A stretch of 56,633 nucleotides of DNA, the filler included, from Dugesia japonica (taxonomy: Eukaryota): assembly GCA_001938525.1 (NCBI GenBank). It is 5 parts of 5 records of this genome, joined end to end, with 100 filler letters (N's around TTAATTAATTAA, not from the genome) between each part and the next. Parts side by side here need not be neighbours in the genome. Positions count along the whole stretch, not along the records: positions 25,392 to 34,483 come from MQRL01195461.1; 4 more parts are not named here. One strand, given 5' to 3'. The notes beneath the pieces are model-generated. The model was given only the letters and a program-made list of their open reading frames with translations. It was not told where the DNA came from and did not search any database. The translations under genes were made by a program, and so were the position numbers. Positions 1 to 56,633 of the stretch are shown here, piece after piece (positions within the stretch are counted from its first letter, which is position 1; each line of letters begins with the position of its first letter).

Positions 1-249
1 GAAGGATTTATCCGAAAACCCAAAACATTTCCACGACTAAGTTATTTTTTCTATTCATTTATTTGTATTTTTTATAAATGTTTTTATTATTCTGGCTTTG
101 TTTTTGTTTTAAACATTGTTTTTTGTTTAATTTCCTATTTATTTTCACGAATGAATTGGTTGGGTTCTGTCCCAACACAAGGAATAAAGTAAGTTTGTTT
201 TTAAAAAATTATTTTTTAATGTTATTTAACTTTTAGACTATAAACAAAA

Positions 250-450
250 TGAAGATTAAAGATTCGATAACAATGAACAATGTAAGTTTTTTTTTAAATA
301 ACTATTTAATATTTTATTTATAATTTTAATAAACGCAGTCTGAACATGAAAAGAAAAGTTATGGTAAATACTATTAATATTAATTAATTTTTTATTTCAG
401 AATTACGATTTTGATGATGCTCCTTTTATTCCGGATATTCAATTAAATCG
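250..450 (+). other. Short spliced exon series (mini-introns), product unknown
   Basis: Consecutive GT..AG introns at ~189-236, ~282-338 and 364-400 (gtaaata...tttcag, 37 bp), plus a donor at ~451. One spliced frame reads MKRKVM|NYDFDDAPFIPDIQLN. Confidence 0.35.
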
Positions 451-639
451 TAAGTCAGATTTTATTTTACTTTTTAGTATTTTCTAAGAATTAGTAATGT
501 TAAATAAATTTTCGTATTATTTTATGATAATATAAGAGATAGGAAAATATTTACTTATTGTATATTTTTAGAACATTGCTCACGTGTAAATAAGGCTCAC
601 AATGGAGATTGACATAGTATTATGGTCAATGTATTTTTG

Positions 640-850
640 GGAATTCCAAAATTTGTTATTACAAATGGAAAAAATGCTATGCCACATATAATTTATTATT
701 GACCAAATGCAGATTGTTATTTCAAATGGAAATGATCTCATATCTAATCCACTTTATTTTATGCTAAATGCTAATAATGTCAAATGCACATTATGCTATT
801 CCAAATGCAAATTACGTTATTCCAAAAGAAAATTATCTTATGCACAATTT
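640..850. repeat. Degenerate ~21-bp tandem repeat
   Basis: Recurrent ttattccaaatgcaaatta-like units; explains spurious ORF 707-904. Confidence 0.5.
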
Positions 851-1339
851 TACGAAAACAAGTATGAATTAATCTTTAATTTAATTACTTTTAATGTTAT
901 TTAATAAATGTTTTTATTTAATGTTAATGATAATAAATGATGAAATTATTTAATGTTAATTATAATAAGTAGTAAATTTATATAATTTTAATTAAAATAA
1001 GTATTGAATTTATTTATTATTAATGATAATAAGTGATAATAAAAATTATTAATAACAATAAAATACGTAGATAATTTAAGTAAAGTCAATGATAAAGATG
1101 ATGACATCATTAATGTATATAATAACTTATTATTAATAAGTGATGAAATTATATAATATTAATTATAATAAGTAATGAAATTATTATTGATCATGACGCA
1201 TTTATTGATTTTATTAATGACCTTTTAAGTTACCTATTAACTAACCTTGACCTTTTTACTGAGATTTTTATCGATAATGATTTACAAATATCTATAAGCA
1301 ATACAAAATTAACTTAATTTTATTTAAGAAACTTGTAAA

Positions 1340-2230
1340 ATGTATACCAACTATTGTGGAAATTTAATACATAATGAACACAATCACGAAGTCATGGAAA
1401 ATTGCTGCAGTCTTATTTATTGCGAGAAAAAAATATGTTTGTCCATCATGTACTACAATAGGGTTAGGTACATACAGAGTTTTATAAGACACATGCACAT
1501 CAATTGTCTCAATTATTTTAAAAGAAGATAGTGCTGAAGAAAATTCTCCAAGGACATCAATGTAAGAAGTTTAAGGCTGAACCGGAAGTTATAGTTATTA
1601 AAGATAATTTTATAAACATTGAACCAGTCAAGGTTCTAGTTTTTGAGGATGATATCGAGGAAGAAATGGGCTGGAATAATATTCAAATAATTGAATAACT
1701 AAATGCAGAGGACCTTTTTGATGAAGATGATACAGAAGATCTGTTGCAAAAATATTTGCAAGAAGAAGCACACGTCGGTGGATCTGTTATTGAAACTGTT
1801 ATTGAATCTGTTATTGAAACGGATTTTTACAGATGCCACAAGATCTTGAAATTGGATATTTCAAGATTTAACATGGGAGAGATAATTTTACCAGACACTT
1901 TAAAAAACTGATTAAAGAAATGAAGGATATAAAAATCTAGTTTAGAATTCATAAGAGATCATGAAATAAAAACTTGTCATTTATCTAATAGTGCTATACT
2001 ACTTAATGATAAGTTTTCGAAGAGGGAAATAAGGCATTGAATGAGAAGATCGTTGTAAGAAGCTAAAAAGGAAATAGCTGGACTCTTGGTAGGATATTAG
2101 AAANNAATTTTAAATTGACAAAAATAAGCAAAGTTGTCAGACCGTAGTTCTATTCCAACGCCAGGAAATCTTGTCAGGAAACAAGCAATTGTTAACGTCA
2201 AAACCAGTGATAATAAATGTTTCATATATA
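1340..2230 (+). pseudogene. Polinton/Maverick protein-primed DNA polymerase B, N-terminal fragment
   Basis: SSIPTPGNLVRKQAIVNVKTSDNKCFIYS (2134-2230) resembles the invertebrate Polinton pPolB motif SSYIPLP..I..KKAIINIKN.DNKCFLWS. The upstream part is frameshifted, with a Cys/His-rich start. Confidence 0.6.
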
Positions 2231-2544
2231 GTTTTAAGTTATTTTTCCACATTTTTCTAATTTATTTTAAATTAAATGTAAATGTCAAGTTGCATACATA
2301 CACATGCAAGTGTATGTATGTATTTTTGTATGTATTATGATTATAATATTAGTCATATTAAAATGATATAAAATGTCAATAAAAAATATTGACACAAGAA
2401 AATTAAAAATTTAAATTGAAATAATTGATTTGAAGAAAAACTTGGCAACTATCAAAAGCTACCAAATAAAATAAATCAGAATTCAAAATTTAAAAATTAC
2501 TGCCAATAAAGCCTAGAAATTAAATTGCAGAGATAGAAAGACAA

Positions 2545-2822
2545 TTTGGTATATGGAGTAATCAGCAAACAAAATAAGGCCTTGTGTGCCATGTGTTCTG
2601 AAAGCGATTTGCCGAACATCATCAGTTAAACGTCACTATGAAAGTAATCACAAATGGCTTCTTGCTAAAAGCAAAGATAAACGCCAGTTAAAAAATACAT
2701 ATTTGCAATATTCTTTTATAAAGTTTGTTAAAAGTACATCGAACTTAGTATCTGCTAGTTTTGAAGTTTCAAAAATAATAGCTGGGCATGAAAAGTCTTT
2801 CAGTGATAGTGCATACATTACA
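2545..2822 (+). pseudogene. hAT (Buster/Charlie, GTF2IRD2-like) transposase N-terminal fragment
   Basis: YGVISKQNKALCAMCSES / ICRTSSVKRHYESNH (BED-like zinc finger, frameshifted), followed by ASFEVSKIIAGHEKSFSDSAYI (cf. AS..V...IAK..KPF.DGEFIK). Confidence 0.7.
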
Positions 2823-3879
2823 GATTCTAACTATGATGCACAACAAATAATCTTGAAAAGAAACAATATCTATGGAGGAGTGATTTTCATAATGAGAACA
2901 CAAGAGCGTATTGTAACTGCAAAATGTGAACGATGCGGAGGATGATTACAAAAAATCAGCATCAGAGCAGAAGGCATCGCACAAATTCTTGTGGTTACTG
3001 GGTATAATCCCTCAGATGGAATTTATTATCAACAAAAAGAAAATTTGACTAGTAGAAGAGTAACGAGGTTAAAATCCAAAGCCTAGTAACCCAACAAAAC
3101 GATTGGAAATTTGAAAAATTTGCAAAATTAAATTAAGGGTAATATTTATTTTATTTTTATTTTAAAATCACAAAATTAAAACTAAATCGATCAACTCAAT
3201 ATTAATTAAATAAATCCAAACGAAAAGAAATTTTAAATTAAATTAAACAAAATCTAAATTACACTGAGTCTATTTTAATAAAACCAATTTAAATAGAAAC
3301 TATTTCTCCAATAAATTCGATTGTAAAGAAATAGTTATTGATCAAAAAAGATCAATTTAAGGAATAAAAAAATAAAATCAAGTGACCAAAAATTACAGAA
3401 AGTGACGCAGGTTTTAATACAATCTGGACAGTAGCTTTTAAATAAATAGTTTGTTTCCCAGATAATTCATTTTTTATTATTCATCTTGTCAAAACGGTGA
3501 CGACAGACGACTAGATATTTTTCGGCCATAAGCTTGTAATAACTCTGAATCTTCATAAGGTAATAGCAAAATAAAATGCTTGTAAAATTATATTAAAGTA
3601 TTGTCAAGTTTTGAAGTGTTTTATGAAAATATTATTGAGTTATAATTGATAAAGTTTGGAAATTTTTTGTGTTAGTCTTCAAATTTGTTTATTATATTAT
3701 TATACTAATAATAATCTTAAATATTCTAAAGAGTTATAACCGCAGATTGAAATAATTTATCGTTCCTTCCAAACTCTCTTAATTTAACGCAACTGGAAAT
3801 TAACTGATTTTGGACTCTTCGTGAGGAATATTAAAATCACTTTTATTTACGAAAGCGCAATCTACATTAATTGAACCTC

Positions 3880-4232
3880 ACATATCGCAAGCCCATTTCT
3901 GAACTTTTACAAGGTACTGAATCAACAAATATTAAAAGTAATTGAAAATTAGTATTAACTGGAAAGGATAAATCATAAGTTTCTTGAAGAAATTCATTTC
4001 ATATTTATAGTGATTCTGCTGCTTACCTCATTTTATTTCGATAGAAGCAATATTATCTTTTGTAATAGTAATGAATTTAATTTATTAAAATAATGAAAAT
4101 ATTAATTAAGATTTTCTTTATATAGTACTTAGTACGTAAATTCAAAAAAATTGTTTTTCGAAATTGACGCAGTAAAACAAACGATTTATTAATTAAATTC
4201 CAATCAAATATTTCTATTTTTTAAATTATTAG
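3880..4232 (-). repeat. Inverted copy of the interior of the foldback element (8935-9255)
   Basis: For example aaaacaaacgatttattaattaaatt (~4175) is the reverse complement of aatttaattaataaatcgtttgtttt (~8967), and ataaatcataagtttcttgaagaaa pairs with tttcttcaagaaacctatgatttat. Confidence 0.75.
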
Positions 4233-6089
4233 TTAAATTATTAATGAAAATATATTAGAAAGATTATTAAGGTTGTTTAAATTGAGTGTTTATCTTCAAT
4301 GTTCCCTTTTCAAATTCTTTTTTTAAGAAAACATGCATCACATCAAGGAATAGATTGCAATTAAAGATATATTACACGAGTTTTTGGACGAAGACAACAT
4401 TAATATTTTTGGTAATGAATTTTAATCATTATTTATTTCTTTTTAGATGAGATTTAAGTAGTACTGAAAACGTTTATTCCAGAGTTGGAGGTAAATCAAG
4501 ATCATGGACACAGAATGAGTATTCGAAGGTATTCCAGATGACCAATCTAGATATGTTAAAAATATTATTGTTCTTTTACAATTTTTACGAAGATGGATTC
4601 TGATGCGGTGACAGTCATTGCTATACTTGTCGATACAACACACTTAAACTGGTTATAAAAGACAAAATCAAGGCGAACAGTAATCCAACAATCAAATAAA
4701 TGTTTAATGCGAAATAAATGCATTTTGAAATGAGTTTATTTCTTTGTTAGTTATTTACCATTATTTTGTTTTATTAATATTGCCGGGGAGCGATTAATGT
4801 TAATATTAATATTGTCGAGAAGAGACTAACATTAGCATTGTCCGGGATAAATTTATTTAACTGTCCTTGTTTTTTTAAAATGTTTTCGATTTTATTTGTT
4901 TAAAAAATTGTATGACTTTTAACCATAATATTCTAGTTAAGTGTAAATTCTACGTCGAATGATGTGTAACACGATAAAATAATAAATTTCATTTCACTTA
5001 AAACCAAATCTCACTAAAATCTTTTAATTTGAATTAGAGATTTCNNNNNNNNNNNNNNNNNNNNNNNNNNNNNNNNNNNNNNNNNNNNTATAGTTACGTA
5101 ATATTATGTTGCATACATCATTAACACATTTCAATTATGTAATTAACTGTATAAAATTTTTAAACCATTTTATATTATTTCGTAATCATACGCGTCTTAC
5201 TTTCAAACAATCAAATCGCTTAAAACCAATACCAAAAACCCATATCTACTCGGACTAATACTGATCCGCTGAACCCAAAATAAAGAATGGGTTACTTCAT
5301 CCAGGTGAAAATGAGGGTTACTGGAATCTATTCGAGACCGGATGGGCGAATCTAACGTTAAAGTACTAGTAGTTGTCCATGAAGACTTAGACTTAAATAT
5401 GAAATCATGGCAAAAAGAATTTTATTTAATTTTTATTCGAAATATTGTTTATATAACTTTGTGGTTTTTAGCAAGAAATATATGAAACATTAAAATTTAT
5501 ATTTTATTAATATTTTTAAATGAATAAAATATTTGTTTTATTAATTTATTTTAATATAAATTATGAATTTTAAGAAACTTTTTTCCCGCAAGCATGTTTT
5601 TATGATTTCTTTTTATTTAGAAGTAAATAGGATTTTATTTTTTCTTATAGTTATTTGTTTTATATTGATTTTTAATAAATTGTGAATTTCAAATCAAACG
5701 TAATTAGTTAAAGTATTTTCAAAACTATGAAAAAATTGGTATGTAAATTATTAAATTTTTTTGAAGTAGAATCAGAGAATGAAACCAAGATATACTCTAT
5801 ATATCCTCTAAAAATCTTACTAATCACTATTTTTGTGAGAAAGCTTTGATTTTTGGTGATGATTACACTGTCGCGTTGCACTATTTTGAGGACGTCGCCT
5901 TTTCTGAAATAAGTGAAAACTTAATTTCAAGTAAACTTGCCTATGTCTATGCATGTAAAAAGAATGATTCTTCAATCATTTTTGTAACGCTTTTAGCTTC
6001 TAATAACTGCTCAAAAAATATTATTGTTAAAGGAAACTCGGAGTCGGAAACATCGGTTGAAATAACAATGATTAATAGATTCAGATAAA

Positions 6090-7350
6090 TATTCCGAAAC
6101 AGAAATCAATCATTGTTTCAATGGTTTTCTGAAAGTGTACCTCTTGTAATCGTGTAAAGGGTCATAGAGTTGAAGGACTACGGGAATAGTGTAGAGGGTC
6201 AATGGATTCAGATTAAAAACTGAGAAACTTGAGATTCGGTTTTTTAAGTATTATAAATTTAAATGTTAATGTATTAGAATGTACTTCAACACAATTATCC
6301 CAATTGTGGACGATGCCAGATGGGATAACATCACTTCATTTCATTTTCATCAAATCCGGGAGCGAGAAACACAGATTCAGAAACTTCACCAACAAAACCA
6401 AATGTTGTCGCAAGACTATGGCAAGCGCCTGTGCACGAGGGAGTAACGAGTACTTGGTATTATACAGGAAAATAAATTGTGGTTGACAAAGATCAAAGCA
6501 GGATACGAACAGCACTAAAAGCTATTACATCAAGCGCAACAACTCGCCGAAATTAGGAAGCAGCAACTGTTGTTACTAGGAGAGATTTTACAATTACTGA
6601 AACGGTGAAGAAACAGTTTACCCGTAATAGAGATATTATCTGGAACTCCATTAATGCTGAGTTCGGTCCACTCGAAACGCCGGGAGAATCTAATACGGAA
6701 TCAAAAAATACAGCCTTAGTAGACGCCATACGTCGATCGAAGGGACGAGCGAGATAGTTGATATGAGAGTTGAATAGAGTACAGCTTAAGAATTAATGGC
6801 TCATGATGCGAAATAAGCAAATCTGGGAGAAGGAGATGAACCTGCGAATGAGTTGGTAAATGCTCGCTGACTTGATGAAACTATACACAGACCGAGAAGC
6901 AGCTCTAATTGCTACAGTTGGAAGCATGAGTCGTAGCTGCCGAGAAGAGTCCGCGGAGAGTTCACCAGAGAAAGATTTTACGCCAAGACAGCGACGGTAG
7001 ACTCGAATGGGAAGGTTAAGAAATGAATCCATGTAAATGTTATAATTCAAAATATATGTAAAGGAGTAGTTCAGTTGTTTGTTGAGATAGACAGAAACAC
7101 TCAAAGATACATGCAGGAACGTCGAAACAGATGGTAAGAAAATTCATCTTTAATAACTAGAAAACAAATTTCATTACACTGCAGTAATGAATTTAAATAG
7201 ATTAATGAACCGGGATAATAAAATGCATGGTGTTTGAATTCGATCAAAATGGATTCAAGAATGGTGTAGTGTACTACAAACAGTTGCTCTACCGAGGAAA
7301 CGATTTCTCTTCCGAATAATTAGCTACTATCTCGGATACGTTCCCCGAGG
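6090..7350 (+). mobile_element. GC-elevated, degenerate coding-like island, possibly a retroelement (gag-like) relic
   Basis: Clearly higher GC than the flanks, with broken purine-rich frames (e.g. ETQIQKLHQQNQMLSQDYGKRL). No diagnostic motif recognised. Confidence 0.3.
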
Positions 7351-7689
7351 TAAACCATTATTAATTTTTATTTTTAAGTAAAACTATTTTCATATATTAT
7401 TTTAATATCAGTTTGGCTTTCATTCTATATCATTATATTACCTCCTCCGACATGTAGAGTCCAACGGAACGAATCCATTAAGTTCCGTTAGCGTCCAACC
7501 GAGTCCGTTCATAATTAAACTTATCGATCAGCTTGAGTAGTTTTAACTAGGCTTACCTCGATTAAAGTATGCGCATCTTTGGTCTCATCCGATCTCGAAT
7601 GTACACCGATACAACTGTTTAACCTTTATAAAAAAAATAGCTAGTCATCAACACCACTATCCATAAAACGGACAAGAATTAATACTTAA

Positions 7690-10600
7690 ATGTTGATCGT
7701 AATTTAAACTTAACATTGTTAAATAAAATTTAATTTATTATAAATTTTTGCCTTTTAAACTGATAATTTTTATTCCTATTAATTTAAAGGCGATAAATTC
7801 TAAATCTTGTGAATTTTAAATTTATGGACTTTAAATTTTAATCTAGAAGCATATAAATTTGAAATGTCGAAACTTATTTGTTATATATTTTAGGCGTTGT
7901 TTATTTAAGTTCTATGATGAAAGTTGTATTTTCAATGAATTCTATATCTTCTGTCGTTGATTCTTATTTTTATGATGAATTCTATATTTTCTATGCTGAT
8001 TCATGTACTTTTCGTGTAGAAACTGTCATTTTATATGACAAAGTGGTTATTTCCAATGTTGAAGTTCTTATTTTCAAATATCATTCATGTAGTTTACATG
8101 TTTGCTTAGAATTTTATCTGGTGGAGCACAACTTTAGTAAAATGGGATGTAATTTTTGTGTAATATCTTACTATTTTACAGTAATGTAATGTAAGTTTGT
8201 CTGATAAAATATATTTTTAGTGTGATGAATAATTTTAACGTGATGGTTTGTAATTTTAGCGTGATGGTTTATAATTTGGTGTCTTAGAACTTTGTGTGAT
8301 TGAATATAATTTTAGTGTAAGGATTATAATTTTAAAGTAATGAACTATATTTTTAGTTTAATAGATTATAGGTCCAACTTGGTTTAGAAATTTTAGATGC
8401 TGACTTAAAATTTTGTGTGATGAGATGTAATTTTAGTGTAATGATTTATAATTTTAACATGTTTGCTAAGGATTTTTATGTGTTTGTTTTGAAATTTTTA
8501 TATATTACAATTATTCTGATGGATTATAATTTTTATGTGTTGGCTTAAAAATATTGTGTTGAGTTAAAGTTTTGTGTCATTAAATGTAATTTAAGTGTGT
8601 CGAATTATAATTTTATGACTTCACTATCAATTTTTACATGTTGAGTGATAATTTTTATACATTACCTTTGAATTTTATGCGATGAAATCTAATTTTAATG
8701 CAACGAATAATTGTTTAGTGAATATCTATTGAAACTTGTATGTCTTTATAATAAAATCCTTATAAAATCATATAAGAACCATAGAAAATCCTTAACATCA
8801 TATGCATAGGGCTTATTTTTCCTATGAAATTATATGTTTTCCTAAGCAAGATTAATGTTAATATTCCCATATATGATATTAATGATAAAACATAAAATAA
8901 CATATTCTAATATATTTCATTAATAATCTCGCAAATAATTTTAAAAAAATAGAAAATTCGATTCGAAATTTAATTAATAAATCGTTTGTTTTGCTGTTTC
9001 AATTTTGAAATAAACACATGTGCTAGCTAATACATAAAGTAAAACTTTTAATATTTCCATTATTTTAAAAATTGGCATCCATTACTGTTACAAAAGGTAA
9101 TGCATCGCCTGTTGATTTCTAATGTGGTAAGCCAAAGAATTACTACAAAAATGAAATGGTTTTCTTCAAGAAACCTATGATTTATGCTTTCCATGTACTA
9201 TTATATTTTCAATTTGATTTTGAATCCTGTAAAAGTTTAGAAATGTGCATACAATATGCTCATGACTAGAATAAGCTTGGACGCTCAATCAACACTGAAT
9301 GGATTATTTTCAAGAATTAATTAAATATCCGATACATCATTCATCAGTTTGAATGGAGATATTCCTTATGAAAATTTAAGTAAATCAATGATCACAACAG
9401 GAATACTTGGGTATAAGAAACTGGAAAACAGTGTAGCTACAATTTGGAAAGTGAGAAGCATTTAAAAGATAAACTCGATTTGTTATAATAAATATTTTAA
9501 ATTTAACATGTCTTCAATTTTTTAATTGTTTACTGATCTATTTTATTACTGTTGTCTTATTATTTTCTATGAAAACATTTCAAAGTGTGAAACTAGTTAA
9601 ACAAGAATTGTTAAATTAGTTTATAATTTTTCTTAGTTTTCATAATTGACATGTGCAGTAATATAACTGATAGACACATCATCGTAGATTATGATGGCTT
9701 CTTCAATGTCTACTCCGGTATATATTTTAATGCGATACCAGTATATGCTTTGTACATTTTTTGAGCAGGCATTACACGTTTTTATTGTATTGATTTAGTT
9801 TTTCTCAATTAAATTATTAAAATCTCATATTACAACAGCAATTTGAGGTTGATAATATAATATCTTGATTCCAAAAAGACTACTTTTCTAAATGAAAACA
9901 TATACTGGACTGTATATATATGTAAATACGGTTCTTCAAGCGTAATCATACAAAAGTATTGAATATCTCAAATTAATTATGATTGTAAGTGATTATAATC
10001 AAATATATTTTGATATCATATTATAAATATTTCTTTCCAATGGTTTATTGTATCTCAGGTTTCTAAATCTTTCGAATTTGAAGAATACTAAAGATTATGT
10101 GAATGATCTATACCAGTAAGCCTTATGCCTATAGTATCAATTTTATAAAAAAATTTAGAACTTAATGAAATTTTATTTTCTTTATCCAGTTTATTCGATT
10201 TTTTTATTGTATTTGTTTCAAAGACTTATTAGTTTAATGAATGTATTTAGATTGATAAGTGTTTTAGTTTAATGAGTTTATTAATTATAATGATTTTATT
10301 TTAAAATATATATAGAGCATAATAAAAGCATAAATTCAGCAGATTAAATAAATAACCTAAGTAACATTTGACCAATTACACCATGTGATAAAACATGAGT
10401 CATCGTTAGCATGTTATTTAAAAATTCTTAATTAATGATCGGTTGTTTCAATATGTTGCATAAATGTTTTCCGTAAAATTTCCTTATTTTACATTGGTTA
10501 GTTATGTTGTTGAATTAGTATATATCGAATTTCATTTTCTATATTAATGAGTTTGTTTAAAAATGTTCCATGTTAAATGCGAGATGATGCAAGCTGAAGA

Positions 10601-12050
10601 AGAATATTTAGGTGCTCTTTGTAAGAAATTTTAAATTATAAGATTGTTAATTTTTATTTAGAAATTGCAAAAAGCATAATTCATGAAATATTTCCAAATC
10701 TTGAAGAAATAAAGCATTCGAATGATGGAGCTTTCTGTAATCATGCTTGGAACAGAACATTTGATCGCTTAGTAAATGATTTTTGGTGCCGATATGTCTA
10801 GAATTAGGTTAATGCTGCAGACAGTGCCGATACAAATTACTGAAGTAAAAAGTCTACATATTGTTGAAAGTTATAAAAGTGTTTTTAAAATAAATATTGT
10901 TTGCAAATTTACTTTTTATTTTACGTATAATGTAATGATTACTAATAAACTTTTGTGTAATAAATAAATCTCATTGCACTTCTAATAATACCCAATTTTC
11001 TCTAATTTGGATAAGGAATAATAACATAAAACTGGTTTTAATAAGTACTTTTTTCTTTATATTATTAAAGTTCTCGTGAACTATATATATTTTTCGAAAT
11101 AAGTCATTTAGATAATATAAAGTTAGTATTAAATTCAATATCGATTGGTTGTTAAATCATGTTATAACATTTCGTGACTGTACAATATGTTTTAAAATCT
11201 TTACTCATGTAAGTACTGATGCTAATGTTAATATTACCCAGGGAGATGTGTACATTAATATTGCTCGGGGAAACAATTTTATAGGAGAAATAAGCCTTAA
11301 TGCATATAATTTTAAGGATTTTTATGGTTCTTATAGGAGGATTTTATCATTAAGACATACAAATTTCAATGTATATTCAATAAAAAATATGTAAACTTTA
11401 TACAAATATAGACAGATTTTATAAGTATATACTAAATTCGCAAATTTACAAACAAATTTTATACTATTATACAAATATAATCAAAGTTATGAGTCGTACA
11501 CATAAAAGTCCATAAATGATAATTGAAATTCCTCACATTTTTCAATCAAACATATTAAAATTGTAATCACACTAAATTGTAAAATTGTATATAAATTTCA
11601 AAGTCAACATGTAAAAATTAATAGACAACACAAAAATAATTAGCTAACATGTTAAAATTATAATCCATTACACTAAAAAATATAGTTCGTAAATCTAAAA
11701 TTACATTTCATCGCATAAAATTCTAAGTCAAAATATAAAAATTATCACTCAACATGTAAAGACAAAATTATAATTCGACACACTAAAATTACATTCCATT
11801 ACACAAATTACCTAATATAAAATTATACACTTTAAAATTTATACAAATAAAAATTTATAAACTTATATTTTATAAATTTAAAATGTCATACAGAAAACTA
11901 ATTATAACATTTTAAAGCTTAAAATTTATGTTATTTGAAATTTATAACTTTTAATTTATAAAAAAGTTACTCAAAGTTTAAATTTATATTATAAAATAAA
12001 TTTTAACAAAACTTGATTACATTAAATTAATTAATTAAGTTGTCGCTTTA
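7690..12050. mobile_element. Foldback-type DNA element with long inverted repeats containing 21-bp tandem arrays
   Basis: 8575-8700 is the reverse complement of 11690-11805 (gtgtgtcgaattataatttt; tttacatgttgagtgataatttttata; gaattttatgcgatgaaat). 8750-8835 is the reverse complement of 11272-11350 (tataagaaccata.aaaatccttaa). The arms are made of taattttagtgtgatgaatta-like units. Outer boundaries are approximate. Confidence 0.65.
10563..10800 (+). pseudogene. Spliced gene fragment inside the foldback element
   Basis: Exon MFHVKCEMMQAEEEYLGAL, a 41-bp gtaag...tttag intron (10621-10661), then IAKSIIHEIFPNLEEIKHSNDGAFCNHAWNRTFDRLVNDFWCRY. The junction as spliced gives a stop. Confidence 0.35.
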
Positions 12051-12884
12051 TTTTTAAATTTCGATTTTTACATTTAGAATTGAATAAATGACACTAAATA
12101 AAAAATAAAATTTAATAAAAATTAAATATTTATTGTGAGGAAATAACTACGAAAGAAAATAATTATGATTATTGATCGTCTGTTAATGAAATTATTATAA
12201 TCAGTTTTTACATTATTGCGATTTTATTAAAGTGGACCATTTGACTATTGTTGTTTGGAGGATCTTTTGTTTAGTATTGATTTCGAATTGAAGAATTTTA
12301 TTAAAAATAGTGGAGTTCTTTTATTGAAGAATTATATTGTTAATCGTGGGGTTATTTGAAACAGTATCTTATGTAAGATTTTTTATTTTTTAAAAGACTT
12401 TGGTAATTGTAATTAATTAAGTACGATTAATTTGATTTATTGTAATTTGTCATTTAAATTGTAATTATTAATATTGTTATTCTTTGTAAATTATATTTAA
12501 TAAATTAAGTCGTTATAATTTGTATTTTGGAAATGCATCAAGAAAACTATAACATTTATAAAGTAACTTGTTTAGTAATAAACTTTGTTTAATCATATTG
12601 GGAGCTCATATTACATTTATACTTCTATATGATTTTGAAATTTAATAAATTTAGTTAATTAATCAATACTGCAGAAAATAAGTATTGAGTATCGAGTAAT
12701 TCATTCATGGTTACTTTAATATCAAATTTCGGGACGGATCCCAACCACAATCGCTTTCTTTATTTTTCATTAATGAAAAAAACCAATTAATAAAAAGTGA
12801 GAAAATTAAAAGTAAAAGTTATTATTCAAAAAATCAGATTCTTATTGATATAATTCTCATTAAACACTAACTTTCCATCAGTTA

Positions 12885-13840
12885 ATTTAGACGACAAAAC
12901 ATGCTTACATATTCAACCAATATATTCAAAAATCAAAATAAATTAACCAGAAAAAGTAATCGTTTCACAAAAATTGAGGACAAAAATTGTTAAGAAAATA
13001 TCCAATTAATCCACCCGAACCCACCAATAAGTAAGAAATTAATAGGAAAAAAAGGTAGAAAAGATTTCGCTAACTTGATGAAAATACCATTGATTTTTGA
13101 ATTAAAGTGACATTCGATAATTTATTTCGTGTCAATAAAAATAGTCATTAATCTCATCAAATGCACCAACAACAGAAATTTAGTCAATTCAACTGTTCAT
13201 AATCACTAATCGTCGAAAATTAAAGTTATTGAATCAAAACTCCAATCGATATATCACCGGAAATCAATTGGAATCATTACTCGTAGTCGACCATTTATTA
13301 TCTATATTATGAACAGACAGCAATCAACAATTTACATATAATAGTCGATAATTAAAGCTGGTGGATAATAAATCAACATTGAATCGTCGGGAATAATTTA
13401 AAATAATTCATAGTCAACGATCAATTATTTTGAATATGTAGAGGATAATTACCCGGACAATCAGTACATCAGTTGGATAATTATTAATTATTATAATTAC
13501 TCTGAACATCGATATTTAAGCCAACAGAAAATAATTCCAAAGTATTACATCATCGAATAAAGTGCATAGTACAAATTCCTGAGATAATTACAATTCTATC
13601 AATCGACAACCAAAGCGAATAATAAGAACTTCTAACAATTATTCCGAATTCTGAATATCAACTCCATTATCAATTCCTTCAATTCAAGCGTTCACCAACG
13701 TAATCATCAAGCAAAAGGTATTGTTATTTTGTATTGAATTAAAATCCTCAATTATAAAATTATTGGAATTATTTTTTGATGAATTTTATTATTCAATTAA
13801 TTTATTAAGGATAGAATTTCATTAATAGAGTTACAAAGAA
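12885..13840 (+). repeat. Dispersed ~0.9-kb non-coding repeat, copy 1
   Basis: Colinear with 39498-40395 (aaataaattaaccagaaaaa; aacagaaatttagtcaatt; taatagtcgataattaaagctggtggataataaa). Confidence 0.85.
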
Positions 13841-13899
13841 CATCAAAAGACCTTGTTTTGTTTATTAAACTATAACCATTAGATAGTGCCGTCGCAGCT

Positions 13900-14150
13900 A
13901 GTATAATGATAACGTACTATGTCTTCCATTAGAATTGCCTATATTATATTGTCTATATTATATTTCAACCAAGTATCACTAGTTCCAGTAATTATCGTTA
14001 CAGAAACTATTATCATTAGTATTATTGTTTCTATCATTATCTTTGAGGTTATTATAATCATTATGACTATCATGGTCACTGGCACAATCTTTATTATTAA
14101 TAGTATTTTTACCGATATTATTATTATCATAATTATTCGTCAGTCATTAT
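13900..14150. repeat. Degenerate (ATT/ATC)n low-complexity tract
   Basis: Gives Ile-rich pseudo-ORFs on both strands. Confidence 0.7.
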
Positions 14151-15309
14151 CATTGTTGGGACAGAACCCAACTAATAAAAATCAAATAATAACTATATAG
14201 AATCCTGAACGAATATAAATAATAAATCAAAAACATATTTTTTCATAAAGAACTGAACTTAAAAAGTGATGAAATAATAATATTTTTCCAAGAAACATGA
14301 TAAATTTGTTGGGCTAGAAAACGAGAGCCCGTGGAATTGGTAAAAGAATAACAAAAGAAATTGGAATTAAATAAAGCAAATAACAAGTGTTTGACCGGAT
14401 AATGATAAACTGTATTATTATTAATATTATTATTTTTTTTGTTAGGTAAAATTAACCTACATACACACATTCATACATTCACAATATACATAATAATACA
14501 TAGACAAGCCTACAATATTAAATACATAAGCACGCACAAAACACACAAAATAAAATACATCAATATTCAATAATATACATCAAAAGTGTATCAATATTCG
14601 ACATCAATATTCGAACCGATCGGTCAAGTCAATTCAATCAATTCCAATCAAACCAATTCATCAAATACTGGACAATTAATTTATAAATATGTGTGAATTC
14701 TTTGACTCTATTTATTTTATCTATCAAATCTGTATTGATTATAAAACTTTGGAATTTTTATATATTTTTGGTTGTACAAATCTTTATTCAATTTTTATAA
14801 TCTATATAAATAATATATAATTGAGTTTCTTTTTTATGAGAATTGATTATCAACTGTACATAGAAAAAAGAAATTGTTTACATAAAAAACGAATCAATGT
14901 ACTCAGGTTTATTTGTTATGAAAAAAATCAATTAACACAAAATTTTTATATTTTAAATAATCTGAAAATAATTTTTATTTATTTTAAAATGATTTTTGGG
15001 TGATTTAATTTATTTTAAAAATATTATCTAAATTTTAGAATGAAGTTTTGTTTAATTCGAAAAATATGTTATTTATTCTGTAAAATGGGTATGTACAAAA
15101 AAGGTATAAATAGGGTTGAAAATTTTAGTAATTTCACCCTTCAAAATGCTGTTCAACAGTTTAAATCTTTTGAAATTTACAACTGAGCTAAAATTCTGTA
15201 ATTTGTAACTATTGTAATAAGAATAAGAAAACTTTTATTTAAAAGTAAATCTTTTTTGGAATTTCATTAATAAGGACGACTATATATATATATATATATA
15301 TATATTATT

Positions 15310-15458
15310 TTATCTATTATAAACATATTAAGGTATATAGGATCAAATTTTATAACGATAATATATTGAGATTATCATAGTTATTAAAATCAACTGTTAA
15401 AAACTCACGCACTGTTGATTTATTTTGGTAAGAATCCCCCAAAGTGTATCAACATTAT
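15310..15458 (+). repeat. Dispersed repeat, copy of 45800-45944
   Basis: Shared aaacatattaaggtata...aacgataatatattg.gattatcatagttattaaa...aaactcacgca.tgttgattta.tttggtaa. Confidence 0.8.
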
Positions 15459-15929
15459 TAATACTATTATTATTATTTATTATTATTATTATTATTATTA
15501 TCGTAGTTAATATCTTATTATTACCAATATTATCATTATTATTATGATTAGTGTGACACGATTTCAAAGAAAATTGGAAATAAAAGGACCATATTCGAAA
15601 GATTAAATTTTAATTAATTTATGCTATTATTGGGGTGAAATACCAGAAGAAATAAGAAATTGGGGGGACCCCATATAAGTGAAATAATAGGCAATTAATC
15701 AAAAAATTAGAAATAAAGAATTAATTATTTATTAATTTAATCAAGAAAATAATTCAAAGTGAAAAATAAAGAACATAAATATAGACAGTAATTAGAAGAT
15801 GAAATATAAAGATCAATTATGGAAGAATTACAATAAAAAATTGATTAAATTTAAATAAAATGGGGGTAAATTACAATATTAAAAATAAAAATAGTTGATA
15901 ACAAGGCAGATTTATTGTCAAGAAAGCAT

Positions 15930-16490
15930 TAATGTGCCCATTGAACGTCTTGTTTTCATAAATTAAACCGGATTTAATCTCCATACATCACAAAGCTATG
16001 GATATTCACCAACGAATACATATGCATTCTCGACTGTTAAAGTAAATAAAGGAGTAAACCAGAGCTTAATGTGTGCAAGTGATTTATCTGCCTTTGTTGC
16101 TTTTGAAATTGTAAGTGGAGCATACGATGGTGAAAAGTTCAAGCAGTTCATCGAAACAAAATTTTTGATTATTTTAAAAGAAACAGGGGATCGATTCTAA
16201 TAATGGATAACTGCAGATTCCATCATGGGCTAGATGTGCTCGGGCTTCTTAGAGAAAATTTAATCCCGTTTAAGTTTATTCCTACATATTCTCGTCAGCT
16301 GAATCCTATTGAGGAATTTTTTGTAGTATTGAAAGCTAATTATAAAGCTATTCGGCCCCGGCCAGTTACAATAGGAGATGTGAGATTATCTGTGCAAAGT
16401 CTGATTAAAGCTGATGTTCCACTAAAACAATATTTTGAGAAAATGAGACGATTTATTTATCTTGGAATGGCGAGCCAACCATTTATCTAA
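15930..16490 (+). pseudogene. Tc1/IS630-like DD34E transposase, C-terminal part
   Basis: MDNCRFH...FIPTYSRQLNPIEEFF with exactly 34 residues between D and E. Upstream frameshifted AFEIVSGAYDGEKFKQFI. Confidence 0.85.
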
Positions 16491-16772
16491 TAAATGATGT
16501 TGTTGATTTATTTCTTTTATTANNNNNNNNNNNNNNNNNNNNNNNNNNATATAATACTTATATATAATAAAATTCCAAAATATTACTTTTTCAAGAATAA
16601 AATACGACTTTTCTATAATTTAATAAGTTTCAACTTGAAAAAGTTAGCTAGTTACTTTCTTTCGAAGTCGAAAAGTTAATATTTGGGAATAACACTGTAA
16701 TTAAATTTAAGAACAAAGGACAATTAACGAGAAAAGAAAAAGAAGCTAATAACTTTGGTTCAGATAACGGGG

Positions 16773-16872
16773 NNNNNNNNNNNNNNNNNNNNNNNNNNNN
16801 NNNNNNNNNNNNNNNNTTAATTAATTAANNNNNNNNNNNNNNNNNNNNNNNNNNNNNNNNNNNNNNNNNNNN
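16773..16872. other. Artificial contig spacer (44 N + TTAATTAATTAA + 44 N)
   Basis: Six-frame stop 12-mer centred in a 100-bp gap; identical design at four sites. Confidence 0.95.
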
Positions 16873-17587
16873 ATGTTTCCAAGAAATTAGATTGCGTGAG
16901 ACGATACGGAATGGAACATGTGTGAGGATTTATGATAATTATGTATGCTTTTAATCGTACTTTATCGATTTGTAATAAAAATTATGTACGATGAAATAAA
17001 CTTTTTTGAATATAAAAAAATAAAAAGTCAATTCTTGACGAAGATAAAGTCGAAATTTAGAATAATTATCAAAAACCAAAAACAATTTTTTATCGAAGCT
17101 TTTATTTTAAATCAATGTTGGAATATACTCTCAAATTTTTGTCATCAACCCCTAATACAAAATTAATAAAATAAAAATCAAATACATCAATTTTTCAAAG
17201 CTTTTTTCCCGTATTCTTAATTTGGACTACACGTATGAAATACCAATATTCTTGAGAAATAGACCAATGATAAGAGAGTTTATTTGAGAGGAGGATGAGA
17301 TCATCCCTTGCCACATTCTTAATGATTACATCTCGAGAAACAAGCATCTTGAATGCTTGAATGATGGACTGGATCAAGTACTCATCTCTGGTTTCGTGAG
17401 CTAAATCTTCTCGTTTTACTTCAACCATAAAAGTAATTTGTAGGTGAAGATTGAGGAATACAGAGAATGTTTCTAATATGAGTCAGCCTTATGAGTCAAA
17501 TCACTAAGTAACTATCGAATTGCTATCAAATACCAAATAAAAAAATATATTTAATATAATATAATTTAATATAAATATATTAAAATC

Positions 17588-17995
17588 CAGGGTTGTTCAA
17601 AGTATGACCCGTGGTCTCTTATAGAGAATATTTTTTAAAATTTTAAAAAATATGATTTTCTCAATTTTATTTAATAATGTGGTTAAATATCAGATACTCT
17701 TATACACGTAATTTCAATTTTACTTAATCCTTCATTCCATTTTGTTGTATTGTTATACACAACTAGCATTAAAAATAAAATTCATTTAAACTTTAAATCT
17801 AAACATCTATTTTTATCCATATTTGTTATTATTTTTAAGAATTAAGATTCTACATCAATGTGCTGCTTTTATAATAAATATAAAGATAAATTTACATTTA
17901 TGCGTTTAACGTCATGTCTGATGTAGGTTAAGATATTGGAAAAGTGGAAAAATGTAAACTGCAGCCAGTGACTCCAGAAAGCTTGGATAACTCAT
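17588..17995. mobile_element. Possible non-autonomous hAT (Charlie-like) element
   Basis: Left end cagggttgttcaaagtatgacccgtgg and right end aaagcttggataactc resemble degenerate hAT-Charlie termini. No clear TSD. Confidence 0.35.
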
Positions 17996-18168
17996 TCAGT
18001 TGTAAAGTCTAACATACGTAATATAAATTTTTTAACTTCAACTAATAATTGAACATTATTTATTGAATTTTACAATATTGTAAAGTTACATTTATACAAT
18101 ATGAGATTGAAGATTTTGAATAGGGCAAAAGTTATTAAATTAATTAAATCAAATTAATTTTTTCCATA

Positions 18169-19617
18169 CTATTTTTTCCCTTTTTTAGGAGAACTCTTTT
18201 TTGACGGAGGAGAACTTTTGCTTTTCTTTTTCTTATCAGGAGACTTTTTAACGTCTTGATTTTCTATTGGTTCAATTTGTTTAGGAGGTCTTGGCCAAAT
18301 TCCATCCATATCGTTAAGTGGCCATTGAACCAGATCAAATCCTTTAATAAATTTCAATGGTTCTGGCCGACGAGTTGGTGGAATTGGAGTCTGTTCCTTA
18401 TCAATAACGTGTTTTAACCATGCCATTTTATCCATATAAAACAAAGTGTCTCGATACCATCTGAACATAACTCTATCTATGTAAAATATTATATGATTTC
18501 TGTGATGATCGACTAAACAAATAATGCCATTTTTAGAAACGGAAAAATGACCCGGTCTGACAACTCGAAGTTCATCAACTTTCCAACCTCCAAAGCTACT
18601 TGTTTCCACACCTCCTTTATGAAATGCTCTTAAAAATCCCCATTGACTATCAGACACAGCGAGTACATTTAAACTATCTAGCCTCAAACAATATGGCTGT
18701 TTCATTCTTTCTAATCCAAACTCATAAATTGCACGAACAGTTATCCTATCAACAACTCTGTAACACATTTCTTTTATTATTTGAAAAACAAAGATTCTTG
18801 CGGGTCTAAGTGCGGCAACGTATAAAAATCCATTACCAGCTGCACAACCACCAGACGTTGCTAGGTGCACACAAAATGGTTCAGTCTTGGACCATCCTTG
18901 TAATCGAAAATCAACTGGAATTAATTTTCGGTAATGAAGTAATTCCATTCTTTGTATAGGATTTCTTATTATATAAATAGTATCATTATCAACTGTTACA
19001 CCTATTGGACGACCTTCGTCTATAAATGATTTTTGCTTTTCTTGATCTATTGACGGATCATCAGGATTATAATTTAATTCAAATTTATAATCACGTGTGT
19101 TTTCAATTTCCCCCTCTGGAGAAAATTGAGTCAGTGTTGTTTTTTTGACCGATGGACATCGAATCAAAGCCAAAATACGCCCAGTTTTTGGTGTTTCAAT
19201 AATTTGATATGGTTCACCTTTTGTTATGATATCAGGTAATTTTACTAAGTCATCAAAACATGGATCCAATTGATATCTCCAAATCTTTCGATTTTGAGGA
19301 TCTGAAACCCACAAATGACCCCATGAAGTAATAAGTGGACAAAATGGATTCCAAGAATATTCTCGATATATAAAATCTGGATTGTTAATATAAGGATACC
19401 ATGGTTGCCGTTTAACGTACATCATTCCCGGACCTTTCGGTGGTAGTGGAGGCGGGGTTTCTGGACGAGGTTCAGGCCAAAATGGTTCTTCAATTGCATC
19501 AGGAGAACCTCTTTTACCTTTTGGTGAATCCTTTTTACCTTTTGGAGAATCTTTCTTTTTCGGTGAATCTTTTTTTGATCCTTTTTTGCTGTCTGGAGAA
19601 CCCTTTTTAGATGGCAT
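18169..19617 (-). CDS. Intronless NHL-repeat-like beta-propeller protein with SPKK/Lys-rich N- and C-terminal tails
   Basis: Uninterrupted 482-aa ORF. Blade-like motifs: GHLWVSDPQNRKIWRY, GEPYQIIETPKTGRIL, GRPIGVTVDNDTIYI, GNGFLYVA, QPYCLRLDSLNVLAVSDSQWG, RPGHFSVSKNGIICLVDHHRNHIIFY. DSPKK/DSPKG repeats at the N-terminus and SSPKKGKK at the C-terminus. Confidence 0.85.
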   Translation of the reverse strand: MPSKKGSPDSKKGSKKDSPKKKDSPKGKKDSPKGKRGSPDAIEEPFWPEPRPETPPPLPPKGPGMMYVKRQPWYPYINNPDFIYREYSWNPFCPLITSWGHLWVSDPQNRKIWRYQLDPCFDDLVKLPDIITKGEPYQIIETPKTGRILALIRCPSVKKTTLTQFSPEGEIENTRDYKFELNYNPDDPSIDQEKQKSFIDEGRPIGVTVDNDTIYIIRNPIQRMELLHYRKLIPVDFRLQGWSKTEPFCVHLATSGGCAAGNGFLYVAALRPARIFVFQIIKEMCYRVVDRITVRAIYEFGLERMKQPYCLRLDSLNVLAVSDSQWGFLRAFHKGGVETSSFGGWKVDELRVVRPGHFSVSKNGIICLVDHHRNHIIFYIDRVMFRWYRDTLFYMDKMAWLKHVIDKEQTPIPPTRRPEPLKFIKGFDLVQWPLNDMDGIWPRPPKQIEPIENQDVKKSPDKKKKSKSSPPSKKSSPKKGKK

Positions 19618-19884
19618 ATTTAATTTATCTTTAATTTATAATATGAATAACAAATTCCAATACAGCATTTGAAATTTATTGATAATTAATATAAATATTA
19701 AATAAAAATTACAAAAAAATTATCAAAGATTATTAGTGTGATAATAGAGAATAAGAAATATGTATAAATAACTATTGTTGTTAAATTTATTTTGGTTTTT
19801 AATTAGAATTTACATTTGTTTATTGTTTTGAATACAACAGAAAATCAATTATAGAAATTAAAAATTTTTAGGAAATTGATTTAA

Positions 19885-19965
19885 ATATTATCGAAGCTTT
19901 TATTTTAATAAAATCTGAAGAAACTTTTAATGGTTACGTCTGACAATTATTCTCACTAAAATTGG
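19885..19965. repeat. Fragment related to the Gypsy LTR at 36596-36969
   Basis: tatcgaagcttttattttaat.aaatct...aatggtta.gtc..acaattattctcac is shared with 36755-36915. Confidence 0.6.
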
Positions 19966-20329
19966 AAAATTCGGAAATATGTAAAAAGTTATTAAACCTG
20001 AGTTCTGGTAAAACTCAAAAGAAAACATAATAGTAATGAATATCAATATCAACAGAGAAACGGTAATGTTGTTTAGGAAAATGTAAAAATGAAAAATTTA
20101 TATTTAAAAGATTTTTATTTTTTATTTTAGTTTAAATAGCCAAAAATGACCAATAAAAATTAATTAAAATAATTTTAATTAGAAAACTACTTATCGTAGT
20201 TCTTAATGAAAATATATTATTTTCGGACGATTTTCTCAACATTGTGAAGTGGTAAATACCGATTCAATTACAGAGATGTTATTATCAAATGTGTTCTGTT
20301 TGGGTGATGGTAAATAAAGCGTTGTGAAT

Positions 20330-21060
20330 TGTATTTCGATACATAAGGCAATTAATACTAAAAAGTGACTTTAAAAGATTATTTTTTATTTGTTGAAAAT
20401 AGTTGACAAGTTTCAGGGTTGTTTAAGATTGGCATTCGAGAAAGAAAAAGATGCTGTCAAATATTTTCAAAATCTGAATCACTACAGACGTGAAATTAAA
20501 GAGATCAATGTTTAGCAAAGGAGTTAGTTCAAAGATTATTTTCAAATAAATTGTTTATGAAGGAGAAAATGACATCAAAGATGCTAGTATTTTGTGCAGA
20601 TAATAAAACAGTTGAAGAAGGATGAGTTTGCGGAAACTACGGGATATAGAAGAAATTGATAAAACAATAACAATAGTAGATTGAATAGAAAAAATGAAGA
20701 GATTTTATTAATAGAGTTAGAAGTTACGCCAGAGCTAAACGTTAAGGTTATCAGATACCGATAAACTAAAAAATGAGTTTACTGGTTTATCAAAGAGAGG
20801 AAAGACGAAAGATTGAATGTTGGTTATATCATAAGTTTGTCAGCCCAAGGTAAAGTAAAGTCCAGCAAAGTAAATGATAGAGTGTTGGACTTGTCATAAA
20901 GAATTACATGTGAGTCAAAATTTTCCGAGAAGCCAATATTTGTTGGGATTATGGAAAAGTGAAAATGTTGAAGAGAGGCCTGAAAATTTCTACGCCAATA
21001 TGAAAATGAAAAGAACAACCGAGAAATTCAAGAGAGAAAAATATACAGGCGATTGAAAAT
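20330..21060 (+). pseudogene. LTR-retrotransposon gag remnant with degenerate zinc knuckle
   Basis: IECWTCHKELHVSQNFP fits a decayed CX2CX4HX4C knuckle; upstream are broken, helical gag-like frames. Confidence 0.5.
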
Positions 21061-21769
21061 GGTGAAATGGATATGCACAATGCATATGAAAAAGTCAATG
21101 AAAACGATTTCAGAAGGCAGTACTCAAAGAGCAGAGCTCCAGCTAGTATAAAAGATTGGTAGGAGCAATCCATTTACAAATGAATTAACTGATTGTTCTC
21201 AATGGACCGAAAAGTTGGAAAGAAAATATACATATTTCCAAAGAAAGATAAGTTTGTTAATAATAGAAAAACAGAATTCGGAAGATTCAATATTATATAA
21301 TTAAGGATAAATCAAGACTGTTTAAAGTTTAATAAGTGAAAAATACTAACCTTATAATAATTTATTGTATTTTGATTGGCTGAATATAATAAAGTAAATA
21401 TGTATATGTATAAAATCTTACTTAAAGTTTAATAAGTGATTATATTAAATAAAAAAGTAAGAAAAAATAATACACACCAAGCACACACATAAATACACAT
21501 ATTTTTACTACCTATAAGATTACAAACTTATTAAACCTTTAACAGTATATTAGACATAAATGCATAAATTAAAAATATTTTATANNNNNNNNNNNNNNNN
21601 NNNNNNNNNNNNNNNNNNNNNNNNNNNNNNNNNNNNNNNNNNNNNNNNNNNNNNNNNNNNNNNNNNNNNNNNNNNNNNNNNNNNNNNNNNNNNNNNNNNA
21701 AAACTTAATATTATGATAAATAATTTGGTAATCATCATACAACATTGTACTGAATAACTGAAAAATAGT

Positions 21770-22540
21770 TTAATACATTGAAGAAATTAATGAAGACTTT
21801 TCATTTCTCGGCACTGTTATTTTCACGATATTTTTCACACACATATTTTGCATTATTATGTAATGGTTTTTAATATCTTTTACTGCTTCGCGTAATTTAT
21901 AATAAAATACTTCATCATGCTCAATGATTCCTTGGATAAAATCTGACACATGTGAGAATTTCAATAATTTTGTAAATATTTTACCACGTTGATTGAAATA
22001 GTCGGTGAAAATATCCAAATCATTAACGAGTTGAGATTCGATTGAACTCAAACAGCTGATCACTTCTTCTTGAACTGAAACACCAAAATTATTCCCATCG
22101 GCAATTTCAGGAACCTTTAATTGAATCCATAACAATAACATTTTTACATCTTGGAGATTTTCAATCATTATCGGTTTTACAAGATTGAGAATGTCAATTA
22201 ATATTTTATTTGACTGCAGTTTTTCAACATCACTATAAGGAATTACTCGGCCGGGATTTTCAATAGAGCTTGAATCTTCGGAAGATGACAATTCAGTCTG
22301 CAAATTCTTTTTCTTATACTTTGATAAAGACTTTTTCAATGAATTTATTTGCTGTTTATTTTCCTTCTTTATTATGCCAATTACTTTTTCAGAATGAAAA
22401 TGTTCAGAACTGATAAGTTTGTTGATGACAACGATTTTCTGTGGGATTTTAACTTTTAATAGAGATTTACTTGAAGTGTGTAGATGTTTTTTAAAATCGA
22501 CCAATTCCGGAAATTGGTGAGATGATTTCTCGTTTGACAT
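21770..22540 (-). CDS. PSME3: Proteasome activator PA28/11S REG (gamma-like) subunit
   Basis: 256-aa intact ORF with activation-loop motif LWIQLKVPEIADGNNFGVSVQEE, YFNQRGK..TKLLKFSHVSDF, KNIVKITVPR, a C-terminal MY, and a basic insert (KKSLSKYKKK) like the REG-gamma NLS region. Confidence 0.93.
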   Translation of the reverse strand: MSNEKSSHQFPELVDFKKHLHTSSKSLLKVKIPQKIVVINKLISSEHFHSEKVIGIIKKENKQQINSLKKSLSKYKKKNLQTELSSSEDSSSIENPGRVIPYSDVEKLQSNKILIDILNLVKPIMIENLQDVKMLLLWIQLKVPEIADGNNFGVSVQEEVISCLSSIESQLVNDLDIFTDYFNQRGKIFTKLLKFSHVSDFIQGIIEHDEVFYYKLREAVKDIKNHYIIMQNMCVKNIVKITVPRNEKSSLISSMY

Positions 22541-22706
22541 TGTTATTTAACTTTACAATGAAATTATTATTACTTTTATATTGGTTTTTTAAAAATTAAA
22601 TCGAAAGCTGATATAAAATGAATTATTATAAGGTTAGTATTTTAATGCAATTTTTCACTTATTAAACTTAATTAATTATTAGAATGAAAAAAATTTATGC
22701 TTTTAA

Positions 22707-22957
22707 CAGTAGTGGGCAAATGTTTTTAAGTTACGATACCCCAATTTATTTTTTCGCAATTTAAAGCGGTTCCAAAAATAATAATTTAAATTCTTCTTGA
22801 AAAAGTTAGAAAAATATACAAAATGCCAGAAAGTATAAAGATAACATCTTTTAATTTTTTATGTAAGATTGAAAATCAATGCAACGCATGAGCTTGGCGC
22901 TGTGAACACTTTTTTTTAAATTGTTATACTTTTCGCAACACCATTTGCCCAGCAGTG
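22707..22957. mobile_element. MITE with ~15-bp hAT-like terminal inverted repeats
   Basis: cagtagtgggcaaat ... atttgcccagcagtg (reverse complement cactgctgggcaaat). No matching 8-bp TSD. Confidence 0.55.
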
Positions 22958-23346
22958 CGGTATCAAATGTCTAAATTGAATATGGTAAGGGACTGTCCAT
23001 TATTATGCGAACAATTTTCAGGCAATATTCAACTTCTTTCCCATTGTCAAAAACTTTTAAATTTTCAATGAACTATCACACACCCACAAATTAACAATAT
23101 GTTAACTAATTTCTTGGATAGTTTGCATTTATTGATAAAAAGGTTCATTGTTGATAGACTGCTTTACCTACTCTTCGGCTCAACTTTAGAGGTGCATTCT
23201 ATTGTCGATACATTACTTTCAATCTTTGTTTATTTTCTTCTATTTTATTATTTGTACAATTTGTTTGCTAAATTGCTAAATCCTCTATTGCCTTCTTTTG
23301 TCTCTTGGATCACTTGTTTATTATCGATAAGTTGGTTATGAAAACA

Positions 23347-23870
23347 CTAAAAATGTGCTTCACATAATATTGCATCTACATCACTCCCTCTTTTCGCAAA
23401 ATTGACGTCCTCGTCGATATCTTGCACCAGGTACTTAGTTTCATTCCATCGTCTCTTTTGTTTCGTTGTCGACAAAAATCCTCCTTTAGCATGTACTGCC
23501 TCGATCAAATTCATCCGTTTTCTTGTCTCCTGCAATAAATTTACTGAATATATCTTGAAATCTTTCTCCGCACTTCGATAGCATTTACCACATAATTTCA
23601 TTATATTGCCTTTGTTGATTGGACATATGGTAGGCTTCCATTCTTTACATTTCTTGCGTGGTATTGATTCAGTCTCGTTTGTACTTCTTATTGATAACCG
23701 ATTATCGAAAATCCAATACTATTGGTTCTTTGTAGTAACTCTTTGAATTCGGCTTCAAATTATCTTGTGTATTCAGTCCTTTCATGTTGAATCGTCCACA
23801 TCTTGGATTGTCGCATTTTCGATTCCCTTTCTTTAAGTCGTCTGCCACTGAAGAATAATATCAATTAAGT
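23347..23870 (-). pseudogene. Ty3/Gypsy pol (RT connection/RNase H) fragment
   Basis: CYRSAEKDF (cf. S..L..AEKNY) and KRRWNETKYLVQDIDEDVNFAKRGSDVDA (cf. RW...LQ.YD..I.Y.KG..N..ADA). Confidence 0.45.
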
Positions 23871-24309
23871 ATGTCTATTTTATTTTCGTAAATATTTAAT
23901 TTATGGTTTAATTCAAATTTTTGCAAAATTTCGTCAGGAGTTAATTCAATATTGCATTTGATAGGATTCGCTGCTGTTGATCCCTTCATGTGAATTCCTA
24001 AGCACTGCATTTTATTTCTAATGATTCCTTTGACATTGCTTAAACTAATACCACACCATTATTTATATGAATCTGTGATTTTTATCAACTCAATTGTCAT
24101 TCTACTAAATTTATTAGCGATTTTCTTTGCTTCATCGCATAAAAACCTGCACTAAAAGAGAATTGAGTGTACAGAAATGAATTGAGTGCTGAGCCTGAAA
24201 TGCGTTTGTAAATAACGATAATAGAACCTGAATTTAAAGATTTGTGCAAAACAAAGCGAATTCTTACCAGTTATTAAAACTGAAACGTTTTAAAGTACAT
24301 ATTAAATTA

Positions 24310-24450
24310 ATATGCTATTAATAGGGCAATCTTTTTTAACCTTAAAAAGAAGAAAAACTTTACTTTTTTTTGACCAATATTTTGACTTAATAATGAAAAC
24401 TTTTGATTTTATGTTTCCTTTTTAAACAATTATCACTGCTTAGTAGTCTT
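24310..24450. repeat. Dispersed repeat (inverted copy at 31990-32105; partial copy at 24690-24790)
   Basis: agggcaatcttttttaac...tttttgaccaatatt.tgacttaat...aaacaattat.actgcttagtag. Confidence 0.75.
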
Positions 24451-24859
24451 AAAATTTATGAAAATTTAGGCTTGTAAATGAAAAATATATCAAGAGTTTA
24501 CATTTTATTGAACACTTTAACAACATGATTTCATTACCAAATTTGAGGGTCAAAGTTTCGGTCTTTTGCTAAAGATTTACTCAACATGGAAAACCTTCTT
24601 TTGACACAAGCTGAAATAGGCTGAAATTTCATTAAAAAATTATTCCATTGGTGAAATTGATTCTTTTTTCATGTACGTTATTGTCATTATTAGGACAAAC
24701 TTTTATTTATCATGTTAAAAAGAAAAGTTTGACTTTTTTGACCAAATTTCGGACTTTATAATGCAACGTTTTTACTCATTACTCCATTTTTCACGAATCT
24801 TCCTTCTATTTACTTTTTGATATGACATGGATCTTCAATGATTTGCAATTCAGAAACTT

Positions 24860-25115
24860 CCTACGACAGACTCGATAGTGCAATCTGTACTCTCGGCAGG
24901 AGTAATAAGTTCAGCCAAAACAATATAATTTGGACAATCTTACTCAAACTCTTGCTACCTTTGCATTTGAAACACTTTGTTTTGCCTGCTTTACAAGTCT
25001 TCCATCATATTTAAAGTTGTCAATAGTTGCTTTGATCGTCACAAAGTGCTCGGCAAAGTACTTCACAGCATTCAACCAACTTGCCCATCTTGTGACAACA
25101 GGCTGGGGCGGATTT
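24860..25115 (-). pseudogene. hAT-superfamily transposase fragment
   Basis: Minus-strand frame NPPQPVVTRWASWLNAVKYFAEHFVTIKATIDNF matches the PP.P..TRWG.WL.A..YY motif. Confidence 0.7.
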
Positions 25116-25291
25116 GTTTAAAAAAGTGATATCGAAAAATGCATGATTTATTATAAAATCAGAAACAAAGAACATTAGTTTAAAAATGGTTTATGGTATT
25201 ATTTCAGTATCTAAGAATTACGAATGATAATTAATGAGAGTATATATTAAAAACAATTGAGAGTATACAATTAAAAAGTGTTGATTTTTTA

Positions 25292-25391
25292 NNNNNNNNN
25301 NNNNNNNNNNNNNNNNNNNNNNNNNNNNNNNNNNNTTAATTAATTAANNNNNNNNNNNNNNNNNNNNNNNNNNNNNNNNNNNNNNNNNNNN
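25292..25391. other. Artificial contig spacer
   Basis: 44 N + TTAATTAATTAA + 44 N. Confidence 0.95.
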
Positions 25392-26509
25392 ACGCCAAAT
25401 TTCATAAATATTTTCTTCAGCGCATCCAAGATTGGTCTTAGTTTATAAATTTTGTCACTATCAATAGTTGCATTATCATTTATATGAAGGTATAGCTTTA
25501 TTTGTTTGGATTTTTGTATTNNNNNNNNNNNNNNNNNNNNNNNNNNNNNNNNNNNNNNNNNNNNNNNNNNNNNNNNNNNNNNNNNNNNNNNNNNNNNNNN
25601 NCCATTAAAGAGAAGAATTCCATAAATATTTTTAATTCATTTATTTCAAGAGTAAAATTTGGATTATTTTTTTGTGCATCATAAATCAAGCTTTGCTCAA
25701 CAATAAAATTCAATAGGTCAATTGAAAACAATCTTCAAAAATTTAAAATTAGACTTTTATCCCTTTCCAATTTATCTTAGGTAATCTTGGATGAGGGCGT
25801 CATTTCATTTTCGTAAATTGGGTCAGAATTTTCCCATTTGGGAAGTAAGATTGTATTAACTTTTTTACGCGTGAAGGCTCATCTTCATTTGCTTGCGAAT
25901 TTCAGTATCATGTTTCTTCAAAAGTTCCTGCTATATCCTGAAGAATGCCGTTTTCAAACAATTATTCTTAATCAATATTTTCGTTTGTCAATTCGTCATG
26001 GAGTAGAGGAATAATAGCAATTTCAACAACTTCAACTTCATTATCATTCAAGTTTTCAATTTCTTCAGTTGTCAAATACTTTCGTCGAAACATGTTGAAA
26101 TAATGTAATTCTTAGGGCAAAGATAAAGTCAAATTATAGATTTATAATTCAAATTTAAAAAAATCCAAATAAATAATAAATAAATATTTATAAGAATCAA
26201 GCACATTTACGGTGTTTTTTTTTTGATAAAACAGCAAATTTTTTCAATTTAGTGTTAATATTATACTTACGAATTTTTTTTACAGTTTGGCTGTTGATAA
26301 TTGCTGATGATTATTGAATATAATTCACACTTAGTTACGCTACAATTATCTAGTTTAAATTTNNNNNNNNNNNNNNNNNNNNNNNGTTATATTTAGAAAA
26401 CATAAAAAACAATCTCTTGACTAAAATAATAACTTATTTACAATTATCATGGTTTTAATGCGATAAAAAATGCGTACTAAAAAAGGTACGTTGGCCGCTG
26501 ATGGGTTAA
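25392..26509 (-). mobile_element. piggyBac element, 5' end with TTAA site, TIR and degenerate transposase
   Basis: TTAA (26506-26509) followed by a CCCATCAGCGGCCAACGTACC terminus. Protein pieces: MFRRKYLTTEEIENL...IAIIP, LFSIDLLNFIVEQSLIYDAQKN...ELKIF, LHINDN...DKIYKLRPILDALK. Confidence 0.85.
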
Positions 26510-29500
26510 TAAGTAAATATACAAATTTAAATAATTAAAACAAAATGCAGTGAATTAAATCTTGATAATTTATTTATTTATTCGGATGAATTAAAAAATA
26601 AGTACCTATTTTTGTTTTAATTTCACAATTATCACATTATTTTTACACCGATCGACTCAGAAAATATACAAAGTATTTCAAAATTTATTGAATCAGGTAG
26701 CAATTGATAGAGAACTTCACGTTTATCATGACTGTCTTAGTTAAAAATCGTCAAAATTTGGANNNNNNNNNNNNNNNNNNNNNNNNNNNNNNNNNAATAT
26801 TTATTTCTGTACGTAATTTCAAGAGCACAATCTTCTTGGTAGTGGCAGTAATATTGCCGAGCATAACAATAAAAATGAGTATAATGCAAATTTGACTGAA
26901 TTAGGATGGAATGATAGTTTGGACGTCCCAAATCTAATGAGCAAAGAAATTACTTCATTTAGTTTGTAAATTTGAAATACTTTACACAAAATACTAAAAA
27001 TTAAAAAAACTAAACTGGAATTTATTATACAATAATAATGTATGTATTTATACTCAACAAAAGATTTTATGGTTCGAATTTTTCTATTACAAGACACCTG
27101 AAAAATTTTGTATCCATTGAATTAGGATAATTATATAATTTTCGGGTGTTTGATATTTTAAATGCTCTATCATATGTTGATACCGTATTTTATAAATGTA
27201 ATATAGTTATCAAAACGTTATAAATAGGGTAATATATGTTTATATTTCCCTATATAAATTTAAAAATAACCCACCTTTAATAGTAATAATAATAATAATA
27301 ATAATAGTAATAAATACTTGTAGAAATTAAAAACTTAAAAAGTAGAAATGCTTCTCATGGAGATTAGATTTCTAACTGAATTTACAAGTCCGAGAAATTA
27401 TGAAAATTGATTAGCATTTGTGTACTACATTTCAGCAACTGCATTCACACATAAAATACGTAATATAACTCAAGAACTACTTCAAATTTAAAATATTTCT
27501 TTTTTATAATAATTATTTTTATAGATATTTTTTTCAATAACTTTAATTAGTTTAACATATCTATATAAAAGCATAATTAATTTTTTCCAAGAGAAACTTA
27601 CCTGTTTGTTTTTTCAATAATAAAATATACTTTTCATAAAAATACACCTCTTTATTTTTTAATAAAAATAAAAATGCATTGGAATAGAAATTGAAATAAA
27701 ATAAAATCAAGAATAAATTGAAATGTCTATGGGATCAAAATGTTCACAATGTTTAATGTTGAATATCGTATGTTGATTTAGATATCGCATGTTGCATTGT
27801 TTATAGATATTGTTCTAGATATTGATTAATTGTTGATGTGTTTATGTTGTATTTTGTATGTTTGTAATGTATGTGATGCGTTTGCTAATTTATGTCAGAT
27901 CTTAGATTCCAACATCTGTATGTAAACATATCAAAATGTCATGAACAACAATGTAAAAAAATATCAAAAAACGAATGTTTTAAAATTGAAATTTACAAAT
28001 TCTATATATTTTGTTTTAGTTAAAATTTTTACCATTAAGAATACTTTCAATTTGTCTAATTTTCTTATCTTTACCTTTTTTTTATATAAATTGTACTAAA
28101 ATATTTAACTGGTAAAATTTATAACCATTTACAAAGCTACAAAAAATGAAAAAATTTAAATTTGGTATAAAATAAATACATTGTAGCTCTATAGCCAATT
28201 TCTTAAGAACATGTTTCCATTTTTAACATAAAAATCTCTCTTCTAATACGTCATCATATTATGCAAAATACGCTGCACAACCGATAGAAATGATACAAAT
28301 GACAACATAGTTTTAAAATGAAGCTGTTTATAAAATTTACTGGAAACAGTTGTAAGTAAAAAAATATTCGAAGTATTTGGTTTCAATTTTCATATTCTCT
28401 ATATTTTGATTATAAAATTGATTGTTTTTTAGAAAGCATTCAAATATATTATTAAATTCAAAAGTATCACAATGCTAAAATTTTTGGTGACCCCAACTAC
28501 ATATCTCGTGACCTGCATTACAGGATCAAATACTATTATAATGTATTAATAAATTCATATATTTCAATAAAATTTAGTAAAACTTTGTTAGTTCAATATA
28601 TTAAATAATAACAAATTTGTAAAATAATGAAAGGGGCATAAATAAAATCTATAAATGTTACTTAATTTAATTGCATAAGGCATAAAATTCATATCTTGAA
28701 CATAATGTATACATATTTTAAACATAAAGCCTATTCATATCTTGAACATAAATCATATAATTAATATTCGGAACTTAAGGCATATAATTTGGAACATTAA
28801 ACTTATTTATCATAAAATTAACTAAAAATTAATTAATGAAATATTGAAACATCTAAAATTCATAAGTTCGTATTGCTGTTTTTTTATTTGTCTAAAAAAA
28901 ATTAAATTAAATTTAAAGATAAAAATAACTTAATTTTTAAAAAAAATTGGAGCTTTGAGGTTTTTTTAGTTGCTTTACTGAACTTCGCTGGTACTTTTTT
29001 ATAGACACAATATATGGTGACTTATTACTTATACAATATGCTGGTGTTTGGAGTATTTCTATTTTTAACTGGCAGCATTGCTTATTACTGCTGCTAATAT
29101 CCTATGGNNNNNNNNNNNNNNNNNNNNNNNNNNNNNNNNNNNNNNNNNNNNNNNNNNNNNNNNNNNNNNNNNNTCAAAATAATTTTTAGTTTATACATAA
29201 TTTTTATTACCTTGTTTAATTTTTGTAACAGTAATTTAAATCAATATTTTTAATCATTTGATCTATTACTAAATCTAAGTCATAATAATAAATCATAAAA
29301 TTTCATTTTGTTTGTATACAATTTGTATATAGCATGTACATGCTATATATCATGATAAATAACAATAATTAAAACTTTTATTAGTCCTAATGAGGACCAT
29401 TAATCATAAAACAATCAAAATTTGTGGCCCTCGAATAGAAATATCATCGGAGGGCATATTTGAAACAATTTCATTTAAAGTATTTTTGTGGCATATTTTG

Positions 29501-30319
29501 TTTTGGTTCTTTATTTTTAACAAGATTTACTGGTTCTTCCGACTCTTGCTGGTATCCTATTTCCGCGTTTCTTATTTAGCTGTGATTTTAATTTCATAGT
29601 TGAATCCTTTGAACATTTAATAACATTTTTGCATCGCTTACGAGTTCTTTAAATCTCATTAGTTTCTGAATTTAATTTTTATTTATCAGCATGATTTCAT
29701 ACCCAAGAAATTATATTGAATTGATAATTGTATTTAAATAAAATTTTTGTATGAAAATATTTTTGCTTTGTTATTTATTTGTCATTTAACAGCGTAAGCA
29801 CTTTTTAATTGTTTTGTTTAAGAAATTTTTAGCTTAAGTCTCCCAGTCACAGCATATGGTGTTTGTTGTTTGTTATTACGCTATAATAATATTATACTTG
29901 TTTATTGATTGTTATTCTCGGATTGTCAAAATAATTTTTAGTTTATACATAATTTTTATTACCTTGTTTAATTTTTGTAACATTGCATAAAATTTTCGAA
30001 TAGATCCAAACTTATTAAATTTCCTTCTTCTATCAATTTTCGCAATCAATTTTGACATTTAATTCATTTTTCTATTATCGCTTTCAAAAGATTAAAATAT
30101 GTCATTTGTCGCTTGTGGTTCTGACATGAAGACCAAGTAATATAACATTATATTCTCTTAGATTTAAATTCACATAAGAAAGTTGTATGAATTTGGTCGT
30201 TGTTTTATTAATTATTATTGATGAATTTCACCAAATTTATCTTCAGTATCATTTACCAACGAATATATATTNTATATTTTAAATAATAAATAAGAAGACT
30301 CTTAATTAAAAAACTCGAA

Positions 30320-30570
30320 GGCTTTCTTTGGTTAATTTCTTCCAATCATAGTCCATTACTTGTAATTCATTGTCATCCTCACTCTGCAATACAATTTCAT
30401 CGATCTTCTTATACAAAGTATCACAAACTGCAAGGAGAATTGTATGATTATGACAAAATATACCAATAATTATCAATATTTTCATATATAGTTTGTTAAC
30501 ATTTGTGTTGTCTTGAGTTAATACAACAATATTACACTCTAAATTTAATCTGAATTTAAACGTGTATTTT
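30320..30570 (-). pseudogene. Possible Polinton A32-like packaging ATPase C-terminal fragment
   Basis: FKFRLNLECNIVVLTQDNTNVNK(frameshift)TIYENIDNY resembles GRH.N.S.I.L.Q.....KTIREN. Walker motifs not seen. Confidence 0.25.
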
Positions 30571-33539
30571 TAAAAAATAAGCTTTTACTTATTCGCCTCA
30601 ATCAAAAATTTAGTTTTTCACCTTATTGAAGTGTCGATTGAATTAAAAATCGCTAGGTACTTGTATTTGATTTATAGCATGTTACAATGTCATTAACTTT
30701 TCTATCACAAAAAATTAAATAAAAAACATAATTTCTTTCAATTTAACTCTATTTAGGACAAATGAATGAACTCAAATTGGAGATAATTAACAATTAATTA
30801 ATTAAAAATAAATAAATTAAAATTATTATAAAATTAAAATAAATACAATAAGATCAACATCTATGAATACAAATATTAAATAAAAGATAATATTGTCAAT
30901 ATTTATTAAACGAAGTAAAATCACAATGATTATTAATTATCCGAATTTGAAAATAACTCTGGATTTGAATAGGCTTGATCTGACAGATTGGATTGGGAGT
31001 TATTGATTTGTATTATGCAATATGCATATGTTATGTATTACGTAGACCTAAAATATCTATTACCGTTCGACGATGACGACTCAGCATCTTGTTGTCATTC
31101 GTAGATTTTCTTTTGTAGCAAAAGAGAAAGATTGTACAGCATGATCTTGGGTAAATGTACTTTTGATAAGGAGTTATGGAGGTTTTTTCATTGGTAATAT
31201 AATATATATAACATATAAAATAAGTTGTGTGTTAATTTAACGAATTGATTCGTTAAAAAAAGTAATTAAATGTATTAAATTAATGTATTAAACTTTACTT
31301 CAAGATCTAAAATACTAAACTACATACGTCTTTTCCTGCAATCTGATTGGTCTATACTGAACCTATTTTGTGTGTAAAATTTTTCTTGCAATATGATTGG
31401 TGCATACTGAACCATTTAATATATTTTCCCTGTCAGTCAGGGCATGGCAGGTAGTTCAGTGAGTCACTATCTACCTGCTTTGGTATTAATGAGGGCACAA
31501 ATTCAAATGTACCACATATTTTTTTAAATAATTATTTTTTTATTCTTTTTAACTTTGATTAACTTTGAATCAATAAATCTNNNNNNNNNNNNNNNNNNNN
31601 NNNNNNNNNNNNNNNNNNNNNNNNNNNNNNNNNNNNNNNNNNNTTGTAACATGAATTCTATCTATTGGCCAAGTTATTATTGATTTAAAAATATTTAAAT
31701 ATATTAAATTACAAAATTTGAAAATATCTAGTTTAAATTCATTGTTAAAGATTATTGTAATTATAATTATAAATATCATTTTTTATTAATTATAAAACTT
31801 AATTTCGAAATCTAAAATACTGAACTACATATGTATTTTACTGCAATCTGGATTAGTCGATACTGAACCACTTAAAAATTTTCCCACGTCAGTTATGTCT
31901 AGGCGCCAATATCTAATAATTTATATTGTATTATTAGTATTATTATTATATTATGTATTATTAGTATTAGTATTGTATTATTATTTTGAGACTACTAAGC
32001 AGTTATAATTGTTTAAAAAAGAAACAAAAAGTCAAAAATTTTCATTAAGTCATAATATTGGTCAAAAAAGTCAATTTTTTTTCTGTTAAAAAAGATTGCC
32101 CTAATTTATTACTGTTATAAATGCCTGCTTGATTCAATAACTCTGAATTATTTCAATTTAATAATAATGACTGAAATTGGTTAATATAAATATAATTTTC
32201 TTATATTCATTAGGGTGTTTCTTTTGAAGCATAGAGTTTTTTGTTTTACGTTTTTTCTTTATTATCCGGATCATTTTAGAATCACATATGCTTAATATAT
32301 ACTATTTATATGATATCATTTTATATGATAGCAACAAGAAAATATCCTCCAAACAGGGAAGGTAAACTAATCCCTGAAATAAAATAAAATTCAGTTAAAT
32401 AATATATTAATACATTTGTTCTTATATACAAAATAATTAGGAAAAAATTAAATGAAAAAATCATTAGATAATATAAAAATATATTTATATTTCGAAAAAT
32501 AATCTTACAAAGGATTAATTATCCATGCTTTTTTCGGATTTATGTTTGAAGGCTGTTCTCTTTCAATAGAATAATGAAATAGTCCTCATCAAAATTGCAT
32601 GCTCGATCTGAGTAGCAAGTATTTTGAGGATCAAATGTGCTGCGTAGACAGCACAATATCTCAAACCAATAATGCAGCTTTTAGAATTCGATTAAAAGCA
32701 TATAAAATCAGATATATCTAAAATTTTGTTTTTTATCTATTTGGCATTGCATTTCTAAAAGCTTTAAGATTTAAATAAAATATATTGACATGCAAAATTG
32801 AGTNAAATTTTGTAGATCACAAAAGGGGATTTCAAATAAATGTTATTTTTTAATAATACAAATGGTGTGCTTAACCAAACTAGAATTAAATATAAAAAAA
32901 TTAAGGTAAAATTAAGTTAGTTTTTAAGATTTTACATTGCCTGAAATTTTATGATCGTAGATGATCCTATTAGTCGAACAAATGCTGGTGGCATTTAAAT
33001 ATTACTTGAAAGTTTTATTATTATTGTCTTATTTTGTAGATTCTCTTAATTGATAATAACTAATCAATTATTGCTCTCAATAGTTTTTTCTCATATATAG
33101 TTTTATTTTGATTTTTATTGATTTCGTATTTTGCTTAGAGTTTGATTTCCATTTTATGGCTAATTTTGCAATAATTAAAAGCTATTGTCTATATTTTGAA
33201 AATTACATAATTAGAATGATCTATTTTTATTCTAAATTTTGGTATTAATAAAATCACTTTATGACTAATAAACCAATTATTATTTCCGTTGATTTAGACT
33301 TCATTAACTAAATTCATCAAACAGTTACAAAACAATAACACCAACGCATTCACTATTGTAATTAATAGATATAAACAAACGAAATAGGGGTTGATTGAAC
33401 TACTATATAACAGTACTACATAACAGATTTGAAATTTTGAACTACTTGAATTTTGTTATCTATTGATAAATAACTACTTGATTATATAGATTGATTGTAA
33501 TTTTGATGAGTTACTATAATGAGTGAGAAATTTCTATTT

Positions 33540-34052
33540 AAAGCGCCATGGGGGTCACCGGTGACCGGCGAACCAAGATTATTAGAAAATCGTCGCTTGA
33601 CTCTAGCTTTTCCCCGTAATTTTATTAAGTTCATGACGTGGATTTCTCGGTAGGCTCGTAGGCGAAGAAAGGCAATCATCAGTGTCATTATCTTTGCATT
33701 TTGTTAAATACATGGCTATTTTCATTCGAAAATTAGGTATTTTGTTATTTCTGAAGAGTTACCTGTTTGAACATTACTAATGCGTTCACAATACAAGTAT
33801 TCAATAACAGCTCTATTGCTGACATTTTATACCATTTTACAGTGCTACGAAATGGTGAACTGTATGGTATCATTTGATCCGATAAATCAACTGAAGCCTT
33901 TTCTAAATTATATTCGACAACTACTTTTGGTTTATCACATAAATACCATTTTTTATTTACTGTCGTCATTTCCGTTGAATTTTGAGTAAAAAGCATAAGC
34001 ACATCCCTTTTATCCTTCCATTTAAAGACTATTATACCTTTTTCATTTTCTC
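33540..34052 (-). pseudogene. piggyBac transposase C-terminal region and 3' subterminal palindrome
   Basis: KWKDKRDVLML...KPKVVVEYNLEKASVDLSDQM..YS...KWYK...NA.VMF, then shifted IPNFRMKIA...RHEL...ARVKRRF; palindrome ggtcaccggtgacc at 33553-33566. Confidence 0.85.
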
Positions 34053-34275
34053 TACGGTTGAAGCAATTCCAGATGCAATTTCTTGCAGTTCCAGCTAACG
34101 CACCAATAATTGCTGGTATTGCAGCTAGAAATGCAAATCCTCCTTTATGTTTTTGTTTATTAACTTCTTTTACTTTTTTACTAATATAATAATTTTTACC
34201 ATCAATTTTTATAGATTTACATTTCTTTGAATTTATTATTTTTTCTAATTCTTCTTCCGTTGGATTGTTTGTCAT
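34053..34275 (-). pseudogene. Polinton/adintovirus core protein resembling adenovirus pX (mu precursor)
   Basis: Basic N-terminus, then KHKGG|FAFLAAIPAIIGALAGTA; a 1-nt shift restores IASGIASTV (cf. pX RGGFLPALIPIIAAAIGAIPGIAS). Starts 6 bp after a pPolB stop. Confidence 0.65.
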
Positions 34276-34280
34276 TTTCT

Positions 34281-34483
34281 TTAAGAAAAATATGCATATC
34301 CATGTGGCTGCGTTTTTATACCATTATCTTCAATAATTCCTTTATCATCATATCCCATTAATGCAATCTTTTTTTGTTTTACTATTTCAATTTCATGTTC
34401 ATGAGATACTAAAGAATTATTTATTCCATAAAATATTTTTTTAGGATTATTTAAAACCTCATCGAAATCTTTCATCAACAATT
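34281..34483 (-). pseudogene. Polinton pPolB extreme C-terminus (truncated by contig end)
   Basis: SLVSHEHEIEIVKQKKIALMGYDDKGIIEDNGIKTQPHGY (cf. S..H.I.T..Q.K.AL..YDDKR.I..DGI.T.P.GH). Confidence 0.8.
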
Positions 34484-34583
34484 NNNNNNNNNNNNNNNNN
34501 NNNNNNNNNNNNNNNNNNNNNNNNNNNTTAATTAATTAANNNNNNNNNNNNNNNNNNNNNNNNNNNNNNNNNNNNNNNNNNNN
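34484..34583. other. Artificial contig spacer
   Basis: 44 N + TTAATTAATTAA + 44 N. Confidence 0.95.
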
Positions 34584-35221
34584 ATTAGAAATTGTTGATG
34601 AAGTTATTCGAATATAATTGTCAGTTTCTAAACGAGATTCACTCAGTGATATCGATATTTTTATAGATCCCAACATCAGGAAAACCTAAAGATTTTCTTA
34701 AAATTCACGAAAAACATTTAAAATCACAAAACACCTAAACATTCATGAAATTTTCGATAGAGTTGTTAAAACCAAAATAAAGCCTCTATAAAACATTGTT
34801 AAACTAATTTTAACATCATATAAATTCAAATAAAATACCATTATCAATCCATTATAAAACTGCAATGAATCCCATAAATTCATTATAGCTGCATGAATTC
34901 TTAAAATTCCCGAAAAATCTAAAAAGTCGTAGTTACAATACCCTCTTGACACATTAAATAATAATACGCTTTTCAAATATTTATTATAATACAATTGCTG
35001 AATATTTAAACAAAAATACTATTTTATTGTTACTCTCCCTTCCTTTACGATTTGTGTTACTCTTTCAGCCATTCAATTCTTCTGTATTTTTTTCCATCTG
35101 GATACTCTAGTTTGACTTGTAGATACGACGGGAAAGCAACTATCTTTACAGGATCTTTATATAAAGTCCCATCCTTTCGTCTCTTTTGTAGATATATTTT
35201 TACCAACACTTCCTTATCCTT

Positions 35222-35880
35222 TTAAAAAACTCCACGCACCTTCTTCTCAACATCTAGACCTTTCATTCTTTCCTCTGAAATATCAAGATAACCACGTACC
35301 TTTGACAATACTTGTTCTTGTTCCAATTTTACGTACGGAAATTTGCCATGAATATTTATCTTCCTTCCAAATATTATTTCCATCGGAGAAAATCTTGTTA
35401 ACTCTTGTATCGTTGAGTTAATGGAATATTCAATTTTCGGTATGATTTCGTCACAGCACAATCCTGTTCGCCCATAATTTTAAAAATTGTCAAACATATC
35501 TCGGACCGTCCTAATTGTTCGCTCTGCTAAGCCGTTCAATTTATGATTATATGATGAAGTAAAAATCCCCTCAATATTAAATTTATCAACCAAGCCCTTG
35601 ATCTGATTCACTTCAAAGACTTTACCTCTGTCTGATACAATCAATTTCGGTTTTCCAAATTTGTAAATCAATTGATGTAAGATAACACGGTGAATTGTAT
35701 TTTAATCTTATTTTTGGGTTGGTGTTAAACTAATCATCTTGCTTAATTGATCGATTATTATGGCCATATAACGATTACTGCTTCTGCTTTCCTTCATATG
35801 CTCAATATCTATCACGATTTGATCCATAGGGTTCATAACCTTTCTTGGTATTAAATATTCGGCTGTCTTTGATGTTAGTA
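35222..35880 (-). pseudogene. Gypsy integrase core (DD35E), frameshifted
   Basis: QIVIDI, IIDQLSK, FGKPKLIVSDRG...TSSYNHKLNGLAER (35 aa between D and E), NSTIQELTRFSPMEIIFGR. Confidence 0.9.
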
Positions 35881-36067
35881 TTTTCCTTGATTATTTACCC
35901 ATGGTTTGATTACTTGTTGTAAATTGTGTCTAATTGACCTTTTGATACCTGTTACTACTGCGTATGTCGGCCTATGCTATCTTTTGCTATCTTAAATGAC
36001 AATATCTTCTGACTTTTCTTCAATACTCATTGAAAATTTTAAAATTTATCGAATATTCCTCAATTTC

Positions 36068-36550
36068 CTACAAGGATTTATCTGGGTTCATTGCGATTGA
36101 CTCCTTTACTTTCCCGGAGCACATTTGATTTGAAATTATATCCTTCACGATTATGTCTTCTGTTTGCTTCCCCGACAAAACACTTCTTACCAACTTCCTC
36201 ACTCTAATTACAAAATTCTCATACCTTTCATTTGATCGTTGATAAACTTGGCTCAAATCATCGATCTTTTGCAAAAATGTTTTCGACTTGATGTACTTTG
36301 CACTATACCAATTTCTTGTATCTTCATCTGACGGAATCTTTATTCTTTCTTTAAAGGCTATCCATAATTCCTTCAAGTCATCGTGCAGCAATAAATCAAA
36401 TGCTGCAAATAAATTTAAAGAATTTATGGTTAACAAATCTTCAATTGGTTGCAGCCACTCTTTTGTTTCTTCCTTGTAGCCAAAAAACATTTTTATTATT
36501 GGATAAATTGATTCTTGAACCTTCTTTGGCAACGATTCTAAAATTTTCAT
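36068..36550 (-). pseudogene. Gypsy gag
   Basis: ORF just after the PBS containing QRSNERYENFVIRVRKL (Q...E....F..R major-homology-like motif). Confidence 0.75.
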
Positions 36551-36989
36551 CCGCTGCTGACTCTTTGTGAGAACTGTGATTTCGGCGTGTTCGCCAGTTA
36601 AAACACCATCTTGACACATTAAATAATAATACACTTTTCAAATATTTATTATAAAATATAAAATTATAAAACAATTTTTGAATTTCATTAAAATAGGAAA
36701 AAACTTCGATCAAAATAAAATTTATTTGAACTTTTTTACAAATAAATTTATTTTTATCGAAGCTTTTTCTTATTTTAATGAAATCTCAAATGCGATCAAT
36801 GGTTAAGTCCAACNNNNNNNNNNNNNNNNNNNNNNNNNNNNNNNNNNNNNNNNNNNNNNNNNNTTAATGAAATCTCAAATGCGATCAATGGTTAAGTCCA
36901 ACAATTATTCTCACAATAATTGTAATTATAAAAATTTCTGATTATTTAAACAACAATATTATTGTTACTGTCAGATATCAGCATTCAAA

Positions 36990-37400
36990 GCTTTGTGAAT
37001 CCTGAAATTTAATGGAAACCCAATAAAACCACTAAATATGTATGAAAACCCATATAAATTTCTTATGAAGAAACCATATATCCATTAAAATTCACAATAT
37101 ATCTAAAGAAATCCCATAAAATTCATGAAATATATAGGAATTCTTAAATTTTGAAACTCCCATAAACCCGTAAATTTTCTTAAAAACGCTCATTAACACC
37201 TGAAAACTCATGAAAAAATCCATAAATCTCTGGAAATTCACAAAATTTCGACAAAACTACTAAATATTACCGAAAATCCCATATATCTCTTAAAATTCAA
37301 GAAATCTCCACGAATCCTAAATTTCGATAAAACTCCCATAAACCCTAAGAATTCACGAAAACCCTAATTAACCCATAAATTTCATGAAAACCCCACTTAT
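36990..37400. repeat. Degenerate tandem array (aaattcacgaaaacccataa-like), continued at 34680-34930
   Basis: The same unit occurs on both sides of the Gypsy element, consistent with a nested insertion. Confidence 0.7.
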
Positions 37401-37659
37401 CACTTTATAGCATATAAGAATAGCATACATTTAGTACCCCCTTTTGGTGATTTTAAGTTAACATATTTGGAATCAGCAAAACATTCTCTATCAAATACAT
37501 ATCTTTTTGAGTTATTTTGAGAAGAAAAAACTTTAGAAAAATTCTGTTCAAAATACTGAGAAAACCAAAAATGCGGGCGCCACTATCTACTGTGAGTAAG
37601 CTCATTTTTCACTGTAAAGTCAACGTTTTTACGTACTAGTCCTTAAGGTAATGTATAAG

Positions 37660-39049
37660 CCGTTTTTAATTTCGTAAAACAGTATTTGAAGAACATGGAT
37701 TGGAACCGCTAAGATTTGTTTTATTACCAGGATTGAACTGGTCAAGTGCTCTCACGTCGATGGATAGACAAAGATAATTACTTCAAGATGCTGAAATGCA
37801 TCGTCTATTTGAATTAGGAATTAGTGGAGGAATGACTTTTGTGAACAAACATTATGTAAAAGCAGATAAGAATACCTCACTGCTTTACACTGATATTATT
37901 AATCTATATGGTTGAGGCTTAGCACAACTTTTACTATATAGAGATTTTGAATTTATCTCAGAAGATCAGATTGAAGAAACATACCAAAAGATCTTCGCCA
38001 ATAACAATAACGTTATTGGATACCTGCTTAAAATTAATCTTGAAATACCGATCAAACATCATGTTAGATTAGATCAATTACCTTTGACTCCAGAACATAA
38101 ATATCCACCTGGATCAAAAGTTAAGAGGTTACTAGCGACACATGAACCAAAACAACATAATATCATATATTTAAGATTATTGGAATTGTATATAAAACTT
38201 AGAGCTCATATGACCGCGGTGCATAGAATAATCAAGTTCAAACAAACTAAAATATTTGCAAATTACATCAATGCAAATTCAACGAGAAGAGCAGAATCAA
38301 AGTCTAAATTAGAAAAAGACCTTTATAAATTATTAAACAATACGCTATGTGGTAAGACAGTTAAGAATTTGAAAAATTGCATGCATCTCAGGCTTTGTAA
38401 CAATGAAAGGAAATTCATAACTTACACTAGGACTAAAGGCTGTATTGCTAGAAAGATATATCAAATGTCTATATAGACCCATTTATATTGTTCAGGTGGT
38501 TCTAAATTTGAGTAAATTGTGAATTTATAGTTTCCAAAATAAAGAGTTGAAATATATCGTCAACAATTTCATTGGAAATTGATATTATTGCTGAAGATAT
38601 GGATAGCTTTTTCTAGTCATGTACCGGAGTAGATAGAAACCCACTCTTGTCTCAGATAAAATCAGATGGTCTCTTGGATACAAGCAATTACCCAAAGGAT
38701 CATTCACTCTAATCCTATAATGCGGCCAACATAATTGGATTGTTTAAAGATGAATGAGAAGGTGAAGATTATACTGAATGGTATTCCTTAGGCATATATT
38801 TTATAGTTTGAAGAAAGCAGATGCTAGTATGATAATGAAATAGAAAGGGATCAGTTTAAAATAAACAGGTTTTATGCATATAATAAAGATAAAGACGGAG
38901 AAGAAGAACCAAACAAGGTTATACAGACTAGCTTTCAATCAATAAATCATCAGGTTTATTCAATAGAGAGTATGAAACGCGTATTGTCTTGCCTGGATGA
39001 TAAACGCTTTTGGAGTGAAAGAAATATTAGTATGACATATAGTCATTAA
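37660..39049 (+). pseudogene. Polinton/Maverick pPolB polymerase domain
   Basis: FRKTVFEEHGLEP..FVLLPGLNWSSAL; LFELGISGGMTF; LLYTDIINLYG* (motif A); EKDLYKLLNNTLCGKT (motif B); IIAEDMDSF (decayed DTDS); LDTSNYPKDH; IGLFKDE; LSCLDDKRF. Confidence 0.92.
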
Positions 39050-39497
39050 ATAATTAATAATTAATTAATTTGATTACTGTTTGAATGACACAGTTTATCC
39101 AGGAAGAAGAAGAAGAAGACGATTATAATGTAAATGATGAAATAAATGGTGTTATATATATTTGTTTTCTATTGATTGGTTATGTATATGTGTTTCTTTG
39201 AATAAAAGTATAATGACTCTTTAAATTTATTTATAAAGATAATAATAAGACAATATGTATTTATGATGTTAAAATATTTAATAGGTAATATTTATTTCAT
39301 AAATATTAAAAAAATTAAATAATCATATAATAAGATTAATAATGATAATATATAATGGCATAGTAATTGTGTATTTTAATGCTAAATATCATGAGAGTGA
39401 TTACGTCATATGTCAAATGCCATGCTAATTATGTACGCATTGATTGTGTAATAGAGAAACATTCAAAAATGAGCCAGTGTACACGCATTCACCTATT

Positions 39498-40395
39498 ATT
39501 AGACGACACTAAAATTACCCATAGTATTCTCAAAAATAAAAATAAATTAACCAGAAAAATAATCATTGCCTAAAAATTGGGAACAAAATGTAAAGAAATT
39601 ATCCAATTAATCGACCTGAACCTACCAATCCGTGAGAGATTAATGGCATTCAATAAATCTTTCTGTATCAATAAAAATAGTCAATAATGTCTCTGTAAAA
39701 TCTCATCAAAAGCACTAACAACAGAAATTTAGTCAATTTATCTGTTTATAATGAATTTTAAAGTTCGCGGATCATAACTCCAATTGCTAAATCCCCAGAA
39801 ATCAGTTGGAATCATCCATCTTTGTCGACCAATTAATATCCATATTATGAACAGGCAGCGATCAACTATTTAAATAATAGTCGATAATTAAAGCTGGTGG
39901 ATAATAAGTGAACATCGAATAGCCGGGAATCGTTTAAAATAATTCACAGTCAACGAACAATTATTATCAAGTATTTTGAATCTGCAGAGGATAATTATCC
40001 CGAAAATCTGGACATCATTTGAATAATTACTCTGAACATTGATATTTAAGACAATGGAAAATAATTAAATTATTATTTAATTTATTATTAAATTGTTAAA
40101 TCATAGACTTAAATGCATAGCACAAATTCCTGACAGATAGTCGAAATAATTCTATCAATCAACAACCAAAGGGAATAATAAGAATTTCCAGCAATAATTA
40201 CGAATTCTGTTTATCAACTCCATCCTTAATTCCTTCAATCCAAGTGTTCACAAGCGTAATCTTTAAACAAGAGGTTATTGTTATTTTGTATTGCATTAAA
40301 ATTCATAATTATAAAATTACCAGAACTAATGTTTTGATGAAATTTAATTATTTAATTAAATAATTAATATAGAATTTCATTAATAAAGTTACAAA
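39498..40395 (+). repeat. Dispersed ~0.9-kb repeat, copy 2
   Basis: Colinear with 12885-13840. Confidence 0.85.
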
Positions 40396-42619
40396 TTTAT
40401 TAAAATAACCTATGGAAAATTAACACTTCAACATGGAAAATGCAAGTTTTAACAAATGTTATTACTCCTAAGGGAATTATCAAAATTATACTGAGATTTA
40501 ATTACCTTATTTGTATACACTTCATGCGTTAAGCAGTACATCTTATTATTTTCAGTTGTGAAATTTTATTTTATACTAACATTAATGAAATCGATATTTT
40601 TTAAATCAATCATGTTAGTTATTTAGTTAAAAAAAACATGTGTAATCATTTCATATATGAAAACGTTTTATTTCGTCAAAAGTTTAAAACTCATAAAATA
40701 AGTAAGTGAATTCTTGGACCTTTAAAAGATTTTTAATTTAAATGTTTTGGCGCAAATGTTATGATAAAGATTGAAAAAAATTATATAATCATATTTAAAT
40801 CAGGTTTTTTGTTTTTTACTTATGGAGAGAAACAGAGACAGCTGAAGAATCAATAAGGAGTGAATTAGTCAAAAATATTGAAGAAAAATTTGAAAAAGTG
40901 AAACAGCATGGTGACAAGAGATGAACCTTTTTAAATAGATGAATGTGTTTAGATAATACGAATAATTAAAATTCTTATTGGAATCCGGCCAAACAACACA
41001 AAATTTGAAAAGGATTTTTGTCGAGATATTTACATAAATCGATTCAGAATGACCTCGGGATCATTTCTAGCTAAAAATAACTTTTTCGAAAGATATTTTG
41101 TTCTCTAATTTAATTTTAAACTAGTCTATTTGATAGATATTTTCCAGTTTATCTTGACTGGCCTAGTTAAAAATCGCCAAATCCTGTTGGATGCTGAGGA
41201 AATTAAGAAAAACACGTGATTTTTAGAGAATTTTTGAAACAAGAAATTCATCACCTAAAATCGACTAACTTAACTTTGACTGTGAAAAATGAAAAAAACA
41301 TGTTAAAAAATTCCGATGATGCTTAACTGTCACTAATAAAAAATTATTGTTTCTAATTTTCATTCAAATGTAGTGATCTAAGTAGTATTCGATAGAGAAT
41401 GTTAGGCTCATCAAGTATATATGTATTTTTGAATAGTTTACCGAATTATTTCAAATTTTTAATTTTCTGGGAGATTTGGTAAGCAATTTCTAGGTTAAGG
41501 GTTATCTTGATTAATTATTTACTCATAAGGGTCAATTTCCCATGGTTTGTGGTAATAATTTCCTCAGGAATAGTCAATTTGGGTCAGTTTTTGACGATTT
41601 GGTCAATTAATTACTCGGTTCAGGCAATGTTGGTTAACTTAAATTCGTCAAATTTAATCCCCAATGATATAAATAAAGTTTTGTGGTGAAAAAATCTCAC
41701 AACTCAGAGTTTAGCGCTTAGAAGTCTGTGTGCAGAGAATTGCTATCGACTCAAATTTGGTATTCTTTTACTCAGGAAGAAAAAGTGACTGGATAAATTT
41801 AAAATATCGTCTTAGGAAAAATACTTCTTAACGAAGATATTCAGCTGTCCTCTTAGTTTATGGTAACATTTTAGAAAAAATTAAAAAGTATCTCAAAATT
41901 TATCAATGAGGTGTCTATTCTATAGAGAATTTTATGGTAATTCAGAAAAACATTATTTAAAATATTCAAGCTTTCTACATAAAAAGTTTTATAAAAAAAC
42001 AAGTACTTTTATGTAATACTCACTGAACAATATCAATATTATTATAAAAGACAAAGTAAATAACAAAATAACAATACAAAGATATTTTTATAAATAACAT
42101 TTATTAAAATGAAAATCTAATGAACGTATGACTCAATTGATTACTATCTTGATTGAAATGACTAAATGTTACAATTATACTATTATGAAATATCGAAATA
42201 AAATCATTATTTGTAACTATTCTTGGTTTGAATCATGATCATCTAGGAATAAAGTGCTATAATGTCAATATGGTAAACTTTTGTTTTCATTTATCCATAT
42301 GCAATAACCAATAGTATACTGTGTAAATACAACTGCTGAACTCTAATAAGCACTATAAATCTATTAAACCTATTAGATTTGATAAATTTTAATGCAATTA
42401 ATTAATTTTAAATAATTCAATAACTAAAATCTATGAAACTTAAGAAAATTAATGGAAATTCAACAAATCTTAATAAATTTAGTCTAGGTTTATATATTTT
42501 AATGAAATTACTTATAGACTTTGTAATATTTTCGGTAAATCTATATGAATTTATAAAATCTGGTTATCCAAATAAAACTTTTACTTGAAAAACTACAAAC
42601 TAATGTCTCAATTGATACG

Positions 42620-42900
42620 TAGGTAGTTATAATTTACACATGGCAGGCAACATTTTGTATATAGTGTACTATATTTTACACATATGTGTTGACAATTTGC
42701 TTATAGATGATTATAATTTAATCATAGGTTGTTGTAATTAGTACATAGATGGTGATAATTTGCTTGTAGGTCACTACAATTTATTCACGACTTAATAAAA
42801 TTGGTATATAAATGATTAGTCTTGATGCATATTCAATTGATAAATTGGTAAGAAGTCAAATAATTTACTTGAACAATTTGATTCTCTCTGGTACTATGTG
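42620..42900. repeat. Degenerate ~21-bp tandem array
   Basis: Recurring taattt.c..ata.atg units at about 21-bp spacing. Confidence 0.5.
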
Positions 42901-43206
42901 TGATATTAACTGACTTTACTATATTACACTAATTTTACTGTGACCATCACTTTCACTGTTACATATTAATTTACTCTATCACATTGGCTTATTGTACTAA
43001 TATGCTTATTCTATGAATTGGTTTTACTATACCACATTAAGTTACTGTACTTATTTATTTACGAAGAAGATTGAAAATAATTGTATGATAAAAATAACAC
43101 TTATAGACTTTGCTGTGTTCATTGAGTAATGGATTAATTTACTGTATTTACCAATAAGCATATTAAATGAATTAATTAATTGTATTGATTAACTTGAACG
43201 ATTAGA

Positions 43207-43306
43207 NNNNNNNNNNNNNNNNNNNNNNNNNNNNNNNNNNNNNNNNNNNNTTAATTAATTAANNNNNNNNNNNNNNNNNNNNNNNNNNNNNNNNNNNNNN
43301 NNNNNN
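43207..43306. other. Artificial contig spacer
   Basis: 44 N + TTAATTAATTAA + 44 N. Confidence 0.95.
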
Positions 43307-43344
<38 letters not shown>

Positions 43345-43353
43345 ATTATTATT
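43307..43353. repeat. (TTA)n microsatellite
   Basis: Directly visible. Confidence 0.9.
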
Positions 43354-44099
43354 GTTGGGGTTTTACCCTAGGTGGGTTGATTTCTTCTATGATTAAATCT
43401 AGGGGTCTAACTATATATTATTATATTATATTATATTATATATTATATTAAGTTTAGGATAATTGACCTGGTAAATCCCCGCGATGAATTTGAATCTGGT
43501 GTCTCCAAAAAAATCCAGATCTTCGGAACGGAGCCGTTGACTCGGAATCCGAGTACAGACTCACATTCCTTTGGTTAGGGTTCATACTTCATGATACTCG
43601 CTTGATTCTCAAATCATACTTATCAACCATTTATTAGATTTCCGTTTATAACCTATTTTATTGGATTTTGATTTTATCAGTCAGTTAAGTCTTAATTAAT
43701 TATAAATTTTATTTTTTAGATTTAGCTGGGTTCAGTTTACTTTAACAATCCATACACTAAGGTTTAAAATTATCAAGAACGCAAGATTTTACCAAGTTAA
43801 AAAATATATTTGATTATCAGATTACCACGTGTTATACATTAATTTAACAAATAGGACGAACAATAAAACTAACGTGGTCTGGATCTCGATCCGGAGCAAG
43901 CACGAGATTTGACTTATCATTTCCTTGGTAGTTATTAATTATTCAATGGGTCCACCATAATTTTCCATATTCGGTTCAAGTCGGAAATCGTTGCATCCGT
44001 AATTGAATAACAAGAATATTTACTTTAAAAAATCTCCGTTCAATTACAGTATTTGCTTGATCAAAAGATAGAATGTTTTGGTGAAAATTACATCGGTAT

Positions 44100-44345
44100 T
44101 TATACCAGTTTCTCTTCACACCCCCATTCCTTTTATTGGTTATTTGGAATCATACCACTTTTCTGACGTTTCCATTGGCTTGAACGTCATGTGAGCTCTT
44201 TTTATTGCTTGATATTTTTGGACTTCGAATCTATTGGTCAACCTTCAAACTCCTGTATCTTTTTTCTGTATTTTTTTCTTGACCAAAATCTTTTTAATTG
44301 CTAATTTTTCCACCATGGGAAGTCGTTGTTTTTGCCATTTTTCAT
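44100..44345 (-). mobile_element. LTR-retroelement 3' end (polypurine tract and LTR start); related copy at 47440-47560
   Basis: Minus-strand AAAAGGAATGGGGG followed by TGTG. aaattagcaattaa...aagataca.gagtttgaag.ttgaccaat is shared with 47440-47560. Confidence 0.4.
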
Positions 44346-44739
44346 GAAATAATTTATTTTAAATTGTTCGATNTATTTTATTTAAATAAATAAATTATTT
44401 ATTTTACTTTCTTCCAAAATATTAATCTGCTGTTCATTTCTTTGTCTATCCTTCTCAGTAATTTTCAGAAATTAAGGATTTTATAAAAAAATATTTTAAC
44501 TAATTCATATTTGACTTATCAGTTTTTTACTAATACACATTTTAATTCTTATGAAACTTTCGATTTTTAACAAATGAACCTTTAAATTAATAATATTAAG
44601 TCTGTAGGAACTGATGCGTAGAAATTACACCGAAATCAAATTACGTGATTTACAAAATGTTTCGTCCAAGACGTCTAAGATACTACTTGATAATTACGAC
44701 CAAACGAATAACGAGCAAAATGGAAATACAGGATAAGAT

Positions 44740-45090
44740 ATACTGAGAGCTGTTACAGAAGAAAAACCTTAAATTAGAAAAGGAGAAAAAAGGCTGTATA
44801 ATTGTGATGTTAAATTCTCCAGCATGGAGACAGACAAAATAAACGTCACTTAGCTGAAACGCTTCAAATATTACAAAGAGTGGTTCTGGAGGAAAAACAT
44901 AAATGGACAAAACAGCCATAGTCTACATGCCTTCGCAAGCATCAATTAATAACTTTATTTTAATACATCTTAGTTTTTCAAATCGTGTCATATCTTATAG
45001 TGATAATACTGTTTCATATGTGACTTTCACTAATGAGATGTCGGCTAAAACTGATAAGTCAAAAGTTGTTTATTTTCGAGCTAACTTATT
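44740..45090 (+). pseudogene. Possible Penelope-like element fragment
   Basis: LKLEKEKKGCIIVMLNS (cf. I.KADKGN..VIL) and DKSKVVY (cf. KSNVVY at the GIY-YIG start); weak. Confidence 0.25.
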
Positions 45091-45799
45091 CTAGAATATC
45101 TATTAGGTCCGGATGCTGATAACTTAAATTCTAATTTTCTCTATTCTTTTGAGTTTTAAGGAATAAGAAAATCTGGCCGTANNNNNNNNNNNNNNNNNNN
45201 NNNNNNNNNNNNNNNNNNNNNNNNNNNNNNNNNCTGTATGGAATAGCTATAATAATACAAATAATTATACAAATATTTATAATTTTTATGAATGCATTTT
45301 CGGGTGTATAAATTTCTATAATTTGTATAACAAATAAGTTGGAATTAATTTTTCAAAATGAGAATCAATTTTATTGACTTTCAATTGTTTGTGTAAGGAA
45401 TGGATTTTTAATCGGTTTTGGAAAATTTATTTATTTTAACGTAAGAAAATTTTTATATTAAAATAACTTTAATTATTATGTAAATTTTGAGTAAAATTTT
45501 TCATTTACTTTATAAATATGATCAAAATTTATGTACTTTGTATATTTATTTTGTAAATTTTATTTATCTTTGGAAAATCTGCATGCCTCGAAAAATGTAT
45601 AAATAGAGCTGTAAAATACACTCCAGCACTATTTTTTAAACTCGTAAAAAAGTTTTTAACTTCTCCAGTTAAACAACTTAGAGTTAAAATAATAACGTGT
45701 ACAAATAATATTTTTATTTAATAAAATCTTTTTAAAGTAATAATTTTTCTATTTATTGTTTCTTAAGAACTATTATATGGCCTATCTATAAATATTATT

Positions 45800-45944
45800 C
45801 TATCTATAATAAACATATTAAGGTATAAAAGAAACATTTTAAAACGATAATATATTGGGATTATCATAGTTATTAAATTCAATTATTAAAACTCACGCAT
45901 TGTTGATTTACTTTGGTAATAATACACCAAAGTATCTCAACATA
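45800..45944 (+). repeat. Dispersed repeat, copy of 15310-15458
   Basis: Direct colinear similarity. Confidence 0.8.
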
Positions 45945-47254
45945 AGATTATAAGTCCATATCTTTATTACTAGTTTCATACTTGAGAAAAGCACCAAATT
46001 TAGGTTCTGTTTTATGTATTTAAGCAATTTTTATGTATTTATAGTCACCCATCTCTTCGAAAATTTATTTGAGAAACCGACCAAAATTTTCGTTAACCAA
46101 TGAAATAAAATCTGAGCTTTAACTTCAACATTCATAAGATACAAACAAAATATGAAAATATTATGCAGAAATTTTAAAGATTATTAGCAAAAGGTTCTGT
46201 GTGAGTCATTCCTGATTATATACATTGGTCCAAAAGTTAATGTTCAGACAAGTTTTCCGAAGTCTTTATCGAATATTTTTAATTAATTTGATTTCTTGAT
46301 GAGATTGTACAAATATTCATGTAAAATGAATTTTAATATATGAAATTTTATAAATTGATAAAAAGAAATATTATGCCTGAAAACAACAGTTAATCTGTCC
46401 AAATAAGTAGTAATAATAATTATATTAAAATGGCTCTTGAAATGAGGTATGTAACAGTTATAATTAGTTTTTGATTTTTAAAATTTAATTTAATTATTAA
46501 AAAATCGAAAATTATAAAAAAAAAGTTAGAACCTTTTTTAAATCTTATGAATTATATCATTAAGTTGACAAAATAACGATTTTAATTCAATTATTGTTTT
46601 GATTTTAACAATTATTTTTAAATAAATTTAACAATTATTTGAGAATTATTTTAAAAAATTTTCGAGATCTAATAATAATTATTTCTAAAAAAGTTTAAAA
46701 TTTAGGAAAGGTAATTATTAATTTCCTTATCCAAATTAGTATAATAAACGAACAGTTGTCATGGAAATTGTAAAAAATATAAAGCAATTACATTAATTAC
46801 TCAGTTTTGTTTAATTATATTTACGTAAATATATTGGTTTAATTATAATATTGACTATGAAATTTAAACTCTAACTCTTTAATGTCATATAAAGTTAAAT
46901 TTATTTTTTAATTGTAAGACAACTCTAAACATTTTTGTCTTATAAACACAAATTTAAGAGTTCGATATTGATTTACACTTCAACGTATATTTTACATTAA
47001 TTCGTTTCATCTGTTATAAAACAATTATGTATCCTTTGTATTTTAAAAAATTTAAATTATTGATCAAAATCAATGAAATNNNNNNNNNNNNNNNNNNNNN
47101 NNNNNNNNNATGACTATAACTTCTTTTACAACGGACCAGTTCAATGTTTTTGTTAAAGTGAATGATCTCCGGTTGACGAAAATATATTTTAAAAAGAATA
47201 AAATATAAAATTAAATATTTAGTATTTTCCGTTTTTAAATATGAATTTTTATAT

Positions 47255-47360
47255 TTGTTTGTTTAAACAATTAATGATGTTATAGTTTTTATTTTAATCA
47301 ATTTATGGAGTTGAATTCTGATATTAATGATTCGATGAGTTTTCCAAACTCTCCTAACAT
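47255..47360. repeat. Dispersed repeat; inverted copy at 55843-55950
   Basis: atggagtt.aattctgat.ttaatgattcg..gagttttccaaactc.cctaaca occurs in both. Confidence 0.8.
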
Positions 47361-47574
47361 GTGAATTAAAATGATTTATTTTAAAGAAGAAAATAAAATT
47401 TTTTACAAAAATTAGAAAAATGAAGGTTTCCTATCAAAATAAAATTAGCAATTAAGAAAATTATAGATAAGAAAAAATCGGAGATTTCGAAAATCCAAAT
47501 TAAAAAATCAAAGCAAGACTAAGAAAGAAGATACAAGAGTTTGAAGATTGACCAATGGATCTGCAATAATTTTG

Positions 47575-47805
47575 GAATTAAATGTTCATCTATAGTAATA
47601 TTGTTGGTGATTCAAAATTTTCTTTGTTGAAATCAGTATGGCTGGAGAGTTATGAAGTTGATCAATTATTTCAAGTTATAGTCAAGAATTCAATGTATCT
47701 ACAAATCACTACTTCATGTATAAACAATAAAGAAATCAACATACGTGACGATAACGGGGATTTAATTCTTTGGATAACAAACTGAATATTTAGATTTAAA
47801 TGATA
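47575..47805 (+). pseudogene. Polinton minor capsid (penton) protein C-terminus
   Basis: MFIYSNIVGDSKFSLLKSV...MYLQITTSCINNKEINIRDDNGDLI (cf. YVY.DIV...VGD....LL..V...Y.P.....I..I.I.IRD..G). Confidence 0.8.
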
Positions 47806-47829
47806 CTCTTGTATGTTCAAAAGTCTGAT

Positions 47830-48615
47830 GAAGTACCAGGTAATTTCATATTGCATAGTCTATTCAATGATATAAATNTTCAATTAAATAATATTAAAGC
47901 ATTAATTGAGACTATTTTGAATTATAATAGAAATACAAAGTATGTATATCTTAATGCAGTGGGTTATGGAAATGATGATTTTAGACAAAGAATTATTAAA
48001 TCATCAAAACCATGGTCTCTATTTAGTCCTCTACAACTAGATTTCATGGATCAACCAAAATATCTTATTCCAAGTGTCAATGCTCACATTCGATTGAAAA
48101 GAGCAAATCCTAGAATGTGTTTGGAATTTTAAAACTAATGAATCAAAATATAAATTATTGGATGCATAATTAATGATTAGAAGAGTTCAAGTGGGTTCGT
48201 CAATACTAACAGCTCATTAAATTGGATTAACCAAACAAAATGCTATTTATCCTAAAAAATCCAAGGAAATTGTATCGTATGCAATTAGTAACGACAGTTC
48301 ATTGTTTAATAAGGAAAAATCTTTGGAGATTGTAAATTGCCAAGCTTTATTCTGGTAGCATTTCAAGATGAAAAACGATATAAAGGAAAACAAAAATATG
48401 AATTATGAAATAACCCTTATATTTTAAAACCAAATATTCATTTTTCACCTATTTCTTGCTCCAGACTTTGATATAAACCAAAGTCAGTTACCAATGCAAA
48501 NAAATCTAAAGTTAGATATAAAATTTGAAACTCCTTTGTTGGCTTCAGCACATGTAATAATTTATGAAGTATTTGAAAATGAAATTCAAATTACTGCCAA
48601 GAGAAAAATATTGCT
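47830..48615 (+). pseudogene. Polinton double-jelly-roll major capsid protein (deleted, frameshifted)
   Basis: NFILHSLFNDI..QLN; KALIETILNY; LQLDFMDQPKYLIPSV..HIRLKR; LMIRRVQV..SILTAH..GL.KQNAIYP; KLPSFILVAF; LAPD; NLKLDIKFETPL...VIIYEVFENEIQITAKR. Confidence 0.9.
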
Positions 48616-48789
48616 TTTAACAATCAATTTTGGTTTAAACAATCTCAATATCACGAAATTTTAAGTAAATGAAGTTTATTATTCAAATAATTTATTTATT
48701 TAATTATTTCAATTCANATAGACAAAATTGGAAAACAATGGTTAGGATCAGATTGCTTAGGAGTATTTCCAATAGACAAGATTCCAAAC

Positions 48790-49030
48790 TTTTAAGTAAT
48801 GTAGCACTAATCATCAATACTCAGAGCTCAAACCTCGGCGGTGAACACTGGTTAGCTGTTTATCATAAGCCTGAACATATACTAGTATTTGATCAATTGG
48901 GATTTTATTATTCATCACTTCTAGTCTCGCAACTATCGAGTTTATGAAAACCTATTATTTATAATCGAACAAAATATCAACAATGGTTAGCTATAAATTA
49001 CGGTGAACATTGCCTATTGTTGTTAAGAAA
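48790..49030 (+). pseudogene. Adenain-like (adenoviral-type) cysteine protease of a Polinton
   Basis: LIINTQSSNLGGEHWLAVY...VFDQLG (catalytic H, D), then YNRTKYQQ...NYGEHCLL (Q present; the catalytic C of CG.HC appears mutated to Y). Confidence 0.88.
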
Positions 49031-49409
49031 ACCACATGGCAGATGAAATTTCGTGTTGAATAAATTTATTGAATAAAAAATTGTTACTTGCTTAGTGACT
49101 AACTGTATTATTTTTATTAATTTAAATTGAAAATATATTAACACAAAGAATAATAAAGAACAGTAATAACAACCATAATAATAAATTAAAAATTTATTTA
49201 ATACAACTCTTCATAGTGTTTAATTTATATAAGAGTCTGTTTCAATCATTTAATTTTGTCAACACTATAGTACGAACAATTTTGAGCTATATAAAAAGGT
49301 AATGATAAAATAATAATTGCAAAAAATATAAAAACAAACAATAACAACACAATTATAAATAAAAATTTATTATATATAATTTTTTCTTTAGGTGTTTAAT
49401 TTTTTTCAA

Positions 49410-49545
49410 CTAATTCGGTTTTCAGACCATTCCTCTTCATCGTCTGTATTGAAAGGCCATGTTTCATTATTATTCTAAAAAGAAAATTTAAAAATTTAAC
49501 TATAATGAAATTAAAAACTTACCATTTTTCTTTTATTAGTTTCTA
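49410..49545 (-). other. Short spliced exon pair convergent on the Polinton protease
   Basis: ETNKRKM | 48-bp gtaag...ttttag intron (49475-49522) | NNNETWPFNTDDEEEWSENRIS*. Confidence 0.35.
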
Positions 49546-51934
49546 AATTATAGAAATTTTTATGGATTGCTAACAGATGATTTTAAAAAAATTTAATTAT
49601 CTATTTTATTAAATAAAATATACAAATTAAAAATAAGTTGACAAAAATGTTAATAGAACTTTATATTAAATTTTTTAAAGAAAATGATTTTGTTTAATCA
49701 TTTCAACGAATTTTAAATATATGCTCAATTAAGTAATAATTTGACATATCAACAGCGAACACGTTTAATTTCATTATAATTTCAGTTTTAAAAAAAATCA
49801 TTGACCAACAATTTTTCTAATTTTAAATATATTTTCTAAATGAAAAGAAAATTCCAACCAGTAATTTTAATTTTTAATTAAATTTTTATTTAATTATAAT
49901 GTTAATTTAATTATATGTTAACATCAAACAATGTTTCAAATATGAATAATACATCAGAGTTTGTACACCGGAATTATGAATCCAATATGACAAATATGAA
50001 TTATGACAATTATGAATTATTTTATGACATTAAATTATAATAAAGGTTAAATTTGTTAGATTTTTTAAACATGATAGTGTTATTTAACTTAAATTTTTTT
50101 GAAAGTAATTTTAAGTAGTCCATCATTTGTAATTTATTTTGAAAATTAAATTATTTTTCAGCAATATTTTATTTGAGAAATTTTAATTTTCATATGTAGA
50201 ATCTATTAAATTTTTAAATTATTTTCAAAATTGGCAACTCTCTATTACCCACTATATTCGCCAGACGTTGTTCCAATGGACTATCGTGTCTTCCAGGTAT
50301 TAGATAACTTCTTATAAGAAAATTTATTCAAATTTGAAGAGTCTATGAAAAGTGTCTTTCGTGACTTTATTGCCACTCTATCACCAGATTTTTTCGCTGT
50401 TCAAATAAACAAGTTTTCATTAAGGTGGTAGGACTGTGTTGATAGTTTCCGTGCATATTTCGATGAAATGTACTGTGGTTTGCTTGTTAAATAATAATCC
50501 AATATTTATCAAAAATCCAAAATACTTAATGAACTATAAAATAATTAAACTTTTCTTCGTTGAATTTAATATTAAAAAATTTTAAATCATTTTATGGATA
50601 TTTTTCTTTTTCAGTTAGATTTTTCNTATTGTAATCTTATTAAAACAGGAATTAAAGTATAATACTGAAAAGACGTAATTTTAAAATAAGATGTTTGATA
50701 TATTTAATCCATCTGGTTGCGGAAAAATTTTGAAAATACTTTTAATTTATTTAATCCAATTTTAAAGCAAAATTCTTCTCTGAAAATAATATTACTAATA
50801 TTTTTCATTCCACTGAAATTTGTTGAATTAACTTTTTTAGCACAAAAATAATTATGGAATTGTTTTAATGAAAATATTTTGAATTTTATTTATATATTTA
50901 TATTTATTTGTATATATTTTTTGTTTATTTATATATGTGTATATTTTGTAGGATGTTCATAAAAAAGCTTTCTACAATGATAACATGAAAATCGTAGCAA
51001 ATCTCAAATTGGAAGCATTTTGACTTAATTATATTTACTACAAAATATATTGAAAAACGTATACTCGTGGTTATATTGTTATTTGTCAAAATTAAACAAT
51101 AAAAAATGATTATATTAAATAAATCTTGATTTATTTTAGATTGGAATAAAAATTTTAATCTGAAATTTTAAATGACAATTAAGAATAAAACAAAAAAACA
51201 AAATAAAGAAATTAATCATTAAAAGGAATAAGAAATTCTAAAAACATAAAAGATGAAAATCAGAACAATAAAACAGATAAATAGCAGGAAAATAAGATAA
51301 CCCGGAAAATAGAAAACTAAGATTAAAAATATCAAATAAAACGACTATACCATAACCAAAATGAAGTAACAAAAGTTTATCTAACGATAACAGCAAAAGA
51401 AGGAAAACTGGAAATTAATGAAAAATGAATAAATTGAAAGATTCAACAAAAATAAATATATAACTTGAAAGTAGTGGGTAAATAGTGCAGCACTGGACCA
51501 TCGTAATGGCAGTCAAAAAGGTATACCCCTCCCCCTCTCCCCATGAACACTGTCCTTTAAGATTCAACGAAAACAAATAAAATTAAATAAAAGAAAATTA
51601 AATAATGACTACAGAAAAAAAAATTACAAGTGAATTTTGAGAAAGTCCAAAAGATGTAGTGCAAATTATAATACCTCAGAAACGAGAAGTAAAGTCGCAA
51701 AAGAACAACTTGTTTTACTACGGCTATTTTATGAAATGGCGTTTTCCACCAATTTCTCTATGGAAGTGATTGCAGAAAATTTTGGTGAGATAAAAATACC
51801 GATTAAATGTATCAAATAAGCTATAATTCAATTAAAATCAATAAAAATTATCAGTTGATCAATAAAATATGGAGCTTGAAAAACGATTTTGAAGAACCCC
51901 AGCCAGATTCTGAAAATAAAAAAACTGAGGCAAG

Positions 51935-52130
51935 TAAAAGCGAGCCAGTATCAGATGACATTAAAAGTTATCTTAGAAAACTACAGGAATTAAGTCTTCA
52001 TTTTAACTGTGAGGTGCAGTCAATATGCATAGAGGGCACAGGCGAACATGAAATAAGTATAACTATTTCGTATCAAACTATAAGTATGAAATTTTGTAAA
52101 AGTAGGTAGAGGCGCATTGGAGCAAAGAAC
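51935..52130 (+). repeat. Dispersed repeat; direct copy at 53436-53620
   Basis: aaaagcga.ccagtatcagatg.catt..aagttatcttagaaaactaca...tagagggcaca.gcgaa.atgaaataag. Confidence 0.85.
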
Positions 52131-53049
52131 CTTTTGGATCTCCTACCCACTGTCAAAGTTTTCTAGAAATTTGGTGTTCTACAAATCTTGTCTTTGTTCA
52201 ACTCAACTTTGATTTGTCGACACATTTTTGTGAAAAATTTCAATAATATTGTATCCTATAATCTGTATGGTTAATATCAATAGAAAAATATTTTGTTTCA
52301 AGTTTTTTTCAATTATTTAATTTTTAAAATTTTATTTTATGTTATGATATGGTATATTTAAATGAGCAATAAAAGATGAGCAATGTTATATAAGTAAAGT
52401 TTCTGTCGGTCAAATGGTTAAAAGTTATTAAAGATTGAAAATTTTAAAAACTACATACAACCATCAATTTTAAATGTAATTTATTTTCATTTGATAGAAA
52501 ATTAAAAACTGTCTAAACATTGACTAAAAGACTATTATCGAAAATTGCTTCTTTAATACTACACTGGACCACCTTCTCCAAGTAATAGCATTCGAAAAAA
52601 TCGATACTATAGGACAAAATTTTTAAAAAAAGATAATGATGTCTCATTCACTTGTATCGTCAAATGTTTTCTTCTCTTTAAAAGTTTTAATTTTTAAAAA
52701 TGAGTAAAAGTCAAGTTACTAAAGTGCTATGATAACCATTTTGATATCATTGGATGCACAATAAGATGATGATTATTATGCTCTGCTTATGTTTACAATA
52801 AAAATATAAAGATAAATGTTATTTGAACTTTAAAATTTCAAAACGGCCAACCAAAATTTCTGAATTTAAAACTTATACCATGTGATAGAAAACTAAGACT
52901 TATCTACACATTCTATAAAAAAAACAACTGTCGGAAAGTGCTTAATTTCTGTGAAATTTCGAAAACAGAGAATAGAGACCCACATAAGTCACTAAAATAA
53001 ATGTGTTATGAAAACAGATTTAATATATTCTGATGCAAAATTTGTCAAA

Positions 53050-53260
53050 AATTATTTTTAAATGAGTTTCGCCATAAAACAAATGCAAGGTAAATAGTAG
53101 TTAGACATATAAACGAAGTGTTTGACAAGAATCCTGTCGATGAATTAATGGTACAGCAATGGTTTCAGAAATTCTGTTCTGGAGATTTCAGNCTAGAAAA
53201 TAATCCACATGAGCGAAGTTAAATAGTGATGATCTAAAAGATTAAGTGTAAAAGAACATT
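53050..53260 (+). pseudogene. Mariner transposase N-terminal HTH fragment
   Basis: FLNEFRHKTNA...RHINEVFDKNPVDELMVQQWFQKFCSGDFXLENNPHER (cf. INEVFG...V....V..WF.KFRSGDFSLE.EPR.GRP). Confidence 0.85.
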
Positions 53261-54329
53261 AAGGCAAACCATTTCTTCAACATATCGTGACATGTGATGA
53301 TAAAAATAAAGCACCAAAACAGAGTTCAAAGCCGAACATTCGCCAAAGGTAGCTAATCGTATATGTGTAGTGGACAAAACACTGATATTATCGATTACAA
53401 CTTTTTGAAACTTGGTCAAGAACTGGGAAGCAAATAAAAGCGAACCAGTATCAGATGCCATTAAGTTATCTTAGAAAACTACATGAAGTAGGACTTCGTC
53501 GGGGTTTAACTGTGTGGCGCAGACATTATGTGTAGAGGGCACACGCGAAAATGAAATAAGCATTAATACTGGTTCAAATTTCGTAAAGGTAAGTAATGGC
53601 GAACTGGAACATAGAACCTTTTACACAAATCAAATCACATTTTATGTGGGCTCATCAGAGTTGATTGTATTCCCCATATACATTATAAAACTGAGTTCAT
53701 CCAGCTCACCTATTATCTCTAAATAATAATATTGTANNNNNNNNNNNNNNNNNNNNNNNNNNNNNNNNCAATATTATACGGAGGTCTGAAAGACAATCAA
53801 AGACCTTCTGAGTGACCTAGCAGAATAGTGAATGCTACCTGCAAAATTAAATTTAAAATTGCTTCGTGTTGAATGAACAGGATACGACTAATCTAATAAC
53901 TTTTCAAAATTCGAAACCATTTTTAAGACAATTAACAACAGAATCAATTTAACTTCAGTAGATAAACTAAGTTACACTTTTATTACTTCTCTTGAATCCA
54001 TGGTCAGATTCTCTTCTTTGAGAAAATTCATTCAGATAAAAATCCTCAAAATCTGTCAAATTTCATTCAACAACCATTTCTTGACTGAAATAAATCTGTT
54101 CCATTTACACATTTTGTCTTACTTCCTTAATTAATTTTGTCATACCTGTAAACAATTAAAAATTGGTCATTTTTTTAAAACTATATGTAAATTCAATCCT
54201 AAAAAAGCGGCAAAATAATATATCAGTATGAAATTACTCCATATATTCTCAGAATTCTCTCTCTTTTTGCAGATACCCAATCCTATCTAAACTTAAACAA
54301 TATTCTGGAAGATTATTTTGAAATTAACT

Positions 54330-54770
54330 ATTGCATGGAAACTAAACGCCAAAAAAATTAAAATCAAATCAGAATAGGATAACCTCAAGAAGATTGTTAA
54401 GATGTTACTTTTAAGAATAATCATCATATAATTACCGAATTTTATACCAAAATGTTCCTAGCATTTAATGATCCTAGTTTCGCTTAAATAAAAAATCAAG
54501 GGATTAAAGAATTAAATATCAAAATATTAATACTGATAATAAAAACGATAATTGTCATAAATTTATTCATCATTCACAGAATCAATAAATTAAGCAAATG
54601 AGGTTATTTAGCACTATTTTCATAAAACCATACACCATAATGAAATTATACATAACAAAAATAATTAATTGAAAACGGCAGATTCCGAATCAAGAAAGAC
54701 TGGGTTTGATTGCAGAATTACTGACTTTCCAGCAATATGCAATTCAAAAATAATAATCTAAAAAATATAG

Positions 54771-54821
<51 letters not shown>

Positions 54822-54900
54822 AAATAATAGCAATAACAGTGAAACTTGCTTATAAAAACATTGTCATTATGAACACAGCCACTTCTAAAGATCCATCATA
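54330..54900 (+). pseudogene. Possible Penelope-like RT/thumb relic
   Basis: DVTFKNNHHIITEFYTK (cf. LDV.I......T..Y.KPT) and VKLAYKN...TSKDP; highly decayed. Confidence 0.25.
54774..54819. repeat. (TAA)n microsatellite
   Basis: Directly visible. Confidence 0.9.
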
Positions 54901-56454
54901 ATTTATAGTTCCTTAAATTAGCCTCACCTCAAAATCTTGTTTGATGAAAAAATTTATGTCTTTGCTAAAGTATTACAAAAGCAANNNNNNNNNNNNNNNN
55001 NNNNNNNNNNNNNNNNNNNNNNNNNNNNNNNNNNNNNNNNNNNNNNNNNNNNNNNNNNNNNNNNNNNNNNNNNNNNNNNNNNNNNNTTTAAATAATATAA
55101 CGAACCAATTAATCTCACTAATACTAATATCATATTACAATATTAAACATGGTGGTTTGATAAAACCTTCTGAGGCGTGGTCTAACTCAAATCAGAGATT
55201 AATAATTAACAAAGATTTTAATCTTCATGAAAATGAATAGTATGAAGATATTGAATATTTAGATGAGTGTTGGCCAAATTGTGTTCAGTGAGAACCAAGG
55301 ATTCGGCAGAAAGAATTTGGAAATATTCAAAATTGCTAAGGTTTTTTAAACATTCTACTAATAATACAATAAATTAATTATTAATAAATAACTAAATTCA
55401 ATTCTTCTATTTATTTTATACTACGCATTATGAGATTATTGATTATCATTCTGGAATAAAACAAATATATGTTATACATTCTATGACGTTTGGTAGCTCA
55501 TACCTTTGCAAACAGAGTTTTTAGTATTAACAGACATGAAGTCGAAGAAACGAGAGACTTTAAACCGCCAATAAAGATATGTTTTAAATTGTCTACCAAC
55601 GAGCGTCGAAGAAGTTTGATCTGTGATCACTAGCAAGCTCCGGTTCACAAGTAAATGAATAGGTACGTACCAGAACAGTTGATAACTTTTTTTACATAGA
55701 AGTATCACAAAATTTGTAGAAATTGTATAGACGTCACTAAATATTTTATAGAATTGCATGGAAGTCGATAAAGTTTTCAAAATCCTATATAAAACAATGG
55801 GAAAATAATTAAAAAAAACTGCATAGAAGTCGTTAAATATTTTGTTAGGTGAGTTTGGAAAACTCCGCGAATCATTAACATCAGAATTAAACTCCATAAA
55901 TTTATTAAAATAAAATCTATATCCATCATTATTCGTTTAAACAAACAAATTAAAACTTAATGCTTTAATCGGAAATTATTTTCCAAAAATTTAAAAATCT
56001 AGATTTAAAACTTAATTTAAATTCATTTGATAATTTTACAAAAAATAATTATTTTTTAATAACACATCTTTTGAAAATTTTCATAAACTTTTAAAACAAA
56101 AATAAATGATCATACGTATTAAAATAAAATTTAAAAATTTTTAAACAAAAAAAACTGATTATTTGTTAAAAAAAATTTCATAAAATTTCAAAACTAAAAA
56201 TGATCATTTGTAATAACAATTTGTAATAATCTTTTAAAATTTTCACAAAAACTTTCATAANATTTTCAAAACAAAATCACTTGCTATTAAATTATCATTT
56301 TAAAATCTTCTGAACTTTCAAAACAAAATTGAAATTTCCAAAAATTTTAATTAATTTCTTAATTAATTTGTGATTTTGAATTTTTTTAAAAAAATATTTA
56401 TTTAAAACACAATTTCCAACGAGAGCACAAAAAATTTTAATTCGCTTCTGAACT

Positions 56455-56633
56455 ACTCACATTCCCCCTTTTAAGAAAGTTTTTGATCTTTTCTACGTTT
56501 CTTTATTTTGAGACTTTTTTCCTTTGTATCTGCAGGATGTAACGTCTGTCATGAACCTTCCTATTGATCTTATAAGGTCCTTCATAACAATCTTGGTTCT
56601 TGTTTCTTGTTTCAACTTTCAAAAGACCTCATT
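56455..56633 (-). pseudogene. Gypsy integrase C-terminus (GPY/F module), PPT and LTR start
   Basis: YEGPYKINRKVHDRRYILQ...RNVEKIKNFLKRGM*; AAAAGGGGAA followed by TGTGA. Confidence 0.75.

Follow-up and report, generated by a model that had tools for sequence, protein, structure and literature searches.

A flatworm protein with a predicted NHL-type β-propeller between two polycationic tails, and its sexual-stage orthologue in Dugesia

What might a protein do that holds a β-propeller between two lysine-rich tails reminiscent of histone tails? This question is raised by a gene of the planarian Dugesia japonica (GCA_001938525.1) within a window of 56,633 nucleotides, the whole stretch of DNA that was analysed, in which five pieces of the genome are joined with filler. 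The gene lies in the piece 16873..25291, which is AT-rich (about 24–36% G+C). Because the sequence around the ORF has a G+C content of about 28%, an ORF length of 482 residues is unexpected by chance. An earlier note, made from the sequence alone, had claimed a tail-linker-propeller-linker-tail layout at 18169-19617, and we confirmed it, with the ORF located exactly there on the minus strand. From the N-terminus to the C-terminus, the protein is composed of a Lys/Ser-Pro tail, a Pro-rich linker, a six-bladed propeller (as predicted), two helices, a Pro-rich linker, and a Lys/Ser-Pro tail. The features are as follows.

18169..19617, minus strand: complete single-exon ORF of 482 amino acids plus stop, with an ATG start and a colinear RNA-type contig
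19498..19617, minus strand: N-terminal Lys/Ser-Pro tail, residues 1-40, with 15 K/R, five S-P sites, and the heptad KDSPKGK about 2.4 times
19429..19497, minus strand: short acidic hinge and Pro-rich linker, residues 41-63; the poly-Pro is conserved family-wide
19348..19428, minus strand: strongly conserved lead-in, residues 64-90, with the motif R-Q-x-W-Y-P-Y-x-N and strand 82-84
18478..19374, minus strand: predicted six-bladed NHL-type β-propeller, residues 82-380, from AlphaFold2 and from Foldseek and VIA matches
18400..18474, minus strand: pair of C-terminal helices that follow blade 6, residues 382-406, with a conserved R-W-Y-D motif
18280..18390, minus strand: C-terminal Pro-rich linker region, residues 410-446, TPIPPTRRPEP ... 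WPRPPK
18169..18252, minus strand: Lys/Ser-Pro tail at the C-terminus, residues 456-482 and stop codon; 13 K/R, three S-P sites
18123..18168, minus strand: short 3' UTR, within the span of the RNA-type contig

The gene is transcribed and under purifying selection. An RNA-type contig (run X8, 54 Mb) covers 18123..19596 colinearly at a word depth of 195, and its flanks are bare. The run is presumed to be RNA; a depth of 195 is impossible for genomic DNA in a 54-Mb run, and the contig is therefore best read as an abundant mRNA. No joint interrupts it, which bears out the absence of introns noted earlier. Two deep oligo-dT RNA runs with the same species label contain 0–3 reads on the gene per approximately 1.8 Gb read, and a third run contains 15 reads. 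When these counts are set against the depth of 195, expression is strongly sample-dependent. The contig shows 37 differences from the genome and represents a diverged allele or strain. In the ORF, 22 of the codon changes between them are synonymous and 8 are non-synonymous, indicating purifying selection. The contig stops matching at 19596, 21 nt inside the ORF, with 12 unlike letters beyond this point. This 5' mismatch may stem from an indel or allelic variation within the repeats that encode the tail, from use of an alternative 5' end, or from faulty assembly.

In the Pfam search, the sole match of the protein was a weak one to NHL (14.6 bits, E of 0.034, below the cut-off of 20 bits). No RING, B-box, histone fold, or H1/H5 winged-helix domain was found in it by this search, and no nucleic-acid-binding domain was detected. 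The stretch ahead of blade 1 comprises only about 90 residues of low-complexity or linker sequence, and a tripartite motif (RING, B-box, and coiled coil) is absent according to Pfam. The lack of RING and B-box had been read correctly from the sequence, as had that of a signal peptide, since the N-terminus is hydrophilic. A secreted or tegumental protein was rejected because a hydrophobic N-terminus is missing. Tandem-repeat scans of the piece revealed a 21-nt repeat in the N-terminal tail, which encodes the heptad, and two AT-rich repeats outside the ORF, and nothing else. A search with Rfam gave no match anywhere in 16873..25291.

The core was modeled alone with AlphaFold2 from an alignment of 21 family sequences; the full-length protein modeled with 6 sequences gave a pLDDT of 39. 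The core model has a pLDDT of 73.9 and a pTM of 0.76, and it contains about 23 strands followed by two helices. On the basis of the model strands, blades 1 to 6 correspond to residues 91-131, 134-181, 203-240, 247-301, 307-350, and 354-380, and the strand at 82-84 was assigned as the closing strand of blade 6. Residues 184-201 form a disordered loop that leads from blade 2 to blade 3. In a Foldseek search against the PDB, the top matches were all six-bladed NHL propellers with E values down to 9e-12 (the NHL domain of TRIM71), and the top list consisted of TRIM71, the designed Pizza6, TRIM2/3, LIN-41, Thin, Brat, and Mei-P26. The VIA alignment to the NHL domain of Brat gave a Z of 25.6 and an rmsd of 3.0 Å for 258/279 residues.

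Searches of the PDB by sequence, with the single sequence or a profile, gave marginal matches to TRIM71 (E of 0.05–0.2), which are indecisive alone. Outside the family, the profile retrieved only weak multi-stretch matches from 1.84 billion representative proteins; all eight that were checked (8/8, among P0037-P0054) carry 3–15 Pfam NHL repeats. Two relatives in the family do exceed the Pfam NHL cut-off of 20, namely P0035 (20.5 bits) and P0036 (24.3 bits). By its modeled fold and by profile, the protein is thus assigned to the NHL-repeat propellers despite its own sub-threshold Pfam score. The approximately six NHL-like blades suggested by the earlier note are borne out by the weak Pfam NHL match, the family profile, and the superposition of the AlphaFold2 model on NHL domains; the predicted fold of the core is a TRIM-NHL-type propeller by AlphaFold2, Foldseek, and VIA (VIA Z of 25.6 to Brat).

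In the VIA ranking, the NHL domains of animal TRIM-NHL proteins come first (Z of 23–25.6), followed by PknD and Pizza6 (21–22) and by SGL/DFPase propellers (about 20). The RNA-binding members of the TRIM-NHL group (Brat, Mei-P26, LIN-41, NHL-2, and TRIM71) accordingly outrank the PknD/Pizza and SGL/DFPase structures (Z of 23–25.6 versus 20–22). An enzyme of the PAL/SGL/lactonase/DFPase type is not favoured because such propellers rank lower, at a Z of about 20; the invariant D, N, G, and P of blades 5 and 6 coincide with the structural NHL consensus. Horizontal transfer from bacteria is also unsupported, since animal TRIM-NHL domains are structurally closer. Bacterial NHL proteins (type IX secretion tails) are among the first matches outside the family owing to the make-up of the database and their many repeats.

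What is known of NHL propellers comes largely from TRIM-NHL regulators, in which they form the end that binds RNA or a partner. Several of these proteins regulate the germline and contact RNA through the top face of the propeller, an electropositive surface in Brat and TRIM71. Compared with this group (Brat, Mei-P26, LIN-41/TRIM71, NHL-2, TRIM2/3, and Thin), the protein shares the predicted six-bladed NHL propeller, for which they are the best structural matches, with superpositions at a Z of 23–25.6 and an rmsd of 2.5–3.2 Å over about 250–260 of about 280 residues. However, the sequence similarity is marginal, and RING, B-box, coiled coil, and filamin domains are absent according to Pfam. The protein also has parts beyond the propeller: a lead-in on its N-terminal side, helices on its C-terminal side, the Pro-rich linkers, and the pair of polycationic tails. 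The core differs in charge as well: it is near neutral in most members of the flatworm family (pI of 5.5–7.6, net charge of −7 to +1), with +7 in the D. japonica protein. An electropositive RNA face like that of Brat or TRIM71 is therefore not suggested.

Stand-alone NHL proteins, such as the bacterial PknD sensor domain, the designed Pizza6, and the NHLRC-type proteins, resemble the protein in having an NHL propeller without TRIM modules, and the family profile reaches many of them (Z of 21–22 to PknD/Pizza6). They differ in being extracellular, secreted, or enzyme-linked, they have no basic tails, and they rank structurally below the TRIM-NHL domains.

Relatives were found by word-index and exhaustive searches in the trematodes Clonorchis, Opisthorchis, Fasciola, Paragonimus, Trichobilharzia, and Heterobilharzia and in the cestodes Spirometra, Sparganum, Schistocephalus, Dibothriocephalus, Mesocestoides, Taenia, and Anoplocephala. 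P0035 is a protein of the monogenean Cichlidogyrus casuarinus and is 26% identical (its accession appears in PMC11727194); P0036 and P0069 are about 23% identical to the D. japonica protein. At the 50% clustering level, the family has only six representatives. The named relatives are all annotated as 'hypothetical' or 'unnamed', and none with a named source lies outside the flatworms in the annotated proteins and assemblies searched. Among relatives with a named source, the family is thus, as judged from these searches, restricted to flatworms. The gene consists of a single exon wherever genomic DNA was fetched (Clonorchis L003, Spirometra L004, Cichlidogyrus L002, and L001), which indicates that the absence of introns is ancestral to the family.

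Copy number varies within the family. The Spirometra locus holds three tandem single-exon copies about 8.5 kb apart (562..2046, 10001..11533, and 18475..20004), which encode 440, 510, and 509 amino acids, and Sparganum has three paralogues with adjacent numbering. No family member from Schistosoma occurs in the match lists from annotated proteins and assemblies, although the schistosomatids Trichobilharzia and Heterobilharzia are represented. One Heterobilharzia copy (P0034) is devoid of several conserved segments. Both observations could reflect lineage loss or decay, or only missing annotation.

The earlier note had described the tails as SPKK repeats at both ends. Two Lys/Ser-Pro tails are present, but strict S-P-K-K occurs only twice in the protein (residues 18 and 476), and the term 'repeats' was generous. 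Besides Lys and Arg, the N-terminal tail contains 8 Ser and 6 Pro, and the C-terminal tail contains 7 Ser. Together they have eight S-P sites, three of which are full S-P-x-K/R sites; apart from SPKK, the tail sites read SPKG, SPDS, SPDA, SPDK, and SPPS. The net charges of the two tails are +8 and +10, and the pI of the whole protein is 9.5. In the linkers, the stretch P55-P60 on the N-terminal side is nearly invariant across the family, and the C-terminal Pro segments are located at residues 410-420 and 441-446.

In the orthologues, the charge is retained rather than the motif. The N-terminal tail has a net charge of +4 to +14 in 21/21 family members, and among the 18 members from trematodes, cestodes, and D. 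japonica, the C-terminal tail carries +6 to +16. The expectation that orthologues keep both tails therefore holds for trematodes and cestodes, which are basic at both ends, but what is conserved is charge and not SPKK. The exceptions are the monogenean P0035, with a short and nearly uncharged C-terminal tail (net +1), and the most distant members P0036 and P0069, in which this tail is absent. S-P-K is frequent in the D. japonica protein, the trematodes, and the diphyllobothriid cestodes, whereas in cyclophyllidean cestodes the tails read GSKGKGSK and S-P-K is wholly absent. This loss speaks against the idea that the whole family shares CDK-type regulation. A cestode member (P0025) has an insert of about 70 K/G/S residues (GSKGKG) in the propeller loop between blades 2 and 3, and in P0036 and P0069 this loop holds a K-rich stretch that is shorter and arose independently. 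Since charge is kept, S-P-K drifts, and extra K-rich loop inserts are found, selection seems, from the family sequences, to act on disordered polycationic tails as such rather than on the SPKK/CDK motif.

The same data bear on another explanation, a protein-protein adaptor that tethers no polyanion and whose tails serve as nuclear or nucleolar targeting signals or are simply tolerated low-complexity sequence. Tail composition varies freely from lineage to lineage, as such an adaptor would allow, and K-rich runs such as KKKD..KGKK resemble classical nuclear localisation signals. However, both tails have been kept across a very deep divergence in the trematodes, the cestodes, and the planarian, with a short C-terminal tail in the monogenean, and the independent gain of K-rich loop inserts exceeds the needs of a targeting signal. 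We therefore regard a plain adaptor as very improbable.

An expression context is provided by an orthologue from Dugesia ryukyuensis. According to a study of that species, the transcript TR4019|c0_g1_i1 (1694 nt) is among the 40 most sexual-specific ones, with a log2FC of 13.6 for sexual over asexual worms and an FDR of 2e-135 (PMC6467871). Its best-hit description there is the Opisthorchis locus tag T265_14384 (PMC6467871), which is the family member P0008 in the cluster of P0003 and appears once in the literature searched. The four TR4019 primers (two pairs) given in the supplement (PMC6467871) all map inside the ORF with 0, 1, 1, and 2 mismatches; TR4019 is therefore a direct orthologue. 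Because primers were published for it, it is one of the 21 validated sexual genes. In that study, qRT-PCR confirmed 21/21 of these genes, and in situ hybridisation of the set placed 17/21 in testes, 3/21 in yolk glands, and 1/21 elsewhere (PMC6467871). The one gene expressed elsewhere is TR28851, another gene, so that the remaining counts give about 85% for testis. TR4019 is thus probably expressed in the testis, on the counts for the set (PMC6467871), and the three yolk-gland genes count against an assured testis reading. The earlier suggestion of a protein that is 'perhaps sperm-specific' gains from this: the orthologue is sexual-specific in a set that is 17/21 testis, but the testis itself is only probable for TR4019. 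When the trematode and cestode orthologues were searched for in the literature by locus tag and accession, nothing beyond this Dugesia paper (PMC6467871) came up.

Taking these data together, we propose, with a probability of roughly 0.45, that the protein is a flatworm-restricted NHL propeller of the sexual stage, most likely of testis or spermatids, that acts as a two-armed polycationic tether. The Pro-rich linkers would hold the stand-alone propeller between two disordered polycationic Lys/Ser(-Pro) tails. The tails may serve as non-specific electrostatic anchors for a polyanion, possibly tuned by phosphorylation in lineages that keep S-P-K sites, while the propeller would supply a specific binding surface. 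The whole protein may thus be a two-armed tether or cross-linker during sperm differentiation. A conceptual parallel is RCC1, whose propeller docks on a specific surface and whose short basic N-terminal tail, which contains S-P-K, contacts DNA. The likeness goes no further, because RCC1 is a seven-bladed propeller of RCC1 repeats with a single tail, and no relationship in sequence or fold was seen.

As the polyanion, nucleic acid is favoured. Condensing sperm chromatin is a tentative candidate for the target of the tails, given their resemblance to the SPK(K/R) tails that sperm histones carry in echinoids and hydrozoans (PMC9903204). In these two groups, the use of such tails on sperm-specific histones to package chromatin is well established (PMC9903204). 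Stored spermatid mRNA may be the target instead, a doubtful proposal that follows from the RNA bound by the closest structural relatives (Brat, Mei-P26, LIN-41, NHL-2, and TRIM71).

In its strict form, the proposal of the earlier note is a sperm nuclear basic protein of the H1 type, in which the propeller would replace the winged-helix domain and the SPKK tails, switched by CDK, would occupy the minor groove of AT-rich DNA. The genome is very AT-rich, and the layout of tail, globule, and tail suits an H1-like protein. The Lys/Ser/Pro tails with S-P-K resemble those of H1 and H2B sperm histones in echinoids and hydrozoans (PMC9903204), and, as with these histones, expression is tied to the sexual and probably male germline state, as the data for TR4019 suggest (PMC6467871). 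The protein nevertheless has neither a histone fold nor H15, and its tails flank a propeller at both ends. With two strict SPKK and only three full S-P-x-K/R sites, its motif content is low, and the motif is not kept family-wide: it is missing in cyclophyllidean cestodes, and P0036/P0069 miss the C-terminal tail entirely. Tail charges of +8 and +10 are small compared with an H1 C-terminal domain, and the protein is large and only moderately basic, with a globular domain that is near neutral in most members. To our knowledge, no NHL propeller binds nucleosomes, which counts against an H1-like role, and we know of no sperm nuclear basic protein that resembles a 482-residue protein with a globular domain of 300 residues. 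The modest charge, the loss of SPKK in one cestode order, the loss of the C-terminal tail, and the large near-neutral core weaken a strict H1-like role, which we consider improbable. It is similarly unlikely that the family forms a new class of sperm chromatin proteins peculiar to flatworms, whose NHL propeller, which would probably go back to the retroposed 3' part of a TRIM-NHL gene, stands in for the H1 globular domain and whose phosphorylatable polycationic tails help to pack the thread-like nucleus. The protein itself is neither a TRIM-NHL protein, nor a histone, nor a protamine-like protein.

The two-armed tether we prefer could also bind a polyanion other than nucleic acid, and the tubulin tails of sperm microtubules may be a target of its arms, albeit a doubtful one. 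A distinct alternative is a microtubule-associated protein of spermatids or sperm. Its basic S-P tails would attach to tubulin at the acidic C-terminal tails and cross-link either the row of cortical microtubules or the axonemes, and its propeller and poly-Pro linkers would dock cytoskeletal partners. Poly-Pro stretches are commonly bound by SH3, WW, and profilin modules, and linkers of this type are more typical of cytoskeletal and signalling adaptors; those of the family are conserved. Some TRIM-NHL propellers bind cytoskeletal partners and not RNA, and Thin and TRIM2/3 are among the structural matches. The symmetric basic tails fit a bundler, and all relatives with a named source are from flatworms, a group with an unusual sperm cytoskeleton. 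Together with the poly-Pro linkers, these two points make microtubules a serious rival. The data accommodate a microtubule or another polyanion target as readily as the phospho-regulated condensing of chromatin or RNA put forward in the earlier note. The top-40 list places TR4019 beside several α- and β-tubulins, a TCP-1 subunit, and KLHL10 (PMC6467871), but the co-listing with tubulins merely reflects strong expression in the testis. In addition, Pfam and PDB searches gave no similarity to known microtubule-binding domains. On balance, a dedicated microtubule-associated protein appears doubtful.

For the polycationic tether, the literature on SPKK, NHL, and flatworm sperm that we searched contains no description of the family or of an NHL propeller between two polycationic tails; a stand-alone NHL propeller framed by two arms like histone tails is an architecture undescribed there. 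Because the family is kept from planarians to flukes and tapeworms and its planarian orthologue is among the most strongly sexual-specific transcripts, it is a candidate for a lineage-specific step in flatworm sperm formation, such as chromatin packing, mRNA storage, or microtubule bundling. Its conservation in parasites, with no orthologues found outside flatworms in the annotated proteins and assemblies searched, makes it relevant to the reproduction of parasitic flatworms.

The surroundings of the gene contain a second single-exon gene at 21770..22540 on the minus strand, the same strand as the propeller gene and about 2.2 kb upstream of it. It encodes a 256-residue homologue of the proteasome activator PA28 (PA28_C with an E of 2.9e-40; PA28_N with an E of 3.6e-4, just below the cut-off). 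Immediately downstream of this ORF, a run of N at approximately 21590..21730 marks an assembly gap or masked sequence. Between the two genes, about 1 kb (20373..21372) shows a strong excess of purines on the plus strand, with a GC skew of +0.28 to +0.38 and an AT skew of +0.19 to +0.23; this stretch holds no long ORF and no Pfam or Rfam match. Other small ORFs of the piece gave no Pfam matches. Several short Cys-containing ORFs, with no significant Pfam match, follow each other in a row at 23347..24010 on the minus strand and could be the exons of a spliced gene.

Follow-up and report, generated by a model that had tools for sequence, protein, structure and literature searches.

A truncated pX-like Polinton gene joined in frame to a piggyBac transposase fragment in Dugesia japonica

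Architecture of the chimeric frame

The analyzed stretch of DNA, referred to here as the window, comprises 56,633 nucleotides, filler included, from Dugesia japonica, a host with AT-rich DNA. Its minus strand contains an open frame of 176 codons at 33745-34275, with the ATG at 34275 and the stop ending at 33745. The encoded protein begins with a Lys-rich segment (residues 1-45; 12 Lys and zero Arg), continues as HKGG followed by FAFLAAIPAIIGALAG, and then carries the motifs KWKDKRDVLML, VDLSDQM, and KWYK, confirming the frame described in the original prediction. The window holds only seven ATG frames of at least 100 residues, and this one, open from a native ATG, is among them.

Two truncated genes and an off-frame bridge make up the frame. 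The front piece (residues 1-64; 34084-34275, minus strand) is the beginning of a gene resembling that of adenovirus core protein X (pX) and found in Polintons, DNA viruses that insert themselves into the genomes of their hosts. It contains the Lys-rich N-domain, an H-K-G-G/F site (the slash marks the predicted cut; GG at 34143-34138), and the start of a hydrophobic segment. Residues 2-61 align with the profile of the family described below (hhalign, 97.7%, E=2.3e-12). A frame break follows at about 34079-34085, and the remaining hydrophobic segment lies in the neighbouring frame of the minus strand at 34053-34083, where it is read off-frame as residues 65-74. The sequence IASGIASTV, which had been expected to continue the gene after a frame shift, is encoded in that frame at 34079-34053. 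The segment maps to family-profile positions 71-84, with E=0.55 when taken alone.

The viral piece, frameshifted near 34080, ends near 34053. The rest of the frame (residues 75-176; 33745-34052, minus strand) comes from the interior of a piggyBac transposase, is read in the transposase frame, and keeps only the region of the last catalytic Asp. The piggyBac copy then runs on out of frame to about 33540, as judged from translations and from a contig depth that exceeds the flank to about 33544. This remainder (33538-33744, minus strand) has a probable end, with TTAA at 33538 and a 14-nt palindrome at 33553-33566 that may mark a piggyBac end. Length differences between the window and the contigs of other copies occur at 34079-34083, in all three DNA runs compared, and at 33753; these positions correspond to the two frame breaks.

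Both pieces are cut mid-gene, and the junction falls within coding sequence on either side rather than at the end of an element. Ten random codons of the window stay open 46% of the time. Multiplied by a one-in-three register, this gives an open off-frame bridge a chance likelihood of about 15%.

The piggyBac tail is borne out by a partial match of residues 74-165 to Pfam DDE_Tnp_1_7 (PF13843; E=5e-9, 36.4 bits versus a cut-off of 22.4, profile positions 257-348 of 349). The rear part also aligns with residues 365-462 of the piggyBat transposase (9c0f, E=1.5e-7) and with residues 414-486 of the 594-residue T. ni transposase (6x67, E=0.0064). D268, D346, and D447 of piggyBac are all described as required in the accessible text of PMC2533014. 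Since only residues 414-486 are covered, D268 and D346 are missing, and the rear part is therefore no working transposase. It shares the end of the catalytic domain with piggyBac transposases and differs from them in lacking the N-terminal two-thirds, these two aspartates, and an in-frame C-terminal end.

Surroundings of the frame

Upstream of the chimera, a frame at 34281-34483 on the minus strand is the probable 3' end of a protein-primed DNA polymerase B gene, cut upstream by a gap. Its TAA stop occupies 34283-34281, and five bases separate it from the chimera ATG; the 6 bp stated earlier is a matter of counting. The stop just ahead of the ATG thus stands, and the polymerase identity is weakly indicated by a single BLASTP alignment (E=0.003) with the tail, at 38828-39046, of a second PolB in the window. 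This PolB is itself broken (37916-39046, plus strand, Pfam match), and its upstream part matches DNA_pol_B_2. The upstream piece has no Pfam match and no useful match in PHROGs, viral contigs, or the Atlas; many contigs related to it occur in the DNA runs. One match in the viral-contig scan, locus L088, was rejected as a phage primase-helicase-like gene.

The gap at 34484-34583 consists of 100 bases (N44, a six-frame stop linker, N44), and the DNA beyond it need not adjoin. The same pattern occurs four times, at 16773, 25292, 34484, and 43207, so separate contigs must have been joined to form the window.

Remnants of Polinton, LTR, Tc1, and piggyBac elements abound throughout the window, all of them broken. 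A capsid-like piece (47800-48661, plus strand) and a PolB-like piece (1699-2337, plus strand), assigned by their motifs, presumably derive from broken Polintons. LTR retrotransposon debris with weak gag and rve matches lies at 35225-36637 (minus strand), and a DDE_3 transposase piece at 16134-16487 (plus strand). A probable second piggyBac piece (25343-25734, minus strand) has no Pfam match and is assigned by a motif. Two further single-frame genes lie on the minus strand. One, at 21770-22540, encodes a very divergent PA28 proteasome activator with three relatives found, the best at 56%. The other, at 18169-19617, encodes a 482-residue protein whose ends are rich in SPKK and which weakly matches an NHL repeat.

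The junction in sequencing runs

Four of 24 sequencing runs were compared with the window: the DNA runs X1, X3, and X6, from three studies, and the RNA run X22. An artefactual join between two repeats is conceivable, as the assembly is a draft with many gaps, one of them about 430 bases from the junction. In both X3 and X6, the eight longest of the listed pieces include none that spans it (5,630 pieces lie beyond these). In X1, however, which may be the source sample, a 118-base contig (record 7) crosses 33994-34111 with zero differences at a depth of 18.2 and extends more than 31 bases to each side of the junction. The region 34040-34070 is thus spanned exactly and misassembly is ruled out in at least one run, which leaves an artefact improbable. 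All three DNA runs match 33777-33892 exactly, which shows that the locus occurs in more than a single sample.

Summed contig depth, which is no measure of copy number, steps from 8-14 in the flank to about 45-216 over the piggyBac part and about 1,000-158,000 over the Polinton part. Between 1,822 and 1,929 contigs align per DNA run and are mostly 90-99% alike. The depth steps and these contigs together show many unfused relatives in the host DNA. A contig joint from 33485 to 34366, skipping 880 bases, is also seen at about flank depth in all three DNA runs; its short side measures 28 bases, and it is possibly a repeat artefact.

The chimera might instead be a young expressed host gene, combining a basic N-domain, a hydrophobic stretch, and a piece with a transposase fold. 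Such a gene would agree with a frame open over 176 codons from a native ATG and with the presence of the locus in all three DNA runs. The remaining evidence makes it very improbable. In X22, four of 13.6 million reads match, all partially and at 90-95% likeness, and none lies over 33250-34089; this covers one run, a quarter read, of tissue not given and without a control gene. The RNA check thus returned no junction read in the single RNA run. The exact 176-residue protein is absent among 15 billion sequences, and the fold is only partly kept. Differences between the transposase part and other copies are non-synonymous at eight of 11 majority and six of seven minority positions, against 0.81 expected at random in each case, a small and unpolarised count drawn from the 18 differences listed. 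On these small numbers, the differences look neutral, with no sign of purifying selection. None of the 123 relatives examined below is fused: in BLASTP of the 176-residue product the match never passes residue 95, and the profile match of the chimera to the family stops at residue 61. There is accordingly no sign that the chimera acts as a gene.

Origin of the join

The chimera is probably a chance, non-functional join of two dead elements, formed by deletion or recombination between a Polinton and a piggyBac copy. The origin by deletion or recombination first proposed for the frame is thereby retained, with both genes truncated and many unfused relatives. A Polinton or piggyBac copy would have inserted within or beside the other. 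Deletion would then have erased the remaining viral coding sequence along with the N-terminal two-thirds of the transposase, and by chance a frameshift would have let translation from the viral ATG run on in the transposase frame.

Alternatively, the locus could be the remnant of a composite in which a Polinton carried, and moved with, a piggyBac transposase. The precedent is Teratorn of fish, described in the accessible text of PMC5601938 as a piggyBac-herpesvirus fusion of 180 kb that is still transposing. Like Teratorn, the locus joins DNA virus sequence to piggyBac sequence, the two parts lie on one strand, and a possible piggyBac end is located at about 33540. Teratorn, however, has an active transposase, whereas a mere scrap is left here, in a single junction of two truncated genes with no intact transposase and no multi-copy composite. 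The junction contig reaches a depth of 18, while the two parts on their own reach hundreds to thousands, and piggyBac sequence is absent from all three related metagenome loci, which span only 1.4-4.2 kb. A composite origin is thus highly improbable, and the chance join of dead elements is the preferred reading.

The pX-like family

An exhaustive search of 1.84 billion proteins with residues 1-64 returned ten proteins at E<=0.001, and nine are true look-alikes, making the likeness of the front part more than chance. A word-index search with the same residues returned no match. One candidate relative, P0006, was rejected as spurious (a 739-residue repeat, 23%). Another protein, P0005 (66 residues), lacks the GG site and entered neither the alignments nor the counts. 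A family profile built from eight look-alikes and the window piece was used to score 8,000 candidates and puts the family at no fewer than 220 stand-alone proteins, 120 of 220 being listed. The 123 relatives examined are the eight from the exhaustive search and 115 new ones from the profile search.

The site is strongly conserved. GG precedes a hydrophobic run in 121 of the 123 relatives; the other two are truncated at the site. Within the alignment, GG is invariant in 69 of 69 relatives. The P4 position of the 121 sites is occupied by Lys (109), His (9), Arg (2), or Ile (1), the single Ile arising where the rule picked a later GG; these counts are perhaps biased by selection, because the search profile already had Lys or His there. 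Among 49 representatives sharing under 60% identity, P4 is basic in 48 (Lys 40, His 6, Arg 2; Val 1). The His at P4 of the window site, originally called non-canonical, is therefore odd only in comparison with adenovirus.

A second motif, GxG-[LIVF]-[YF]-[LI], is found toward the C terminus, with 145 occurrences in 92 of the 123 proteins. The commonest residue two places ahead of it is Lys, at 59 of 145 sites against a background of 14%. Some relatives contain two tandem GG-hydrophobic sites (P0111, P0125, P0076, P0079, and P0129). P0129 has a longer N-domain, which may be GasderminX/PZ-like.

The relationship to adenovirus pX is detected mainly through the relatives. The window piece itself has no match to Adeno_PX (PF05829) at E<=0.1 and does not reach the gathering score. 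Among the 69 aligned members, 30 match this Pfam family weakly at E<=0.01, and the next family is matched by six. The Adeno_PX check of the N-terminal part thus failed for the window and succeeded, weakly, for its relatives. Adenovirus pX chain 9lr9_E of the PDB aligns over the pX segment of the family with E=0.64.

It is conceivable that the front part comes from a Polinton gene whose pX likeness is convergent, reflecting a Gly/Ala-rich hydrophobic stretch that is no protease substrate. This would fit the Adeno_PX matches, most of which fall below the Pfam cut-off, the PDB E-value, and the basic P4, which differs from the adenovirus consensus M/LXGG (PMC7998265, whose accessible text also describes three pX fragments). 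Set against these are the invariant GG, the rank of Adeno_PX as top family, and one relative, at locus L046, that passes the Adeno_PX cut-off (29.8 versus 25 bits). Moreover, the related mavirus protease cuts at GG/X and GY/G, with no hydrophobic P4 stated in the accessible text of PMC6048507. Convergence is thus unlikely, and a pX-like substrate is preferred.

Genomic context of the family

A pattern scan of metagenome contigs yielded 86 loci, which with L001 gave 87 to be tested; three contain true members and 84 are chance pattern matches. L001 was rejected because it encodes a phage protein that fails the family profile. All three true loci adjoin Polinton genes. L065 contains an A32 ATPase, a PLA2-rve integrase, and a SLATT gene; L046 contains a double-jelly-roll (DJR) capsid gene; and L049 contains what looks, on visual comparison with L046, like the start of a capsid gene. 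In the window itself, the one such neighbour is the weakly supported PolB end. The presence of A32 ATPase, rve, and capsid genes beside relatives identifies the family as a Polinton/adintovirus gene. This upholds the original assignment of the N-terminal part to an adintovirus-type core protein, a pX-like virion gene. Scans of viral contigs for the family gave nothing or false matches. In the Atlas, P0002 falls in viral clusters without names, one with Adeno_PX in 20% of its members, which serves as a lead only.

At L065, a protease-like domain of 165 residues, recognized by motif order only, is fused in frame before a full pX-family protein (2182-3483, minus strand). The domain has no Pfam protease match, no PDB match, and no fold match, and its single-sequence model has a pLDDT of 37. 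It represents a possible enzyme-substrate fusion, a candidate drawn from sequence. On the opposite strand, at 919-2082, a parvovirus-type PLA2 domain is fused to the rve integrase, both over the Pfam cut-off. Two small Lys-rich frames on the minus strand, one at L065 (580-909; K-G-E-G followed by an amphipathic-looking stretch) and one at L046 (1971-2222; weak family-profile match), possibly encode a second core protein.

The original prediction named an adenain-family protease near 48.7 kb as the candidate partner. A protease piece is present at 48669-49047 (plus strand; Peptidase_C5, E=0.004), broken by an in-frame stop at 48945-48947. It is on the opposite strand at a distance of 14 kb, with two gaps in between, and aligns poorly: E=0.053 with the L065 domain, and no alignment between the capsid piece beside it and the L046 capsid tail. 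It is probably not the partner of this gene and probably belongs to another Polinton lineage.

Comparison with known systems

pX-like domains have already been described in the adintovirus proteins PLA2X and GasderminX (Starrett 2021, accessible text of PMC8502044), and a further class, Macc, is defined in Buck 2024 (10.1101/2024.03.25.586562). The family shares with these core genes a pX-like hydrophobic segment after GG, and its relatives occur among A32 ATPase, DJR capsid, rve integrase, PLA2, and SLATT genes. Compared with PLA2X and GasderminX, its pX-like segment starts near residue 45-50, behind a short domain rich in Lys, and a long C-terminal part comes after it. Among the 69 members, Pfam detects neither a PLA2 nor a gasdermin domain; the gasdermin call in the accessible text of PMC8502044 used structure-aware searches. 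Unlike an intact core gene of a Polinton bounded by terminal inverted repeats, the window copy is frameshifted and truncated and has a gap upstream.

With adenovirus pX (the pX/mu precursor), the family shares GG followed by a segment of Leu, Pro, Ile, Ala, and Gly, as seen in the alignment to 9lr9_E. It differs in having Lys, His, or Arg at P4 rather than Met, Leu, or Ile (H-K-G-G in the window), in an N-terminal part that is Lys-rich rather than an Arg-rich mu peptide, and in relatives that are about twice as long and lie in Polinton context. The accessible text of 10.1101/341131 describes pX similarity in adomavirus LO6, which appears to be cleaved by protease in virions, and gives the protease motifs (M/I/L)XGXG and L(L/R)GG.

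In the accessible portions of PMC8097293, PMC11131425, 10.64898/2026.10.13.758929, and 10.1101/2025.02.07.637071, nothing concerns a pX-like gene of this kind or such a chimera. The literature searched contained no statement of a basic P4 and no paper on Polinton protease specificity; supplementary sets such as File S2 of PMC8502044 may already include the family.

Implications for Polinton core proteins

The front of the chimera adds a further, broken copy to an already described type of Polinton gene. Its intact parent, about 150-200 residues long in relatives, would be a minor virion core protein. The papain-like protease of the element is predicted to cut it after K/H-x-G-G, baring a hydrophobic Gly/Ala-rich segment in the manner of adenovirus pX. 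Maverick particles were unobserved as of 2021, according to the accessible text of PMC8097293.

The basic P4 in 48 of 49 representatives and the leading Lys before the second GxG motif underlie the predicted preference of the Polinton protease for a basic P4. We tentatively suggest that the family may form a Polinton core-protein class without a name, of at least 220 sequences with a K/H-x-G-G maturation site, whose protease would prefer a basic P4, the opposite of the adenovirus protease.

The chimera itself is of little weight, since a genome rich in repeats can be expected to contain joins between defunct mobile elements. Of more use is the near-fixed K/H-x-G-G in a large family, which points to a specific candidate substrate of the Polinton protease and to the position where it would be cut. 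If its protease-like domain is true, the L065 fusion would be a ready-made test case of an enzyme with its substrate. The family also adds to the evidence tying Polinton core proteins to those of adenovirus.

Follow-up and report, generated by a model that had tools for sequence, protein, structure and literature searches.

The window analysed here (the whole stretch of DNA, 56,633 nucleotides long) contains, at positions 47552-49031 on the + strand, the remnants of three genes in the order penton (its C-terminal quarter), major capsid protein (MCP; most of the gene) and a short adenain-type protease. The order and the strand are those found in intact relatives, as established by comparing profiles of the relatives' open reading frame (ORF) families with the window; exactly three of these families (the ~340-aa penton, the MCP and the short gene that follows the MCP) matched the region. 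The locus represents, in a decayed state, the genes for virion morphogenesis of an element of the Maverick/Polinton type, and comprises the following features:

47407..47560, strand not assigned: repeat at the left boundary that recurs in inverted orientation at 44229-44342 (pairs I1, 71 nt, 70%, and I2, 39 nt, 90%)
47552..47770, + strand: C-terminal quarter of the penton gene (minor capsid protein, PX); profile positions 249-327 of 344, E 1.6e-17, and alignment
47760..48664, + strand: MCP pseudogene (PY, double jelly-roll); tblastn E 1e-67, and segment map
48669..48708, + strand: start codon and short AT-rich stretch, at the site of the relatives' micro-exon and 37-47-nt predicted intron
48706..49031, + strand: pseudogene of the short adenain (PRO); profile E 1.8e-7 and 4e-25, and alignments

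The relic is about 1.5 kb long (1480 nt, vs 2883-3096 nt in six relatives hand-picked for having all three genes) and is broken by in-frame stops, seven frame changes and, in the MCP, four deletions; it has also lost the small gene that separates penton and MCP in relatives, and its protease is without the catalytic Cys. An earlier note on this DNA had placed the three pieces on one strand, in this order and at nearly these coordinates, which the profile searches bore out (E 1.6e-17 for the penton, 6e-32 to 5e-16 for the MCP and 4e-25 for the protease), and had assigned them to the virion module of Polintons/Mavericks, in agreement with tblastn (E up to 1e-67) and with the folds and the gene set of the relatives. 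Its description of three consecutive same-strand frames is correct as to strand and order, but the segment map resolves about ten segments distributed across the reading frames, with six frame changes in the MCP and one in the protease. As for the reconstructed proteins, the profiles of the relatives matched all three pieces, while Pfam returned for the window pieces only a sub-threshold match to Peptidase_C5 (E 0.0064), and neither the capsid pieces nor 8 intact MCPs matched any Pfam family; no Rfam match was found in the window.

We regard it as very likely that the penton, MCP and maturation-protease genes of a Maverick/Polinton-type element survive here as a dead remnant with internal deletions, likely an old germ-line insertion in an AT-rich animal, likely a flatworm. 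Judging by its reading frames, it would yield neither a capsid nor an active protease.

The penton remnant and its junction with the MCP

Of the penton gene, the first three quarters at the 5' side and ~17 codons at the very end are missing, and the remnant exhibits in-frame stops at 47567 and 47579. By eye, its motifs are similar to the PX rows of the Ciona, sea urchin, Xenopus and turtle Polintons, as given in supplementary file 3 of PMC4028283. The place of the missing 5' part is occupied by the repeat at 47407-47560. On the opposite side, a single deletion fuses the penton piece to residue 43-47 of the MCP, and thereby removes the end of the penton, the start of the MCP and the intervening gene. 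This gene, of ~100-116 aa, lies between penton and MCP in all 18 of the 18 loci that possess a penton-family ORF and in 25 of the 27 loci overall, and a profile search revealed no match to it in the window. Hence the adjacency of penton and MCP, on which the earlier note had remarked, preserves the original order of the two genes but not their natural neighbourhood.

The MCP remnant

The homology to MCPs begins near residue 43-47 and stops at 48616, and the last reading frame closes at 48664. The remnant contains six frame changes and stops at 47775, 48167 and 48218. Compared with the intact MCP P0008, four segments are missing: residues ~1-42, ~14 residues beyond position 60, 11 around position 100, and ~50 in the neighbourhood of 280-330; the decay reported earlier is thus confirmed, but the earlier note had seen two of these four gaps, namely the N-terminal one and one in the middle. 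Profile matches cover 47815-48613 in four main blocks (E 6e-32 to 5e-16), and the 8 closest MCPs, compared with the window by tblastn, gave E 1e-44 to 1e-67 over 47754-48616. These 8 relatives, 406-409 aa in length and 47-55% identical, were found among 23 candidates with the longest open stretch (47800-48132, 110 codons).

In a quick tree of 62 rows, in which the window row fills 24% of the columns, the unbroken MCP stretch falls into a 9-member clade with P0007-P0014 (SH-aLRT 100). In the same quick tree the end branch of the window MCP has a length of 0.62 vs 0.09-0.28 for the 8 intact members of the clade.

The protease remnant

The protease remnant contains one frame change and one stop (48945). 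An adenain motif with His, Asp, Gln and, less certainly, Cys had been claimed for it; alignment with the relatives, in which these columns are invariant in 10 of 10 sequences, demonstrates that His, Asp and Gln are retained and that the catalytic Cys column is lost. A search of PDB sequences with the window protease frame yielded only matches of E~0.9. The ATG at 48669 is the only one in the 84 nt tested and lies four bases past the last MCP stop, and from there the sequence remains open for 92 codons (48669-48947), the ORF beginning in a frame that does not match the relatives. No canonical splice pair was found in the AT-rich stretch at the window protease start (the strict intron test was false).

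The two open stretches, of 110 codons in the MCP and 92 codons in the protease, could be taken to mean that part of the module, e.g. the MCP stretch, has been domesticated by the host. We assign this explanation a vanishing probability: the open MCP stretch contains the 11-residue deletion and spans only a quarter of the fold, the MCP branch is the longest in its clade, and the protease ORF combines a mismatched starting frame with the absence of the catalytic Cys.

Intact relatives in metagenomes

With an alignment of the 8 MCPs, 27 related loci have been identified in JGI metagenome contigs (163 pattern matches, of which 27 were confirmed), and none in IMG/VR (133 pattern matches, 0 confirmed). 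A search with the MCP alignment among 50% representatives retrieved 6379 proteins at E<=0.001. The gene set of the relatives comprises an A32 ATPase, an rve integrase with a chromodomain, the penton, a small basic gene, the MCP, the protease and a polymerase in opposite orientation; the ATPase, rve and the Endonuclease_7-bearing polymerase are present in the two longest loci. Among 52 ORFs scanned against Pfam, rve exceeded the cut-off in L003, L004, L008 and L022 (with a chromodomain in three of them) and Pox_A32 in L003, L008 and L022. The relatives are compact: the longest contigs, whose ends do not reach those of the element, measure 12.9 and 14.2 kb, the MCP has ~406 aa and the protease ~110 aa. 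No terminal repeat pair was found in L003, L004, L008 and L012, contigs that may stop short of the element ends.

Several further genes have been noted in these loci. A TATA-binding-protein (TBP) gene lies upstream of the ATPase in L003 (2175-2618) and L008 (2420-2866; PF00352, E 2e-17 and 5e-18), and was assigned by clustering in L014 (177-726); TBP is also labelled in the legend of figure 5, on MELD viruses, in PMC8502044. Tandem pairs of penton-family ORFs occur in 5 of the 18 penton-bearing loci (L008:5616-7684, L009, L011, L024 and L027). Genes for a ubiquitin-conjugating enzyme, a RING finger protein and a glycosyltransferase-4 are located near the left ends of relatives (L008:225-719, L014:1710-2168 and L004:2-511), as possible cargo or host flank.

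The folds were predicted for the proteins of the relatives (P0008 for the MCP, L004 for the penton family) and not for the window pieces. The P0008 model, built from 117 sequences (pLDDT 95.9), matches the double jelly-roll MCPs of SGIV (an iridovirus), PBCV-1, Sputnik and mavirus with E 6e-16 to 5e-13. In a viral library the best match of the MCP is a protein of Cotesia sesamiae bracovirus (E 1.4e-26, 25%), followed by adomavirus LO7 and virophage MCPs; a Polinton is listed in Cotesia sesamiae bracovirus in Table S1 of PMC4028283. The model of the L004 penton-family protein, built from 14 sequences (pLDDT 85.8, pTM 0.53), was superimposed on a PBCV-1 chain (Z 14.6, rmsd 2.9, 138 aligned), the mavirus penton (Z 13.4, rmsd 6.4, 229 aligned), a Sputnik chain (Z 13.0, rmsd 6.3, 233 aligned) and an aviadenovirus chain (Z 10.6, rmsd 4.5, 237 aligned), with Z 4-6 for unrelated rows, and Foldseek associated it with adomavirus LO5 and with the minor capsid proteins of mavirus and virophages. 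By their predicted folds, the relatives thus carry a double jelly-roll MCP with a single jelly-roll penton nearby. Their protease is recognized as Peptidase_C5 in 9 of 10 sequences at E<=0.1 (best 7.5e-6) and weakly matches ASFV pS273R (E 7e-4) and adenain (0.013) in the PDB; it is considerably shorter than adenain (~110 vs 204 aa).

A predicted intron at the start of the protease gene

In 12 of the 14 loci with a protease match (L002, L003, L004, L006, L008, L009, L012, L013, L016, L017, L019 and L021), the protease gene begins, just past the MCP stop, with an ATG and two bases, followed by a GT...AG stretch of 37-47 nt whose removal restores the frame, and contains no in-frame ATG. The reverse applies to L010 and L020, which possess an in-frame ATG and no GT...AG stretch. 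After merging three pairs of 99%-identical loci the predicted intron is counted in 9 of 11, vs an expectation of 0.02 from base shuffles. From these sequences, the ~110-aa protease gene of the relatives seems to be spliced via a ~40-nt intron directly after the start codon. This intron is not described in the part of the literature covered by our search, Repbase reports and most subscription papers being outside its scope. Introns as such are not unique among Maverick-like elements, because introner insertions have been reported in those of dinoflagellates (PMC11957031). A protease gene that is short and, by prediction, spliced raises the prospect that "protease absent" in Polinton catalogues may be in some cases an annotation miss.

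Element ends, integrase, ATPase and polymerase

Neither element ends nor an integrase or ATPase gene are linked to the relic. Terminal inverted repeats (TIRs) and a target-site duplication (TSD) were not found: of the 249 inverted pairs in 43300-53700, none of the 25 longest encloses the relic, and a self-blastn of the window showed no such pair either. The pair 44229-44342/47407-47560 was considered as the TIR of the element and rejected, as both of its arms are upstream of the module. No profile match to the ATPase was found anywhere in the window, and matches to the integrase profile occur only at 35273-35779 (-), 12 kb away, beside a retrotransposon gag.

A polymerase fragment is located at 37667-39058 (+), 8.5 kb upstream of the relic, on the same strand and across N gaps. 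In the relatives the polymerase is downstream of the module and on the opposite strand, and because side and strand differ from this layout, the fragment, which had been considered as part of the same insertion, is provisionally treated as a separate piece. The polymerase fragment of the window matches PF03175 (E 3.8e-8), the PolB type of Alpha adintoviruses; the polymerases of the relatives do not at E<=0.01, as would fit the divergent PolB of the Beta class defined in PMC8502044. In L003 and L008 the large ORFs of opposite orientation, without a PF03175 match of their own, are 43-44% identical to the PF03175-matching fragment.

Decayed Polinton polymerase fragments have been found altogether at 1896-2238 (+), 7121-7258 (+) and 37667-39058 (+), the longest being 43-53% identical to the polymerases of the relatives. 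Reverse frames at 34281-34480 (-) weakly match polymerase C-termini (E 0.03) and are not counted as evidence. Polinton debris is dense in this genome.

The relic is derived from the Maverick/Polinton family and fails as a complete element; since linkage to an integrase and an ATPase is absent, we classify it as a family-derived relic and not as an element.

The host genome

The earlier note had suggested that the host might be a highly reduced parasitic invertebrate. A highly reduced genome does not fit, because the window is gene-poor and rich in repeats and transposons; its only host gene with named homologs has them in trematodes and cestodes alone. In a Pfam scan of 116 ORF translations (14 plus 102, the latter drawn from 129 ORFs of >=56 aa, of which the others were covered by other scans or are alternative frames of known genes; spliced genes with short exons would escape this procedure), PA28 was the only host family above the cut-off; the other matches above the cut-off or with E<0.001 are to transposon or Polinton domains, and there is one weak match to GABP-alpha (E 0.0067). 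The host gene in question (18172-19617, -) is a single ORF of 482 aa whose two ends carry lysine-rich SPK repeats and whose core is likely an NHL beta-propeller. A word-indexed search returned 4 matches among 1628 candidates, the named ones being from Trichobilharzia and Spirometra, and further cestode members have been found, the named homologs being 38-40% identical in these searches; in a protein atlas only bacterial NHL beta-propeller clusters, without taxonomic value, were retrieved. The protein is 30-43% identical to its trematode and cestode homologs, which share 50-58% with each other, and these identities point to a flatworm outside trematodes and cestodes or to a fast-evolving one. 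In view of the low GC content, and judging from this one gene, a planarian is likely.

The remaining content of the window is as follows. A divergent PA28 proteasome activator gene forms a single ORF at 21773-22540 (-) (PF02252, E 3e-40), with two database matches, the best at 56%. In a single frame at 33748-34323 (-), a basic stretch that contains a GGF motif is fused to a piece of a piggyBac-type transposase (PF13843, E 6e-9); the basic stretch is similar to the small core-type ORFs of the relatives only to the eye, with no profile match. Pieces of a Tc1/mariner-type DDE_3 transposase are present at 15967-16487 (+), and pieces of a retrotransposon gag and integrase at 35273-36637 (-). Dispersed unclassified repeats include the pairs 51927-52135/53427-53622 (74%), 45783-45943/15293-15455 (87%) and 47211-47359/55843-55994 (83%).

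Ten sequencing runs from five studies contain the stretch or part of it, and all bear one organism label; no RNA run was among those listed, and rows X8-X10, with small shares, are left out of consideration. Four of the runs, which belong to three studies, each contain 51-56% of the 233 words sampled, figures to be read with the facts that the query included host repeats and that one run may be the source sample itself. These data lend moderate support to the view that the relic resides in the genome of the labelled organism.

It could be argued that the stretch belongs to a free virus or to another organism sequenced along with the animal (its food, its parasite or its host), given that an N gap (47080-47109) parts the relic from the upstream host genes, that the relatives come from metagenomes with unknown host, and that mislabelled adintovirus contigs have been reported (PMC8502044, section 3.3). 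Yet repeats in the flank of the relic recur elsewhere in the window (47211-47359 with 55843-55994, and 47407-47560 with 44229-44342), the GC content of the relic (27.6%) is close to that of the whole window (26.1%), the runs share a single organism label, and so many breaks would not be expected in a free virus; a foreign origin therefore appears to us extremely improbable.

The same runs bear on the question of whether the deletions and frame changes are partly an assembly artefact, created by short-read collapse of several more intact copies into a mosaic. The window carries 31 N runs, several of them inside or beside the relic, and even the best runs contain only about half of the sampled words, as a mosaic would have it. 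But runs of three studies share that half as exact 31-mers, the pieces are colinear with one reference and evenly diverged along their length, and the long end branch, the stops within aligned blocks and the missing catalytic Cys have the appearance of drift and not of collapse, which renders a mosaic highly improbable.

Proposed history of the relic

The ancestor of the relic was probably virion-capable, because intact relatives carry an MCP, a penton, an A32-type ATPase and a protease in which no catalytic column is missing. Based on the relatives and on established knowledge of Polintons, it would have inserted through its rve integrase and replicated with a protein-primed polymerase, and its A32 ATPase would likely have packaged the genome into an icosahedral shell of MCP and penton, matured by the protease. 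The copy described here has since lost its ends and, of the ~3-kb module, about half; it would then have drifted free of selection. As no TIR, TSD, integrase or ATPase is linked to the relic, its integration by its own machinery is something we infer from the relatives only.

Comparison with known elements

The gene set of the relatives agrees with that of Polintons as described in PMC4028283 and PMC8502044 (section 3.1). Polintons/Mavericks with capsid genes ('polintoviruses', class Polintoviricetes; PMC4028283, PMC11071308) have a double jelly-roll MCP, a penton and an adenovirus-like protease clustered as in the relic. They differ from the relic, which is without ends, integrase, ATPase and a clearly linked polymerase; of these, the A32 ATPase, rve and polymerase are supplied by the relatives. 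Adintoviruses, according to PMC8502044, are animal elements with adenain, hexon, penton, FtsK-type ATPase, rve integrase and PolB, a gene set like that of the relatives, and the same source describes degraded endogenous adintoviruses as widespread in animal germ lines, with a copy on human chromosome 7 as an example. The name of a flatworm is absent from the text of PMC8502044 and from one of its supplements.

In Table S1 of PMC4028283, 72 Polintons are compiled, and the capsid genes of many of them are fragmented. Among them are four from the planarian Schmidtea mediterranea (Polinton1_SM, Polinton-1_SM, Polinton2_SM and Polinton-2_SM; 11.6-15.9 kb), of which all four are marked as having the penton and the ATPase and three as having the MCP, while two are scored as lacking the protease. 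Maverick expansions in Dugesia genomes are reported in bioRxiv 10.64898/2025.12.11.693146. These Schmidtea and Dugesia elements are likely from the same host group as the relic, the comparison with the Schmidtea ones being one of tabulated gene content. Because MCP-positive Polintons of Schmidtea and the Maverick expansions of Dugesia are known, a capsid-bearing Polinton in such a host is no surprise.

Conclusions

The relic is ordinary, in that similar remnants are common and have been described before. Taken alone, it is of little consequence: decayed capsid modules are known across animals (PMC8502044), and capsid-bearing Polintons of a planarian are listed in PMC4028283 (Table S1). Its use is a modest one, namely to tie a tight clade of Mavericks from metagenomes to a host. 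Tentatively, and with more doubt than confidence, we propose that the relic reveals an animal, likely a flatworm, as host of an undescribed compact Maverick clade, which was otherwise encountered here in metagenomes only and is characterized by a ~406-aa MCP, a TBP gene in some members, and a ~110-aa adenain that requires the removal of a ~40-nt spliceosomal intron. If this is true, the maturation of the virion would be under the control of host splicing and the protease gene would be hidden from ORF callers, which could explain why planarian Polintons have been scored as protease-negative.
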